Virus record (IMG/VR): IMGVR_UViG_3300006621_000005
Length of the DNA: 64,000 nucleotides
From: an uncultured virus (IMG/VR IMGVR_UViG_3300006621_000005)
Taxonomy: Duplodnaviria; Heunggongvirae; Uroviricota; Caudoviricetes
Direction: 5' to 3' (one strand)
Shown: one piece after another, positions 1 through 64,000 of the stretch
Layout of the letters: the number at the start of each line of letters is the position of its first letter
How positions within the stretch are numbered: position 1 is the first letter of the stretch
Notes under the pieces: generated by a model
What the model was told of the DNA's origin: nothing
What the model saw: the letters and a program-made list of their open reading frames with translations, nothing else
The model's database searches: none
Position numbers and translations under genes: made by a program

Positions 1-19
1 AACACTATAATAGAGAGAA

Positions 20-154
20 ATGAGTAAGGAAAAACTTGTTGGTATGATATGTAAAGAGCAGTTGCAAATGCTTGAGGAGAACCACCCATTGTTTGGAATA
101 AAGAAAGTCCTCACACCTTACTCTATTTTAACCTTTAACACCAAAGAGAAATGA
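20..154 (+). CDS. small hypothetical protein (44 aa, MSKEKLVGMICKEQ...NTKEK)
   Basis: Manually translated ORF below track cutoff; its TGA overlaps the next ATG (ATGA at 151-154), typical of translational coupling. Confidence 0.55.
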   Translation: MSKEKLVGMICKEQLQMLEENHPLFGIKKVLTPYSILTFNTKEK

Positions 155-738
155 GTAGACAGTTTACATGGTGGCGTAGATTCTGGGCAACAAGAAAGAT
201 GCCTAAGCAAATGTTGTACAAAGCTGCTAGTGAATTGCAACAGAGAATTGAGTTCGGTGAATATGAGGTAGACAATCTTGGTAGAGAGTACATGTTAGAA
301 GAACTAATTTTCGAACAGAAAGAGAAGGCACTTAAAAAAGAAAAGCCTTGGTTGACTGAAGAGTCTTACCTAGAACAAATTCAACCAGAAAGAAAACAAT
401 ACAGAAAGAGACAGAACTTAATTATGAAAGCCCATCTTGAAGCTGAACATAAACTACTTCATAAGTTAAGAGAAAAACTATCAGAAGAGTTTGGTATTGC
501 GCAAGATAGAATTCTAGAAGAGATGGAAAAATTCAATGGTACAACTAGAGAGTTTTACTTCCATATCAAATCAATAGCCTTAGGTAAGAAGTTTAATGCT
601 GATAAACAGCAACGACTGATACCTGAGCAACCAAGACATATACTAAAACCTAAAGAGAGAAAGTATGTAGATCTTTGGATGAAATTAGTAAAGAAAAACA
701 AATGGGAAGAGTTCCTAAATTGGAACAATTACCAATAA
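151..738 (+). CDS. hypothetical protein
   Basis: 195-aa ORF, genome-typical codon use, no recognised motif. Confidence 0.75.
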   Translation: MSRQFTWWRRFWATRKMPKQMLYKAASELQQRIEFGEYEVDNLGREYMLEELIFEQKEKALKKEKPWLTEESYLEQIQPERKQYRKRQNLIMKAHLEAEHKLLHKLREKLSEEFGIAQDRILEEMEKFNGTTREFYFHIKSIALGKKFNADKQQRLIPEQPRHILKPKERKYVDLWMKLVKKNKWEEFLNWNNYQ

Positions 739-747
739 ACCACTATA

Positions 748-1689
748 ATGAATAAATCTAGCCTTATGACAAATTATGGATATTGTTGCATCAACATGCA
801 ACTTCGAAAGCAAAAACCATCAATCACTACAAATCGTTCTATGATTAAACGTACCTTTATGGCTAAGGGTCCGGACTATGCATCAGAACTTATTGTACAG
901 AATGTACGTGACCTACGTGAAATTATCAAATGGAACGAGGCCAATGGTATCAAGCTTTATCGTATGTCTTCTGACATTATGCCATGGATGTCAGAGTATA
1001 ATATTTCAGATCTAAAGGATTTTAGAATTATTCAAACTATTCTAGAAGACTGTGGCGATCTAGCTAGGGAGTACGGTCAGAGGATTACATTCCACCCTGG
1101 ACCATTCGATGTCCTCGCATCTAAAAATGAAAACGTTGTCACCAAATCTATTGCTGATCTCAACAAACATGGTGAAATATTTGACCTTATGGGTCTACCG
1201 CGTACTCCCTATGCTGCGATCAATATTCATGTCAATACTACACAAGGTGGTAAAGAAGAGGCAATGCAAAGATTCGTAGATGCATTCCATGAACTTGACC
1301 CATCTGTCAAAACCAGACTTGTTGTAGAAAATGACGACAAACAAAAACAGTATGCTGTAGAAGATCTTTACCAAGGTATCTATAGTAAAATTAACATTCC
1401 AATTACATTTGACTATCATCACCACTGGTGTCACCCTGGTGAACTAACACAGGAAGAAGCTCTCAAGATGGCTTCAACCACTTGGCCTAAAGGTATCAAG
1501 CAATTGTGTCATTATTCATCTTGTAAACAAATTCATGAGGATGCAAGTGTAATGGCTCGTGCACATGCAGACTATATTTACGAACACATTAATACTTATG
1601 GCCTTAATCTAGACATTGAGTTAGAAGCAAAGGCAAAAGAATTAGCAGTTCAAAAATATGTGAAACAATTCGTTAGCGAGCTAGTATAA
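748..1689 (+). CDS. uvsE: UV DNA damage endonuclease (UvsE/UVDE family); start may be 766
   Basis: GYCCIN, LYRMSSD, RITFHPGPF, LVVENDD, FDYHHH, AHADY, ELEAKAKELA motifs of the UVDE TIM-barrel family. Confidence 0.95.
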   Translation: MNKSSLMTNYGYCCINMQLRKQKPSITTNRSMIKRTFMAKGPDYASELIVQNVRDLREIIKWNEANGIKLYRMSSDIMPWMSEYNISDLKDFRIIQTILEDCGDLAREYGQRITFHPGPFDVLASKNENVVTKSIADLNKHGEIFDLMGLPRTPYAAINIHVNTTQGGKEEAMQRFVDAFHELDPSVKTRLVVENDDKQKQYAVEDLYQGIYSKINIPITFDYHHHWCHPGELTQEEALKMASTTWPKGIKQLCHYSSCKQIHEDASVMARAHADYIYEHINTYGLNLDIELEAKAKELAVQKYVKQFVSELV

Positions 1690-1706
1690 CCCTTAAATAA
1701 TTATTC

Positions 1707-1919
1707 ATGACAAAAGTTTTAAACACATTAAAAACAGGATTAAACCTAGTATTAACTTCAATTTTAAGCCAATGGTTCTATGTTATCGGACTATTATGGA
1801 TGTTCGCATCATTCCTTTACATTGGAAAGTCTCAATTTTGGACAGTACTTGGTTTTGGAATCATTTTCACTGGAGTTCAAAACATTATCAATGAAATTAA
1901 ATTAAATTCTAAAAATTAA
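1707..1919 (+). CDS. small membrane protein
   Basis: 70 aa with two hydrophobic segments. Confidence 0.7.
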   Translation: MTKVLNTLKTGLNLVLTSILSQWFYVIGLLWMFASFLYIGKSQFWTVLGFGIIFTGVQNIINEIKLNSKN

Positions 1920-1921
1920 AT

Positions 1922-2170
1922 ATGGACTTAAAAGTAGATGCATTAAGAGCAAAGTATCAAGCTGAAAAACTTGAAGCAATCGCAACACTTGAAGTATACG
2001 TTAAGAACGCAGCCGGAATCGGAGAACACCCGCAAATTATCGAAGAGATGGCAACACTCGTAGAAAAAGTAGCTAACGCAAATGATTGCTTAGAAGCGTT
2101 AGACGAAATCTTCATTCAAACTGGAGAAGGCGATTCAAACGTAGCTCAAGAAGGCTCCGTTAATAGTTGA
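1922..2170 (+). CDS. conserved T4-like phage hypothetical protein
   Basis: GIGEHPQIIEEM motif, helical; resembles small proteins of aquatic T4-like phages. Confidence 0.75.
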   Translation: MDLKVDALRAKYQAEKLEAIATLEVYVKNAAGIGEHPQIIEEMATLVEKVANANDCLEALDEIFIQTGEGDSNVAQEGSVNS

Positions 2171-2203
2171 TTTATTTAGGCTAGACATAGATAACTAAGG
2201 AGC

Positions 2204-2233
2204 AAGAGGACCCAATTTGGGTCCTCTTTTTTT
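2204..2233 (+). terminator. Rho-independent terminator
   Basis: AAGAGGACCCA-ATT-TGGGTCCTCTT hairpin followed by a T run, after the 1922-2170 gene. Confidence 0.9.
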
Positions 2234-2235
2234 GT

Positions 2236-2243
2236 GATATATA
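2236..2243 (+). promoter_or_regulatory. GATATATA putative late promoter
   Basis: Recurrent octamer, directly after a terminator and 12 nt before ATG 2248. Confidence 0.7.
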
Positions 2244-2247
2244 ATAA

Positions 2248-3267
2248 ATGAATACATTTACTGGAAAAGAGGTCGCTGACCACATTAAGTATATTACACC
2301 AGAAGAATCTGATGTACCTGACCATTTTATTAATAAGTATATTCTGCCTAATAATGGTTGGAAGAATAAACCTATTAAACTAAAAGATCTACTAAAAGAT
2401 AGAGACTTTAAAGATTACTATAAATCTGGCGAAGAGCGTTACGATGAGTATGAAGTAAGCGGTGATGACTTATACCAAGAATTAGTTGTCTATAAAGGTC
2501 AATTGTTAGATGGTTATTCTAGAGCAGCGAGAATGTTGAGAAACGGTGAAAAGACTGCAGGTGCATTTGTATTAGAACATAATAAATTTGTAATGGAGTC
2601 TACTGTATTTGAAAGATATACAAAACTGGATTCTATCTCTAATAAATTACTAGGTGATTGTTTTAGACAATGGGTCTTAGATTTTGAGAGAGGTAAGAAG
2701 TCTTCTAGCTTTTCGTTTGAAGTACAGAATCCTGGTCTAACATTTGACTTAAACTGTTCTATCTATTTTAAAGGTAAAGGTTTCGAAGTCCTAAATTCTA
2801 CTGGCGCAGATGGCAGAGATGAAGATGACGATGGTGATTGGCAAGATCCATTTATTAATGTAGACTTTGCTTGTAACCCAGATTGGTTACCTACATACTG
2901 GTCAGATATTTACTTTCACTTAGCGGATGTTTTAAGACATGAGATCGAACACATTACGCAAGATGGTATTGACATTGGTAATTATAGAAAGGGTAAACCT
3001 AATGAGCCAGATGATATGATGAGAATGATGATTAATAATGGCATGTTATCTAAGATGTATTACTTACTTCTACCTAAAGAGGTTGATGCAAATCTACAAG
3101 GCCTAAGGTTCGAAGCTAAGAAACGTAAAGAAAAAACTATTGATGCTGTTAATAGATATTTAGATCAAAAAGAAGAGATGGGAGAGATTACATCTAAAGA
3201 AAGAGAAGAGGTTTTGGCCAAATGGACAGCTCGCGCAAAACAATTAGGATTTAAGTTAGATAAATAG
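2248..3267 (+). CDS. two-domain protein: ParB/Srx-like N-terminus plus HExxH metallopeptidase-like C-terminus
   Basis: LLDGYSRAA resembles the ParB/Srx DGxxR motif; LRHEIEHITQ with downstream EVDA resembles a zincin site. Confidence 0.55.
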   Translation: MNTFTGKEVADHIKYITPEESDVPDHFINKYILPNNGWKNKPIKLKDLLKDRDFKDYYKSGEERYDEYEVSGDDLYQELVVYKGQLLDGYSRAARMLRNGEKTAGAFVLEHNKFVMESTVFERYTKLDSISNKLLGDCFRQWVLDFERGKKSSSFSFEVQNPGLTFDLNCSIYFKGKGFEVLNSTGADGRDEDDDGDWQDPFINVDFACNPDWLPTYWSDIYFHLADVLRHEIEHITQDGIDIGNYRKGKPNEPDDMMRMMINNGMLSKMYYLLLPKEVDANLQGLRFEAKKRKEKTIDAVNRYLDQKEEMGEITSKEREEVLAKWTARAKQLGFKLDK

Positions 3268-3270
3268 AAT

Positions 3271-5110
3271 ATGAAGCATATAAAACCACTTAACGAAAAG
3301 AAGCCAAAAGGCGCTCCTGAGTTTCATCACTCGGATGCACCTGATGCCGAAGGTAGATTTAAAGACCTAGGTATCAAGGATCTTGCAGCATGGTTAATTA
3401 AGACCAGAAAGAAAGATGTAAAGAAGATTAGTGGTTCTCTAACTCAACAAATAGTCTTTAATAGAGGNNNNNNNNNNNNNNNNNNNNNNNNNNNNNNNNN
3501 NNNNNNNNNNNNNNNNNNNNNNNNNNNNNNNNNNNNNNGATAAAATGGATGAAAGTTTACAGGAACCTCTTTACAATTCTTTTTTCCTTTTAGAATTTCA
3601 GAAATGGGTTTACAAGAATAGAGCCAAGATTAATAGAATGTCTAAAGATGAAAAGATTAAATATCTAGAAGATAACTACATTAAGAAATATGGTAATAAG
3701 CATTTAGGTAGTGAAGATCTAAGTGGCGTAGGTTCTGATATTTACCATTCACTGGTCTTAGATAATATTATTAAAGAGTCAGTTAATGAAGGTAAGATGC
3801 CAAAGAAATATATTGGCAATGATGAGATAGTCTATCTTAAAACTAAAGAGGATTCAAAAGGTGCTCATTACAACCTTTACTATAAAGGACATGATATTGA
3901 TAAAGGTGGTCGTAGGTTTGGTAGTGAAAAAGAATTAGAAGATTTCGCTAGTAACTATATTCTATCTAATCAACTATATAGAAAACTAAGATACGAAGAT
4001 TCAATACCTCTACCAGAGTCTGTATTAAACGAAGAAGATTCATATAACGATTACCCAGCTGCTGCAGGTAAGAATGCACAGAAGGCAATTGATTGGAAAG
4101 AGAAGTACGGTAGAGACGAAGTACCTGCTGGAACTCCAGTTGGTTGGGCAAGAGCTCATCAACTAGCTAAGGGCGAAAAGATCTCAGCAGATACTGTAAA
4201 GAGAATGTCTGCATTTAATAGACACAGAAAAAATTCATCAATTGCACCAGAACATAAAGATACTCCATGGAAAGATAGAGGCTATGTAGCTTGGTTAATC
4301 TGGGGTGGCGACGAAGGTGTTGATTGGGCAATTGAAAAATCAAAAGAAATAGACGCTATGAAAGAGTCAAAACAAATGAAGTATATTAAACCACTACATG
4401 AAGCTAAAAGAGGTGCAATCCATAAAGCTGCAAAGAAGGGAAGTTATCCTGTAAGTATTGTAGTAATTAATAGCGGTATGGTTGTTAAACAAGAATTAGT
4501 TGATACACCAGCTGCGGTTCCTGCAGTATTTAATGAATTACAAAAACAATATCCTAATGCTGTAATAAGTGTTGAGTCTAATACTGGTGAAACTCTATTT
4601 AGTGAGTCAGTAGTTAACGAAAGCTTAGGCTCTTATGAATATAAAGAGTGGGTTAAAGAGAATGGTAAGATTAAATACCCAAAATGGATTAAGGTAAAAT
4701 CAAAAGAAATTATTGATGGTGGTTTCATGGACAAGGTCTATAAAGGTGAACACCATTATATGTCTATTTGGTTAGGCTCTTTCGACAACAAAACTAGATC
4801 TGAACTATATGCCTATAACGATAAAGGTAAGAAAGAGTTTGGTGAAATGGGTTACAAATTTATTCAAAGATTCTGGAATGATATAACTGGTTACACTATG
4901 TTCTTCTGGCAAGGCGCAGTGGCTGCATTAGAAGTTAGTAAACATATTAGAGATATGCAAGCGAACGGTGAGTCAATAGAACCAGCATACTATCTAATGA
5001 AAGAATATTTCAAAAACTTTGGTATGGAAACTTCCAGAAGTAGAATATTTAACTCGGCTGTTGAGAAGTTAGAACAGTGGATGAAGGATAACCAAATCGA
5101 AACACTATAA
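3271..5110 (+). CDS. putative capsid-internal multi-module protein (one gene spanning N gap 3468-3538)
   Basis: Starts MKHIKPLNE; ESVNEG/ESVLNEE/ESVVNES linkers; contains the phage GTPVGWARAHQLA...DTVKRM...WLIWGG module; joining across the gap is inferred. Confidence 0.65.
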
Positions 5111-5126
5111 AAATTAAATAATAATT

Positions 5127-6826
5127 ATGTCGGTAACAATTCAAAAAGTAGTAGAATTTAATGGTGATCTAGATCAGCTTCCAGAAGGAACTGACAGATA
5201 TACCTGGACTGCAACATGGACATCTGGTGGTAGTGGCTGGGTGACAGCAACAGAGGTAGATACTAATATCTGGCAATTTGAAGTGGAAGATTGGAATACA
5301 GGTGCATCAGGTGAAGTTAGATCAGTAACTTATGAAGTAAATCATTTTCAAGCATCAATATACACTGATGACCCTGGTTTGAGTAAAAGTTTTACGATTA
5401 CGCAACATGCTGACGCAAACGGTACTGGAAATGTGACAACGACTACAGCTGCACCAACAACTACAACTGCAGCTCCAACGACAACAACGACTACAGTTGC
5501 ACCAACAACTACAACTGCAGNNNNNNNNNNNNNNNNNNNNNNNNNNNNNNNNNNNNNNNNNNNNNNNNNNNNNCAACGACTACAGCTGCACCGACAACCC
5601 AATATGTACCGCCGACATATACAGTTACATATAACTCAAATGGTGGTAGTGGTAGCACGCCTCAATCAAGTGGTCAATTACCAATTACAATAAGAAACAA
5701 CGGTTTTACACCACCTAATGGTAAAACATTCCAAAATTGGGCTAATGGTTATACTGGTGGAAATACTACATACGCAGAAGGTGCATCATATAACACTGCC
5801 GCAAACGTAACTCTTTACGCAATTTGGGATTGGACATTTGAAGGTGTAATTAATTACAATGCGAATGGAGGCGTTGGTAGTTCGGGCGCTACAACATATA
5901 ACTCAGGTCATACTACTAGAACACTTAATACAGGTGGATTTACTAGATCTGGATATACTTTAACCGGTTGGGTGGTCCCAGGGTCGACCCCTCAGACGTA
6001 TACCTTAGGTGAAACAATAACCATTGGTTCGGGTAATTTCTCAGGTGGTACTACAACAATGTTCGCAGAATGGACTCCAATTCCAACGACAACGACTAGT
6101 GCTCCACAAGTATTTTATTTTAGAGAAGCTCAAGAATGCCTACCGCTAGGAGATGGGTCAAACTATATTATTAGGTCAACTGCATCAATGTCCAGCTATG
6201 TTGCTTGTGCAACCAATAATCCAAATATGCCGGATCATCCTTATGAATTTAATGGCCTTCAATATACAGGTGATGAGAACGAAAATTTTGAATTTACATT
6301 CTCATACCCAATGATGCCAAGCGAAAATTGTGGGTGTATTTTAGCAGGTGAATTAATTCTAATGGAAGACGGTACATCTAAGAAAGTAGAAGATGTTGTT
6401 GTCGGAGATAGAGTTAAAGGTATTACATTACCTGGCTTATCATTAGAAGAAGACTCTTGGAAAACATGGAGTTCTGACGATGTTAACTTTACATCAGCTA
6501 ATACTGTTACTGAAGTTAAGTCTATTCAAGCTGAGGTATTCCATACTGCATTTAACTTGATATTTAATACAGGCTCATTAAAGGTAACTGGAGAACACCC
6601 TGTCTTAACTAAAAGAGCAGATGGAAGCGTTTTATTTGTACCTGTTAGAGATTTAGTAGAAGGTGATGCTGTTAGATATTTCCCTTCTAATTCATGGGAA
6701 ACACTTACATCAATCGAAACGTTAGAAAATAACACACTTATGTCATATAACTTAGATGCTGAAGCAGTAGATAATTATGTAGCAGGTGGTATTATTGTAC
6801 ATAACACAATAGGCGAGGAGAAATAA
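5127..6826 (+). CDS. adhesin-like virion protein: BACON-like domain, Thr-rich linker, two Listeria-Bacteroides repeats, C-terminal Hint domain (one gene across gap 5521-5573)
   Basis: After the gap the frame of the 5972 ORF is open from 5576 (TTTAAPTTQYVPPTYTVTYNSNGGSG...FQNW...VTLYAIW...YNANGG...GYTLTGW...MFAEW); ends CILAG...TGEHP...IVHN-TIGEEK. Confidence 0.85.
5434..5600 (+). repeat. Thr-rich TTTTAAP coding tandem repeat
   Basis: Repeated ACAACKACWRCWGCWCCA-type units flanking the assembly gap. Confidence 0.9.
6335..6805 (+). other. Hint (intein-like) domain without endonuclease, C1...HN/T+1
   Basis: Block A CILAGELILMEDG, block B VTGEHPVL, blocks F/G SYNLDAEAVDNYVAGGIIVHN. Confidence 0.92.
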
Positions 6827-6852
6827 GATTAATGGCGGCGTACAGTTAACAC

Positions 6853-6860
6853 GATATATA
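6853..6860 (+). promoter_or_regulatory. GATATATA putative late promoter
   Basis: Intergenic, 30 nt before ATG 6883. Confidence 0.7.
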
Positions 6861-6882
6861 ATAAAAATAGAATAAAGTCAAA

Positions 6883-8880
6883 ATGGCATCAACAATTCAA
6901 AGATCAGTTACTTATACAGGAACTAATACAACATCAAATCCAAATTTTACATGGGTTAATGTAGATGGTGTATCATGGATTACAAGATCTGATACACAAA
7001 CTGCTGGTACATCAGACTTTTCTATTCAAGATAATGACACTGGCGGAACTAGAACATCTCAATGGGAAGTAAGACACTGGAACTGGGTTAATGATAATAC
7101 ATTAGTAGATAGTTTTACAATTACACAAACTGGAGATGGCTCAGTTACTACAACGACTGCAACTCCAACGACTGCAACTCCAACGACAACGACTACAGCT
7201 GCGCCAACGACAACAACGACAACTGCAGCTCCAACGACGCAGGCTCCAGTAAATTATACACTTACATTAAGTAGTGGAACTAGTGGTGCACAGGCAGTTC
7301 AATTTACTGAGGCAACTCCAAACAGTCAATCGATTAACTATACACAGTCTCCTAATAGTGGAACGCCGGCAGTGTTAGTAGATAGTTTACCAGCATGGTT
7401 AACTTCTGGAGGTATTACTGGCAGTGCAATTCAATTATCCCTGAATCCGGATTCCTCAACGTATCCAGCTGATTCTGTAGGATTCAGTATGACATATCGA
7501 CATGGAGATGCTCCAGCTGGTCAAGGTGAAGACGAACTTTACGTAAGCTTCGTTGCAGCTCCTGATAACTCTGTTTTAGTCACGTCTACTAACGTAACTG
7601 CTGTATCTGAAGTTTCAAATGGTGAGGGTGGAAGCACATACTCAGATGATAACTCTGCTAATTCTGCTAATCAGTCGGTAACATATACAGTGTCTTTAGA
7701 TCCTGATGTTACTTTAGATTCATCAGACGTATACTGGTCTACTTCATTACCTTCAACATCTGGACACCAAGCGTCCCCAACTCCTTATTGGGCAACTGCT
7801 TTAACAATAAACAACACGCCTAGTTCTGGCCAAGCTCAAATATCTTACTCTCATGTAGATCCAAATGCATCAACTGGTGGTAATCTATCAAACAAAAATG
7901 CTCCATTAACAGAAGAGCAGGCAGGAACACAATCGGCAAGCCCAAGCCCACAACCTACTAATCAAAGATATGTAATTATTACACATCCAGATGATACTTC
8001 TCACTGGGTTGCAATTCTAGTAACAGCTCCAACAGCCTCGATTACAACTACAACTACCAACCCTGTGTATAATTTTGAATTTACAAGTGTACTTCCAAAT
8101 ACTCTAGTCGGTGGTGGGACAGTAAACGCTAATTTCAATTGGAACGGACCTTCAAACATAGACGAGCAAAATAATGGTATTTACACATATTTCACCGTAG
8201 AAAACCCAAGCTCTCCTGCTAGTTCATCTATTAGCAATGTTAGTGTAACTAATGGAACAGTAACAGTCACAGTTAACGAGGGTGCTAACAACTCTAATGG
8301 CGGTGATACTTTAACTATTAATTTTAATGCAGGTAATAGTTTCACATTGGATCCTGCTAGTATAACCGGTATTGACTTCTCATGGGCACCATGTCACGTA
8401 GAAGGCACTGTGATGAATTTAGCTGACGGTACAACTAAACTAGTAGAAGATCTGCAAGTGGGTGACGTTCTAGCTTCTTATGATATTATAGGGTTAGGTG
8501 ATGATGAAACAACATCACCTTGGGAAGAATACTCAAGCCAACTTAATCAATTCTCAGCTAGCTCAAGTACTGCAACAGTTATGAGTGTAATTGCAGGTCA
8601 ACACACTTCGTATAGAAACTTTAATAACGGTTTAACAAAGGTAACTAGTGAACACCCTATCCTAGTGAAAACTACAGGTAATGATATTCTATTCAAACAG
8701 GCAATTGACGTTCTAGTTGGAGATTCATTCTACACTGGAAGCGGATGGTTAGAGATAACCAGCAATGAGTTGATTAGGGAAACTGTTAACACATACTCAA
8801 TTGACGTAGAAACTGAAGATGTCTATATGGCTGATGGTATATTATTCCATAATGTCCCACCTCAACAAAAAATTGAGTAA
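6883..8880 (+). CDS. adhesin-like virion protein: BACON-like domain, Thr-rich linker, beta-rich domains, C-terminal Hint domain
   Basis: N-terminus paralogous to the 5127 protein (TIQ...WIT...F.I.D..TG..R......H......SFTITQ); ends CHVEG...TSEHP...LFHN-VPPQQKIE. Confidence 0.88.
   Translation: MASTIQRSVTYTGTNTTSNPNFTWVNVDGVSWITRSDTQTAGTSDFSIQDNDTGGTRTSQWEVRHWNWVNDNTLVDSFTITQTGDGSVTTTTATPTTATPTTTTTAAPTTTTTTAAPTTQAPVNYTLTLSSGTSGAQAVQFTEATPNSQSINYTQSPNSGTPAVLVDSLPAWLTSGGITGSAIQLSLNPDSSTYPADSVGFSMTYRHGDAPAGQGEDELYVSFVAAPDNSVLVTSTNVTAVSEVSNGEGGSTYSDDNSANSANQSVTYTVSLDPDVTLDSSDVYWSTSLPSTSGHQASPTPYWATALTINNTPSSGQAQISYSHVDPNASTGGNLSNKNAPLTEEQAGTQSASPSPQPTNQRYVIITHPDDTSHWVAILVTAPTASITTTTTNPVYNFEFTSVLPNTLVGGGTVNANFNWNGPSNIDEQNNGIYTYFTVENPSSPASSSISNVSVTNGTVTVTVNEGANNSNGGDTLTINFNAGNSFTLDPASITGIDFSWAPCHVEGTVMNLADGTTKLVEDLQVGDVLASYDIIGLGDDETTSPWEEYSSQLNQFSASSSTATVMSVIAGQHTSYRNFNNGLTKVTSEHPILVKTTGNDILFKQAIDVLVGDSFYTGSGWLEITSNELIRETVNTYSIDVETEDVYMADGILFHNVPPQQKIE
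8392..8853 (+). other. Hint (BIL-like) domain, C1...HN/V+1
   Basis: CHVEGTVMNLADG, VTSEHPIL, TYSIDVETEDVYMADGILFHN; +1 residue is Val, not Cys/Ser/Thr. Confidence 0.92.
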
Positions 8881-8890
8881 TAAAAAAATT

Positions 8891-8898
8891 GATATATA
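8891..8898 (+). promoter_or_regulatory. GATATATA putative late promoter
   Basis: Intergenic, before ATG 8920. Confidence 0.7.
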
Positions 8899-8919
8899 AT
8901 TAAATAAAACACTATAAAA

Positions 8920-9588
8920 ATGGCTAAAAAAATACTATCATTCGAAGAATATCAAGTTCAGTTAAAGGCTGGGCAAGATAATGTAGATACTACCGAAGAA
9001 GTAGAAAACGAAGAGTGCCCATGTGGCACTGACGAAGAAGGCAATTGCTTAGAGTGCGAAGAAGGTACTGAAGCGCCTGCTGAAGAAATAGAAGACGAGG
9101 ACGATGATTCTGACGACGATACTGATGATGTTGAAGACTCTGATGACGAAGACGATTCTGATGATGAAGACGAAGATGACGACGAAGACGATGATGACGA
9201 AGACGAAGACGATGATGAAGAAGAAGATGAAGAGTCTGATGAAGAAACAGGTGAAGAAGAGGTTGCAGAAGAACCAGCAGCAGAAGGAGAAGCAGAAGTG
9301 CCAGCAACAGTAGAAGAAATGCTAGTTGAAGGTTACGCAAAAGTAAAAGAAGCTGCATGTGCCTATGAAAAAGACGAATACCAAGACCACACATTAGAAA
9401 TGTACATGAAAGAGAATGCTGCTTTAGTAGCAACTCTTGCTGCAAAAGCAATGGAAGAAGGTTATAGTGAAGTTAAAGAAACAGAATTAACTCAAGAAAT
9501 GTATGAGGCTCATTGTAATGAAATGAAAGAGGCTTATGCTAAAAAAATCGATGAGTTAAAAGAAACTTACGGTGCTGGAAAAGAATAA
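8920..9588 (+). CDS. highly acidic protein, putative head-internal/scaffold-like
   Basis: MAKKILSFEEY leader, CPC...CLEC, long poly-D/E tract, helical C-terminus. Confidence 0.75.
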   Translation: MAKKILSFEEYQVQLKAGQDNVDTTEEVENEECPCGTDEEGNCLECEEGTEAPAEEIEDEDDDSDDDTDDVEDSDDEDDSDDEDEDDDEDDDDEDEDDDEEEDEESDEETGEEEVAEEPAAEGEAEVPATVEEMLVEGYAKVKEAACAYEKDEYQDHTLEMYMKENAALVATLAAKAMEEGYSEVKETELTQEMYEAHCNEMKEAYAKKIDELKETYGAGKE

Positions 9589-9595
9589 TAGAACT

Positions 9596-10219
9596 ATGAA
9601 ATTCATAAAATCAATTAACGAATTAAATGAGGCAAGACAGGCTCCTGCTAAGAAACTATTTAAAATGGTAGTTAATGGTAGTACATCTGAGATTGAAGGT
9701 CAAAAGATCTCTAAGGAAATGGCCCAAGCTGCATTGGATTGGTTTGATAGATCTGTATATGCTAGAAAATATGCTAACCAGGTTCAAAAGGCTGGTATGG
9801 GCGCAGTGGCTCCCTTAATCTTTGGTGACTACTGGGGTATTAAGAAAACCATTGGTTCTAAACTAAAAGCAGAATTCAAAGAGTTACAACAAGCATATAA
9901 GAGAGAGGTGGCTGAGTCAACTATAAATGAATCAGACGCAACTCCTACAATGTTATTAGCGCAAGAGATTGAAGGCGCAGAATATCACATGGCATTTGGT
10001 GATGGTGATACAGTTGATGCTAGAGCTACTAAAAAGACCTGGGAAGATGGTGTACCTGTACTTAAGTATATCGCCAGAGCTCCTAAGAAGAGCGTGAAGC
10101 TACCTAAAGGAAAGTTTGAAGTAGTTATTGACGATAAGTATGGATGGATTTACTGGCAAGACAAAGGTGTCTGGTATGGTATGGATAAAGAAGATGATTA
10201 TATTCCATTTGAATTTTAA
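9596..10219 (+). CDS. putative capsid-internal protein
   Basis: ATG 9596 gives MKFIKSINELNEA leader; internal ESTINES linker. Confidence 0.7.
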   Translation: MKFIKSINELNEARQAPAKKLFKMVVNGSTSEIEGQKISKEMAQAALDWFDRSVYARKYANQVQKAGMGAVAPLIFGDYWGIKKTIGSKLKAEFKELQQAYKREVAESTINESDATPTMLLAQEIEGAEYHMAFGDGDTVDARATKKTWEDGVPVLKYIARAPKKSVKLPKGKFEVVIDDKYGWIYWQDKGVWYGMDKEDDYIPFEF

Positions 10220-10241
10220 ACAGACACATATTTTAATACTA

Positions 10242-10304
10242 ATGAAAAAGGCAAAGCAAATCTTTTGGGAGTATTGGATTAAACCATGGAACCCATCATA
10301 TTAA
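10242..10304 (+). CDS. possible 20-aa Trp-rich micropeptide MKKAKQIFWEYWIKPWNPSY
   Basis: Manually translated ORF filling the intergenic gap, AT-rich leader. Confidence 0.4.
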   Translation: MKKAKQIFWEYWIKPWNPSY

Positions 10305-10317
10305 GATACACATTTTA

Positions 10318-10344
10318 GAAACTTTTAGAGAAGTCTATGTATAA
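10318..10344 (+). promoter_or_regulatory. GAAAC-N17-TATAA putative middle promoter
   Basis: Same bipartite motif seen at 57195, 57444 and 55466(-); precedes a nucleotide-metabolism operon. Confidence 0.65.
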
Positions 10345-10368
10345 TTAATTGAATACATAGACTTTTTT
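10331..10368 (+). terminator. hairpin/terminator overlapping promoter
   Basis: AAGTCTATGTAT (10331-42) / ATACATAGACTT (10353-64) perfect 12-bp inverted repeat plus T run. Confidence 0.7.
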
Positions 10369-10371
10369 AGT

Positions 10372-10878
10372 ATGCCAAGAATACCCGTTGACTTAATTTA
10401 TATGCAGATGGCTTATCAAATAGCCAAGCTCTCGTATGCTAAACGTAGACGCGTTGGTTGTATTATCGTGAAAGATACACAGGTAATATCAACTGGATAT
10501 AATGGTACGCCACATGGCTTTGATAACAACTGTGAAGAGGAACAAGTCAGAGAGATTGAGAATGAAAACCATAAACAGATCCTAGAAGAAAAGGGTTATG
10601 CGTGTGACGACACATGTTGTTCTAAAGAGGTAACTAAAAGAGAGGTCTTACATGCAGAGTCTAATGCCTTAGCAAAGGTAAGTAAGTCTACATTAAGTGC
10701 AGAAGGCGCAGATATGTATATCACTACATGTCCATGTTTTGATTGCGCAAAATTAATTATTCAATCAGGTATTAAAAGAGTATTCTTTTCAGAGGATTAT
10801 AGAGATATGTCTGGTATAGGACTCTTAGAAAGGGCAGGTATCGAAGTTAAAGAAGTAGTATGTTGGAACGCAGAGTAG
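10372..10878 (+). CDS. cd: dCMP deaminase
   Basis: RRVGCII, TGYNGTP, HAESNAL, PCFDCAKLIIQSGI zinc-deaminase motifs. Confidence 0.95.
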   Translation: MPRIPVDLIYMQMAYQIAKLSYAKRRRVGCIIVKDTQVISTGYNGTPHGFDNNCEEEQVREIENENHKQILEEKGYACDDTCCSKEVTKREVLHAESNALAKVSKSTLSAEGADMYITTCPCFDCAKLIIQSGIKRVFFSEDYRDMSGIGLLERAGIEVKEVVCWNAE

Positions 10879-12567
10879 AAAGTATTATCGATGATGCCTT
10901 AGAGGCAAATAAATTTGGCCAAGGCTTTGAATTCAGAGCAGGGCAAAGAGAAGTCGTCGAAGCTATCTGCAATCATTATCTCCAAGATCCAGAGGGAACC
11001 ATTATCTTAGATGCCCCAACTGGAAGTGGTAAATCCTTAATTGCTATGTGGTCCGCGCACGTCCTAAAAGAATTAGGTAAAAGAGGTTATCTAGTAACCT
11101 CTGATCTAATGCTACAAGATCAGTATGAAGAAGACTTTAAGAGATTAAAACTGGATTGGCCAAGTATAAGAGGAGTAGACAACTATAATTGTAATGTAAA
11201 CGATCTGCCATTCTCTCTTGCTGATTGTAAGATGAAGGGTATTGGGTATGAAGCTGCCGAGAAACTAAAATGCTGGGGAACTTGTGGGTATCTTCAGGGC
11301 AGAAAGCGCGCGAAGGANNTATTATCTAATACAAAGGAATTATGTAGAGGATAAGATGCAAGAACAAGACAGAGAGATACCATTTCCTAAGAGAGACTTT
11401 GTATTCTTTGATGAAGCACATAAAGTAGACAGTATAGTACAATCACACTTTAGTCCTAGAATAGATGTTAGTACACCAAAATTATTTAAAGAGGTTAATC
11501 GTTTTATACAGAAGCATGGACTGCAAACTTCCTGGGTATCTGATAACAGAATAGAAGATATAGTCGACCGCTTAATGCGGGAAGACGATCACCAGGAGCT
11601 GATGAGGCACATCAGCGAGTTCAGAGGTATTGCCGTGGTTTACCGCAAGGCCAGAACTGCAGCCCTTAAGGTCAGCAAACTACAGTATCGGATGGGAGAT
11701 GTCCCTAAAGAATGGCAGACTTTTTTTGGGCGAATGGATAGACTTAAAGATATATGGTGTAAGTTTGATGACTATCATGACATTATTAAAGAACTCGGCA
11801 CTGATGCAATTGTTATTAATCGAAAAGAAACTGAAACTCAATTCTTATGTTTGGAAGAGGCAATGATGATTGATAAATTCTTACAAAAGAAAAGTGGCTT
11901 TAAAGTCTTTATGTCAGCAACATTAGGTGATATTAAATCATTTGCGAAACATACTTCAATGGGTAATGCGAGAGTTATTAGAATGAGTAATAATTTCGAC
12001 TACAAAAAATCCCCCATCGTTTTCGTCAACAGGCACAAACTGTCTTTTAGAGAACGCGAACAAAATCTCCCCCATGTAGTAAAGACCTTAGACAAAATCC
12101 TAGAGAAACATAAAGGGCAAAGTGGAATTATTCACGCCGGTTCCTATGATTTCATGAACTACATCAATCAACATTCTAAACATAAGTTCAGTTTTATTAC
12201 CTATGACATGGCAAAGGAGAGGGGTGGCGCGATTGATGTGTTTAACAAAACTGAAGGCAAAATACTTTTAGGTCCATCTCTATTAGAAGGGTTAGATCTT
12301 AAAGACGATAAATCTAGATTTCAGATCTTCTTTAAAGTACCATATCCATCATTAGGCGATCCACTTGTGAAAGCCAAGATGAAAACATTTCCAGGCTGGT
12401 ATGATTGGAAAACAGGTATTGCTATTCAACAGGGAGCTGGTCGTAGTATCAGATCTAAAGATGATTGGGCAGTTACCTATATCCTGGATGCGTGCTTTAG
12501 AAGCCTGATAAATAAAAAGGGGTCATTCCCTCCATCATTTGAAGAAAGAATTAAAACAATTTACTAA
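10860..12567 (+). CDS. dinG: DinG/XPD-family SF2 helicase (single gene split by NN at 11318-11319)
   Basis: Q-motif RAGQ, Walker A APTGSGKS, four Cys (putative Fe-S), DEAH, MSAT, EGLD, KVPYP, QGAGRSIR..DDWA...LD. Confidence 0.9.
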
Positions 12568-13157
12568 TGGCATATAGCGCAATTATTATAGACAACTTTT
12601 ACAATAACCCAGACGATGTTAGAGATTTTGCTTTACAACAAGACTTTAATGTAGATGGTAATTATCCAGGTCATAGGACTCAAGCATTCCTATCACCATC
12701 AATTAAAAATTGGATTGCACATCATTTAAAAGGAGTACATGGTGAACCTATCTGGCCACAAGAGGGCCAAGAAGAATATTGTGGTGCATTTCAATATACA
12801 ACTGCAGAAGATAGAACTTGGATCCATTGCGATGGTTGGAATGACTGGGCAGGAGTATGTTATTTAACTCCAGATGCTCCTATTACTGGAGGAACTGGTA
12901 TTTATAGGCATAAAGAAACCGGACTTGTGGCATGTCCTAGATTGCCAAACGGAGAAAGAGACCAACAATTATTAGACAAACTTAATATGGATGGCCGAGA
13001 CTACACTAAGTGGGAATTGGTAGATACTATTGGTAATGTCTATAATAGATTAGTACTTTATCCTGGAGATCTATTCCATGCATCATTAGATTATTTCGGT
13101 AAAGACTTGGAAACAGGTAGATTATTTCAAACATTCTTTTTTAACACAGAAAATTAA
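12567..13157 (+). CDS. 2OG-Fe(II) oxygenase-like protein (DUF6445-type)
   Basis: IIDNFY.NPD.VR, YPG.RT, HCD, WAGVCYLTP, GGT..YRH, YNRLVLY, FH, RLFQTFF. Confidence 0.8.
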   Translation: MAYSAIIIDNFYNNPDDVRDFALQQDFNVDGNYPGHRTQAFLSPSIKNWIAHHLKGVHGEPIWPQEGQEEYCGAFQYTTAEDRTWIHCDGWNDWAGVCYLTPDAPITGGTGIYRHKETGLVACPRLPNGERDQQLLDKLNMDGRDYTKWELVDTIGNVYNRLVLYPGDLFHASLDYFGKDLETGRLFQTFFFNTEN

Positions 13158-13158
13158 T

Positions 13159-13386
13159 ATGGGATTTAACAAACTATTTTTACCAGAGTTGGTAGAATTA
13201 AAAAAACAATTAAAAGAACAAGGAGTAGAACAGTTTACAAATCATTGGAAAGCTAGATATGAAAAGACAGATGCTATTATGGGACCTGTCGGCTCTGATG
13301 ACTTTATTAAACAATTTTTAAATCGTGAGTATAACTATAGAAAGACTGGTCAACTCGAGTTTGACTTTGATTGGTCAATTATTTAA
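13159..13386 (+). CDS. hypothetical protein
   Basis: 75-aa ORF in operon, 1-nt spacing. Confidence 0.7.
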   Translation: MGFNKLFLPELVELKKQLKEQGVEQFTNHWKARYEKTDAIMGPVGSDDFIKQFLNREYNYRKTGQLEFDFDWSII

Positions 13387-13396
13387 AAATAAGAAC

Positions 13397-13987
13397 ATGG
13401 CAGAGCAATTAACTGAACAAAAAGAGCAAATTTACGTTTGGACTAAAACAGAACGTGCAGGAGATATTGTCACATTTGATAAAGTAGATGGTGAATTTAC
13501 TTTTTTTACAGATGGCACTAGAGTATTTTCTAATATTATACCCGACCTCTTACTGGAAGCGAAAGATATTTCAAATGCTAAAACTTTAGCAGCTCCATTT
13601 AAAAGTACAGTTGCATCTATAGGTCCAGAACCTATTGATGAAACACCGGTTAAAGCAACAACTCAACCCGTAGCTCAAAATAATGCAGAGGTGAATGTTA
13701 TGTTAGAAATGCTAAGAAAGCTTAGTGCTAAGAATTCAATCGAGATGCCTTTACAATTAAATGTACCTTCACATGAGGTATATGAGTTGTTTAAAGACCA
13801 GATGGATATTACTAAGTCAGATCTAAATGAGCAAATTTTAGCGCTTGTAATGAGCCAGATAGATAACTTACAAGAACAACTAAAACCACAAGCTGAAGAA
13901 TTTATTAAACAATATTACGATGGCAGAAAAAAAACAAACACAAGAAGTAAATCAACAACAGAATCAGGGCCAGACATTACTTACTAG
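13397..13987 (+). CDS. hypothetical protein
   Basis: ATG 13397 (MAEQLTEQ) with A-rich leader preferred over GTG 13325. Confidence 0.75.
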   Translation: MAEQLTEQKEQIYVWTKTERAGDIVTFDKVDGEFTFFTDGTRVFSNIIPDLLLEAKDISNAKTLAAPFKSTVASIGPEPIDETPVKATTQPVAQNNAEVNVMLEMLRKLSAKNSIEMPLQLNVPSHEVYELFKDQMDITKSDLNEQILALVMSQIDNLQEQLKPQAEEFIKQYYDGRKKTNTRSKSTTESGPDITY

Positions 13988-14372
13988 AAGGCAGAGAAGA
14001 TTCATGTTGAAACAACAAGGTGTGCTAAAATATATTAGCAAACTACCTTTAGCTGAAAGATTAAAAATTCAGCAAGCAAATATAGAGAATGGTAGAAAGC
14101 TACATCAAAGACACCTTGATATTCAAGAAAAGAGAAACCATGAAATGCTTGAAAGAAAGCTAGAGGGTTATACCAATGAAGAAGGTGAACACGTAGATGG
14201 TTTAAAAGATACATGGAAGAATATAGGTTACAATACAAAAGAAATAGAAATGCTTGAAGAAGCATGGGCGTTATCTATTGTAAAAGACAAAGAGACCTAT
14301 AGAGAGGATAAGAAGAAAATCAAAGCTCTTCATAAAGAGGCAAAGGCTTCTTTAGATTCTCGTAAAAAATAA
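13920..14372 (+). CDS. hypothetical basic helical protein
   Basis: 150-aa ORF, LTRRQRR motif. Confidence 0.7.
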   Translation: MAEKKQTQEVNQQQNQGQTLLTRRQRRFMLKQQGVLKYISKLPLAERLKIQQANIENGRKLHQRHLDIQEKRNHEMLERKLEGYTNEEGEHVDGLKDTWKNIGYNTKEIEMLEEAWALSIVKDKETYREDKKKIKALHKEAKASLDSRKK

Positions 14373-14381
14373 TATTAGTTA

Positions 14382-14705
14382 ATGATTACTATTCAAATTG
14401 AGCCGGCTGATAATGGCGTGGTCAAGTTTTTAATTGATGATAATGTCAATGGCGGAGGTGAGGAATTCACCTCTCGCGTTGTATATGAATTTGACAACAC
14501 GTTAGGTCGAGCAAACCAGGTTAAGTTTCTAAAAGATATTGTTTTAGACTTAGGTCTTGCTACAGGCAGTGACCTAGATAGAGATAAAATAGTAGTCAAA
14601 ACTGAATGGGGTAAACAGTATAACCCAAACGAAGCTGAATTAAAATTAAGAGCCTCAGAATTAAAAAAAGAATTAAAAATACTGGAGGCTAAACTAAAGA
14701 AATGA
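14382..14705 (+). CDS. hypothetical protein
   Basis: 107-aa ORF with C-terminal coiled coil. Confidence 0.75.
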   Translation: MITIQIEPADNGVVKFLIDDNVNGGGEEFTSRVVYEFDNTLGRANQVKFLKDIVLDLGLATGSDLDRDKIVVKTEWGKQYNPNEAELKLRASELKKELKILEAKLKK

Positions 14706-15109
14706 CACTAAAAATAGAAGGTGTTTGGTGTAAAACTAGGACTGAGTTTGAAAAATTAGCAAAGTCTGGTGATTATGATTTAACTATATCCTATTTCGAT
14801 ATTGTAAATAGATTAGTTAAAAGTGACCCGTATAGCGAGGAGCCATCAGATGTAATTGTTTCACTGTATATTCGTAAATTAATTCAAAAGTTAATTAACG
14901 ATAAACTAGAAAGTGAAGATAGTGATGCAAAATTACTCTATATGTTTAAAAGCTTAGATAGCAATGCTGTTTTAAATTTTAAACATTTTATAGCGGACCT
15001 AGCAGGTGAACTTTATGATATGGATCTAATTATTATCAACAGATGCGATTACCCTAAAAGAGGTGTACTCAGTAAGTTTGATAATGTTAGATTTATAGAC
15101 CATGATTAA
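14702..15109 (+). CDS. hypothetical protein
   Basis: 135-aa ORF, ATGA overlap with upstream gene. Confidence 0.75.
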   Translation: MTLKIEGVWCKTRTEFEKLAKSGDYDLTISYFDIVNRLVKSDPYSEEPSDVIVSLYIRKLIQKLINDKLESEDSDAKLLYMFKSLDSNAVLNFKHFIADLAGELYDMDLIIINRCDYPKRGVLSKFDNVRFIDHD

Positions 15110-15698
15110 GCATAAGATATTTACTAAAGGTGAATATGTACAAGCTTTAATATCTACTACACAAAACCCAAATGTACTTATTCCAGTTCGAGCCCTAATT
15201 TACGACGTTAAATTTGACGATGTAAACCCTAGGTATCAAATTCGTATTAAAAAGTTCTATGATAATATAGTCTTTTTAAAAGCATACCTATTTGGTGGTC
15301 GATTTATCAGAGACTTTGAAGGTAAAGAAACTAGAATTAACCTAAAAAGACAGGAATATAAAACTGTTAAAGCACTAGAAGATAGAGTCTTCGATGGTGA
15401 GAAATGGAAACAATATCTGATTATAGTTGATTCAGTATTCTGTGTAAAGACCAAGGCCGAACAAGATAAACTATTCAATAAGATACAAGACTTTCAGACA
15501 GAAGTGGCTCTAAAGGAACTATATGAGCTCACAAGCCGTACTCAGTATACAGGCCAATTCAAGTTTCAAAGTAAAGGTGAATACGTTAAAGCACTTCAAA
15601 AGTTTTTAGGAGATAGATACCCTAAGGACAAAGATTGGGTCGATACTATACTTTATAGACCAAATCATGATGAATTAGACCGAGGAGAGTGGGTTTAA
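15102..15698 (+). CDS. hypothetical protein
   Basis: 198-aa ORF overlapping upstream stop. Confidence 0.75.
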   Translation: MIKHKIFTKGEYVQALISTTQNPNVLIPVRALIYDVKFDDVNPRYQIRIKKFYDNIVFLKAYLFGGRFIRDFEGKETRINLKRQEYKTVKALEDRVFDGEKWKQYLIIVDSVFCVKTKAEQDKLFNKIQDFQTEVALKELYELTSRTQYTGQFKFQSKGEYVKALQKFLGDRYPKDKDWVDTILYRPNHDELDRGEWV

Positions 15699-15722
15699 AT
15701 ATAATATCCTGATACATAGTCA

Positions 15723-15730
15723 GATATATA
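15723..15730 (+). promoter_or_regulatory. GATATATA putative late promoter
   Basis: At head of baseplate operon, 30 nt before ATG 15753. Confidence 0.75.
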
Positions 15731-15752
15731 ATAAAAAAGAAATCATATTTAT

Positions 15753-17564
15753 ATGGGTGGTGAATTAATAGATGCATTCGGACAACTAACCAGCGGCGGT
15801 GGTCTATCTTCTTTTCAATATCAAAATACTGATACTGGAGATATGGTAACTAGTGACGTACCTTTAGATGCAGATGGCAATCCAATGCCAGAAGCTAATA
15901 CTGATGTTGCTGCACAGGCTAATTCTGAGAATGCACCATTAGGTTCTACTCCAGTTGAGTCACAAGAAGTAACTGCGCCTGGTAATACTACAAATACCGG
16001 TGTAAGTTCTGGTGAACAAAACTCAGTATATGGTAATAATGCTTTAGGTAGTAGAGCATACGAGATTAAAGATCCTAAGAAAACTATTATAGGTGTAAAC
16101 TCAGTAAGATCCAAGTCTAACGCATGGACTCTATTAAATTATAGAAACTATGCTGGTGGTACTACATATTTAGATCCAAATTACGGAGACTATAATAAAA
16201 CAGTACTACACTCAGATAAAGATAATATTTTAAACCCAACCGCTAAGCGTATTGTAGAATATTCTGGAAATCATGGTGGTTTAGGTTTTGCTTATAGTTA
16301 TAGAGACTTTATTCAGGCTGAACATTATGGACAAATCTCAAATGAATTTTTAGTTACTTTAAGAAGATTTGCATTTCCAGTAGGAGATGATATTAGAAAT
16401 GCTGTAACTTATGATGAGGCCGGAAAAGAGTTTGATAAATCAGAACCTGATTTAGCTCGTGCAATTACATGGATGTCCCCTAAATTAGGTAATGAGATGA
16501 AAGATGTTTTATCATTCGGAACTGGATTTGGTTGGACAAACGTTGAGTCGAGTGTTCAAACTGCACAATCTGCAGGTACCGAAAAGAGAAGAGGTACTTT
16601 AGGCGCTATGATTGAAGCATCTCCTTTTGCAAAAGGCGTTGAAGCAGGTGTTAATGGATATTCTGCTGCACAATCAGATATGATTAGTACTAAAGGCCAT
16701 GGCTTTGATCCACTATCAGACACATATCCTAACCATGTATATGGACCTTACAATGCAATTAAATCTGTATTGGCAAGAGACGATAAAGGTTTAACTTTTG
16801 ATAAAGAATTTACTCTTAATTTCTACTATGACTTAAGAGGTTTTGACAACACATCACCTAAAGTAGTATTTATGGATGTACTGTCGAATCTACTAGCAAT
16901 TACATATAACAACGCTCCTTTCTGGGGTGGTGCTACTAGATATTCAGGTAGTGGTTCTACGGGTAAACCATTTGGTGATTTTAATAAATTAAAGTCTGGT
17001 GATTATGCTGGTTATTTGAGTTCTGTTATGACACAAGTAAAATCTTCATTAGGCGCTGGGTTTAAAGACTTAGGCAAAGGTGTAAAGGGTTTATTATCAG
17101 GTGATGTAAATGCAATTGGTGATTCAAAGATTATGGATAACCTAGTTGGTGGCGCTTTAATGAAGCACTTAGGATCTCCGTCTGGAGGTGATATTGTAAA
17201 AGCCTTTTTAACAGGTGATCCGACAGGCCAATGGCACTTAACAGTAGGTAATCCTATGAACCCTATGTTGGTTTGTGGTAACTTAGCATTACAAAATGCT
17301 AAATTTGAATTTGAAGGTCCTTTAGGTTTTGAAGGTTTTCCATCTAAGTTAAAGATGATAGTAACTCTAAAACCTGGTAGACCTAGAGATAAATCAGAAA
17401 TTGAGTCTATGTTTAATGCAGGTAGAGGTAGAATGTACTTACAACCAGAAGTTGAAGGTAAATCTCTAGACGATGTAATGGATGTGTCACAATTTGGAAA
17501 TAAAGATAGAAGAAGAATGACTGGCGATAGAACGCTTAGAAATTCAGACTTCGCTGCAGGTTAA
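15753..17564 (+). CDS. putative baseplate/tail-tube initiator protein (gp48/gp54-like position)
   Basis: 603 aa; position before LysM/hub/spike genes; tube-fold-like segments (KEFTLNFYYDLRG, WHLTVGNPMNP, LKMIVTLKP); homology not confirmed. Confidence 0.5.
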   Translation: MGGELIDAFGQLTSGGGLSSFQYQNTDTGDMVTSDVPLDADGNPMPEANTDVAAQANSENAPLGSTPVESQEVTAPGNTTNTGVSSGEQNSVYGNNALGSRAYEIKDPKKTIIGVNSVRSKSNAWTLLNYRNYAGGTTYLDPNYGDYNKTVLHSDKDNILNPTAKRIVEYSGNHGGLGFAYSYRDFIQAEHYGQISNEFLVTLRRFAFPVGDDIRNAVTYDEAGKEFDKSEPDLARAITWMSPKLGNEMKDVLSFGTGFGWTNVESSVQTAQSAGTEKRRGTLGAMIEASPFAKGVEAGVNGYSAAQSDMISTKGHGFDPLSDTYPNHVYGPYNAIKSVLARDDKGLTFDKEFTLNFYYDLRGFDNTSPKVVFMDVLSNLLAITYNNAPFWGGATRYSGSGSTGKPFGDFNKLKSGDYAGYLSSVMTQVKSSLGAGFKDLGKGVKGLLSGDVNAIGDSKIMDNLVGGALMKHLGSPSGGDIVKAFLTGDPTGQWHLTVGNPMNPMLVCGNLALQNAKFEFEGPLGFEGFPSKLKMIVTLKPGRPRDKSEIESMFNAGRGRMYLQPEVEGKSLDDVMDVSQFGNKDRRRMTGDRTLRNSDFAAG

Positions 17565-17567
17565 TAG

Positions 17568-18365
17568 ATGGATTTTAGAACACTTTTAAATAAGACTAAA
17601 GATGCAGTCAAATTAATAATGACTCAGCCTACAATGCTATTTACAAATAAAGCAGAGCAGACTGGTGTGCGTGAACATATTGTTAAAGATGATGAAGCAA
17701 CTAGGCCTGACTTAATTGCATTAGAATATTACGGAGATCAGACTAAGACTGATATTATCTTAAAGTATAATGGTATTTCAGATCCATTCTCATTACAACC
17801 CGGAGATGTATTAGAAATACCTTCATCTGGTATTGCGTTTCATAAGTTAGATAGACCAGAAGGCAATGAAGATAATGCTATTAAAAATCAGTTTTTACAG
17901 GGTAAGAGATTCTCTAAAAAAGATGATAGAAGAATAGAGGCTCTAAAAAAGAAATATAATAAAGAAGTTTTACTTCCACCCAACGTAATACCTATTGGTA
18001 AGAAAAACTATAAATTTGATAAAGGTTTAGTAACGTTTGGTGCACAGGCTCAAAGAGGAGAACTTAATGACCCTATAGTGAAAAATATATTAGATGATGT
18101 GGCTCCTGATTTAGCTGCTACATTTACACCAACTGACGTAGAATCTGGCGGTGGATCCGGTTTTGGCGGTGGTAGAGGTTTAACTGAAAACCAACTTGAT
18201 AAGTTATTAAACAAAGGAGTCGGTAAAGGTAAACTATCTTCTGGTTCAGGCGGCGGTCGTGGTCTAACAGCTACTGATAAACCTTCTAATAAAGGTGCTG
18301 GTGACGGCCCTCAGGGTACTGGTAATGCAGATGGAGTTTCTAACGATGGCGCTCCTTGTAACTAA
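17568..18365 (+). CDS. LysM-domain baseplate wedge protein (gp53-like)
   Basis: RPDLIALEYYGD...ILKYNGISDPFSLQPGDVLEIP. Confidence 0.8.
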   Translation: MDFRTLLNKTKDAVKLIMTQPTMLFTNKAEQTGVREHIVKDDEATRPDLIALEYYGDQTKTDIILKYNGISDPFSLQPGDVLEIPSSGIAFHKLDRPEGNEDNAIKNQFLQGKRFSKKDDRRIEALKKKYNKEVLLPPNVIPIGKKNYKFDKGLVTFGAQAQRGELNDPIVKNILDDVAPDLAATFTPTDVESGGGSGFGGGRGLTENQLDKLLNKGVGKGKLSSGSGGGRGLTATDKPSNKGAGDGPQGTGNADGVSNDGAPCN

Positions 18366-18374
18366 CATTAAAAG

Positions 18375-19883
18375 ATGGAATTAGATAATCATATATTAGC
18401 GGTAGTTGAGCCGGCTCTTATGCCTACTGAGATTAAGATGGAAGCCCTATCTGAAGATAAGGGTGACACTGTAGATAAGCAAACTAAAGCTATTGGTGCA
18501 TTTGAACCTTTTATTTTATGTAATGGTGTACAAGTGAAAAGAGTTAATATAGAGGCTTTTGAAATTGAGTTAAGTGGTAATGTACCTAAATGTACAGTAT
18601 CTTTTACAGATCTAGGAGCCTTTAAAGTAGACTCAATGCCAAGAGATGGAGACTTTTTTACAATCCTATTAAACTCAAAACACCAAGAGACATTTAAGTC
18701 AGTTCACATGGACTTTGATATAATAGAAGTAATTTCAGCTCCTGATTCTCCGGATGTTGAAGGTGGTAGTGAAATAACATTAGAAGGTATTGCTAAAATA
18801 CCTAGACTCTTTGGAGAAGATTGTCAAGTATTAGATTCAGATACATCTTTAAATCACTTAGAAAAAATTGCAAGAGATTTAGAATTAGGATTGGCTACAA
18901 ATGTAGAGAGTACAGATGATAAGCAGTCTAGAATTCAAGCCTATGAAACTTTCTTAGATTTTATTAAGTCTATTGTAGAAGATTCATATATCTCAGATGA
19001 CGCTTTTGCTAAATGGTATATCGATCAATATTACTATTTAACTTATGTGGATATTAATAAGATATTCAATTCTAAAAATCCTAAGCTAGATGAAGTAATG
19101 TCTGTATTAACTTCGTTTGCTAATTCAGAAGCACAAAAAAGAACGGCAGAAGATACTACAGATTCAGATAATGTAAAAGTACCTTTATTACTAACTAACC
19201 ATGTAGAATTAACAGGTTTAAGCTGCTATATTAGAGACTTTGAAATAGTAAATAATTCATCTAAAATAAGTTTAAAGGCAGGTAACTCTAGAAACGTACA
19301 GATCTATGATAACAACTCTGATAAGGGTGATAGGTTTCAAGAGTTTACAATTGAGCCCCTGACTACTGAAGAATTGTCTGAGCTAGATGAACCACTAAAG
19401 GGTAATAGAAAAGATGAGAGGTATAAAGATCAGGTTAAATATAAATATGTAGGTAGGCAAAATGCTGGTGATGATGGTTTAGGTAATACACACGCTAATG
19501 CTGCATTTACTAAACTACATAGAGCTCAAAACCAAATGGAATTAGAGAAAATGAAATTAAAGGTTACGGTTGAAGGTTTTAATCCATCATTGTATAAATT
19601 TTCTAAAGTGCCTGTAATCATTTACCATTACGATAAAGTTAAGATAGAAGCTGAACAAAAAGCAGATCAAAAGAGAGAAGAAGCTGGTTTAAAGGAAAGG
19701 CCTATGCAAGCTGGAAAGCCTAAAGTAGACCTAAATGAAATGGACCAGATGATGGATAAGTTTATATCAGGTTTTTACGTAGTAGAAAATATTGACTATA
19801 AATATGATAAAGAGGATGGTATGATAACCTACTTTACTCTACTTAGGAGAGAGTGGCCATCGCGTTCTCGAAATCTAGCATAA
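18375..19883 (+). CDS. putative baseplate hub protein (gp27/gpD-like)
   Basis: Position between LysM and spike genes; C-terminal ISGFYVVENIDYKY...TYFTLLRR typical of hub proteins. Confidence 0.6.
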   Translation: MELDNHILAVVEPALMPTEIKMEALSEDKGDTVDKQTKAIGAFEPFILCNGVQVKRVNIEAFEIELSGNVPKCTVSFTDLGAFKVDSMPRDGDFFTILLNSKHQETFKSVHMDFDIIEVISAPDSPDVEGGSEITLEGIAKIPRLFGEDCQVLDSDTSLNHLEKIARDLELGLATNVESTDDKQSRIQAYETFLDFIKSIVEDSYISDDAFAKWYIDQYYYLTYVDINKIFNSKNPKLDEVMSVLTSFANSEAQKRTAEDTTDSDNVKVPLLLTNHVELTGLSCYIRDFEIVNNSSKISLKAGNSRNVQIYDNNSDKGDRFQEFTIEPLTTEELSELDEPLKGNRKDERYKDQVKYKYVGRQNAGDDGLGNTHANAAFTKLHRAQNQMELEKMKLKVTVEGFNPSLYKFSKVPVIIYHYDKVKIEAEQKADQKREEAGLKERPMQAGKPKVDLNEMDQMMDKFISGFYVVENIDYKYDKEDGMITYFTLLRREWPSRSRNLA

Positions 19884-19903
19884 AAAAGTAAGATAGATAA
19901 TCT

Positions 19904-21325
19904 ATGGCAGATTTAGATTTTAGAACAAGGAATGAGTTTAAAAAAGGCTCTCGAATACGTTTGATCGATGAAGATCCAACATTTTTGAGTTTTCTTATAT
20001 TATTCCATTTTGACGACCATCCTGATGTTGGGCACTCGCCCCTGCTAGATGGTACGGCAGAACGTTATCTACAAGATGTAATTAGAGATGATGTTGGAAA
20101 TAAACTTGCTGATAATTTAAAGAACTTTAATAGAGTATTAAGAAAGGTTAATCAAGAAATGCCTTGGTTTTGGCAGGGTTTAAAAGGCTTAGATGCTGCT
20201 ATGACTTATGGTGATATGACAGAACCATGGAGAGGTGCTGAAAAACCAGAACTAGAAATTACATGTCTAGAAGAAAACATGGAGTTTACAGCAATTGGTT
20301 TAATGGACTTATATAAAAGAGCTTGCTTTGATTTTGAAAGATATGTAGAAGTAGTACCTAGAAACTTAAGAGAATTTTCAATGGATATAATTGTATCTGA
20401 GATTAGAGTATTTCAAAAAGATACTAATTCTAGAAACTTAGGTAGTACTGATAATGAAAATTCTATTTTTGGTAATTCAAGTAATTCTGCTGGAGGTACA
20501 ATAACTGATTTGCATGAAAATTATGTTAATAAAGATTTTGCATCTGCTGATGTAACTCCTTTTGTTAGATTAAGATTTACTCATTGTGAATTTGATAAAG
20601 ATTCTTTAGCTTCGTTTTTTGGTGAATTAACTAAAAACCCAGAAGCTGTAAGACCGAGTATCAAAATTAATTGGGGTACATGTAGACAGATAGATCAAAA
20701 ACTAGGTGCGAACTTGTTTAACGAAAAAGAAGATTCAGATAAGCCTATTAATAAAAGAGTAGAAGAGGCTCAAAAAATCGGTAGAATAGATAATGGCGCT
20801 GGCCAATCTACAGGTCAGAAATATTTAGATGCTATTAGAGGTAGAACGATTGGTAAAGTTGAATCTGTTTTACAAAATGCAAAAGACGCAGCTACTGCTC
20901 AAGCAAATAGTATTGCTAATTCATTTGCTAATCCAGATCAACCAGGTATTGTTAAAAATCTTTTAGATAAAGCAACTGATGATTTAACAGGGTCCTTACT
21001 TTTAGGTAATGTTCACGGATTAGGTGGTACAATAAATGATATATCAACTGCTTTAAAAACAGGTAGCTTAAACGCAGTCGGAAACCTAGTAGGAAATCTA
21101 ATAGGTAAAAACAACGACGGTAACGGAGGTCCTGGTATTGGTGGTTTAGGTAATGTAGGGTTAGCTGGATCTGATTCTACTCCAGATAATATAAAATTAG
21201 GTAAAATTTATGATGAGCTTAATGATAGATTACTTCAACCAGAATTACCATTAGGCCCAGATAATATTCACGGTGATACACCACCAGATACTGATGGACC
21301 AATAAACGAAAACGTACATGAATAA
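19904..21325 (+). CDS. putative tail-tube-fold baseplate protein with Gly/Asn-rich tail
   Basis: Synteny in baseplate module; preceded by GATAGATAA promoter variant at 19892. Confidence 0.45.
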   Translation: MADLDFRTRNEFKKGSRIRLIDEDPTFLSFLILFHFDDHPDVGHSPLLDGTAERYLQDVIRDDVGNKLADNLKNFNRVLRKVNQEMPWFWQGLKGLDAAMTYGDMTEPWRGAEKPELEITCLEENMEFTAIGLMDLYKRACFDFERYVEVVPRNLREFSMDIIVSEIRVFQKDTNSRNLGSTDNENSIFGNSSNSAGGTITDLHENYVNKDFASADVTPFVRLRFTHCEFDKDSLASFFGELTKNPEAVRPSIKINWGTCRQIDQKLGANLFNEKEDSDKPINKRVEEAQKIGRIDNGAGQSTGQKYLDAIRGRTIGKVESVLQNAKDAATAQANSIANSFANPDQPGIVKNLLDKATDDLTGSLLLGNVHGLGGTINDISTALKTGSLNAVGNLVGNLIGKNNDGNGGPGIGGLGNVGLAGSDSTPDNIKLGKIYDELNDRLLQPELPLGPDNIHGDTPPDTDGPINENVHE

Positions 21326-22034
21326 TAATGAGCTTTACAGAGATAATTTACGAGAGACTCATTGGTTAGGTGAAGTGGTTATTAATGAAGACCCACTTCT
21401 ACAAGGTAGGGTCCGAGTAAAAGTATTCGGCAAATTTGATAAACTGACAGATGAAGCTATACCATGGGCTACTCCTATGAATAGAGATCAGGTTGGTGCA
21501 CATGCTGTACCTAGAGTTGGTGATATTGTTGCAGTTAGATTTGACAATGGTAACATCTATCACCCAGAATATTGGTTTCAAGTAGATCAAAACGATGACT
21601 TAAAGGGAGACATCTTAGAAGCATCTGATGCACCACAAGATGTTATATCCCTAGTTTACGATGCAGAACGTAATGTAAGAATTTATCACTCACCAGAAGA
21701 TGGCCTAGTCATTACTAGAGGTGAGGGCGCAAAAGAAAGGCCTATGCTTCAAATTGATGAAGAAGGTTTTATTAAGATTTCTACAGATGCTAAAGTCTTT
21801 TTAGATTGTGGAGATATATTTGTATCTAATACTGGTGAATCTGGAGCAGATGAAACTGAACCAGCAGTAAGAGGTCAATCTCTACAAGATTGGTTACAGG
21901 CTTTATTGGATGACTATAATGCACATATACATCCAACAGGTGTTGGTCCATCTGGACCACCGATGCCACCTACTCCAACAACTGTAGCAAAATTATCTAG
22001 TACTCATATTAACTATCAACAAAAGAACAAGTAA
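21318..22034 (+). CDS. baseplate central spike (gp5/gpV OB-fold) with HxH apex motif
   Basis: GEVVINEDPLLQGRVRVKVFG, PWATP, VPRVGDIVAVRFDNGNIYHP; C-terminal AHIHPTGVGPSGPP. Confidence 0.9.
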   Translation: MNNNELYRDNLRETHWLGEVVINEDPLLQGRVRVKVFGKFDKLTDEAIPWATPMNRDQVGAHAVPRVGDIVAVRFDNGNIYHPEYWFQVDQNDDLKGDILEASDAPQDVISLVYDAERNVRIYHSPEDGLVITRGEGAKERPMLQIDEEGFIKISTDAKVFLDCGDIFVSNTGESGADETEPAVRGQSLQDWLQALLDDYNAHIHPTGVGPSGPPMPPTPTTVAKLSSTHINYQQKNK

Positions 22035-22037
22035 GCT

Positions 22038-23846
22038 ATGCCTGCAATGTGGCCTAAATTTATTCCTGACTTGGCTAATACTATTACAAGCCAACAGTTT
22101 ACTAAACCAGGTGGAGCTATAGTTTCTTACGATCTTCCTGAGTTCAAATCCGAAGTAGGTAATCCACTTAATAATAGTTTAAAATCTAATAAAGCTGATT
22201 ATGTAAATGCGATTAATCCAAACCCATTATCTGGTAGATATGATTTTGGTGTTCAAGTTGCAGAACATTATATTGAAGCTGTAAAAAACAATGCACAAAC
22301 ACATGTTGCAGAATTCCATATTAATAATGGCGCTGCTGAGATGTTATTAAAACAGGGATATGGTATTGCATTTGAAAGATTATTAAGAGAGGGTGATGTA
22401 CCTCTAATGGACCAATATGATGAAGATGGTAATCTGATTGAAATGGGTAAAGAGTCACATCCTGCTTATGCAGACTTTTGTCCGGAGGTGGAACAACCAA
22501 GCGCTGAAGAATTAGCAGAATTAGAAAAAGAAAACGATAAAGCTTTTAATCAATTTGTAGATGCGGCTAAAGACGAATATGACTTATATAAATTTAAGTT
22601 TTTTCAATTTCCATGTATTAGTGGTAACGAGACTCAAGATGAATTAGAAAAGATATTTGCATCTAGGCTACTACAACAATTCGAAAGAATTACAAATAAG
22701 AATACTAAATGGGAATTCTATATTTGGTTAGCATGTCTTGGTTCAGAAAACTATAGCAATTCAAGTGGATTTGGTAGTGGTTGGTCTGGCATGCCATACC
22801 CTAATGTTAATACTACTGCTAGAAATGATATTGAAGATGCTGGTTATGATTGGAAACAGTTGGTAGATAATGTTAGTACTCTTTGTATTGAAGCTATTCA
22901 TGAAGTACATCCAGAAGAAGAGGAGAATACATGGACATTCTTTAATACCTCATTATTAAGAAATAGAATTAAAAAAGATCCAACCGGATCGATTACTCTA
23001 CCCCATGAATTGGATTGCCCGTTGAATGAGTACAAAATTCAAGTGGCTTATGATTTTGAACACTATCCACCAGAAAACCCAAGCCAAAGACCAAAGGTAT
23101 TAACCTCAAATGTAGTGGCTACTTTTAGCTGGTACCCTGGAGTAAGAAGTGGTAATTTTACTGCAAATGCAGATGGTGTTGTTACTAACGCACCTAAGTT
23201 TATTAAATCTAAAAATTGGGTAAAGAGTAGATACGAAAAAAATGAATGGGAAAAGAAATGGAGAAAGGTGCCAAAGTCTAAATTGATGGCTGCTTCTAAA
23301 AAGGCAGATGCGCAAAAGGCTTTCTTTCAAATTAACCCAAAACCGGAAGGGACTCTATTTAAGTTTGAATATCATAGAGCTAAATGTGCAAAGAAGAAGG
23401 CTGAAGAATGTGAAGAAGATTTAACAGAGGTAGCACATCCATGGGAGCCCAGTGGTTCGACGCCTGGAGGTAAGACTTATTCTGGAGATCCATATATGAT
23501 GATGGCTAGAGTGACAATTGCATATTGGTATGCTTGTGTTGTTAAACCGTTTAAGCCAACTCCTTCTGCTCCACCGGCTTTGATTGCTCCACCCCTAACA
23601 GGTATTTACATTCCAATTTATTATGGCAGTGCAAATCGACTAGCTAATAATTTAAGAAGAGCATGGAATACAGGTAAGTCTTTTAATATGTTACCAGCAA
23701 CGCAGCCGCCGGCGATGGCAGTAAGTACAGCAGTTGCAGGAGCGTATGCCCTGCATCTACTAGAATTTAAGTTACTTTATCTTGGTGGTATTCCGACTCC
23801 TGCCGGACCAGTTCCAATGGTAGGTTTTGTACCGATTGTATTTTAA
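22038..23846 (+). CDS. hypothetical virion/baseplate-associated protein
   Basis: 602-aa ORF right after spike; Pro-rich hydrophobic C-terminus. Confidence 0.6.
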   Translation: MPAMWPKFIPDLANTITSQQFTKPGGAIVSYDLPEFKSEVGNPLNNSLKSNKADYVNAINPNPLSGRYDFGVQVAEHYIEAVKNNAQTHVAEFHINNGAAEMLLKQGYGIAFERLLREGDVPLMDQYDEDGNLIEMGKESHPAYADFCPEVEQPSAEELAELEKENDKAFNQFVDAAKDEYDLYKFKFFQFPCISGNETQDELEKIFASRLLQQFERITNKNTKWEFYIWLACLGSENYSNSSGFGSGWSGMPYPNVNTTARNDIEDAGYDWKQLVDNVSTLCIEAIHEVHPEEEENTWTFFNTSLLRNRIKKDPTGSITLPHELDCPLNEYKIQVAYDFEHYPPENPSQRPKVLTSNVVATFSWYPGVRSGNFTANADGVVTNAPKFIKSKNWVKSRYEKNEWEKKWRKVPKSKLMAASKKADAQKAFFQINPKPEGTLFKFEYHRAKCAKKKAEECEEDLTEVAHPWEPSGSTPGGKTYSGDPYMMMARVTIAYWYACVVKPFKPTPSAPPALIAPPLTGIYIPIYYGSANRLANNLRRAWNTGKSFNMLPATQPPAMAVSTAVAGAYALHLLEFKLLYLGGIPTPAGPVPMVGFVPIVF

Positions 23847-24253
23847 CCCCAGTCTTTTTCGAAAGTATACCAATGGTCTGCAGACGCACAGTCGCGCAGA
23901 GCATCTAGAACCATATAAACCTTTTCGTCAATAGTTAGATTGTTTAGAACGGCGCCTACGTGCATCTCAATTAGTTCATCATTGTCAAGGTAGGAAGATA
24001 CTTGTCTTGCAATTCCAGTAATAAGTCGGTAAGCATTATCTTCAACTCCGTTGTATCTACTACCGGCATAATACTCTGTGTAAGTATCTACTTCAGACGC
24101 TTGCTTAATCATCTTATCCCAGAGTTTGTCGCCGAGTAGATCTCGAACCTCTTGACAGATAGATTGGATTTGATCTTTGTGTTTAAGAACAGCTTGGTAG
24201 CCTGAGCCACCAACGCCGTTACATTTGATTTTTTTATAGTTAAATTGTTTCAT
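23843..24253 (-). CDS. hypothetical protein (putative early gene)
   Basis: 136-aa ORF coupled to the upstream minus-strand gene. Confidence 0.75.
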   Translation of the reverse strand: MKQFNYKKIKCNGVGGSGYQAVLKHKDQIQSICQEVRDLLGDKLWDKMIKQASEVDTYTEYYAGSRYNGVEDNAYRLITGIARQVSSYLDNDELIEMHVGAVLNNLTIDEKVYMVLDALRDCASADHWYTFEKDWG

Positions 24254-24726
24254 TATGCTTCTACTAAAGTTATATTTTTAAAAGAGTCTTCTAATTTGTA
24301 AGCGTTATCGGCCCAAGTTTTAGAACCAATTGAGTTCCAGTGACCATGATCGGCCATCTTAGGGAAGCTACTATGGATAGTACCTATAGTTATGTTCTCC
24401 AAGATACAGTTTGCCACTGTGGCGAACTTATTGGCTTTAAGTGCCAATGCAGTTAAATAAGTGTCTGACCCAGGGTGAGTAGACTTAAGTTCGATCGTCT
24501 GTAAGGCATTCTTCTTATACCTATTAACTAGGGCTTTAAGTGTGGATTTACCTTCAGTAATAGTCATCCAACCGGCAACACATTTAGTAACGACCCTATA
24601 GTCGTATTCTACATCCCATTTAAAGCCATATTCGCTTGTATGGAACTTGTGCATTTTACCGTTAATGTTTTGCTCGATAGAGTAGACTGTTTCGTCGCTA
24701 TACCCCTTGTGTTCTTTAATATACAT
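24253..24726 (-). CDS. hypothetical protein (putative early gene)
   Basis: 157-aa ORF directly downstream of the 47-bp repeat promoter. Confidence 0.75.
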   Translation of the reverse strand: MYIKEHKGYSDETVYSIEQNINGKMHKFHTSEYGFKWDVEYDYRVVTKCVAGWMTITEGKSTLKALVNRYKKNALQTIELKSTHPGSDTYLTALALKANKFATVANCILENITIGTIHSSFPKMADHGHWNSIGSKTWADNAYKLEDSFKNITLVEA

Positions 24727-24740
24727 AATTTGTGTTTGTT

Positions 24741-24787
24741 TTTAATTACAGTACTAATATACGAAAAATAATTGACATAAAAAAATT
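24741..24787 (-). promoter_or_regulatory. 47-bp repeat, putative host-RNAP early promoter (copy 1)
   Basis: 45/47 identical to 57106-57152; minus strand TTTTTTTATGTC-AATTATTTTTCG-TATATTAG resembles Bacteroidetes -7 TAnnTTTG element. Confidence 0.75.
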
Positions 24788-24831
24788 ATTTGGTACTTTT
24801 TTTGTAAGAAAAGCCAACTTTTTTTGAAGAC

Positions 24832-24839
24832 GATATATA
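24832..24839 (+). promoter_or_regulatory. GATATATA putative late promoter
   Basis: 14 nt before ATG 24846, divergent from the early promoter. Confidence 0.7.
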
Positions 24840-24845
24840 AATTAT

Positions 24846-25214
24846 ATGAAAACACCTATTATTAAATATAATGATAAATTTTTAGATCGCGTAGGTCTAT
24901 TAATGAGGATCGGCGGTATTACTCTTTGGCCGTTTGTTATCTTAAGAGAGATTTACGATTCGACTCCACCGTGGAGAAGAAAGGCGGCTAGGATAATTAA
25001 CCACGAGACTATTCATATTAAACAACAAGAAGAGATGTTAATTATACCATTTTATATTTGGTATGTAACTGAGTGGTTTATTAAACTATTCTTTTATGGT
25101 AAAAAAGCCTACTATAATATCTCGTTTGAAAGAGAGGCTTACGATAATGATGATAACTTAAGCTACCTAAGTGGTAGAAAACATTACGCTTGGATAAAAC
25201 GCGTACTTAAGTAG
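24846..25214 (+). CDS. small HExxH membrane-associated metallopeptidase-like protein
   Basis: GITLWPFV, NHETIHIKQQ.EMLIIPFYIWY, ISFEREAY. Confidence 0.7.
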   Translation: MKTPIIKYNDKFLDRVGLLMRIGGITLWPFVILREIYDSTPPWRRKAARIINHETIHIKQQEEMLIIPFYIWYVTEWFIKLFFYGKKAYYNISFEREAYDNDDNLSYLSGRKHYAWIKRVLK

Positions 25215-25221
25215 ATATATA
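25214..25221 (+). promoter_or_regulatory. GATATATA putative late promoter
   Basis: Before the S1-like gene. Confidence 0.7.
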
Positions 25222-25249
25222 ATATGTTACACTGTTAATCTAAAAATAA

Positions 25250-26530
25250 ATGTCAGATAAAAAAAGACGCAGAATTTCTGCAGCCCAAGAGGCAAGCACA
25301 GTTGAATTAGTTGAAACTATTCAAAGACCCACAGAAGAAATTAAAGAAGTAAAAGAGGAAACTCAAGATCCCCACGCACAATTCTACGATGAGAATGGCG
25401 AGTTCTTATGGGACGCATACGAAGCTACGTGTGTTACTAAAACCAGAAAACCAAATCCACATATTAAAACTAAACATGGTGATAAGGTCTATTCAAGAGA
25501 ACCTTATGCACAAGAGCTATATGACATTTTAAGTGAACATAGTCCTGAAATTAAACCAAGTTTAAATATCGGGGAAATTCATGCCGGTACTATTTATGCA
25601 GTAGACCAGGAGTGGATTACTGTTGATATAGGATATAGAGAGTCTGTATATGTAAAGGCTTCAAAAGAGTCTGAGGAGGTTAGAATGATGTTGCCTGGTG
25701 AAGAGACTGCAGTCTTAATCACAGAAACAAAAGGTACATTAACTGGATCCATTACAGGTGGAGTGAAGCATAAAACTTTCATGGACTTAAGAGCTGGTAT
25801 CGAAGAGGGTAATACTGCCTGGATCGGTAAAGTTAAGAATATGATTGAGAATGGCGGTTATATTGTAAGAGTTCAAGGTATAGATTGTTTTATGCCAGGT
25901 TCACTTGCAGGTATTAATAAACTTTCTGACTTTAGCTCTATTGTCGGTGAAGAGATTTATGTAGTACCAGTGAGCTTCTCTCCAGATAGAGGTACAATTG
26001 TGGTATCACATAGAAAATATTTACAGGCTTTAATTCCACAAGCTATTAATAACTTAAAAGAAAATATACAAGAACCTAAAGAAGGTAACGTAACCGGAAC
26101 TGCAAAGTATGGAGTTTTTGTTGAGTTTGATAAATGTTTAACTGGGATGATTCATAATAATGAATTAAATGAAGATACTTTAGCTAGATTTAAGAGTAGA
26201 GATATTAAACCAGGCGAGCCAATTAAATTCTTTGTAAAAGATATTATTAGTAATAATAAAATTACTCTAACTCAAAAAGAGGGGGCTGCGGTTAATCCAT
26301 GGATTAATATTTCATCAAGATACCAAATACCTTCTATTGTTGCTGCAAAGGTAAAGACTAAAAAGGATTATGGTATATTTGTAAATATCGAAGAAGGCGT
26401 AACGGGTTTATTACATGTAAGCGAGCTTCCAGATAATAAACTTGAAGAATATATGATAGGTGATTCTTTAGATGTACAAATTACTAGAATTGATGAATCG
26501 TCTATGAAGGTATTTTTAAAATTACCCTAA
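25250..26530 (+). CDS. rpsA: ribosomal protein S1-like multi-S1-domain RNA-binding protein
   Basis: About four S1 repeats: VDIGYRES, GGYIVRVQGIDCFMPGS...IVVSHR, GTAKYGVFVEF...GMIH.NEL, DYGIFVNIEEGVTGLLHVSEL. Confidence 0.85.
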   Translation: MSDKKRRRISAAQEASTVELVETIQRPTEEIKEVKEETQDPHAQFYDENGEFLWDAYEATCVTKTRKPNPHIKTKHGDKVYSREPYAQELYDILSEHSPEIKPSLNIGEIHAGTIYAVDQEWITVDIGYRESVYVKASKESEEVRMMLPGEETAVLITETKGTLTGSITGGVKHKTFMDLRAGIEEGNTAWIGKVKNMIENGGYIVRVQGIDCFMPGSLAGINKLSDFSSIVGEEIYVVPVSFSPDRGTIVVSHRKYLQALIPQAINNLKENIQEPKEGNVTGTAKYGVFVEFDKCLTGMIHNNELNEDTLARFKSRDIKPGEPIKFFVKDIISNNKITLTQKEGAAVNPWINISSRYQIPSIVAAKVKTKKDYGIFVNIEEGVTGLLHVSELPDNKLEEYMIGDSLDVQITRIDESSMKVFLKLP

Positions 26531-26544
26531 TAACTATCCCAACA

Positions 26545-26579
26545 GAGTTTGATATATATTCAAAAGTAATATCATACTC
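26545..26579 (+). promoter_or_regulatory. GATATATA promoter (26551-58) embedded in a hairpin that covers the translation-initiation region
   Basis: GAGTTTGATAT / ATATCATACTC inverted repeat (one mismatch), ATG at 26585. Confidence 0.6.
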
Positions 26580-26584
26580 TTAAC

Positions 26585-27895
26585 ATGCAAAAATTAAACG
26601 CATCTTCGGATAGGCAATCTATTCTAAACGCTAGCCAGATTGGAATTGAGTTTGAGTTTTATTCTAATCTAGAATTAGAGGAAACACAAAAATCTATATC
26701 TGAGCTAGTAAATAGAAAGATTAAGTTAGAAGATAAAGCACATTCTGATTTCCAGCCAAGCGCTGATGTCTTCAAGATGGAACCTGATATGTCAGGTGGT
26801 AAAGGCTTAATTGAACTTGTAACAGGTCCTATGCCTTATAGAAATGCTAGGATTGTAATTCAAAAAATGTTAAGATGGATTGAAAAGAACGGTTATACAA
26901 ATGACCGAGCTTCTATCCATCTTAATATGTCATTCAACCCTGATTTCTTAGTAGATAAAAATATGGTTCAACACATGTCTGTGTTGAAATTCATTCTAGA
27001 GTTTGATGAGGCTAGAGTATATAAGTATTTTCCAAATAGAGAAGATTCTACTTATGCAAAATCTATTAAGTGGATTATGCCAAAACATGAAGCTTTCTAC
27101 TATAATGAAAATCTAATTAGTTCGGACAACTTTACCTTCGCTAATACTAAATACTATGGTATTAATTTTGAGAAGGCACAGAAAAACTATTTAGAGTTTA
27201 GATATTTAGGCGGTAAAGGTTATGAGAAAAGAGTAGATGATATTCTACACCTTGCGGATGGATTTATTATGTCTATCTTTAAATCTTGTTTTAACCCTAA
27301 ATTTACACCCGAGAATAAAATTGAACTTAAGCGTATCTTAGAGAAGAATAGACCTCTAATGGAAATGCTAAAAGACTATAAGGCGGTAAATAAATATTGG
27401 AAGAAGATAAATATATTAGTAGACTTAACAGATAACGAACAAGTGATCGAGGTACAATGGAATAGATTTAAACAAAAAGTTCTAGCGTTACTCGCCCATG
27501 GTGGTATGGAAGAGGGTATTATTAACTACGATTCCGACTACGGTATGGTACAGGTTAAAGGTGGTAAATTTAAAACCGCATATTTGTTAGATGGTTTTGA
27601 GTTTATAGACTGCGAACTGTCAGGCAACATCGAGAATAGTGGTATTTACGGTGGAATCGTTGACGGCGCACAAATAGTAAGATCGCAACTCTATAAAGGT
27701 TGTGAAGTAAAGGATTCAAAAGTTGAGTCTTCTTATGTGCATGGTAGTTGTCAATTAACAAATTGTTTTGTCTTTGGAAAAGATGGTATTTTCAAAGGTA
27801 GAATGGTTGGAGGTATTTTCAGAGAGGGTGGTATTGGTCCACATGCTAGATTTGATGATACTGAAATAGTGGTAAGCACAAAAATAAATAGTTAA
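26585..27895 (+). CDS. putative amidoligase (COOH-NH2 ligase, Amidoligase_2-like) with C-terminal beta-helix-like repeats
   Basis: IGIEFEF, EPDMS, IELVTGP, SIHLNMS, KYYGINF, LEFRYLGG. Confidence 0.75.
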   Translation: MQKLNASSDRQSILNASQIGIEFEFYSNLELEETQKSISELVNRKIKLEDKAHSDFQPSADVFKMEPDMSGGKGLIELVTGPMPYRNARIVIQKMLRWIEKNGYTNDRASIHLNMSFNPDFLVDKNMVQHMSVLKFILEFDEARVYKYFPNREDSTYAKSIKWIMPKHEAFYYNENLISSDNFTFANTKYYGINFEKAQKNYLEFRYLGGKGYEKRVDDILHLADGFIMSIFKSCFNPKFTPENKIELKRILEKNRPLMEMLKDYKAVNKYWKKINILVDLTDNEQVIEVQWNRFKQKVLALLAHGGMEEGIINYDSDYGMVQVKGGKFKTAYLLDGFEFIDCELSGNIENSGIYGGIVDGAQIVRSQLYKGCEVKDSKVESSYVHGSCQLTNCFVFGKDGIFKGRMVGGIFREGGIGPHARFDDTEIVVSTKINS

Positions 27896-27896
27896 A

Positions 27897-28739
27897 ATGA
27901 GTGAAATAAGATCAGGTAACGAAACTAACTTAAACACCGAAAGATCATTCGGGGATAATTGTTTAAACGCATTCCTTCAAGAATTAGGTGATGACATGAC
28001 TGGCGCATGTATGGTTCCTGTTAACCTACCTCAAAGAGAAATTATTAATATAGTTAAAAGAGCTAAGAAATGGTTCTATAAAAACTATGAAGACTCTGTT
28101 AGAGAGAATTATTATCACGTCCCGGCGGAAGTATTTAATTCTACATATTTTAAAAATCATAGATCTTTAAATTTACCTAATGCAAGTGTAGATGGATCGG
28201 GTGCAGTATTTTCTGTATTTGGTGTACATGATACTGGTTCCGGTTTTAATTCTACTGGAGGTGGATTAGATGTAAGGTTTCAAGGTGGTGGAGACTTCGC
28301 TTTAGAGAAGATGTTATTTAGAGGAATGTATGAAGGTGCTGGAGGTGCAGAAGTTGCAGAAGAATTACAATACTATGTATTAAATCAATCTTTAGCTGAT
28401 ATGTCTAGACAGATTATGGAAAATCCTATTTCATTTCAATACTCAAGATTAACTGGTGAGTTAAAGATTTTAGGTGATACTCCTAAGAAGGATGTAATTC
28501 TACATGTATACGAAACTCTACCTGACTGTGCAATTTATGAAGATGAAATATTTTTTAGATATTGTTCTGCTAAAATAAAGCAGTCTTTAGGTGCCAAACT
28601 TGGTATCTTTAAATTTGCATTACCTGGTAATGTAGAATTTGATTACGACGCAATAAAAGACATGGGAGACACCGAATTAGAGTCGATTATTGAAGAAATT
28701 AAGGGTGACGAAGGCGTGGACTGGATGTTCCACTCATAA
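27897..28739 (+). CDS. neck/head-completion protein (T4 gp13-like)
   Basis: AKKWFYKNYEDSV and AKIKQSLGAKLGIFKFALPGNVEFDYDAI..MG..ELE.IIEEIK match the gp13 pattern. Confidence 0.75.
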   Translation: MSEIRSGNETNLNTERSFGDNCLNAFLQELGDDMTGACMVPVNLPQREIINIVKRAKKWFYKNYEDSVRENYYHVPAEVFNSTYFKNHRSLNLPNASVDGSGAVFSVFGVHDTGSGFNSTGGGLDVRFQGGGDFALEKMLFRGMYEGAGGAEVAEELQYYVLNQSLADMSRQIMENPISFQYSRLTGELKILGDTPKKDVILHVYETLPDCAIYEDEIFFRYCSAKIKQSLGAKLGIFKFALPGNVEFDYDAIKDMGDTELESIIEEIKGDEGVDWMFHS

Positions 28740-28759
28740 TGAGCCGAATACATATATAA

Positions 28760-29116
28760 ATGGATTTTTACATTAAATACATAGGTGACCCTAACTATCA
28801 AACTGACGTTGTACAAAACAATGGTGAGATAGAACAGCTGTTAACGCAGATTGAGACTACTCTTTTTACTAGAAAGAATGATGTGCTAGGTGAACCTGAT
28901 TTTGGATGTAATTTAGAAGATTTGGTATATAGTTTAAACCAAAATGAATTCCAAATTAGAAACGAAATTGAAAAACAAATATCTAATTATGTACCTCTTT
29001 CTAGAAAATATGCTACAGCAGTAGATGTTAAGTTTTTTAAAGGTGAAGTTAGAGATATTTGTTATGTAGACATTACTATAAATAATGAGTACACAATCCA
29101 AGTAAATTTAAGATAA
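28760..29116 (+). CDS. baseplate wedge subunit (gp25-like)
   Basis: LFTRKNDVLGEPDFGCNLEDLVY, IEKQISNYVP. Confidence 0.88.
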   Translation: MDFYIKYIGDPNYQTDVVQNNGEIEQLLTQIETTLFTRKNDVLGEPDFGCNLEDLVYSLNQNEFQIRNEIEKQISNYVPLSRKYATAVDVKFFKGEVRDICYVDITINNEYTIQVNLR

Positions 29117-29123
29117 ATAACTA

Positions 29124-30953
29124 ATGGCAGAATTAAAATTTTTAAGTACACTAAGAACAAGCGCTAACCAAATTAAGGTAGACGCTCGTACTTATATTGC
29201 AAGAGTATATAATCGTGCGGAAACTCTATTTACAGAGGCTTCACCATTTGCTCAGATTGTAAATGTAATGGCAGAGCTTGGTGAACTAATTATGTTCTAT
29301 GTAGAAGATGCTACAGTAGAACAAAACATTTATACTGCCCAGCAATCAGAATCTATCTATGGTCTATCAAGATTAACTGGCCATGATGCAACTAGAGGTT
29401 TTGCTGCAACTGGTGAGATTGAATTTAGATGGAAAGTAGGTGCGGATCTTGGTAAGATTGCAGGTACTGGCTTAAATATTGATGCTAGATCAGAGCTATC
29501 ATGTGAATTAAACGGTTTAAAATATACTATATTATCTCAACAAGAAAAATTTAGATTAGAAAAATCTAATAAATTTAAAGTTAAATGCGCTATTATTCAG
29601 GGTCAGTTTGAACAACAAACATTTACTGGAACTGGAGAATCAATGCAATCTTACAATGTAAAGGTTAATTCGTTAACCGACCATTCAAAAGTTACAGTTG
29701 CTATTAACGGAGAACAATGGACTAAACATGAGTCCATATATGACTTATTAAACGAAGAAAAGGGCTATATACTTAAAACAGGTATTTCAGGCGGTTTAGA
29801 CGTTTATTTTGGTACTGGTAACTTTGGTGCAATTCCACCAGCAGGTGCTGATATTACAATTGAATATGTAAAACATAAAGGTGGTTTAGGAAATATTGAC
29901 GATGGTCAAGATATTATTTTCCAATGGTTATCAGACGGTACAGATTCTAATGGTGATGATTTTGACTTAAACGAATACTTAGAAGTTAACGTAACATCTT
30001 CACCTAAAATGGGTGCAGATAAAGAGTCTGTTGAATTTACTAAGTTAATGGCACCCCTCGCTTCCAAATCTTACGTCTTAGCGACTCCAGATAATTACGA
30101 GTATTTCCTATCACGTTATGGAATGTTCTCGTATGTGGATGCCTACAATACCACATCGGATCAGTATTTAGATGATGACAATGTTATCTATATCTTTGCC
30201 GTACCAGATGTAAAAAGAAAGTTATTAGCAAGTCAAGATTACTTCTCGATCCCAGAAAATGAGATGTTCTTTGACCAAAACGAATATGACAAAATGTCAC
30301 AAGTGATTCAAGATAGCGGCCAGCAAATGGTAACTACTGAAGTGGTATTTGTTAAACCTCAAATTAGAAAATATAGCTTAGATATTAATATTAGATATTT
30401 TGAGGGTTATACGAAACAAGAAATCTTTAGCGATGTTAGAGCTAGAGTAAGTGATTACTTATTGAATATTACAAGAAGGGATAAATTGCCTAAGTCTGAT
30501 ATTGTGTATATTCTAGAAGAAATTGATGGTATTGATGCAGTAAATGTGAGATTTATCTCAGAAACAGAAGAGACAGCTAGACGTCTAGGTTACTATGAGT
30601 CTAAGACTGTATCTGTTGTCCCACAAGAACCTGTAATTTTAGAAGATATTGGTAACGGCAAACAAAAATATATTTTCTTTAAGCGCGTGGAAGAAGTTAA
30701 GACCGTGGACGTCGATGCGACGACAGCTATTCCGCCAACAATTGCAGGCTTAGACGAATGGGGTGATATTATCATGGAGAAAGAAGAAGTCGCCGTCTTT
30801 AGAGGCGGATGGCAAGACCGTGATGGAGACCCTATTATTGACGACGCTCGTATTAACGCGGAAGCAGCGCTTAGTGTGAATTTTGATGAAACGCCGGTAC
30901 CTAGAACAATATACACTAGAGTACAGGCTGGAAATAGAAAAGCCTTGAAATAA
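29124..30953 (+). CDS. baseplate wedge protein (gp6/gpJ-like)
   Basis: EQNIYTAQQSESIY.L....G, VYFGTGNFGAIPPAG, GADKESVE, LATPDNYEY. Confidence 0.85.
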   Translation: MAELKFLSTLRTSANQIKVDARTYIARVYNRAETLFTEASPFAQIVNVMAELGELIMFYVEDATVEQNIYTAQQSESIYGLSRLTGHDATRGFAATGEIEFRWKVGADLGKIAGTGLNIDARSELSCELNGLKYTILSQQEKFRLEKSNKFKVKCAIIQGQFEQQTFTGTGESMQSYNVKVNSLTDHSKVTVAINGEQWTKHESIYDLLNEEKGYILKTGISGGLDVYFGTGNFGAIPPAGADITIEYVKHKGGLGNIDDGQDIIFQWLSDGTDSNGDDFDLNEYLEVNVTSSPKMGADKESVEFTKLMAPLASKSYVLATPDNYEYFLSRYGMFSYVDAYNTTSDQYLDDDNVIYIFAVPDVKRKLLASQDYFSIPENEMFFDQNEYDKMSQVIQDSGQQMVTTEVVFVKPQIRKYSLDINIRYFEGYTKQEIFSDVRARVSDYLLNITRRDKLPKSDIVYILEEIDGIDAVNVRFISETEETARRLGYYESKTVSVVPQEPVILEDIGNGKQKYIFFKRVEEVKTVDVDATTAIPPTIAGLDEWGDIIMEKEEVAVFRGGWQDRDGDPIIDDARINAEAALSVNFDETPVPRTIYTRVQAGNRKALK

Positions 30954-31228
30954 TGTTATTTAGAGACCTATTAGTTTACAAGCGTAAAAGGCTGTATAAA
31001 GTAGCCAAGCATAGAAGAGACGATCTTAAGAATACCAAGTACGACTATAAGTCTGGTCAAAGAGGTCTAATTGGTAAACAAGTTTCCCCTCATATTCAAA
31101 GAAATCAAACGATGAGAGAGTTTTTACTCTTTATTAACGATTATATGGTAGCTCTTTTAGATCAAGTAAGATATTTAAAGAACTATAAAAACTTTACAGT
31201 ACAAAAAGACGACGATACAACTAGATAA
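30953..31228 (+). CDS. hypothetical protein
   Basis: 91-aa basic ORF, TAATG overlap. Confidence 0.7.
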   Translation: MLFRDLLVYKRKRLYKVAKHRRDDLKNTKYDYKSGQRGLIGKQVSPHIQRNQTMREFLLFINDYMVALLDQVRYLKNYKNFTVQKDDDTTR

Positions 31229-31230
31229 TT

Positions 31231-34026
31231 ATGTGGAATAATTTAAGATTCTTTAATGGTACCACTTCTGAATTACAGTTGGTACAGAACACAGCAGGCG
31301 TTTGGACAGGTAAGTGTTATCTGCCCGAAGTATCTGCAAATCTGTATGAAACCGTCAACCTATTTGTATTGGAAGAAGTTTTAAAAGAAGGGCAAACTTT
31401 AATTAATAAGCCAATTTCACCAAACGGTATAATAACAAAATTTGACTTTAGCTGGAAAGCTTTAGAAAAAGATCAGTCAAAGGACGTTATTATGTATGGT
31501 ATGAGAATGGATGGTGGTAAGGCCTATGTAAAGGAACTTAAATCTCAATCATTAGATTTAGCAGACTATTCAACAATTATATCACAGGATGTTGATTACC
31601 TAAAAGATGTAAGCGTACATGAGAATATTGCTGTACAGGTTAATATTGCAATTTCTTCAGAAAAAGAAGGTATTCATAAAAGGGTATTACAAATTAAAGC
31701 AGGTGAAACATTAATTGCTGAAATTGAATTCTACGGTGAAGTAGAAGCAGAAGATGATAGGCTAAAAGTTTTATTAGGCAACTTGGGCGCATCTTTAGAA
31801 GATGAAGACTTTATGATATTTAAATCGCATGACATTTCTGAAATGCACCCTGACTATCAATTATTAAACCAAAAGAGAAAAGAGTTACTATTAGAACTAA
31901 ATAATATTAAACCATTTGTTGGTACATATAAGGCTATCTTAAATGCTATTGACTTCTTTGGCTATGATAAAGTAACTTTAAAGGAATATTGGATTAATGT
32001 AGATAAAAGTGCTAGTAGTTTCGGTAAGCTACATGCAATTCCAGTACCTAACTCATCTGTGAGAGGTGAGATGACTAGAAAACTACTTAAGTTTAAAATG
32101 CCTTCTGCTACTCAGAAGAAAACTAGTAGATTCTCTCTAGTCTATAGATTAAATGAGCCTAATGGTACATTCGATCAATGGGATTTTGCTAATGTAGATG
32201 AAGTATTTGATTATACTCCAGAAGAAGTCCTAATTAAATTATACGGTTTAAAGAATAGATTACAACGAGATTTTTTACCCCTCGAAGCTAAAATTGTAGA
32301 CATCACAGGGGAAGGCGACTATTTCGCTCAAAAGAACTTAAATATCTGGAAGATTCAAAATCCAATTAGTTTCTTTTCTGAAGGACATAGAGTAAAGTTT
32401 GATGTATTTCCTAAAGATAGAGACTTATTCATTGAAGACACTTCAATGGTGTTAAAGTCTTACCTAGACCAAAATGATTTAACTAATAACTATAATACTT
32501 TCTTAAATTTACCAATTGGAGATGAAGATGTATTGACTAAAGAGCAGAGAACTGAGTTAAAAACCATTTACGAGAAGTTCTACGAGACATACCATGATAG
32601 AGACATGAACTCCTGGAATCAAAATTTTGGTCAGACTAAAGTACCGATTGGATGTCCTGTAATTCTAGACTCTACTGAGTCTTGGGATGATATTTGGGAT
32701 GAGGCTCAATTTGTATGGGATGATGCTGTCGATGCGAATGCAAATTTAAAAGTAAATTGGAATAACTGGTATAAGAGATGGGTTTATGAGATTGAATGGA
32801 TTATTGATGGTCCTAATGGATTTCATCAAGAATATAGAGGTCCTGTTGATTATGTAGATACAAACGATGTGGTTCAGGGCGACTATAAAAGATTAGCGCT
32901 TAATTTACCGTATGTAGGTTCGTATACTGTAGAGTTAAGATTCTATGATTTATTTGGACACATGTCTTACTATAAGAAATCTGATTTATTCGATGTTAAA
33001 TTAAAAGAGATTGAATTATATGGTATTTACTCTTGGTTGGAAACTGATAAGAAAGATAATATAGCACCTTGGAATAATAAAGTATTAGATTGGAATCATT
33101 CTGGTGGTTATTGGGATTTCCCACAAGATAATACAAATAAAGTAGATGATTCAATTGCTACTTTTTATCTGACATTAGATAGGGCTAATTATCCAAAAGA
33201 TGCTACAGATCAGGGTGTAAGATTCTCAACCGTGAGAAGATATATTGACATCTATTCAGATACTGGTTATTCGGAAACCACAGGTCCATTTCAATGGGAC
33301 GAATGTTCATTTAGATGGAAAGATACAGTACATAACTGGTGGAATAATATGAGAGTAGGACCTGATTTAAGTTCTTCTTTTAAAATAGATTGGATTCAAC
33401 AAGGAGATCAATTATCTATTACACATAAAAATCCTGTAACTAATGAGATTACAATAGGTACGCATGTGGTTACATCAACAACACCAACTAGTGTAAATGA
33501 TGTAGAATCATGGAGAGCGATAGCAAATGAATTAGAGGCTAGCCAAAATCCTATTATTTCTAAATTTAATTACAATGCTATTTTTAAGGACATGGATAGC
33601 GATGATGATATTGATACACAAGATCAATTTCAATTTATTTTATGTTCTGGACAAGAATATTCTAAAACATACGATTTTGAAAACGTACACATTAAAGGTA
33701 GTGTAAATTCAGAGGTCGGTGGTGAGGTTCATTCTATAACATATAACCCTTCGTGGGATAATTTAAAAGTATTTAAAAATTGGGCAGAGGTTGAAAGATC
33801 TACCCATGTCACTATATCGACTGACATTTCTAAGTTCCCGGGCGCAAGAAACCCGAAATGGACGATTACTAATATAAGTAACCCAAATGTGAATGATATA
33901 TACTATAATAATATGTGGCTCACGTATATTTTCCAGGAGCCGGGTGATTACTCGATACAACTGGAAGCGGAAGACACGTATGGAAATAAGAACGTTGTAC
34001 AACGCAACATGTTAAAAGTAAAATAA
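31231..34026 (+). CDS. large baseplate protein (gp7-like position) with PKD-like domains
   Basis: VGTYKAILNAIDFFGY motif; YVGSYTVELRFYD and FQEPGDYSIQLEAEDTYGN PKD-like strands. Confidence 0.6.
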   Translation: MWNNLRFFNGTTSELQLVQNTAGVWTGKCYLPEVSANLYETVNLFVLEEVLKEGQTLINKPISPNGIITKFDFSWKALEKDQSKDVIMYGMRMDGGKAYVKELKSQSLDLADYSTIISQDVDYLKDVSVHENIAVQVNIAISSEKEGIHKRVLQIKAGETLIAEIEFYGEVEAEDDRLKVLLGNLGASLEDEDFMIFKSHDISEMHPDYQLLNQKRKELLLELNNIKPFVGTYKAILNAIDFFGYDKVTLKEYWINVDKSASSFGKLHAIPVPNSSVRGEMTRKLLKFKMPSATQKKTSRFSLVYRLNEPNGTFDQWDFANVDEVFDYTPEEVLIKLYGLKNRLQRDFLPLEAKIVDITGEGDYFAQKNLNIWKIQNPISFFSEGHRVKFDVFPKDRDLFIEDTSMVLKSYLDQNDLTNNYNTFLNLPIGDEDVLTKEQRTELKTIYEKFYETYHDRDMNSWNQNFGQTKVPIGCPVILDSTESWDDIWDEAQFVWDDAVDANANLKVNWNNWYKRWVYEIEWIIDGPNGFHQEYRGPVDYVDTNDVVQGDYKRLALNLPYVGSYTVELRFYDLFGHMSYYKKSDLFDVKLKEIELYGIYSWLETDKKDNIAPWNNKVLDWNHSGGYWDFPQDNTNKVDDSIATFYLTLDRANYPKDATDQGVRFSTVRRYIDIYSDTGYSETTGPFQWDECSFRWKDTVHNWWNNMRVGPDLSSSFKIDWIQQGDQLSITHKNPVTNEITIGTHVVTSTTPTSVNDVESWRAIANELEASQNPIISKFNYNAIFKDMDSDDDIDTQDQFQFILCSGQEYSKTYDFENVHIKGSVNSEVGGEVHSITYNPSWDNLKVFKNWAEVERSTHVTISTDISKFPGARNPKWTITNISNPNVNDIYYNNMWLTYIFQEPGDYSIQLEAEDTYGNKNVVQRNMLKVK
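33895..33902 (+). promoter_or_regulatory. GATATATA putative late promoter inside upstream CDS
   Basis: 139 nt before ATG 34034. Confidence 0.5.
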
Positions 34027-34033
34027 ACGAAAA

Positions 34034-34591
34034 ATGGCAAACATTACTGAAATTTTAGGTACAGACTCGGTTTCATCTTCAAGACCAGTTATCAATAGTA
34101 ACTTTGAACTCCTGAACGACGAATTAGCTACAGTTACAAGTCTATTAGACCCAACAACTGCGGTATTAGCCGGTTTAACAAATGCTACGTCTCAAGAACT
34201 TAATGTGGTCAATGGATCTACATTATTTAGAGTAAGTACTGCAGGTGCATTAATTGGCACAGCTGCTACATTCTCTTCATCTGTGAGCTTTGGTGGTTCA
34301 ATTGTTAAATCAGGTGTAGGTGGTTCTGCAACAGCACCAGTAGCTGCTCCAACGACTATCGATAAGGGCACTTACTTTATGAATGGCAACTATGACATTC
34401 CAGCAGGTGTAGACGGACAAGAGGTTACCTTAATCAACAAGAGCGGTGGCGCTGCTACTGTAACAGCATCTGGTACAGTTAGTTTAGGAGCTGCTTCAAT
34501 CTCTTTAGATGGCAATAACTCAACGATAACACTAAGATGTTTTGAAAACGTATGGTATGTAATTAGCTCTCACGCTACTACAATATCATAA
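34034..34591 (+). CDS. short tail-fibre/baseplate-attached protein
   Basis: N-terminal D...SR.VINSNFELL anchor motif (gp9/gp10-like), beta-rich C-terminus. Confidence 0.6.
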   Translation: MANITEILGTDSVSSSRPVINSNFELLNDELATVTSLLDPTTAVLAGLTNATSQELNVVNGSTLFRVSTAGALIGTAATFSSSVSFGGSIVKSGVGGSATAPVAAPTTIDKGTYFMNGNYDIPAGVDGQEVTLINKSGGAATVTASGTVSLGAASISLDGNNSTITLRCFENVWYVISSHATTIS

Positions 34592-34617
34592 TAATTAAAT
34601 TAAACCGAAAACTGTAG

Positions 34618-36526
34618 ATGGCAACTCCATTAGTAAGAATACCACAACCGCAGGGCGGCACGATGTATGCTTTTGCTTCAGCAGCAAGAGATATTACTAG
34701 AGCATTTAATAGCGCTGACATCAATTTTGAGTTTAGTAAATTCGCTTTACTAGACTTACCTGATTTTACAGACTCTGTTAATGGTTCTAATACTATCGAN
34801 NNNNNNNNNNNNNNNNNNNNNNNNNNNNNNNNNNNNNNNNNNNNNNNNNNNNNNNNNNNNNNNNNNNNNNNNNNNNNNNNNNNNNNNNNNNNNNNNNNNN
34901 NNNNNNNNNNNNNNNNNNNNNNNNNNNNNNNNNNNNNNNNNNNNNNNNNNNNNNNNNGGTGCAATTGATTTTAGACCAACTGACTCTAATGAGTCTTCTA
35001 CAGGAGCTTATGCTGAGAACGATAACGCGATCTTAGGTGGCTCGAACTACGATAAAGTAGTAAAGTACTTAGGTAGTATTGACGCAGAGAACGACGTAGC
35101 ATATCAAGGCAATACTTATCATGAAGTTTATATTAACGTGCCAACAGCGGTAGGTTATACGCCTCTGGTATTATTTGAACCAACAGACTATAATACGTCT
35201 GCAACTAAACTTTATTTAGATGCAAATAATACTAATGTTGAAGGTAGAGAGGGGCAAACACACCCTGATCCAAATATTGACTTATTACCTATAGTAGATG
35301 CTGGTTCAACAGCTAATACTGCAGCTTACTATGATATTCAAACTAATGCTACAAACTCAGTTCAAATTAACTGGGATACGGCTTCTTATGAGCCAATTCA
35401 AAATAATCCAGATGTTCAATCACTACTGGATTATGCAAAGACTGGACAACAGTTCAGATTTAATGCCGTTTTAGTTTATTACGATTTATATAGTGCTTCT
35501 ATTCCTGCGAATAGAGCAACAAACCTGTATGGTATCTTAATCTTAGATGATATTACAGATGCTTATGGGCCTGGATCTAAAATCCACGAACAAATTAAGT
35601 TTAAGCCAAATGAAGTTACTGGTTTAAATGGTAATGCATTCTCGTTAAAATTAAATCTTAAATTTAATTCATCACTAGATAACGTAGGTGTTGAGACAAG
35701 TGTAAATGATTTTACTACTTTCTCAATGGATCTATTTATGGACACAACGACCGCGTTAGAAAATGCAACCGATCTATTATTACAGGCTAATAATAGATAT
35801 AGTAAAATTGTAGAAAGATTAGACTCTTTAGAGAATATTATTCTAGGTACAGCACAAGCTGCTGCACTTGAGGGTAGAATTAAAGAGTTAGAAGATGACT
35901 TTACAGCATCATCTTTACAACTACAAGATTCAAACGCATTATTAAGTTTAATTAATAATGCACATACAAAAATTAATCAGTTAATTGATGGTACAATTCC
36001 AGTAGAGTTACAGTATAATACAGATGTAATCTTTGCAGGTAAAGGTACTAATGTTGATAAATCAATTGCTGGTAAAATTAAGGTTAATAACTCTGTCGAG
36101 GGCTATGTGGTAAACGATGTATTCCAATGGGATATTGCATCTGGTGTAGTAAGTGGTAGCATACTAGGAGGTACTAATCTATTTGATAATTCAAACTCTA
36201 ATATTAATGGTGTTTGGACTAAATTAAATTCTTATAGTAATAGATTAAGCTTAAAGAATAAATTAAGTGCCGATCCACTAAATGGAAACCTAAATATATA
36301 TGTTGACGATTCAGTTACAGGTTGGACAAAGGGACAATCTTTTAAAATTGCATTTGATACTATTGATGTAGATGGTAACAATATTAAAATTTGGACAAAC
36401 AAATCAGGTGGCTGGCAAAATATTACAGATATTGACCCATCACAATTACTAACGAATAAACCATACATTGAACTGGTATGTACAGATCCAGTTAACTTTG
36501 TATTTGAAGTAGATATTTTAAGATAA
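34618..36526 (+). CDS. structural protein (single gene across gap 34800-34957)
   Basis: MATPLVRIPQ start, open frame after gap, central coiled coil. Confidence 0.7.
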
Positions 36527-36527
36527 T

Positions 36528-39500
36528 ATGAACACTAACAACTCTATATCCAATTCTTTGAAGAAGCTGCTAGAGATTAATACTAATTCTCTAAAGACTT
36601 TTGAGCGTATTAATGAAGCAGTAACTACAAGTGCTAAGGACATCCCGTTAGAGATACTAACTGACGAGGGTACTAAAATAGTATCTGTTCCTGGCTTTGG
36701 TTATATGAAAAAAGAGCTTGAGAGATTAGACAATAATCTAAAAGCATTAGCAGGTCTAAGTAAAGGTACAACTAAGGTTAAATTAGCCGATGGTACTTTT
36801 CAAAATATAGTTACTACTTCACTAAAGACTCCTGCGAACAATATTACTATTTTATCAAGACCAACTGCGTTTGAGTCTAAGCCTAACTATTTTGCAGAGG
36901 ATTTCTTAAACCCGATGTTAACTACATCAATTGATGTAAGTGGCCAGATTCCAAATGATACAGAAAGGGTTTTAGTAAAAAGAATTTTATTTGACGGTAC
37001 TAATCAGGTGGCTGTAGATTTCTTTAATGAAAATTATAGAAACCAAGATAACATTGATTATCTAACTGCGATTAGAGATATTGTCAATAACAACATTGCA
37101 TATACACTTGACGAAGAGTTAAGAGATATGCCATATAGAACTACACAATATACTGGTAGATTTGATGTACTCTCAATTTCTAACTCTCAAAGAGAGGTTG
37201 TTGAGAATGGAGTTACTGTTAAACAGTCTATTAAACTTTATACTTTAGATAGATTAACTTATTCAGATAACACCAAAGAACTAGATGAGACCGAATTACT
37301 ACGCGTAGGAGATCAATTGATGGTCACTGGTGGTTCTAAAAACACAAGATATAAGATTAATAAGCTTGATGCTTCGACGCGTCAGGTTGAATTAGAATTG
37401 CTAGAGGGCTATGAGGCTATTAAGATTGGTGCAGGTGGTTTATCTATTTACAAAGTAGAAGATAACAACTTATCGATCGAAGTACCTATTGGATTTGATG
37501 AGAGAATTCTAATGTTTGTAAAAGCAGTAGATCCTGAATCTAAGATCCTAGCTGAAAGCTGGTCACCTGGTACTGGATTCTATTCAAACGATTTAGAGAT
37601 TCTTCAAGAAGATGGCTCAATTATTTTATTAGCAGATTATTACAAAGAAAATGTAGCTGACTTTGGTAGACTTATTACGTCTATTAAAGAGGATAATATT
37701 CCGCCGGCAACAGTAGGTGTAACTCCTAATTCTCCAACTCTAGTATCTGATAACTTTAAAGTAGTTCAAATTAATAAACATTTAACTGAAAATGATTCTG
37801 CTGATAAGATTAAAAAATTATCTGCTGATAAAGCCGCAGTTGAAGAGGCAGTTAAGAAATTAGATGATACTATTTCTAAGAAGAGGACTGAGATTGCAAC
37901 TAAAAAATACGCATCTCAAGTACAAAAAGATAAAGATAAATCTGAGTTAAATGCGCTGATTGAAGAGAGAACTTCTGAGGCTAAATTGTATAACTCAATT
38001 GTAACACAAATTCAAGCATTATCTTCTTCATCTAATGTAGCTAAGATTTCTCCTAAATATAGAATTAGAGGTTTCTGGTCCGTACCTGCTCCAAAACAAG
38101 TTGCAGATACTTTAGATCAAAATGTTGTACAGTTTGTTGTACAATATAGATACTTATCAACTTCTGGTAAAGCAGCTGAGGTTGCACAACTTAAATTTAC
38201 AGAAGAAGATAGAGAAAAAGCAGCAGTATTCTCAAACTGGAATGAGGTTAAAACCAAGGTTAGAGATAGAGCTAAATCTATCGATAATGATGGAAATATT
38301 GCTAATAAATTTACATGGCAAGATACTAAGATTGAAGACGGCCAAGAGATTAACTTTAATCAATTAGATATTGCTATCAATCAAGGTGAATTAGTAGAAA
38401 TTAGAGTTAAGTCAGTTTCTGAAGCTGGTTTCCCTGCTAATCCAATGTTATCTGATTGGTCAGAGCCAATCCAAGTTTCATTCCCAGAAGAAGAAATAGA
38501 TACAACAGACGTTGCTGCTGTAGTTGAAGTTAATACTGCAGAACTTGCTAAAGTTCAAATTACAGAAGAATTAACAGCGCAGGGTGTATTTACTCACGTT
38601 AGTGATGCATTTACTGCTAATGAAAATTATTATGCGCACGTTGCAACTAATATAGCATCTGGATTCTTATCACCGGAACAAAAACCAATTTCAGTCTACG
38701 ATAAAATCGCACAACTAGAAGCTCAAATAGCAGGCCTTAAGTCTGAAGTTGAAGCAGAAGTTGGTGAATTGGTTGTTAAGATTGTTGACGAAGAAGGTAC
38801 AGTTACTAATATTGCAAAAGATACTACAACTCAGCTATTTGCTGGTTACTATGTGGATGAAGTTGCAGACTTAACTGTTAGAAAAGGACATATTGTAACT
38901 AAGACATTTAAATTACAATTAGAAAATAGTAAAGCTACTAAATTAGAGTTAGTATCTAGACTAATTGGCGATAGAACAAAACCAGTATATAGATCTTTTA
39001 CTTCTAGTAATGATTTAGCTGCAAGTTCTAATAATTTTGGTATTGGGTTAAATGACCAAAATGGTGCCGGGATTGATAATAAAGTAACTAGAGATAATTA
39101 TTATCAAGAAGAGGGTAATTATGATTTAGTACCTATTCAGTATCAGAACGTAGGTTCAGGTTCTGGCGCAGGTTTATACGAAAAAACATACCAGGCTCCA
39201 TATCAATCTGCTCAAAGAAGAGGTCAATTTGTTTATAGTAGATACATGGATGTGGCTAATCAAAACCCACATTATTTAACAGCTCCTTTAAGTAATATTT
39301 CTGGAGTTCCTACAATTTCAGACTATGAGTATGACTTAAGTACATATACTAATCCAAACAATGATGTACTACCTTGGAATTCAACTGGAACGTATGGAGA
39401 TTCTGATTTTATTTGGTCTGGTGATTTTGAAGATTTTACTGGTAATTGGAATACTAATAAAATTAAGGTTACGTCTACATCAACAATTGGATTAACTGCA

Positions 39501-40205
39501 TATAATAATGGTTTATTCTTACACAAAGACCACCCACTATTAGCAAATATATGGGATAGTGTTGAAAATGACTCAACTAATTATGACTTAGAAAGTATTA
39601 AAAAATCTATGATTTTCTCAATGACTAAGTCAGCTACACAAGGTACAGGGTCTCAGTTATTAAGTATTTTTGGTTATGATTTAACTACTAATCAAATTAG
39701 TTCAAAACAACAAATGGCATACCATGATGGTAACGGCCTATGGGGATCTCAAGAAGCTGAAATAGCTAATGAAAGACCTCTTAAAATGTCATTCGATGCT
39801 AGCGACCAATACTTATTAGGTGGACAATCATGTGGTGCATTCTTATTTGTATCACCTGTTAACATTGATACACTAAAAGTAAGTGGTGAAACCAAAAGAT
39901 CTGGAAAATCAATTAAAGCTAAAAAAGATAATGAGTCTAACGCAGTTTCAGTAGATATTGTATTCCAATATAGAATGACTGATTACTTTGGTAATGATGA
40001 GCAAATAGATACTGGTAGAGTTGGTGGTTTAGCTAGGCTAGCTTTTAATAATTTAACATACACTAAGAAAATCGGTTTAGATATTTTTGATAAGTATGGT
40101 GAACAATTCTCATTTGATTTAGAAGTATTTGCTAAGTATGGTGCTAAAGGAAAGAACTTAAATTCTATTAAAGCTGCAAGATTACTCAGACCAATATCTC
40201 AGTAA
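36528..40205 (+). CDS. large structural protein with coiled coils (1225 aa)
   Basis: Long ORF in tail module; FN3-like VEIRVKSVSEAG.P....SDWSEP segment. Confidence 0.75.
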   Translation: MNTNNSISNSLKKLLEINTNSLKTFERINEAVTTSAKDIPLEILTDEGTKIVSVPGFGYMKKELERLDNNLKALAGLSKGTTKVKLADGTFQNIVTTSLKTPANNITILSRPTAFESKPNYFAEDFLNPMLTTSIDVSGQIPNDTERVLVKRILFDGTNQVAVDFFNENYRNQDNIDYLTAIRDIVNNNIAYTLDEELRDMPYRTTQYTGRFDVLSISNSQREVVENGVTVKQSIKLYTLDRLTYSDNTKELDETELLRVGDQLMVTGGSKNTRYKINKLDASTRQVELELLEGYEAIKIGAGGLSIYKVEDNNLSIEVPIGFDERILMFVKAVDPESKILAESWSPGTGFYSNDLEILQEDGSIILLADYYKENVADFGRLITSIKEDNIPPATVGVTPNSPTLVSDNFKVVQINKHLTENDSADKIKKLSADKAAVEEAVKKLDDTISKKRTEIATKKYASQVQKDKDKSELNALIEERTSEAKLYNSIVTQIQALSSSSNVAKISPKYRIRGFWSVPAPKQVADTLDQNVVQFVVQYRYLSTSGKAAEVAQLKFTEEDREKAAVFSNWNEVKTKVRDRAKSIDNDGNIANKFTWQDTKIEDGQEINFNQLDIAINQGELVEIRVKSVSEAGFPANPMLSDWSEPIQVSFPEEEIDTTDVAAVVEVNTAELAKVQITEELTAQGVFTHVSDAFTANENYYAHVATNIASGFLSPEQKPISVYDKIAQLEAQIAGLKSEVEAEVGELVVKIVDEEGTVTNIAKDTTTQLFAGYYVDEVADLTVRKGHIVTKTFKLQLENSKATKLELVSRLIGDRTKPVYRSFTSSNDLAASSNNFGIGLNDQNGAGIDNKVTRDNYYQEEGNYDLVPIQYQNVGSGSGAGLYEKTYQAPYQSAQRRGQFVYSRYMDVANQNPHYLTAPLSNISGVPTISDYEYDLSTYTNPNNDVLPWNSTGTYGDSDFIWSGDFEDFTGNWNTNKIKVTSTSTIGLTAYNNGLFLHKDHPLLANIWDSVENDSTNYDLESIKKSMIFSMTKSATQGTGSQLLSIFGYDLTTNQISSKQQMAYHDGNGLWGSQEAEIANERPLKMSFDASDQYLLGGQSCGAFLFVSPVNIDTLKVSGETKRSGKSIKAKKDNESNAVSVDIVFQYRMTDYFGNDEQIDTGRVGGLARLAFNNLTYTKKIGLDIFDKYGEQFSFDLEVFAKYGAKGKNLNSIKAARLLRPISQ

Positions 40206-40226
40206 TATGTGGACTCTCAAAGGGAG

Positions 40227-40234
40227 GATATATA
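40227..40234 (+). promoter_or_regulatory. GATATATA putative late promoter
   Basis: Intergenic; followed by TAGAGAA-GAAA-TTCTCTA hairpin (40236-40253). Confidence 0.7.
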
Positions 40235-40271
40235 CTAGAGAAGAAATTCTCTAAAATAGAATTAAAGTTAA

Positions 40272-43200
40272 ATGGCAAATATAAGTTTTCAACTTAATAC
40301 TACAACAGGATTTACAACTGCAGCAGGTGCAATAGCAAACTGGGGAACCGGTACTGTTATTGATGCTTGGGCTGATACGGGAGGGCCTGATCTTGCCAAT
40401 GGAGAAACGGTTTATCAAAATAATGATGAAAATCCGGATGCAGCTTCAGGTACTTTAAGTGTTCCGTTTGTAGGGAATGCAACTGACTTTTTTGCATTTC
40501 GAAAACAAGATAATACTATTGCTGCGGTTCAAATAGATGCAGCAGGTTTAGTTAGCGCACTTACGACAACGACTACGACTACAAGTAGTACGACTACGAC
40601 ACTACCACAATTTACATGTTCTGACGCTAATGTGTCGATACAGCCTGGTGCAGTCGGCGACCCAGTTTCGGCAACGGTAGATGAAGGCATAGTAGATTCT
40701 ATTACACCTAATACATATCAGCTAGGGAGCACAACTTATGTTGTTGATGTTGAAATACCTGCTGGATATTATGATGAAGGTAATACAATAATCTGTTCAG
40801 TTAATGCAACAGGCACAACGACAACTTTAGCTCAAGCGATTGCTTGGGCCAATGATACCCAATATAATGCTCCTGCCGGCGCATCTAATAGTCTTAGAAC
40901 TTTTACAATTACAAATAACTCAACTGCGTTCGGTGTGAGTAATATTGTCCCTAATCCTAACACGGTCAATTGGATTTCAACTAACGTATCTTCAACTGTA
41001 TCTGGTGGTAGTATTGACTTTGTTATTGCCGCCAACCCAACCGCTAATGATAGAACACAAGCGTTTACATTAGAACACCCAGAGAATGGTACTGTAACTT
41101 CTACAAGTTTAACAATTTACCAAACCGGTGGTAATAACCTTCCAGTAGCTCCTGATTTTACTAGGACAATGATTGAGAATGGTACTCCAATAACTTTAAA
41201 TTTTGCTAGCGGTAGTGGTTGGGGAGTTGGCGCGGGCCAACAGAGTAATGTATCTGATGCTGAAGATAGCTTTGGTAACGGACTAACTATTGAAATGATT
41301 AGCGTACCACCGAATGGTAATATTCAGGATGCAAATGCACAGGGGACAAATTTAACGGCAGGTGCTGTTTTAACTGGAAATTCACCTTCTATAATATATA
41401 CGCCTAACCAGGATTATACAGGTACTGATACCTTTTCATATAAAGCTGTAGATAGTGACGGTGGCGAATCTACAGGAATTATTACGGTTACCGTCAGCGA
41501 GCCACAAAATCAGCCACCAGTTCCTGGAGATGACTTATATTCTATTAATGGATATGGTAGTACTAGTATATCAATTCAAAAAGATCTTGCTTCAGCTGGT
41601 TCAACAGATGATAATGATAACCCGGCACTTCTAACGTATACTTTATGTGATAATACAGGTGGTCCACTAACTGAAGCTCAAGTTGCTGCAAGTTTACTGC
41701 TTGGTGACTTTGAAGTTAACCAAGGTGTAGGTGCTTTTACATTTACTTATACAAAAAAGAGTAGTGTTAATTTAACACCTAATGATAGTACTCAAGACGA
41801 GTATTTTTATTACAAGGTAACAGATCAAAATGGTGCAACATCAAGTGGTGTGGGTACAATTACATTAAGAGTTGTTGCACCTGGTAATAATCCTCCAACG
41901 TTTTCAAATACTACGTTTAATGCTACTTTAGATCAATGGAGTAGTACAGGTGGTACGGCTTCTGCTTCTGACTCCAATACTGGCGATACATTAACATGGA
42001 GTATTGTATCAGGGCCAACATCAGCGAATGGCACTTCTAATCCTGGGTCTTTAAATTTAAATCCTCAAACAGGCGAATGGCAATATGAGGCTAGCTATAA
42101 TGTAACTCAAGCAGATACAATTACGTTTCAAATACAGGTTTATGATGGGTATGGATATGCAGCGACACCATATACTGCGCAAATAAACATTACCCCAACT
42201 GCCGCAATCTTAATAAAGTATTCTGCGTTCGTAACAAACTCAGACGAAGCGTGTTCAGCAACTAGAAATAATAATGGTTATTTAGATGCAACTAGTGGAA
42301 ATACCAACATAGCTAGTTTAACACCAGGTGATATAATATACTTGGATGCTGGTTTTAATACACCGCTTGTAGCTTCAAATTTAGCCGCTCGTTGGTTATC
42401 GGTTTCACCTGCTACTGGTGGAGATGCTAAAGCAATACAACTAGATACAACCACTTCAGGTAAAATAGAAACTATTGTAGAGTGTCAAGTTAGTTTAGGA
42501 AACGCATGGGAACTAATAGTTAACTTTGATGAAGATGTAAATGATTTATGTGCAGGAACTTATGGGTACGGAGGTCAAACTGTTTGGCAGAATGTTTTAA
42601 ATCCAGGAGCGGGTACTGTAACTTTAAATGATGTTGTACAGGCCGGCGGTCAAATATTTACTGATGAGGTTATAGCAAATACATATCTTAGTAATTCTGC
42701 ACCTGCTGAGTTTACAGCGTTAACAGGTTACTATAACGATAGTGCATCAAGTGGTGATAATAAATACTTTGAGTTTCAACAAGGTGTTTGGGTAGAAGCA
42801 AGTGAAGGTTACGCACAAGACTGTCCAGAATTAATAAAATTCCAAACATACGATGTAGGTGTTTACTATAATGCAGTAGATCCTATTAGAATTGATAATG
42901 TTTGTTTAGCTGATACTGGTGATTTAGTTTTTGCTAAACTTTATTTTAGAGCTAACCAAGAAGACTTAGTACAGAATTTATCGGAAGGTGATAAACTATT
43001 ATACATATTACAACATAATCTAGTACCTTTTACTTCATTAGAGGCTGCAAACCAGGTTGATTACACTTTATCTTGGCCAAGTACTACGTTCTTAGCTAGT
43101 AAAGTTTCTAATGGAAACTATTCATTAGATGCAGCTAGATACTTTACTGTTTGGGAAAACTATAACTCAAGTGGTTACACTGGTAACTATTCATGGAAGG

Positions 43201-46200
43201 GTGTAGTTCAAAACGATACAGATTTATTACAAGGTAGCACTGGTAACGCTAGTACTGCAGATACTATTACAATTTTAGGTACATGTAGTACTCAGTTTGA
43301 AAGACCTGCTGGTTCTTTAACATTTGACATAGGAACGCAATTGGCCTCTAGAGAAAATGTATTTTATGCATTTTTATCATGTGTTGCAAGATTCCAAGAC
43401 GGATCTCCTTACTGGAATTTATACATAGTAGACGGTTTACATAAAGATACTGATAATGGTAGTTCTTATATAAAAGAATTACATGAGGTTATTGGTGATA
43501 GAGGAATAATAAACGGGCCTACTGTATTAGAATGCATGTCAATGCAGCATAAAATTCTTGCTGTTAATATTGAGGATGCTCAAGATATACTAAATAATAT
43601 ATCAGAATATAATAATGATTCTATTAGAACAGTTCAGGTTAATCCAGTTGATTTAGGGCTATCCTCTGCGGCTGTTATTAATTATGGATATACTGATTGT
43701 GGAGGTTGTTTGATGCAAACAGAGCTGCCCCAAACATACACACTAGCGACGGTTGATGATGCTGATATTATTAATAAATCAATTCCTAATTTTGACTTAG
43801 AAAAGAATTATAGTTTAGATGATGTTTCTAAACCCTTATTAAGAACAAACCCCAAATTATCAACTAACGCGAAATTAGTAGTTAATAGTGGTGGTAAAAT
43901 GTATATTGAGTCAATAGAGGCTACAAAAGAGTTAGCGTCAGTTGAATATAAGAAATGGGCAGTTAATAAAGACGGAGAATGGGCATACGATCTACAAAGA
44001 TTCTTTAAAAATACTAAAACTCCTGCAGACCAAATATACAAAGTAAAAGAGTCTTACTCAAACTTTGCAGTACAAGAGACTTTTGAAAATCAAATAGAAG
44101 AGGATTACCATTATGGTACAGTCTATAACTATTCTAAGATTCATGATGAAGACTTTAGAATGATGGCTCCTATTTGGTTAGATAAAACGATACCGAATAA
44201 ATTTGTAATCTTTAGAGTAAAAGATCCTATCGGTACTCTAGATTTTGATGTGCAATCTAATTTAGATAATATTAAAGAGATTTTAAAGAATAGTGAAATT
44301 GTAAAAACATTTGATTTATCTAGAGATTCTGAATTAGGTACGTATATTAGAAACCACATACAATCTGAGTCATTCCCTAAAACTCCAATTACAATGAACT
44401 TTGATAAATTACAAAGGTCTTCATTTAATGGTATTGATTTAGAAAACGGAGGATTTACTTCTAAAGGAGAATATTTAGATAGCGACTTTATTAGTCAAGA
44501 TTCTACATTAATAGATGCTAATGAATTAATTACAAGTGGGTTCCAAAGAAATAAATTAGCATGTGCTAATTTAATAAACCTAGAGTTCTTATTTAATGAT
44601 GATGCTGCTACTGATTATTCTGTTAGTAGATATTTTGGTTTATATGTAAATGATATTGATTCAGGCTATGGTACATTAGATTCTGCAAATACAGGAAGGC
44701 TTAAGTTTAAAACTATTAATTCATATATTAATAATGAAAATTCATCTGCTATTCCACCATATAAGTTAGTATCTGAAACTCCTATATTAGGGTACGCTGC
44801 AACATCTGATAAATTCTATAAAATATCTCCAAAGACTGTATATAACCCTGGTAACCTAGAGTTAAACGTTGAAGATTCTAGAAATTCAATAGCTTCAGAA
44901 ATTAAATTAGCTGAAACTGGAAATTCAATCGATATAAAAGTTGATGGAAAACCAGGTAGCGACTTTGTAAAAGTAAGTATCTTAGATAATCCTGCGGTAA
45001 ATGATGGATTTGCAATATTCCCTTCAAAAGAACAGACTTATAGACTTAAGTTTACTAGGTTAATTCCACAACAAGCATTGGGACAAGAGAGTTGGAAATT
45101 TACAATAGTTAATCCTACTGATGGCCAACTTTTAGATTTCGGACCTATTTACATTGACGCTGGTGGTATACAAGGCGTTGCTAATTATATTCAGGCTAGA
45201 ATTGGAGAAGAGGATCAATTTACTGGTAATAAATTATACCCTGAACTTTACAATAATTTAAATATTGAGATAGAGTCAGATAGATCTATTATATTATCAG
45301 AAAAAAGAGCTACATTAAAGCCACTACAGCCTGATTTTATCCCATGGCAATCAAACGGTGTTAATAATTCTATTGTTAGAATTGAAGAATTACAAGTACC
45401 TTATGATATTGATAATAATACTTTCTTTGCATTAGATATACCAGCGGGTCAATTTGGTGGAGTTAATTTCTCTAACCAAGGAAGCATACCTCAGGTTACG
45501 AGTGCAATAGTAAAATCTATTAACTCTATAGATAATGGGTTTACAGCATTATCATACGATGGAGCTGACCACTTCTATATTAAAACAGATGTACAAGGTT
45601 ATAGACTATTATCTGCTGGTATTGCAATTCCTAATGCGAATGCTAATCAGTGGATTAGTGTTGATTCAAATAATCTAGATGTTAATAATTTACTTAGATT
45701 AGATATTAATGATTGTAATAGCCCAGAGAATTGTAATACAATTAATAATAGTTCAATATATTATTTTAATGGTGGTAATTCAACTGGTAAGTCAATATTA
45801 GTGACATTAGATTCTGCTAGTGATATTAACGTAAATGATTATATTAACACAAAATCTAGAGGTATCTATAATAAGGTTATCGATATTGTAGATGATATTG
45901 AAAGACTACCTTTACAATATAAGAAAATTGTATTAGAAAAACCTAATACGATTGATGCTGGTGAAATTAAAACCTATGCAGATAATTTAGTTAAAGTAGG
46001 TTTATTTTCTGCGTTTGATATTCATGATATGAATTTTGATTTTTATGATGTTTCAAATTCAGACTTAAAGGAATTAGTTTATGAGACTCCGGTTAATATA
46101 GCATACGAACCTGAACAAGATGATTCAAATGACATATACCCATTTGGTAGTAAAGAAAATACAGAATATACATTAGACCCAATTGATTACTTTAGTGGAT

Positions 46201-48770
46201 TAAGTGATATTTTATTAGAAGAACAAGCGGATGAATTTAATGAAAATCAAATTACTAGTGAGTTTGATAGATTACAAGAAAATTATTTAAAAGAGTACGC
46301 TATCAATTCAAGAGTAGTACCTTCTATTAATAAATGGGTACTAAAAGATAGTTTAACTGTTAGAGAACAACCATACTACCTAAATGCTAATGAGGCCTTT
46401 GGTAGATCTAATTTTGCACCTGATTTATCTGCCGATGGTAGAAATAGATTAGGTATGACACATGAATGGTTTTATATTAATAATTTACCTACATATTTTA
46501 AAAATAATATAGGTAGTGATGCAAATCCAGTATATAGGCTAAATGATTCTTTTAGTTATATTAATTTTATGGATAACTTTGAGATTACTCCTGCTATATT
46601 TAAAGATACTAATTATGATTATTTTGATAGATTCTTTGTAACAGAAGGATTCGAGACAAAGGGTAATAATAACTATAAAACTTTTGTAAAAACAGATAGA
46701 CAGAAAAAGTATACTAGGGTTGAAGGTGGTAATAATACTGCATTTGCGAATACTATATTTAAAGGTTTAAAATTTATATTTAAAGGTAGAAAAGAGTTTG
46801 TTGCCTCTAATCCAGTAGATTTTATTAAGTCTTCTGAATTTAATGGGTATAGATTTAGTGTTTTACTAAACGTAAAAACAGCACAAGAATCAAACGGTAT
46901 TGAATATGAAGTAATACAAAATAAAAAGTTTAAGTTTGTAGTCTTTATGATTTCATTAAGTCTAGATGATTTATGGTCAGATAATACTTTAAATAGAAAA
47001 TTATTATATGAATTAAACCATTCATTAGTTTGGAAATCAGAAAACCTAACGTTTGAATATTCAGATATTAAAATCGACGGAGCTCTTAACTTACAAGATG
47101 CTAATTTCACAGACCCAAGTGCTTCTAATTATTTAGAGGTAAATGGGTTCCAACATACTGATGGTTCATTTCCTCAATTTTTAGAGCAAATTAATAAGGA
47201 TGATGATTCTAAGTTTGGTAACTTAATAGTTAAAATAGAATCTCCATTTGGTGAAATGTTCTTAAGATTAAATATTGCAAGATTAGATGGACAAGATACT
47301 TTAGTATTATCGCAACCGCCTAAAGATATTTCAGATGGCGATAATGGTGATGGGTTAGATTCAAATGGTATTCCACTAACTCCGAATGCAAATTTACAAA
47401 ACATACCTGCGTATTTGCAAACATCGGCAGAATATACTTATGAAAAAGGTGGTATAAATGCATATAAATCTATTTTAGATGCTTTGGCTGCTAGAGATGT
47501 GGCGACAATGCTACTAAGAGAACCTAACAATATAACATTTACAACTGTAAATAATGATGGACAGATTTTAAATAACCAATTCGTTATTAATGTAGAAGAT
47601 GGTACTGAAATTGTAAAAGATTCTAAAGTTCAAACTATCCCAGATACAGATAAGCCAGAATCTTTTAAATTATTTTCAGGTAATATTGGTTATGATTTAA
47701 CAGATGGTTTTACGTATTACCCATTCCTGGTTAGACAAAATGGTGGATATACAGTTGATACTAAACCAGTGGTTACTTTTACAGATGTATATAGCCACAT
47801 GAAAACTAATACTTTACAGAGTACATCTGATTCTACAGAGATAATTTTAGAAGAGCAAATGTATAAACACTCTCTAACGAATATAGATGAGATTAATCTT
47901 GCGAAAGATTACTATAAGAGATATAATAGATGTGGTGTTTCATTTAACTTAGGATTTATATATGATGGTGGTACGCATGATGCTCGATGGGGTTATATTA
48001 AAAACCATTTCTATAGAAAGGTAAATGAATTTAATGCAGCATCGGTAACTAAACTATCAACATCTACAGATAAATTACCTCTTTACCCTCTAATTGGTGA
48101 AGTTGCTATTGATAAAAAAGATATACATGTATTTAAATCTTCATGGGATAAAAACTATTATACTCGATCTTTATCTGGTGGAAATATTGAACAGGTTCCT
48201 GGTACGTTTGAAACTAAAGAAGAGAAATCATATTTGGCTTCAACTATTATGAAAGTAAAAGATAGCTATAATTTACTTAATTTTACTTCAGAATATGTTG
48301 GATCAGAGGAAGAACAAGATGTAATTTTATTAGATAATACTAATACTAGTGATTTAGTTATCTTTGAAAATAAAGATCGTATTGTTATAGATTTTTATAT
48401 TACAGATACTATTAAAGATAAATTATCATCGGATGGAGTATTCAATGCAATTCAACAGTATGTTGAGGTGGCTGATTCTGCTGAAGATAAAACCACTTTA
48501 GTTGATGATGCTCAACTTTACATTGAAGAAAATTTGGTTAACCTATTTAGCCTAAATCAAATTAAGCTATTTACGCGTAGAATCAAAGGACAGTTTTCAG
48601 CTTTTGAAAATGCAGCTACTATCGACGCGTTGGATGATGGTGGATATACACAAGATCAAAATTTTACTTTTAGGGCTCACGAACAAAAGCCCCTTAATTT
48701 TAGATTGATATATAATAAAAGATTAGGTTACTCTTATAGAATAAGACCTATGATAAAAATAACGTCATAA
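40272..48770 (+). CDS. giant virion protein (2832 aa): N-terminal adhesin region (Thr tract, BACON, Big_9/cadherin-like repeats) fused to a large structural C-terminal region
   Basis: NWIST...AANPTANDRT...TIYQ (BACON-like); YTPNQDYTGTDTFSYKAVDSDGG, NQPPVPGDD, NNPPTF (Ig/cadherin-like). Confidence 0.8.
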   Translation: MANISFQLNTTTGFTTAAGAIANWGTGTVIDAWADTGGPDLANGETVYQNNDENPDAASGTLSVPFVGNATDFFAFRKQDNTIAAVQIDAAGLVSALTTTTTTTSSTTTTLPQFTCSDANVSIQPGAVGDPVSATVDEGIVDSITPNTYQLGSTTYVVDVEIPAGYYDEGNTIICSVNATGTTTTLAQAIAWANDTQYNAPAGASNSLRTFTITNNSTAFGVSNIVPNPNTVNWISTNVSSTVSGGSIDFVIAANPTANDRTQAFTLEHPENGTVTSTSLTIYQTGGNNLPVAPDFTRTMIENGTPITLNFASGSGWGVGAGQQSNVSDAEDSFGNGLTIEMISVPPNGNIQDANAQGTNLTAGAVLTGNSPSIIYTPNQDYTGTDTFSYKAVDSDGGESTGIITVTVSEPQNQPPVPGDDLYSINGYGSTSISIQKDLASAGSTDDNDNPALLTYTLCDNTGGPLTEAQVAASLLLGDFEVNQGVGAFTFTYTKKSSVNLTPNDSTQDEYFYYKVTDQNGATSSGVGTITLRVVAPGNNPPTFSNTTFNATLDQWSSTGGTASASDSNTGDTLTWSIVSGPTSANGTSNPGSLNLNPQTGEWQYEASYNVTQADTITFQIQVYDGYGYAATPYTAQINITPTAAILIKYSAFVTNSDEACSATRNNNGYLDATSGNTNIASLTPGDIIYLDAGFNTPLVASNLAARWLSVSPATGGDAKAIQLDTTTSGKIETIVECQVSLGNAWELIVNFDEDVNDLCAGTYGYGGQTVWQNVLNPGAGTVTLNDVVQAGGQIFTDEVIANTYLSNSAPAEFTALTGYYNDSASSGDNKYFEFQQGVWVEASEGYAQDCPELIKFQTYDVGVYYNAVDPIRIDNVCLADTGDLVFAKLYFRANQEDLVQNLSEGDKLLYILQHNLVPFTSLEAANQVDYTLSWPSTTFLASKVSNGNYSLDAARYFTVWENYNSSGYTGNYSWKGVVQNDTDLLQGSTGNASTADTITILGTCSTQFERPAGSLTFDIGTQLASRENVFYAFLSCVARFQDGSPYWNLYIVDGLHKDTDNGSSYIKELHEVIGDRGIINGPTVLECMSMQHKILAVNIEDAQDILNNISEYNNDSIRTVQVNPVDLGLSSAAVINYGYTDCGGCLMQTELPQTYTLATVDDADIINKSIPNFDLEKNYSLDDVSKPLLRTNPKLSTNAKLVVNSGGKMYIESIEATKELASVEYKKWAVNKDGEWAYDLQRFFKNTKTPADQIYKVKESYSNFAVQETFENQIEEDYHYGTVYNYSKIHDEDFRMMAPIWLDKTIPNKFVIFRVKDPIGTLDFDVQSNLDNIKEILKNSEIVKTFDLSRDSELGTYIRNHIQSESFPKTPITMNFDKLQRSSFNGIDLENGGFTSKGEYLDSDFISQDSTLIDANELITSGFQRNKLACANLINLEFLFNDDAATDYSVSRYFGLYVNDIDSGYGTLDSANTGRLKFKTINSYINNENSSAIPPYKLVSETPILGYAATSDKFYKISPKTVYNPGNLELNVEDSRNSIASEIKLAETGNSIDIKVDGKPGSDFVKVSILDNPAVNDGFAIFPSKEQTYRLKFTRLIPQQALGQESWKFTIVNPTDGQLLDFGPIYIDAGGIQGVANYIQARIGEEDQFTGNKLYPELYNNLNIEIESDRSIILSEKRATLKPLQPDFIPWQSNGVNNSIVRIEELQVPYDIDNNTFFALDIPAGQFGGVNFSNQGSIPQVTSAIVKSINSIDNGFTALSYDGADHFYIKTDVQGYRLLSAGIAIPNANANQWISVDSNNLDVNNLLRLDINDCNSPENCNTINNSSIYYFNGGNSTGKSILVTLDSASDINVNDYINTKSRGIYNKVIDIVDDIERLPLQYKKIVLEKPNTIDAGEIKTYADNLVKVGLFSAFDIHDMNFDFYDVSNSDLKELVYETPVNIAYEPEQDDSNDIYPFGSKENTEYTLDPIDYFSGLSDILLEEQADEFNENQITSEFDRLQENYLKEYAINSRVVPSINKWVLKDSLTVREQPYYLNANEAFGRSNFAPDLSADGRNRLGMTHEWFYINNLPTYFKNNIGSDANPVYRLNDSFSYINFMDNFEITPAIFKDTNYDYFDRFFVTEGFETKGNNNYKTFVKTDRQKKYTRVEGGNNTAFANTIFKGLKFIFKGRKEFVASNPVDFIKSSEFNGYRFSVLLNVKTAQESNGIEYEVIQNKKFKFVVFMISLSLDDLWSDNTLNRKLLYELNHSLVWKSENLTFEYSDIKIDGALNLQDANFTDPSASNYLEVNGFQHTDGSFPQFLEQINKDDDSKFGNLIVKIESPFGEMFLRLNIARLDGQDTLVLSQPPKDISDGDNGDGLDSNGIPLTPNANLQNIPAYLQTSAEYTYEKGGINAYKSILDALAARDVATMLLREPNNITFTTVNNDGQILNNQFVINVEDGTEIVKDSKVQTIPDTDKPESFKLFSGNIGYDLTDGFTYYPFLVRQNGGYTVDTKPVVTFTDVYSHMKTNTLQSTSDSTEIILEEQMYKHSLTNIDEINLAKDYYKRYNRCGVSFNLGFIYDGGTHDARWGYIKNHFYRKVNEFNAASVTKLSTSTDKLPLYPLIGEVAIDKKDIHVFKSSWDKNYYTRSLSGGNIEQVPGTFETKEEKSYLASTIMKVKDSYNLLNFTSEYVGSEEEQDVILLDNTNTSDLVIFENKDRIVIDFYITDTIKDKLSSDGVFNAIQQYVEVADSAEDKTTLVDDAQLYIEENLVNLFSLNQIKLFTRRIKGQFSAFENAATIDALDDGGYTQDQNFTFRAHEQKPLNFRLIYNKRLGYSYRIRPMIKITS
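48707..48714 (+). promoter_or_regulatory. GATATATA putative late promoter inside upstream CDS
   Basis: 68 nt before ATG 48775. Confidence 0.6.
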
Positions 48771-48774
48771 GAAG

Positions 48775-50847
48775 ATGGCCATTAATATACAAGAAATACT
48801 ACACCCTAGTGATTCGGACGCTATTAAGTTTGAGAAGATAAACTATAACTTTGATCAAATTGTAGCGAATGGCGGAGGTCCTTCTGGTCAGAAGGGTACC
48901 CAAGGTATACAAGGTACCAAGGGTAATACTGGTAGCAAGGGGCAAAAAGGTGATGTTGGACCACAGGGTTTAACAGGTGCAACAACCTCACCATGGCATG
49001 TTATTAATGTCAACCCTAACTCAGAAAATGAGACATATTCTATATTAAAGCCTAAAATTACAACTGATAATTTACACCCTACTATATTTTTAGGAGATCA
49101 GACATTTAACGAAAATACACCGGCTGATGGTTGGACCTCTTTAAGAGCTACGTTAACTATTGGTAAACATGCACAAGGCGTACAAAATGGTTTAGACTCT
49201 GACGAATATTTAAGACTATGGCACGGTGCTGATAATGGTGGTAAAAATGTATCTATTGATATATCTTCTAGTAACGAACCAGATGGTTCTGTTAAGTATC
49301 TTTTTGGAAAATCATTTGATTTAGATGCTGCGGTTAATGTAGAGTTTAATGCTGCTTTTGATAAATTTTCTATTGCAGATAACTCATCATTTAAAGTACC
49401 TTCAAATAATACATTATCCCCAGAGCCAGGTCTTATTAGATATAACTCTAGTACTAATGTATTTCAAGGTGGTATTTTAGATGGTAATGGAAATGTTAGT
49501 TGGGTAGACTTCTGTATGGCTCCTTGTGGACAAGGTGGTGGAGGTTACAGTATTAATATTGAACCAGATGGTGATCTAATGGTTAATCAATATGGTACTC
49601 CTTATACGATAATTGATCCGTCTATTAATTTAATCCCGCCTACTGATAGTTACGAGTATGATAATACCGGTAACGAATGGTCTGGTGTACAAGTTACAAC
49701 AACAACAACGAACGCTCCAAACACATATCAATTAACGTTCCCTAATGGAGATAATAGTGCATCTATTGCACAAGCAGGTGGTACAGTTAGTATCGACTAC
49801 TTAGCACAAGTTAATAACACCGGTGATTTCACACTGACAGTACAACCAACATCTAGTCAATCATGGGCTGCAGTTGATGCATATTTTGATACAGTAGATC
49901 TTTTAATTAGTCCAAACAATACTTATAGTACTAGAAGTGCAACGATTACGTTAGTACACCCACAAGATAGTGGTACAACTGCGACAATTACAATTTCACA
50001 AGCTGCGTTAGCTGCAACAACTCAGGCTCCTGCAACGACTCAGGCTCCTGCAACGACTCAAGCTCCTACAACGACTCAAGCTCCGCTACCAACATATACA
50101 GTTGGAATGGTGGCCCTACAAGTTAGCGATGGTGTAGAAGGTGCTCAGGCAAATATGACTTGGTCGAACAATGGTCAAGTAGTTTCATTTACCCCTACAA
50201 CATTACAAGAGGGTAGTAGCACATATACTTTAACTATTACTGTACCTAGTGGATATAGTAACACAGGACAACAAGTGGTTGCAACAACTACAGCGGTCGG
50301 AGAAGAAGTCTATAAAATTGTTTACGATCCTAATGGAGGTACGCTTGGTAGTGGATCGAGCGGAATACCAGATACAGTAGGTGTACACCCATTATCAGTA
50401 TCTGCTAATACATCTTATGTCCGTGATGGCTATACATTTAATGGATGGAATACTAGTTTTTATGGAACTGGAACATCGTATAACACGGGGTCACAGCCTG
50501 CAGTATCAGTATATAATGATACTGATGGAATTTATGATAAAGTGACTCTTTATGCGAAATGGGCATCAAGCGCAACAACTACAACTACTACAGCACCAAC
50601 TAACAATTGTGTGCAGTATGTAATAACTAGTAACCAAGTAGGAAGTGAATGTAACATAGCGATATGGCAAGAATGTGGCGGAAGTGTTCAAATGTCATCT
50701 CCGATTGGTCAGGCTAACTCGAGTAACTGTGGTGGTTATGGTCAAAATGCACTTACAGTATGTGCTGAAATTAACGAAAATTACCCGAACGGACCAGTAT
50801 GGCAAAGTGGTGGAGGTTCTATTACATACAATAGCCCATGTTACTAA
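48775..50847 (+). CDS. tail fibre/adhesin: anchor motif, collagen-like repeat, BACON, TTQAPA repeats, Listeria-Bacteroides repeat
   Basis: KINYNFDQI; 12 G-X-Y triplets; SW...ISPNNTYSTRSATITL...ITISQ; YDPNGG...RDGYTFNGWNT...VTLYAKW. Confidence 0.85.
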   Translation: MAINIQEILHPSDSDAIKFEKINYNFDQIVANGGGPSGQKGTQGIQGTKGNTGSKGQKGDVGPQGLTGATTSPWHVINVNPNSENETYSILKPKITTDNLHPTIFLGDQTFNENTPADGWTSLRATLTIGKHAQGVQNGLDSDEYLRLWHGADNGGKNVSIDISSSNEPDGSVKYLFGKSFDLDAAVNVEFNAAFDKFSIADNSSFKVPSNNTLSPEPGLIRYNSSTNVFQGGILDGNGNVSWVDFCMAPCGQGGGGYSINIEPDGDLMVNQYGTPYTIIDPSINLIPPTDSYEYDNTGNEWSGVQVTTTTTNAPNTYQLTFPNGDNSASIAQAGGTVSIDYLAQVNNTGDFTLTVQPTSSQSWAAVDAYFDTVDLLISPNNTYSTRSATITLVHPQDSGTTATITISQAALAATTQAPATTQAPATTQAPTTTQAPLPTYTVGMVALQVSDGVEGAQANMTWSNNGQVVSFTPTTLQEGSSTYTLTITVPSGYSNTGQQVVATTTAVGEEVYKIVYDPNGGTLGSGSSGIPDTVGVHPLSVSANTSYVRDGYTFNGWNTSFYGTGTSYNTGSQPAVSVYNDTDGIYDKVTLYAKWASSATTTTTTAPTNNCVQYVITSNQVGSECNIAIWQECGGSVQMSSPIGQANSSNCGGYGQNALTVCAEINENYPNGPVWQSGGGSITYNSPCY
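48877..48984 (+). repeat. collagen-like Gly-X-Y repeat
   Basis: GPSGQKGTQGIQGTKGNTGSKGQKGDVGPQGLTGAT. Confidence 0.9.
50014..50085 (+). repeat. 18-nt tandem repeat encoding ATTQAP x4
   Basis: GCAACRACTCARGCTCCT units. Confidence 0.9.
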
Positions 50848-50859
50848 ACCCTTAAAATT

Positions 50860-51640
50860 ATGAAAGACAAAATAAAAAATATANNNNNNNNNNNNNNNNN
50901 NNNNNNNNNNNNNNNNNNNNNNNNNNNNNNNNNNNNNNNNNNNNNNNNNNNNNNNNNNNNNNNNNNNNNNNNNNNNNNNNNNNNNNNNNNNNAATTTTAA
51001 AGCAGCTCAAGACTCAGTTACAATACTAAGAAATGATAATGGCGATCAACTTGCTCAAATTAGATCTTATGAATTTGATTTATCAAATATGGAATCTAGC
51101 CAAGCTAAGTTAACGAAGAAGTATCAAAAAGCGTTAGCTTTAAACAAAGATTTAAAAGAGGTTAATTCATTAATATCAGCTAACTTAGAAATTAAAGATA
51201 GTTTAGATGTAACTACTACAACTGAGACTATAGACACGACAACTACTAAAGTTACATTTGCATCATCAGAAGATTTTGGTAATGGTAACTCTAGGAAATT
51301 AACAGGGTTTTCTACATTTAAATATGAATTTGAACAATTTAAAGTATTAGAAACTAAATTTGAGTTAACACAAACTTTAAGCCTGATGGCTGCAATTGAG
51401 AATGTAGATGGAGCTGATAGATTAAAGTTATCAACAAGCTACCCTGGATTAGAGATTAAAGATATTGAAAATATTAATTTAGTAAATAGTAGATTGAATA
51501 GAAGAGACCAAAAAAAATCTAGATGGTTAGTTGGTTTTGGAGTTGGATATGGTATTAACTTAAATAACGATCAAGTAATTAGTACTGGGCCTTCAATAGG
51601 TGTGGGACTTTACTGGTCACCTAAATTTTTACAATTTTAA
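50860..51640 (+). CDS. coiled-coil protein with C-terminal amphipathic beta-strands (possible lysis/outer-membrane protein); N-terminus in gap
   Basis: ATG 50860 (MKDKIKNI), gap 50884-50992, then open frame; ends WLVGFGVGYG...PSIGVGLYWSPKFLQF. Confidence 0.6.
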
Positions 51641-51643
51641 AAC

Positions 51644-53713
51644 ATGGCGCAATCATCCAGATATTTTAAGATAGACCAAGACATTTTACTTGAGTTTATC
51701 TACCACGACCAGGGTAATCCTGAGCCATATCGTATAGAAGTAGACGATAATGGTAGTGAAGTGATGTTCTTGGACACAGTTCAGGGAGATCCTTTCAGTA
51801 CTCGACACTTAATTAACGAGTTGGGTTCTGCTGTAGTAAACTTTGACGTAACGTCTATATCTGGTTATTTAGCTGTTGAGAACTTTGCAGCTAGAACTTT
51901 ACTTTTACAAAATGGTAAGACATATAAGTTTGATTTAAGTGCTTTACCTAATCCAGCTGATTTTGAAATTAGCGGTAACTTAGGTATTTACTCATTCTCT
52001 TCAGTAACTAATATTGCAGAATATACTCCTAACCAAAACGGTACAGTATCATATTCATATCCTGGCTTAATTGGTGGTAAAGCTGTTGTTGATACTAGAG
52101 CTAATCCACTATTTGCTTCACCAGATGAAGCAACAGGTAATGATCTTAATCAGACTATTGGTAGATACCATGCTATTAATGCACCCGGTGGTGATAAAAC
52201 TAAGTATGCATTATTAGGTTATGACTCTACCGGAGATTATGAAATGCATAATTTTATTAATAATGCAGTTGAATGGACAGGTTCTAGAGAGAATGACTTA
52301 TTAAATTATCAGACTGAAGCAACTGCGAATATTAACTATATCCAATATGATACAGTTAGACTGCACTTAAGATCTGGATTTAGTTTTTCAGCAAGAGGTT
52401 ATGAGGGCTTTCTATTCGAGATTACCACTGAAAGAAACAATGGCATTAAGAACTTTCTAACTCAGTTAGTCTACTTAAATCAAAGTAATTATGAGTTCTC
52501 AAATCCTAAACCATTTATTTTAGGTGAGACTCTATGGTCTAAGTATATTAATGTTAAAATCCCATCGTTAATTGGACAGAACCAAGAGTTCTTAGATAGA
52601 TTTTACGGTGACGGTACTCTTAATACTAGTGATGTAAATCCACTTGCTAACTACGGTATTAATTTTAAATTACTAGATAGATTAGAAACTATTGCAGGTT
52701 TCGATTATGTCTATACTGGAGAAGAAAATAAATTTACAGTTTCTAGAGAAGATGAGTATTCTGATTTTACTGTAGTTGTTGAAGATGCTGAGGACGGAGA
52801 TTACTTTAATATTTACGGAGAAAAAGACAATTCAATTTCTGGATTTGAGAGTAATATACTAAATAGAATTCAAACTAGTTCAGATGATATTGTTGTAATA
52901 TACGATATTGAAGTATTTGAACAAATAGGTACTTCTTTTATTAAAACATCAGATACTACATTTACACAATATGAAGATTTTAGCACACCTATTGTCTTTA
53001 GACCTGTAATTAAAAATGCTAATATTGCTGTTAATTTTTCTATTGATGTTACAATGAGAATTTACAACCAAACAGATAATACTCAAATTGTAAAGAAAGC
53101 AGCTTTAACAGTAAACTATCCAGCTAAATACGGTAAAAAATTATCTGCTCTTAAAATTGATAATCCAAATATATTAACTGAAGTTTACAATGTTTTACCT
53201 AGTTTAACTTCTAACAAAACGATCTCAGGTTTTATTACAGATAACTTACCAAGATCAACAAAGTACGTGCCTACATTTATTGAAAGACATAATGTAATTG
53301 CTTCTTCTGCTAAAGTAGAACTTACAGGTACTGGTAATAATGAGATGTTAAAAGAGGTTGAAGAGTTTGATACTTCTGATTTCGTTAACGAGGGAGATTT
53401 ATCAATCACAATCCCTCCTTTTTCTACATATATTAAATTTGTGATTGCAAAGAAAAGAGGTGATGATTTCGAATTAGTGTCTTTTGAAAATGCCGAGTTA
53501 GTTATTTTAACTTTTAATGATGGTAAATCTAAATTAAAGTTTAACCATGTCTATAATAAAGATATTGATATGGGTAAAGGTGAAGTCTTATTTAAGATTA
53601 ACGAACAAAATGCAAATTCAATTAGAGGTATGCAAAACCGTGATTTCTATATTAGTTTAGATAATGGTGTTGATGAATCTATGATTACTAAAGGTAAATT
53701 TACTCTTGGATAA
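51644..53713 (+). CDS. hypothetical structural protein
   Basis: 689-aa ORF in late operon. Confidence 0.7.
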   Translation: MAQSSRYFKIDQDILLEFIYHDQGNPEPYRIEVDDNGSEVMFLDTVQGDPFSTRHLINELGSAVVNFDVTSISGYLAVENFAARTLLLQNGKTYKFDLSALPNPADFEISGNLGIYSFSSVTNIAEYTPNQNGTVSYSYPGLIGGKAVVDTRANPLFASPDEATGNDLNQTIGRYHAINAPGGDKTKYALLGYDSTGDYEMHNFINNAVEWTGSRENDLLNYQTEATANINYIQYDTVRLHLRSGFSFSARGYEGFLFEITTERNNGIKNFLTQLVYLNQSNYEFSNPKPFILGETLWSKYINVKIPSLIGQNQEFLDRFYGDGTLNTSDVNPLANYGINFKLLDRLETIAGFDYVYTGEENKFTVSREDEYSDFTVVVEDAEDGDYFNIYGEKDNSISGFESNILNRIQTSSDDIVVIYDIEVFEQIGTSFIKTSDTTFTQYEDFSTPIVFRPVIKNANIAVNFSIDVTMRIYNQTDNTQIVKKAALTVNYPAKYGKKLSALKIDNPNILTEVYNVLPSLTSNKTISGFITDNLPRSTKYVPTFIERHNVIASSAKVELTGTGNNEMLKEVEEFDTSDFVNEGDLSITIPPFSTYIKFVIAKKRGDDFELVSFENAELVILTFNDGKSKLKFNHVYNKDIDMGKGEVLFKINEQNANSIRGMQNRDFYISLDNGVDESMITKGKFTLG

Positions 53714-54264
53714 TGATTTTAAATAGTAGAAATAACGCATACGATTTTAGATTTCCTAGAAAGTTTATTCCAGAGGAAGTTGTAGATAAGTACAAAAAGT
53801 ATTTAAATAGAATTCCAGGTGGTCTGTTAGCAGAGCCAGTGGATTTTGTTAATTATTCTATTCAGGGAATTAATATTCCTGGTATTACGTTTGACCCAAT
53901 TACTCAAGCAGATAATGATGGTACAACTAGATACCACAGAGGTGCAGTCCCAATCCAAAATACAATAACAAGAGAGTTTACAGTTACTTTCCAGTTATTA
54001 GATGGTTTTATTAACTATTGGATTATGATGGACACTCTATTATTCTACTATGCAAGGACTACTAAAGAGCCTTATATCGAACCATTTACTTTAAGGATTC
54101 TAGATGCAGAAGGTAGTTCTGTTGCTTTTATGAAATTTGAAAAAATAATACTAAACTCTATTAATGAGTTAAATCTAAATATGGCAGAAAATGTAGCAGA
54201 TTTTTCTACGTTTGAGTGTACTTTTGTTTACAATAAGATGAGCCTAGATTTAGAAATAGATTAA
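53713..54264 (+). CDS. tail-tube-fold protein (gp3 terminator/gp19-like)
   Basis: YSIQGINIPGITF, FTVTFQLLDGFINYWIM, LRILD, F.TFECTFVY pattern. Confidence 0.65.
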   Translation: MILNSRNNAYDFRFPRKFIPEEVVDKYKKYLNRIPGGLLAEPVDFVNYSIQGINIPGITFDPITQADNDGTTRYHRGAVPIQNTITREFTVTFQLLDGFINYWIMMDTLLFYYARTTKEPYIEPFTLRILDAEGSSVAFMKFEKIILNSINELNLNMAENVADFSTFECTFVYNKMSLDLEID

Positions 54265-54266
54265 AC

Positions 54267-54274
54267 GATATATA
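54267..54274 (+). promoter_or_regulatory. GATATATA putative late promoter
   Basis: 12 nt before ATG 54279. Confidence 0.7.
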
Positions 54275-54278
54275 CATT

Positions 54279-54650
54279 ATGAAAACATTTAATGATTACT
54301 TAGTTGAACAACAACTCACAGAAACTGATATGGCTCTATTAACAGAAGGCCTTCAGTCTGAGTGGACTCCTGAATTAGAGGAAAAAGTTGACCAAGCTCT
54401 AGAAGAGTTTGTAAAACAATACTTAAATGAAGAGACTGGTGAATTTGATTTAGACCGATTAGAAGAAGACCTAGTTGAAGAGGGTCTTTTAGGTTCTATT
54501 ATCGGTGGTTTAACTGGTTTTGCTTTAGGAAAATCTATCGGTAAGATGTTAGCTAAAGTACTAGGTATTCAAAAAGGTATATTCTACGATCTATTAACCT
54601 CCAGATTAGTCGGTGCCGCTCTTGGCGCTGCGATGGGTAAAAGATTCTAA
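54279..54650 (+). CDS. putative capsid-internal protein with acidic N-half and Gly-zipper hydrophobic C-half
   Basis: MKTFNDYLVE leader; LVEE-GLLGSIIGGLTGFALG...LVGAALGAAMG. Confidence 0.7.
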   Translation: MKTFNDYLVEQQLTETDMALLTEGLQSEWTPELEEKVDQALEEFVKQYLNEETGEFDLDRLEEDLVEEGLLGSIIGGLTGFALGKSIGKMLAKVLGIQKGIFYDLLTSRLVGAALGAAMGKRF

Positions 54651-54651
54651 T

Positions 54652-55323
54652 TTGAATTTAGTTACTGTTGACTTCTCGCTTAATTCCCCTGGTATCTGTG
54701 TCTGGCAATCTGACACAAATGAATATCAATTTATCTCCTATATTAAAGCTGGCTCTGGCACAAAGGCCGAGCAGAAACGTCAAGAAGAAATAAGTACTTT
54801 TTCTGATGTGACTCTAGTCCATCAGCCAGATTGGAAATCTTCAGTTGGAGATTACTCTAAGAACGAGTTCGCAAAAATCAAGAGATACATTAAGACAGCC
54901 GATGATATTATTAACCTAATCGTCAATATAACTCAGACGAAACAAGATTATCATATTGCATTCGAAGGTACGTCGTATGGTTCTAAGATGGGAACTAATA
55001 ACATGATTGACATGGCAGCAGGAGCTGCAATCCTTAAAGAACAAATGATAAGTCAACTCGAGGTCAAAAATTTACTGACCGTTGCACCTACCACAATTAA
55101 GAAACATGCTGGTAAAGGGAATATGAATAAGTTAGCTCTTTGGCAAGCCTTTTTAAATAATGTATGTGAGAGTGATGAGTTAGCTAGCTCTCCATTGTTT
55201 GCTTACTGTCAGAAAGAAATTGGTGAGGTTAAGAAAGTTCCGAAACCATTTGATGACCTAGTCGATGCCTGGTTCCTTAATCATTATTTGCTTCAGCAAC
55301 TTGGGGAAAATTTGCCAGACTAA
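54652..55323 (+). CDS. RuvC-like Holliday junction resolvase (RNase H fold); TTG start likely
   Basis: VDFSLNSPGICV, IAFEG.SYGS, APTTIKKHAGKGNMNK, DDLVDAW. Confidence 0.8.
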   Translation: MNLVTVDFSLNSPGICVWQSDTNEYQFISYIKAGSGTKAEQKRQEEISTFSDVTLVHQPDWKSSVGDYSKNEFAKIKRYIKTADDIINLIVNITQTKQDYHIAFEGTSYGSKMGTNNMIDMAAGAAILKEQMISQLEVKNLLTVAPTTIKKHAGKGNMNKLALWQAFLNNVCESDELASSPLFAYCQKEIGEVKKVPKPFDDLVDAWFLNHYLLQQLGENLPD

Positions 55324-55360
55324 CCAAGTCTGCTTCAAACCGCGGGACTCCAAAACTGTC

Positions 55361-55396
55361 CTAATCTCTGCCTTCAGCCTAGTCTCTGCCCTCAGC
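55361..55396. repeat. 18-bp tandem duplication in non-coding DNA
   Basis: CTAATCTCTGCCTTCAGC / CTAGTCTCTGCCCTCAGC (16/18). Confidence 0.85.
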
Positions 55397-55409
55397 CCTG
55401 GAATGGTAC

Positions 55410-55595
55410 TTATCTTTCTTTGGCCTTAAAGACATGCCTTATATGCGACTTCCCAGAAAAGGTTTCAATTTTATTCAACTTTTTTTCAAGCCTTAGTTCT
55501 TCAGCTATTTCAAGCCGTTTCCATTCACGCCTTTCCCACTCCATTTCATAGCGTTGACGTGATTGCATTTCCCAAGGTCTGTGGTCCCAAGACAT
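55410..55595 (-). CDS. small charged hypothetical protein
   Basis: 61-aa ORF; GGAGG-like sequence upstream. Confidence 0.55.
   Translation of the reverse strand: MSWDHRPWEMQSRQRYEMEWERREWKRLEIAEELRLEKKLNKIETFSGKSHIRHVFKAKER
55439..55466 (-). promoter_or_regulatory. GAAAC-N18-TATAA putative middle promoter
   Basis: Minus strand GAAAC CTTTTCTGGGAAGTCGCA TATAA. Confidence 0.55.
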
Positions 55596-55633
55596 AGGAC
55601 ACCTCCTGTAATTTTAGTTGATGTTTGGTAAGA

Positions 55634-56614
55634 TTATTGTGCTGCTTTTTTAGCAGTTCTATCTATATTAAAGATTCCGAAGTTATTTTCATGGTCGTTT
55701 GCATCCCATTCACATTTCCATGACTCATCGAATGCTGAAAATAAACAAACAGAAATATTATTATCTCTTCCCCATTTTGAGATAGCAGTATAATACGCAG
55801 CCTGGTTTTCTTCGTTAGAGATACTAGATAAGAAATTTGATGCCTTACTTGCCCAGCCAGTTTCACCTATATGTACAGCTTTATCAACACCAATACTATT
55901 TAGATATTCTTTTACTTTCATAAAACGATCTACTGCAGTTCCAAGTGTGTATTGTACTACATCTGTATTTTCTGGTAGGGTTTCAATAGTAATATAAGGA
56001 TATACATGTACTGAAATATAATCTACAGCATTAATTAATTCTTTAAGATCTTCTGTTTGATAACGTTCATCTCCTCCCCATGCAGCATAGTTATCAGAAC
56101 TTGTAATCCATAAATCAGAATCTAAATCACCACTATCTATAAATGTTCTTAAAACCTTAACCCATGTTAGAATTTCTTTTGGTTGAACAAAATTCCAATG
56201 AGCCCAATGTACTCTAGCCTCGTTTCCTACAGATATTATTTTTACTATATCTGAATATTCACGAGCAAGAGAAATTGCAGCATCAATTTCAGCACAATTT
56301 TTTTCGGAGTTTCCTCTATCATGATTTTTATGTTCAGTCCATGCATTATGACACTCTATCCATGTACCTAACATTACATACATTTCGAAGTTTTCATCTG
56401 CTGCTTTTAGCTCTCTAATAGATTTAAGTACATTTGAAGCAAACTCATGTTGAAGGTCATAAGTCTTTACGACTTTATACCCACGTCCCGCAAGTAATTG
56501 TAGATCTTCTTTGATCTGTTCTATAGTTGGTTCCGTGTCTCTAGAATTACCTCTAAATCCACTATATGCGATCATCGGGTAATTTGCGTTGCCTAATATT
56601 TGATTAGCTGTCAT
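55634..56614 (-). CDS. glycoside hydrolase family 17 (beta-1,3-glucanase/laminarinase-like)
   Basis: IAYSGFR, ISVGNEA (acid/base Glu), DYISVHVYPY, HIGETGWAS (nucleophile Glu), FSAFDESWK, ENNFGIF. Confidence 0.9.
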   Translation of the reverse strand: MTANQILGNANYPMIAYSGFRGNSRDTEPTIEQIKEDLQLLAGRGYKVVKTYDLQHEFASNVLKSIRELKAADENFEMYVMLGTWIECHNAWTEHKNHDRGNSEKNCAEIDAAISLAREYSDIVKIISVGNEARVHWAHWNFVQPKEILTWVKVLRTFIDSGDLDSDLWITSSDNYAAWGGDERYQTEDLKELINAVDYISVHVYPYITIETLPENTDVVQYTLGTAVDRFMKVKEYLNSIGVDKAVHIGETGWASKASNFLSSISNEENQAAYYTAISKWGRDNNISVCLFSAFDESWKCEWDANDHENNFGIFNIDRTAKKAAQ

Positions 56615-56641
56615 TTCTATATAATTTGTTTATCTATATAC

Positions 56642-56649
56642 TATATATC
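56642..56649 (-). promoter_or_regulatory. GATATATA putative late promoter (minus strand)
   Basis: Plus-strand TATATATC, oriented toward the GH17 start at 56614. Confidence 0.65.
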
Positions 56650-56658
56650 CAGCTAATT

Positions 56659-56799
56659 TTACAGCATTTTGAGTCTCTCAGGGATAACGACAGTGAAGTT
56701 ACAAGTATCACAACATTTACCCTCTTCTTTAACGGGAGCAGGGTTATGTCCCCACTCGTCCAAGATTTCTCCGTTACAAATTACACAATTATCTTCCAT
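56659..56799 (-). CDS. small zinc-finger-like protein (46 aa)
   Basis: MEDNCVIC...GHNPAP....CCDTCN..VVIP.R. Confidence 0.75.
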   Translation of the reverse strand: MEDNCVICNGEILDEWGHNPAPVKEEGKCCDTCNFTVVIPERLKML

Positions 56800-56800
56800 A

Positions 56801-57094
56801 TTAACAGTATGACTTAATTCTTTCCATATCCTCTTTGATTTTTGCAGTCTCTTTGGCAAAATATTCAGACTTAGGATATTTAAAGCCTAGCCAAAGCATA
56901 TCGATATTGATTGGACCTGCTCCACCAATCTCGCTGTCAATGTACTCACAGAACGCGTAGAGCTCGTCTGCTTCATCGACATATAAACTCTCTTCGATGT
57001 AACAATAACCCTCTAGAAAACTTCCAGTGGTTCGTGCCCCCATCAAAAGGAGGTCTTTGTTCCTTGAACTTAGATATTCGATAATATTTTCCAT
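56801..57094 (-). CDS. hypothetical protein (putative early gene)
   Basis: 97-aa ORF directly downstream of repeat copy 2. Confidence 0.7.
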   Translation of the reverse strand: MENIIEYLSSRNKDLLLMGARTTGSFLEGYCYIEESLYVDEADELYAFCEYIDSEIGGAGPINIDMLWLGFKYPKSEYFAKETAKIKEDMERIKSYC

Positions 57095-57105
57095 ATATTC
57101 CTTTG

Positions 57106-57152
57106 TTTAATTACAGTACTAATATACGAAAAATTACTGACATAAAAAAATT
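57106..57152 (-). promoter_or_regulatory. 47-bp repeat, putative host-RNAP early promoter (copy 2)
   Basis: 45/47 identical to 24741-24787, same orientation relative to a minus-strand start. Confidence 0.75.
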
Positions 57153-57194
57153 TTGAGGCAACTATTTTGCAAAAAGTTATTAACATATTATGCA

Positions 57195-57221
57195 GAAACA
57201 AATCTAAATTTAGATATATAA
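57195..57221 (+). promoter_or_regulatory. composite GAAAC-N17-TATAA / GATATATA promoter with 14-bp palindrome
   Basis: GAAAC 57195, ATCTAAATTTAGAT 57202-57215, GATATATA 57213-57220. Confidence 0.65.
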
Positions 57222-57250
57222 TATGTATAATAAACAAAAGTACGATTGAC

Positions 57251-57445
57251 ATGTTGATAACAGCGGACTACTTCCGTCTCAATGAGATTCTCAAAAAAAT
57301 GGTGGAAGCCAACGCAATCACTTCGCAAGAACGTGAGGAGTTGCTACACAAATCAGGGCTGATTAAGCAAGAGGACGGGACATGGAAGGAATTGCCTGCA
57401 GACCCAAGGTCTGGGCACGGTCAAGCTATTTTAACACTAGATTGA
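57251..57445 (+). CDS. small hypothetical protein (64 aa)
   Basis: ATG 57251 downstream of composite promoter. Confidence 0.6.
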   Translation: MLITADYFRLNEILKKMVEANAITSQEREELLHKSGLIKQEDGTWKELPADPRSGHGQAILTLD

Positions 57446-57471
57446 AACTATTGTATATTGTACAACTATAA
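57444..57471 (+). promoter_or_regulatory. GAAAC-N18-TATAA putative middle promoter
   Basis: Upstream of the SSB-primase-UvsY-UvsW operon. Confidence 0.65.
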
Positions 57472-57533
57472 GGAACTGAAAGAACATTAAAGTAATTTCA
57501 AAGTAATAAACATTTTAAACAATTTTAAGTATT

Positions 57534-58460
57534 ATGAGTGATTCATTTGACATTTTTAATCTTGGCGTAGAAGACGTAGAAACGCATCAGCCAGAAAGAA
57601 CAACCGTAAACGAAGTTTACAAACCAACCGCCGATGACGGCAAAGACGGAACTTACAAAGCACTAGTGCGTTTTGTTCCAAACCCAGAGAACCCAAGAAA
57701 ATCTCTGATTCAAAAGTACGTACACTGGTTAACTAACTCTAATGGAGATGGAAAACTAGTGGACTCTCCACAGACTATTGGCGAGCACTGTCCAATTGCA
57801 GATGTATTCTGGAAATTGAGAAAGTCAGATTCAGCAGTAGACAGAAAGTCTTCTGAGAAACTAAAGAGACGCCAACAGTATTATTCTCTTATCAAAATTA
57901 TTAAAGATCCACAAAACCCAGAACTAGAGGGTACTTACAAAGTATTCAAGTTTGGTTACAAGATCAAAGAGAAAATCGACTCAGAATTGAAGCCTGATTT
58001 CGGTGAGCCAACACAAGTATTCGACCTTTTCGAAGGTAAGAACTTTGAGTTAGTTATCACAAGACAAGGTGAATATAATAACTATGATAAGTCGAAATTC
58101 TCAGCTAACAAATCAGCTATCGTAATGGGAGACACTCCAGCGGAAAGATCTCAAGAAACTATGACGGCGATTAAAGCAGAACTAGAAGGCGCTCCTTCAC
58201 TTGCAGGCTATGACTATAAAGCTTGGGATGAAGACACAAGAGCATTCGTAAATAACGTTCTAAGAATGTATCTAAATCCAGGTGATTCTATCGCAGAGGT
58301 AACTTCAACTCCGGCTACAAAATCTGCTCCAAAGGCAGAGCCACAGAGAGAAGCAACTCCAGTAGCTGCTGCAACAGCAACAGCAACTAAGACTGAAGAA
58401 CCAGCGAAGGCAAACACGGATGATGATTTAGATTCTTTCTTGAATGACCTCAACCTCTAA
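57534..58460 (+). CDS. gp32: single-stranded DNA-binding protein (T4 gp32-like)
   Basis: ALVRFVP, CPI, IKDPQNPELEG..KVFKFG.KI, FDLFEGKNF.L, NYDKSKF, acidic tail DDDLDSFLNDL. Confidence 0.92.
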   Translation: MSDSFDIFNLGVEDVETHQPERTTVNEVYKPTADDGKDGTYKALVRFVPNPENPRKSLIQKYVHWLTNSNGDGKLVDSPQTIGEHCPIADVFWKLRKSDSAVDRKSSEKLKRRQQYYSLIKIIKDPQNPELEGTYKVFKFGYKIKEKIDSELKPDFGEPTQVFDLFEGKNFELVITRQGEYNNYDKSKFSANKSAIVMGDTPAERSQETMTAIKAELEGAPSLAGYDYKAWDEDTRAFVNNVLRMYLNPGDSIAEVTSTPATKSAPKAEPQREATPVAAATATATKTEEPAKANTDDDLDSFLNDLNL

Positions 58461-59520
58461 TATACAAATAACAGAGGAGCTTAAGAGTAGAATAAAAAAA
58501 GCACTTAAACAAGTTTGTGTAGAACAACATTCCACTCCTAACAAGCAACTACTTAAAGACATGCCAGGGCGTATAACCCTGGCGTGTCCTTATTGTGGTG
58601 ACTCCCATGAAGATGATACCAAGAAGAGAGGTAACATGTATTGGGACACTTTACAGTATCATTGCTACAACTGTTCACACCACACCAATTTACACTCGTT
58701 CTTAAAAGACCACCAAGTGAGAATGCCTAACTCAGGTGACTCATTTACTATTATTGACTATATTAAAGCCAATAAGACTCAGGTCAGCCAAGAACAGGTA
58801 TTACAAAACGCATCACTTGCTAGCGTCCAAGAGAAGGCACTAACTGTAGCAGAATTCAAACAGATATTCGGCGCTAAAGAAATTGAACCAGGAGACTGGA
58901 TATGGTTCCAGCTTAAAGATAGGCTATTACACAATAAAGCTGATGAGTTCTTATTTTCCCCTAAAGGTAATCGCCTTTGGATTTTAAATAAGGGAATGGA
59001 AGGTAAAATTATCGGCGCACAATCCAGACGAATGAAAGGCTATGGGTCCAGGTATTTGACCTATGATCTACCTAAACTCTATGAAGAGTGGAATAAACCA
59101 CTTGAGTTACCACAAGAGGAATTAAATAAACTTGCAAAGGCATCAACACTATTTGGAATTATGCAGGTTAATTTCCAACAGCCAGTAACTCTATTCGAGG
59201 GACCACTCGACGCAAAGTTTATGCACAACTCATTAGCATTGGCCACTGCCGGTCGATCGACAGAAGAATTTGATGAGATGGCAACAGTACGTTATATGTT
59301 TGATAACGATACTACAGGTAAAAAGAAAATGGCAGAGAAGCTAAAGAAGGGCAGACCAGTATTTATGTGGTCTAAATTTCTAACAGATTTTAAGCTAGAT
59401 ACATATAATATCAAGGACCTAAACGACTTGGTGAAAGTATGTTACCAGCAAAAATCAACAGCATGGAAACAAATTGAAAAGTATTTCACATCAAGCGAAT
59501 TAGATCTATGGTACGTATAG
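58444..59520 (+). CDS. gp61: DNA primase (T4 gp61-like)
   Basis: Zn ribbon CPYCGDS...HCYNC; TOPRIM FEGPLDA, FDND, KDLND. Confidence 0.9.
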   Translation: MTSTSNIQITEELKSRIKKALKQVCVEQHSTPNKQLLKDMPGRITLACPYCGDSHEDDTKKRGNMYWDTLQYHCYNCSHHTNLHSFLKDHQVRMPNSGDSFTIIDYIKANKTQVSQEQVLQNASLASVQEKALTVAEFKQIFGAKEIEPGDWIWFQLKDRLLHNKADEFLFSPKGNRLWILNKGMEGKIIGAQSRRMKGYGSRYLTYDLPKLYEEWNKPLELPQEELNKLAKASTLFGIMQVNFQQPVTLFEGPLDAKFMHNSLALATAGRSTEEFDEMATVRYMFDNDTTGKKKMAEKLKKGRPVFMWSKFLTDFKLDTYNIKDLNDLVKVCYQQKSTAWKQIEKYFTSSELDLWYV

Positions 59521-59717
59521 AAGAAATGGAAGATAAATTAGAAGACTTTTTTAAGGACTCCGAAAGATTTAAGGGCAACAAACTCATTGTGGGTTTTGAT
59601 GCTGAAGAGTTTAACGTGGAGAGCAAAGACTTTGTTGTGGAAAAACCTAAACTTAAGAAGGGCCAAAAAGCCGCTAAGTTTGTAAGGTCAAATCCAAACA
59701 AAAAGTCACTGTTCTAA
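59508..59717 (+). CDS. small hypothetical protein
   Basis: 69-aa ORF between primase and uvsY-like gene. Confidence 0.6.
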   Translation: MVRIEEMEDKLEDFFKDSERFKGNKLIVGFDAEEFNVESKDFVVEKPKLKKGQKAAKFVRSNPNKKSLF

Positions 59718-59727
59718 TATAACTAAT

Positions 59728-60150
59728 ATGAGTAAAGAAAAGATTCAGGCACTAGACCAAAAGTTGAGTGCTCAAAGACAACAGTGGTCTGATACTATTA
59801 GAGCCTTAGCGAAAGGCCTTAAGAAAGTAGATGGAATGGAAGAGGTGATAGCCAACGTATTATCATCAAGACAAACCTGTGTAGACCAAATTGCATACCT
59901 AAACGTAAAGATAAAAGAACAAAAGATTGCGGTCTCTACTAGATATAGAGAAGCGTATATCCGCTACTATAATTATGACTATAAATTAGGTGAAAAGGTA
60001 AAAGAAAAGTTTTTAGAAAACGATATGGCAGATGAGAACATGGTATTGTCTCATTTAGAAAATCAATTAGAGTTTTTTAGAGATTCTGTAAAGACCCTAG
60101 ATAATATGGGTTTTGCAATAAGAAATAGATTGTCCCTAAACGGACTATAA
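59728..60150 (+). CDS. uvsY: recombination mediator UvsY-like
   Basis: 140-aa helical protein ending LDNMGFAIRN, immediately before uvsW as in T4-like phages. Confidence 0.7.
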   Translation: MSKEKIQALDQKLSAQRQQWSDTIRALAKGLKKVDGMEEVIANVLSSRQTCVDQIAYLNVKIKEQKIAVSTRYREAYIRYYNYDYKLGEKVKEKFLENDMADENMVLSHLENQLEFFRDSVKTLDNMGFAIRNRLSLNGL

Positions 60151-60151
60151 A

Positions 60152-61655
60152 ATGGAGCTGAGTTTAACAGATAATAAGCAGTTTCTGCGTATTGATGANN
60201 GCGAGTGAGCTAGAACTAGAACAACTCAATATTACATTTAATCGCAGGATTGATAATTGGCGTTTTCATCCACTTGTAAAAAAGGGATTATGGGATGGCT
60301 ATATCTCGTATATCAAAGATGATAAGTGGATTCCATCCGGACTTTGGAAAGAAGTAATGGATATGGCCAAGGCATATAAATATGATTTAAAAATGAATGG
60401 TGTTACTTCACTATTCGATCCAAGCGTAAAACAAGATGAGTTTGAATCATGGGCTAAAGACTACTTTGATGGACATGAACTAGAGCCAAGAGATTATCAA
60501 CTTGAAGCAGCATATAATATCCTAAAATTTAGAAGATGTTTAAGTGAATTGGCAACATCNNNNNNNNNNNNNNNNNNNNNNNNNNNNNNNNNNNNNNNNN
60601 NNNNNNNNNNNNNNGGAAGGATATTACTTATTGTCCCAAACGTTTCGTTAGTTGTACAGGCCTCTGAGGACTTTATGGACTATAACTGGCGTAATGCAAC
60701 GAATATTAAGGTACAACAAATTTATTCTGGGCAAAAGATTAGACCAGGTAGAAACATGGTGATAGGTACGTATCAATCTCTTGTTAAGAAAGACAAAGAA
60801 TACTTTGAGCAATTTGATGCTGTAATTATTGATGAGACTCACAAGGCTAAGTCTACCTCTATTAAAACTATTCTACAAAAATGTACTGCGGCAAACTATC
60901 GATTTGGACTCTCGGGGACAATTCCAAAACCAAAGACGTTAGATAGATTAACCTTAATGGCACATACAGGCCCTGTAATTACAGAGGTCAATGCGGCATT
61001 CCTTCAAGATGAGGGTCATATTGCAGGTTGTAATGTGAAAGTAATAAAAATGGATTATGCACCTCAGAGCACAAAGAATGCTTTTTATGAGATGTCCCAA
61101 AACAGATATGAAAGTAAAGACGTTTTCAGATTTGAAAGTAATTATGTCATCAATTCAACAGGGCGTTTGGCTTTCATTTGCAACATTATTTCCAGAGTAC
61201 GTGGGAATAGCCTTGTTCTTTTCCACCGAATCGAACACGGCAAAAGAATTTATGAGAAACTGCGCCAAGATAGTGACAAACCCATCTATTATGTGGACGG
61301 TAATACCGACAAGGACATCCGTGAAGAATACAAGAAGAAGATGGAAGCAGGTGCGCAGGTTGTCATTGTTGCCTCTTATGGTACGTTCTCAACAGGGATC
61401 TCGATTAAGAAAATACATAACATCTTCTTTACCGAATCGTTTAAATCGGAAGTCATAATTAGACAATCAATCGGTAGAGGGCTAAGAAAACACCATACAA
61501 AATCAGAGGTAAATATTATTGATTTTGTAGATGACTTATCATCACCAGATTGGGATAACTATCTTATTAGACATGCCAAAGCTCGTCAAAAGATCTATAA
61601 GGAGCAGAAGTTCCCATTTGAGGTAAAAAATGTAACTTTTGACGGTGATATATAA
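60152..61655 (+). CDS. uvsW: UvsW-like SF2 DNA helicase (start 60152; small gaps)
   Basis: WDGYI, PRDYQ, LIVPNVSLV.Q, TYQSL, DETH, GLSGT, ASYGTFSTGISIK, QSIGRGLR, DFVDD. Confidence 0.93.
61647..61654 (+). promoter_or_regulatory. GATATATA putative late promoter
   Basis: Overlaps uvsW stop, 45 nt before ATG 61692. Confidence 0.7.
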
Positions 61656-61691
61656 TACTATAGTAAAGTATTAAAAATAAATTTAATAAAA

Positions 61692-63332
61692 ATGGGTTCA
61701 TTAAAACTACAATCTTTTGAAGATTTCGCTAATGCTTCTGCTGAAGCAGCAAAGATGAAATTAGAAGAAGAACAAAAAGCAGCTCGTACAGAGTCAGCTT
61801 ATCAATTCGAAACATTATTATCTGAGTTCGGCGTTACATCTGTAAAAGATTTAAACGAAGAAGACAGAAACAAATTTTTTGCTAAGCTAGGTACTTCTGA
61901 AGTATCTGAGTCTTTAGCAGTTATCGAGGAAGGTACCAGATCACAAGTTGGTATTATTTCTAAAAGAGGAAAAATAGAGTCAGTGTATATGCACTACGAT
62001 GGTTATCCAGACCACATGTTACCTACAATTAAGAAAGGTTACATGAACTCCGGAACAGTTAAGTTTTTACTTAAGAAAGGGGGTGGCTCAGGTTTGGAAG
62101 CAGATCCAAGTAAGATTAATTTCTACGGAGATAAAACAACTCTAAAAGGTGACGCTAAGAAAATCGACGATTATATTTCTGATGCTAGCGATAGAGCAGG
62201 AGCAGAATTCGTTTACCTATTTGATGAAAGAGATGGCAAATGGTATATGGCAGATGTATATGGAGATAAAGAATTAATTCCAGCATTTGAGTCACTAATT
62301 ATTAATGAAGCATTTAAACCAAGTAAAGGTAATGCAAGAGACGCTAAGAAAGTTTCGAAGTTTTTGAACACATTCTTCATGAAGCATTCTGCAATTGCAA
62401 ACTCTGATAGCTTTTTAGGTGCTTGTAGATACCTATTAGCTGAAGCCCTAACTGACGCTAACTTCCACTCATATAGAGATCCGGTAAGTAAAGCACTTGG
62501 TGGTAAGATTGCTACTATTATGGTAGAAATTGATAACCTAGGTGGTATGGCAATTCCAGTTGGTAAGAAAACAATCCTTAACCTATTAGATGAACATTAC
62601 TCTGGTCTAGCTAATGCAGCTGGATGGTCAGGTNNTTGGTATCGTTGAAGGTATGGCATTATTCTTAGATGGATTTGGTTATTCTCAACCAGCACAAAAG
62701 ATCGTAGATGCATTTGAATTAATCTGGGCTAATGAGTCTGTGATGAATGAAGGTAATGCTTTCTTAGCTGCAAGAGCTAAAGCAATTGAAGAAGATGCAG
62801 CAGAGTTTGAATTCAACGGTAAAACTTATCCTGTAATTAAAGAGGAAGTTGAACTAGAAGAAGGAAATGAATTTGGTGCTGCAAGAGCAAAAGCTATCGC
62901 AGATGGAGAAGATGAATTTGAAGTTGATGGTGAGAAATACCCAGTAACTAAAGTTGACAAAGAAGATAAAGAAAACGCTGAAGAATTTGTTGAAGAAGCT
63001 GAAGAAGAAGTTGAAGAAGGTAATGCCTTCGGTGCTGCAAGAGCAGAAGCAATTGCAAAAGGCGAAAAGACTTTTAAAGTTGGCGATGAAGAGTATGACG
63101 TAGAAGACGTTGATGCTGATGACAAAGAGAACGCAGAAGAATTTGTAGAAGAAGCTGAAGAGGTTTCTGAAGCAGAAGTAAAATCGGATGAAGACTTTAA
63201 AGAGTATGCATTNNNNNNNNNNNNNNNNNNNNNNNNNNNNNNNNNNNNNNNNNNNNNNNNNNNNNNNNNNNNNNNNNNNNNNNNNNTGACTATGGTGCAG
63301 CAGTTGGTGCATTACAATCATCATTAGGATAA
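61692..63332 (+). CDS. putative capsid-internal multi-module protein (single gene across gaps at 62634 and 63213-63286)
   Basis: LQSFEDF leader; EGTRSQVG...YMHYDGYP module; ESLIINEA/ESVMNEG linkers; three EGNxFxAARAxAI repeats; ends DYGAAVGALQSSLG-TAA. Confidence 0.7.
62749..63162 (+). repeat. three tandem EGN(A/E)F(L/G)AARA(K/E)AI..G...F...G..Y.V protein repeats
   Basis: Visible in translation and at nucleotide level (GCTGCAAGAGC x3). Confidence 0.88.
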
Positions 63333-63351
63333 AAACAATCTAAAACTTCTT

Positions 63352-64000
63352 ATGAAGAAACTATTTACATTTAAAGAATTCTTAAACGAAAAAGTCCAGG
63401 TAAACAACTTGGACAATTTCGTATTTGAAGGTGGGGCTGCTGGCCACATGATGCATCCATTCGATGACCACTCATTAACATTTGCTGATTTCAAAACTAT
63501 TGTAAGATCTGCTCTACAAGGAGGTCTTGATTTTGAAGAGACTCCAACTGAAAAGACAGATGGCCAGAATGTATTTGCAACTGTAAAGGATGGTAAAGCA
63601 ATGTTCGCTAGAAATAAGGGACAATTAGCAAACCCACTCGACTTAAATGGTATTATTAAGATGTTCACTGGCCACGCTTCAAAGCTGGTTGAAGAAACAT
63701 TCATCTTTGCTGCTAAAGATCTAGCAGAAGCGCTACCAAAGCTTAAGGACCAATCTGTATTCATGGATGGTAACTCATTTATCAACATGGAGCTCATTTA
63801 CTCTAAGAATCCTAATGTAATCTATTATGACAGAGATGTTATTCAATTCCACGGTATGAAAGTTACTGATGGNNNNNNNNNNNNNNNNNNNNNNNNNNNN
63901 NNNNNNNNNNNNNNNNNNNNNNNNNNNNNNGATGTGCAAAAGACCTTTACAATAATTCCCCCTCAAATTTTAAAGCTAGGAAAAGATATTAACTTTGATG
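63352..64000 (+). CDS. KxDG ligase-like nucleotidyltransferase with capsid-targeting-like leader (partial, runs off window; absent from ORF track)
   Basis: Manual translation MKKLFTFKEFLNE...FEGGAAGHMMHPFDD...TEKTDGQN...FARNKG...INMELIY. Confidence 0.75.
   Translation, partial: MKKLFTFKEFLNEKVQVNNLDNFVFEGGAAGHMMHPFDDHSLTFADFKTIVRSALQGGLDFEETPTEKTDGQNVFATVKDGKAMFARNKGQLANPLDLNGIIKMFTGHASKLVEETFIFAAKDLAEALPKLKDQSVFMDGNSFINMELIYSKNPNVIYYDRDVIQFHGMKVTDXXXXXXXXXXXXXXXXXXXXDVQKTFTIIPPQILKLGKDINFD

What the first reader, a model, noticed from the sequence alone, without database searches (positions are those of the whole stretch)
5127..8880. Tandem adhesin-like virion proteins terminated by Hint auto-processing domains
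Seen: two paralogous genes with architecture BACON-like N-domain, Thr-rich stalk, variable beta-domains, Hint domain, then only 6-8 residues. Both Hints keep Cys1, the TxxH block B and terminal His-Asn, lack a homing endonuclease and are divergent from each other. Known: Hint domains form an N-terminal thioester used for splicing (inteins), cleavage (BILs, pretoxin Hints) or conjugation to an external nucleophile (Hedgehog). Inference: with almost no C-extein, these are not selfish inteins but domesticated modules that activate the adhesin C-terminus for covalent attachment to the virion, a partner protein or a small molecule, or act as cleavable chaperones. Best candidate for an undescribed system in this window.
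Basis: partly seen in the sequence, partly recalled or inferred. Interest (0 to 1): 0.85.

Follow-up and report, generated by a model that had tools for sequence, protein, structure and literature searches.

The report
Lysine-tailed self-processing Hint caps on phage fibres
Two neighbouring fibre-like genes of an uncultured large phage end in a small intein-like self-processing domain followed by a few residues that always include a lysine, which suggests, but does not prove, that the domain removes itself while joining the fibre's end to that lysine.

Summary
Gene A (5127-6826, interrupted by a masked N run) and gene B (6883-8880) share an N-terminal Ig-like domain, a Thr-rich stalk and variable beta-domains. 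Both end in a mini Hint domain (Cys1, TxEHP, His-Asn) followed by 6 or 8 residues.

The Hint fold is confirmed (pLDDT 90). Its closest solved relatives are intein-like BIL domains, not canonical inteins: Tetrahymena BUBL BIL2 (profile E 1e-12, Z 19.3) and C. thermocellum BIL4.

The domain belongs to a large, apparently undescribed phage clade. It is always C-terminal, is the best-conserved part of otherwise shuffled fibre-like proteins, and sits in tail-fibre modules, including those of cultured jumbo phages.

The new point is the tail. 144 of 145 non-redundant tails contain a Lys, usually at +5 or +6, while the +1 residue is rarely a nucleophile. BIL2 is reported to form a Lys isopeptide.

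Best reading: a domesticated type-A-like BIL module that removes itself, with the thioester probably captured by the tail Lys. No processing has been shown. This is a new variant of a known kind, and the scan met similar phage Hint caps before on other DNA.

The parts
5127..6826 (+). Gene A: fibre/adhesin-like protein of about 568 aa. It is read in two frames in the window because of the masked run 5521-5573.
   Evidence: The public protein P0203 joins both parts in one ORF.
5127..5390 (+). Gene A N-terminal Ig-like domain, homologous to that of gene B.
   Evidence: A profile of the B family without A hits this part at E 4e-14, 49 bits. It shares all 11 invariant columns of alignment A3.
5437..5600 (+). 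Gene A Thr/Ala/Pro-rich stalk (tandem repeats); includes the masked N run 5521-5573.
5618..6075 (+). Two Flg_new (Listeria-Bacteroides / InlB B-repeat) domains. The limits of the second are approximate.
   Evidence: Pfam PF09479, E 1.1e-10, 41.9 bits (cut-off 27), 2 stretches. Relatives found carry the same family.
6335..6805 (+). Hint domain A (157 aa): Cys1 at 6335-6337, block B TGEHP, terminal His-Asn.
   Evidence: (E 1.4e-52 to the family profile). It is 75% identical to the Hint of P0092, a 240-aa protein with an unrelated N-part.
6806..6823 (+). Tail A, TIGEEK; the conserved Lys is the last residue (6821-6823).
6883..8880 (+). Gene B: fibre/adhesin-like protein, 665 aa.
6883..7140 (+). 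Gene B N-terminal Ig-like beta-sandwich domain (possibly BACON-like).
   Evidence: AF2 model: pLDDT 82, six strands. Best VIA match is 3zmr_B residues 57-129, Z 7.3, tied with other Ig-like folds. hhalign against BACON segments gives P 5e-4. No Pfam hit at E<=5.
7141..7245 (+). Gene B Thr-rich stalk.
7246..8391 (+). Gene B variable middle region; probably tandem BACON/Ig-like beta-domains.
   Evidence: Only 25-76% identical among relatives. The Atlas structure neighbours are BACON-domain proteins, TM 0.45/0.58, on a low-confidence model; this is a lead only. No Pfam hit.
8392..8853 (+). Hint domain B (154 aa): Cys1 at 8392-8394, TSEHP, His-Asn.
   Evidence: AF2 pLDDT 90.4, pTM 0.86. Foldseek top hit 6y75_A, E 1.5e-9. 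VIA Z 19.3. Family profile E 2e-82.
8854..8877 (+). Tail B, VPPQQKIE; conserved Lys at +6 (8869-8871).
48775..50847 (+). Context: the window's collagen-repeat tail-fibre-like protein (690 aa) WITHOUT a Hint. Its N-terminal part is homologous to Hint-ended fibres of related phages, and it shares BACON and Flg_new modules with the A/B family.
   Evidence: BLASTP against the Hint-ended L025 fibre: E 3e-48, 32% identity over 552 columns, starting at the N-terminus. Pfam: BACON 2.6e-6, Flg_new 1e-4, Collagen 2e-4. PHROGs tail fibre.

Best explanation
Genes A and B encode modular surface proteins (fibre or adhesin type) of a large myovirus. Each has a conserved N-terminal Ig-like domain, a Thr-rich stalk and variable beta-domains.

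Each ends in a domesticated, type-A-like bacterial-intein-like (BIL) Hint domain plus a micro C-extein.

Proposed mechanism, all steps inferred:
1. Cys1 performs an N-S acyl shift. The last residue of the adhesin part (Gly in A, Pro in B) becomes a thioester.
2. The thioester is resolved by an amine of the tail. The most likely one is the epsilon-amine of the invariant Lys, as reported for the closest solved relative BIL2. The alternative is the alpha-amine freed by step 3, as proposed for type A BILs.
3. The terminal Asn cyclises and frees the Hint.

The net result is a mature protein without the 17-kDa Hint, carrying a short Lys peptide on its C-terminus. The module would thus be a removable C-terminal maturation cap. 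It occupies the same place in fibre genes as the self-cleaving intramolecular chaperones of other phages.

Shown here: fold, catalytic residues, conservation, position, context.
Not shown: any cleavage, any isopeptide, or presence in virions.
For: Fold and nearest relatives:
- Hint fold: AF2 pLDDT 90.4.
- The best structural matches are BIL2 of Tetrahymena BUBL1 (Foldseek E 1.5e-9; VIA Z 19.3, rmsd 1.9, 139 residues aligned) and CthBIL4 2lwy (Z 17.3).
- The family profile against PDB sequences gives BIL2 1.4e-12 and 2lwy 1.8e-8, against 3e-6 for the best mini-intein.

Catalytic residues:
- Cys1, T.EHP and His-Asn are invariant in 30 of 30 diverse members.
- His-Asn is present in 133 of 133 single-Hint proteins held.

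Position:
- The Hint is always terminal: 51 of 51 complete relatives and 145 of 149 non-redundant proteins with tails of 30 aa or fewer. In the IMG/VR loci it is the last domain of every complete ORF.

Tail lysine:
- 144 of 145 tails contain a Lys. The first Lys lies at +4 to +7 in 112 of them.
- 101 of 102 tails of 10 aa or fewer contain a Lys, against 27% expected from composition and 106 of 224 control C-termini.
- 34 of 102 short tails end in Lys, against 22 of 224 controls.
- Otherwise the tails are only 0-50% identical.
- The +1 residue is V, A or I in 89 of 145, T or S in 20, and never C.

Selection and shuffling:
- The Hint is the most conserved region in 12 of 12 comparisons, at 59-97%.
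- The Hint tree conflicts with the type of N-part.
- Gene A's Hint is 75% identical to that of an unrelated 240-aa protein.

Context:
- Relatives have collagen-repeat tail-fibre N-termini and lie in tail-fibre modules.
- The same holds in cultured phages: Erwinia phage pEa_SNUABM_35 gp105 ('virion structural protein') and Phage NCTB BN7874_132. Both have a Lys at +6.

Precedent:
- BIL2 forms an isopeptide, 'K[eNH2]-C-ter' (PMC8616854, section 2.4, passages read).
- The type A BIL mechanism is aminolysis of the thioester (PMC4031507, passages read).
Against: - No biochemical or proteomic datum exists for any member.
- The tail is modelled with low confidence (residues 167-170 below pLDDT 50), and no coordinates could be inspected, so whether the Lys can reach Cys1 is untested.
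- The counts come from related sequences and are not independent events.
- One tail of 145 has no Lys (P0191). Four proteins have long C-terminal extensions of 35-223 aa.
- Hint-less proteins with the same N-domain exist (L064 5822-6748, L005 2645-4429), as does a Hint-less fibre in this window. The cap is therefore dispensable for some family members.
- Reviews say BILs give mainly cleavage products (PMC7664689), so plain cleavage may suffice.
- The BIL2 paper itself (Chiarini 2021) is not held. I know its result only through the CASP14 summary.
- Genes A and B lie outside the main tail module of the window (15.7-54 kb).
Confidence: 0.5

Rival explanations
1. Plain self-cleaving pro-domain. 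The thioester is simply hydrolysed (N-terminal cleavage) and the Hint leaves with its tail. The Lys and the acidic residues of the tail serve only solubility, folding or tuning of catalysis.
For: - BILs give mostly cleavage products (PMC7664689 and PMC4031507, passages read).
- The tails are rich in Glu and Lys overall: E 121 and K 103 of 710 residues in short tails.
- The C-terminal position matches that of self-cleaving fibre chaperones.
Against: - N-cleavage alone needs neither the terminal Asn nor a tail, yet His-Asn is present in 133 of 133 and the Lys in 144 of 145.
- 34 of 102 short tails stop exactly at the Lys.
- The wider clade places the Lys at +1, the nucleophile position.
Confidence: 0.2
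2. Trans-conjugation. The C-terminal thioester is passed to a Lys or other nucleophile on another virion protein, a host surface molecule or a small molecule, anchoring the adhesin covalently.
For: - BIL2 is reported to conjugate its N-extein to other proteins, ubl5 and Ras GTPase (PMC8616854).
- The architecture has a binding-type N-domain, a stalk and an activated C-terminus.
Against: - The conserved N-domain with a variable distal part looks like the usual phage arrangement, with the N-terminus anchored and the distal part binding.
- An invariant cis Lys would compete with any trans acceptor.
- No conserved partner gene was identified; the neighbours differ between the two genomic positions.
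Confidence: 0.15
3. Catalytically silent Hint retained in the mature protein as a structural or binding domain.
For: No activity has been shown. Hint-like folds can be recruited for binding: the weak AXH hits reflect the shared fold.
Against: The nucleophile, the block B Thr/His and the His-Asn are all invariant across a deep tree. This is hard to explain without catalysis.
Confidence: 0.08
4. Ordinary (selfish) mini-intein inserted near the 3' end of the genes, splicing the 6-8-residue tail back on.
For: - Gene A has Thr at +1.
- Weak hits to intein models: Intein_splicing 1.4e-7, TIGR01445 0.012, TIGR01443 0.033.
Against: - All these hits are below the curated cut-offs.
- Gene B has Val at +1, and only 20 of 145 relatives have Ser or Thr.
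- The host proteins are hypervariable while the Hint is conserved.
- The same Hint sits on unrelated N-parts.
- 21 of 21 relatives found through the N-part carry the Hint. No allele was found with the flanks joined.
Confidence: 0.03

Closest known systems
Type A bacterial intein-like (BIL) domains (Amitai 2003; Dassa 2004; CthBIL4, PDB 2LWY), as summarised in PMC7765530 and PMC4031507
   Same: - Hint fold.
- Cys1, block B and C-terminal His-Asn.
- Usually no +1 nucleophile and no endonuclease.
- Located in variable regions of non-conserved extracellular proteins.
- The profile hits 2lwy at E 1.8e-8 and VIA gives Z 17.3.
   Different: - Here the domain is strictly C-terminal, with a 1-27-aa C-flank bearing an invariant Lys.
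- The carriers are phage fibre-like proteins.
- The clade has no close relative in 185,579 species genomes; the best is 34% identity.
- I could not test type-A-specific motifs, because no such profile is at hand.
BIL2 of the Tetrahymena thermophila BUBL1 polyubiquitin-like locus (PDB 6TMM, 6Y75)
   Same: - Best match by sequence profile (E 1.4e-12) and by structure (Z 19.3).
- Many phage relatives also have Gly-rich ...GGG|C junctions: 25 of 119.
- BIL2 is reported to make a Lys isopeptide with the N-extein C-terminus.
   Different: - BIL2 lies between two ubiquitin-like domains. Here there is no ubiquitin-like domain, and the C-extein is a 6-8-residue peptide.
- BIL2 is eukaryotic, these are phage proteins.
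- Sequence identity is only 20-23%.
Hedgehog / Hog autoprocessing domains
   Same: A Hint at the C-terminal end of a secreted or surface protein, which activates the C-terminus of the N-terminal part as a thioester. Structural match 1at0, Z 16.9.
   Different: As recalled and per PMC7765530, Hog domains lack the terminal Asn step and carry a sterol/adduct-recognition region after the Hint. Here His-Asn is invariant and only a few residues follow.
C-terminal intramolecular chaperone domains of phage tail fibres and tailspikes (Peptidase_S74 type; recalled)
   Same: Same place in the gene: the last domain of a fibre, in tail-fibre modules. The proposed role is also the same: a self-removing maturation cap.
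   Different: The fold and chemistry are unrelated. There is no S74 hit, and the fold is Hint.
Pretoxin Hint (PT-HINT, PF07591) of polymorphic toxins
   Same: A domesticated Hint shuffled among variable proteins. 8 of 30 members give weak PT-HINT hits.
   Different: PT-HINT precedes a C-terminal toxin domain that it releases. Here nothing but a short tail follows.

Membership tests
Hint (Hedgehog/intein) superfamily | Hint fold | tested here: met
   AF2 pLDDT 90.4. 57 PDB matches at E<=1e-3; every row listed is a Hint domain. 81 chains at Z>=8, top Z 19.3.
Hint (Hedgehog/intein) superfamily | Block A nucleophile (Cys1) and block B Thr-x-x-His | tested here: met
   C9, T93, E95, H96 and P97 are invariant in 30 of 30 members. 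Both window genes keep them.
Type A BIL domain | Conserved C-terminal His-Asn | tested here: met
   H161 and N162 are invariant. 133 of 133 single-Hint proteins have it.
Type A BIL domain | No Cys/Ser/Thr nucleophile at +1 | tested here: met
   Gene B has Val. In the family, C 0, T 14 and S 6 of 145. Gene A is an exception, with Thr.
Type A BIL domain | Sits in variable regions of non-conserved proteins, not in conserved sites; no homing endonuclease | tested here: met
   Middle regions are 25-76% identical against 59-97% for the Hint. N-parts are shuffled. The Hint is 150-157 aa.
Type A BIL domain | Type-A-specific sequence motifs / closest kinship to type A members | tested here: inconclusive
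   The profile hits 2lwy at 1.8e-8 and BIL2 at 1.4e-12, better than mini-inteins at 3e-6 or weaker. No type A profile or tree with named BILs was available.
Type A BIL domain | Autocatalytic cleavage or splicing | not testable with these tools
   Needs expression and mass spectrometry.
Canonical (class 1) intein | Inserted in a conserved host protein with a functional C-extein; intein-less alleles with joined flanks | tested here: not met
   C-flank is 6 and 8 aa here, and 30 aa or fewer in 145 of 149. 21 of 21 N-part relatives carry the Hint.
Canonical (class 1) intein | Reaches the curated score of intein models | tested here: not met
   Intein_splicing 31.8 bits against a cut-off of 35.8 for gene A; nothing for gene B. 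TIGR01445 16.6 against 24.5; TIGR01443 14.5 against 15.6.
Hedgehog/Hog-type Hint | Adduct-recognition region after the Hint; no terminal Asn step | tested here: not met
   Tails of 6 and 8 aa; His-Asn invariant.
BUBL-type BIL (BIL2) | Flanked by ubiquitin-like domains ending in Gly-Gly | tested here: not met
   No ubiquitin-like domain by Pfam. No RGG|C motif in any protein held. The -1 residue is Gly in A and Pro in B.
BUBL-type BIL (BIL2) | Isopeptide (Lys epsilon-amine to N-extein C-terminus) product | not testable with these tools
   Only the conserved tail Lys speaks for it.
BACON domain (for the N-terminal domain) | Match to PF13004 / BACON fold | tested here: inconclusive
   No Pfam hit at E<=5. 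hhalign against two BACON segments: P 5e-4, probability 31%. The model is an Ig-like sandwich whose top VIA row is 3zmr_B 57-129, Z 7.3, tied with other Ig-like folds. That this 3zmr segment is a BACON domain is recalled, not shown by any search.
Phage virion / tail-fibre protein | Detected in virions, or homologous to a proven structural protein | tested here: inconclusive
   phrog_38766 'virion structural protein' matches only the Hint part. Relatives have collagen tail-fibre N-termini and lie in fibre modules. No proteomic data were seen.

The most novel reading that the evidence does not exclude
The tail Lys is the built-in nucleophile of a large, unrecognised class of 'lysine-directed' Hint domains.

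In the phage clade the Lys sits at +5/+6. In cellular and tandem-array relatives it sits at +1 (HN|K), the position where inteins have Cys, Ser or Thr.

These domains would perform an isopeptide-forming splice. The C-terminal carbonyl of the carrier would be joined to the Lys epsilon-amine, and the Hint would be expelled by Asn cyclisation. This would give phage fibres a covalently capped, branched C-terminus without ATP or any enzyme. It would also offer a natural scaffold for Lys-directed protein ligation.

The head-to-tail arrays (HN|K-Gly(n)|C) would then build short poly-isopeptide chains.

One parallel, from recall and untested: the C-extein of BIL2 starts like ubiquitin (the PDB chain ends ..MQ), and ubiquitin's first Lys is residue 6.
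Probability: 0.3. Interest if true: 0.85.

Novelty: new variant of a known kind. Interest (0 to 1): 0.62.

Why it matters
If the reading is right, a widespread group of marine and jumbo phages matures its fibre-like proteins with a domesticated intein relative, not with the known serine-type intramolecular chaperones. The reaction would also use a lysine as the acyl acceptor.

That would add a third natural outcome of Hint chemistry in prokaryotic viruses, beside splicing and cleavage: self-catalysed C-terminal isopeptide capping. It would also extend the single reported case, ciliate BIL2, to thousands of proteins. The profile finds 12,921 relatives at E<=1e-3.

It is directly testable with one expression construct and three point mutants.

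In practice, a 150-residue domain that transfers a protein's C-terminus to a nearby lysine would interest protein engineers. For phage biology it would mark the true mature C-terminus of host-recognition proteins.

Tried and rejected
- **Window's genome:** no whole genome is held, so paralogues outside the 64 kb could not be counted. Five related records gave one or two Hint genes each.
- **T4 late-promoter motif TATAAATA** (recalled consensus): 6 matches against 13 expected, none at these genes. Timing of expression is therefore unknown. The sigma-70 and terminator scans were uninformative.
- **N-domain:** the Atlas search gave nothing usable. Foldseek against PDB gave no match at E<=1e-3.
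- **Phage tblastn with gene B:** only 6 records, all on the Hint part. No cultured close relative exists.
- **Literature:** seven searches and passages of phage genome papers showed only ordinary inteins in terminase, RNR and dCTP deaminase. None held a paper on C-terminal Hint domains of phage fibres or on a conserved tail Lys. Subscription journals are not covered.
- **Chiarini 2021 (BBA):** not held.
- **Selfish-intein reading:** rejected; see the rival explanations.
- **Sequencing-run tools:** not used. I did not try to read the masked stretch.

Full report
**What is there**

The window is part of a large myovirus. PHROGs find baseplate wedge and hub proteins, a tail-tube-like protein, a gp32-like SSB, a primase, a helicase and a dCMP deaminase. 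Nearly all genes are on the + strand at about 35% GC. Its baseplate wedge protein is closest to an uncultured huge phage (LR756500, 40% identity over the whole protein). More distant matches are Tenacibaculum jumbo phages and Sphingomonas phage PAU, at about 27%. A Bacteroidota host is therefore a reasonable guess, but only a guess. No whole genome is held.

Gene B (6883-8880) is one 665-aa ORF. Gene A starts at 5127 and is interrupted by a masked run of 53 N inside its Thr/Ala/Pro stalk. The reading frame differs before and after the run. A public protein of 568 aa (P0203) is identical to the 131 residues before the run and to 415 of the 416 after it. It has 21 residues between, where the window holds 56 nt. 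Gene A is thus almost certainly one intact gene, and the frame break comes from the masked repeat.

**Architecture**

The two N-terminal domains (about 90 aa) are homologous. A profile built from gene B's relatives without gene A hits gene A at E 4e-14, although pairwise BLAST alone is not significant.

The domain models as a six-stranded Ig-like sandwich, pLDDT 82. Its best structural match is residues 57-129 of the Bacteroides ovatus GH5 structure 3zmr, Z 7.3, tied with many Ig-like folds. I recall that segment to be a BACON domain. hhalign against two true BACON segments gives P 5e-4, while Pfam gives nothing even at E<=5. 'BACON-like' is therefore plausible but unproven.

Stalks of Thr/Ala/Pro repeats follow. 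Gene A then has two Flg_new repeats, Pfam E 1e-10. Gene B has about 380 residues with no family. The Atlas model's neighbours for this part are tandem BACON proteins, which is a lead only.

**The Hint domains**

The C-terminal 157 aa (A) and 154 aa (B) are 32% identical, E 2e-23. Single-sequence searches are weak. Gene A scores below the cut-offs of the Pfam and NCBIfam intein models, and gene B hits none.

A profile of 30 diverse members (alignment A2) is clear against PDB sequences:
- BIL2 of the Tetrahymena BUBL1 locus (6TMM/6Y75), E 1.4e-12;
- the C. thermocellum bacterial intein-like domain 2LWY, 1.8e-8;
- mini-inteins from 3e-6 downwards.

The AF2 model of gene B's domain has pLDDT 90.4. 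Its best matches are again BIL2 and then 2LWY:
- BIL2: Foldseek E 1.5e-9; VIA Z 19.3, rmsd 1.9 over 139 residues;
- 2LWY: Z 17.3;
- mini-inteins and Hedgehog: Z about 17.

Cys1, the block B motif T-x-E-H-P and the terminal His-Asn are invariant in the alignment.

**A large phage family, always C-terminal**

A search with gene B's Hint found 53 metagenomic proteins of 365-1164 aa. All 51 complete relatives carry the domain at the very end.

IMG/VR gave 65 loci. In each complete ORF the Hint is the last domain, with tails of 5-22 aa.

The exhaustive profile search found 12,921 proteins at E<=1e-3 and 201 at E<=1e-30.

The close clade therefore seems viral.

BFVD holds similar phage models labelled only 'Hint domain containing protein', or labelled by other domains such as FN3 and collagen.

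**Not a selfish intein**

- Against 12 relatives, the Hint is always the best-conserved region (59-97%). The variable middle is 25-76% identical, and the tail is 0-50% identical.
- Gene A's Hint is 75% identical to that of a 240-aa protein with an unrelated N-part. It sits in a different deep clade from gene B's.
- On the Hint tree, the N-domain type and the collagen-fibre type each need at least 3 changes.
- All 21 relatives found through gene B's N-part carry the Hint. No allele with joined flanks was seen.
- Hint-less proteins with the same N-domain do exist, and they end in Gly/Ser-rich tails.
- The window's own collagen-repeat fibre (48775-50847; BACON, Flg_new) has no Hint. Yet its N-terminal part is homologous to Hint-ended fibres of related phages, E 3e-48.

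The Hint plus tail is thus a shuffled C-terminal cassette of fibre-like proteins.

**Context**

In relatives, the cassette sits at two genomic positions:
- as here, upstream of a dCMP deaminase-sized and a helicase-sized ORF, judged by ORF size and order;
- inside the fibre module, after a giant phrog_31887 protein.

One 233-aa member directly follows a 2255-aa long-tail-fibre-like gene.

In cultured phages, the Hint-ended protein lies among tail and tail-fibre genes. Examples are Erwinia phage pEa_SNUABM_35 gp105, annotated 'virion structural protein', and Phage NCTB BN7874_132. This supports 'fibre/adhesin-like'. It does not prove presence in virions.

**The tail lysine**

Among 149 non-redundant single-Hint proteins, 145 have tails of 30 aa or fewer.

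- 144 of those 145 contain a Lys. The exception is P0191.
- The first Lys is at +5 in 34 and at +6 in 55.
- Of 102 tails of 10 aa or fewer, 101 have a Lys. That compares with 27% expected at the domain's Lys frequency, and with 106 of 224 control C-termini from the same loci.
- 34 of 102 short tails end exactly at the Lys, against 22 of 224 controls.
- The two cultured-phage proteins also have a Lys at +6.
- The +1 residue is mostly Val, Ala or Ile, and never Cys.

These sequences are related, so the counts are not independent events. Even so, the Lys is almost the only conserved tail position.

In the wider clade the Lys sits at +1:
- 78 of 147 junctions in head-to-tail Hint arrays read HN|K-Gly(0-5)|C;
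- 45 of 82 Hint ends in cellular genomes read HN|K, and only 9 of 82 have a Lys at +4 to +7.

**Mechanism**

Two precedents bear on this, both read as passages.
- Type A BILs lack the +1 nucleophile. They are thought to ligate by attack of a free amino group of the C-fragment on the N-terminal thioester, with cleavage products dominating (PMC4031507, PMC7765530, PMC7664689).

The primary paper on BIL2 is not held.

An invariant Cys1, an invariant Asn and an invariant tail Lys are best explained together by the following sequence: thioester formation, capture by the tail Lys, and release of the Hint by Asn cyclisation. The result would be a self-removing cap that leaves a short peptide on the fibre's C-terminus.

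Everything beyond the presence and conservation of the residues is inference. Plain hydrolytic cleavage, trans-conjugation and a silent domain remain possible, and they are scored as rivals.

**Novelty**

The kind of domain is known: a BIL-type domesticated Hint. I found no paper on C-terminal Hint caps of phage fibres or on the tail Lys (searches; open-access library only).

This scan has met the same kind of thing before on other DNA:
- e1-5755656: tandem Hint-capped fibres of a giant phage, with type A BIL as the closest known family;
- e1-3145133 and e1-2302081: archaeal pilin-like proteins with GGG|C Hint ends, with BIL2 as the closest.

As listed, those notes do not mention the Lys.

I rate this a new variant of a known kind, of moderate-to-high interest because one simple experiment decides it.

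Noticed in passing
Proteins P0056, P0060, P0075, P0077, P0100, P0102 and others (one search hits): Head-to-tail arrays of up to about 10 Hint domains joined by micro-linkers HN|K-Gly(0-5)|C. 58 such multi-Hint proteins are among those held, and 78 of 147 junctions have a Lys at +1. Almost no extein lies between the domains. Their product and purpose are unexplained.
   Followed up: partly
Loci L075-L146 (genome contigs), e.g. L106, L108, L118, L105, L125, L131: In bacterial and archaeal genomes, 45 of 82 non-redundant Hint ends related to this family read HN|K. Several proteins stop right there (HN|K*, KL*, KI*, KT*). This may be a possible 'Lys +1' class of Hint domains, distinct from inteins, which have Cys/Ser/Thr at +1.
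   Followed up: partly
window 48775-50847: A collagen-repeat tail-fibre-like protein with BACON and Flg_new modules and no Hint. A masked N run (50884-50992) follows 37 nt after its stop codon. Related phages carry a Hint-ended fibre at the equivalent place.
   Followed up: partly
L064 5822-6748 and L005 2645-4429: Hint-less paralogues with the same N-terminal domain end in Gly/Ser-rich tails that resemble the poly-Gly linkers preceding Cys1 elsewhere. In L064 the next gene, 34 nt downstream, is a 240-aa Hint protein. This may be a split version of a gene-A-like protein.
   Followed up: partly
P0092, P0113, P0183 (about 235-240 aa): Small Hint proteins share a conserved N-terminus (MALQT.G.IS..DI..E.G...) unrelated to genes A and B. 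The Hint of one, P0092, is 75% identical to gene A's.
   Followed up: no
L058 6800-7498: A 233-aa protein made of a 65-aa N-part plus Hint lies directly after a 2255-aa long-tail-fibre-like gene. Phages often place a fibre assembly chaperone at that position.
   Followed up: no
window 8920-9588: A strongly acidic 222-aa protein with long Asp/Glu runs lies just downstream of gene B. ORFs of similar size (216, 224 and 208 aa) follow the Hint genes in L002, L005 and L064. Homology was not tested.
   Followed up: no
window 40272-48770: A giant 2832-aa protein (phrog_31887) contains weak copies of the A/B N-terminal domain (E 1.7e-4 at residues 208-289).
   Followed up: no
window 34618-36526: Another masked run (34800-34957) separates ORFs in different frames (34618-34968 and 34781-36526). 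As in gene A, this may be one gene broken only by the masking.
   Followed up: no
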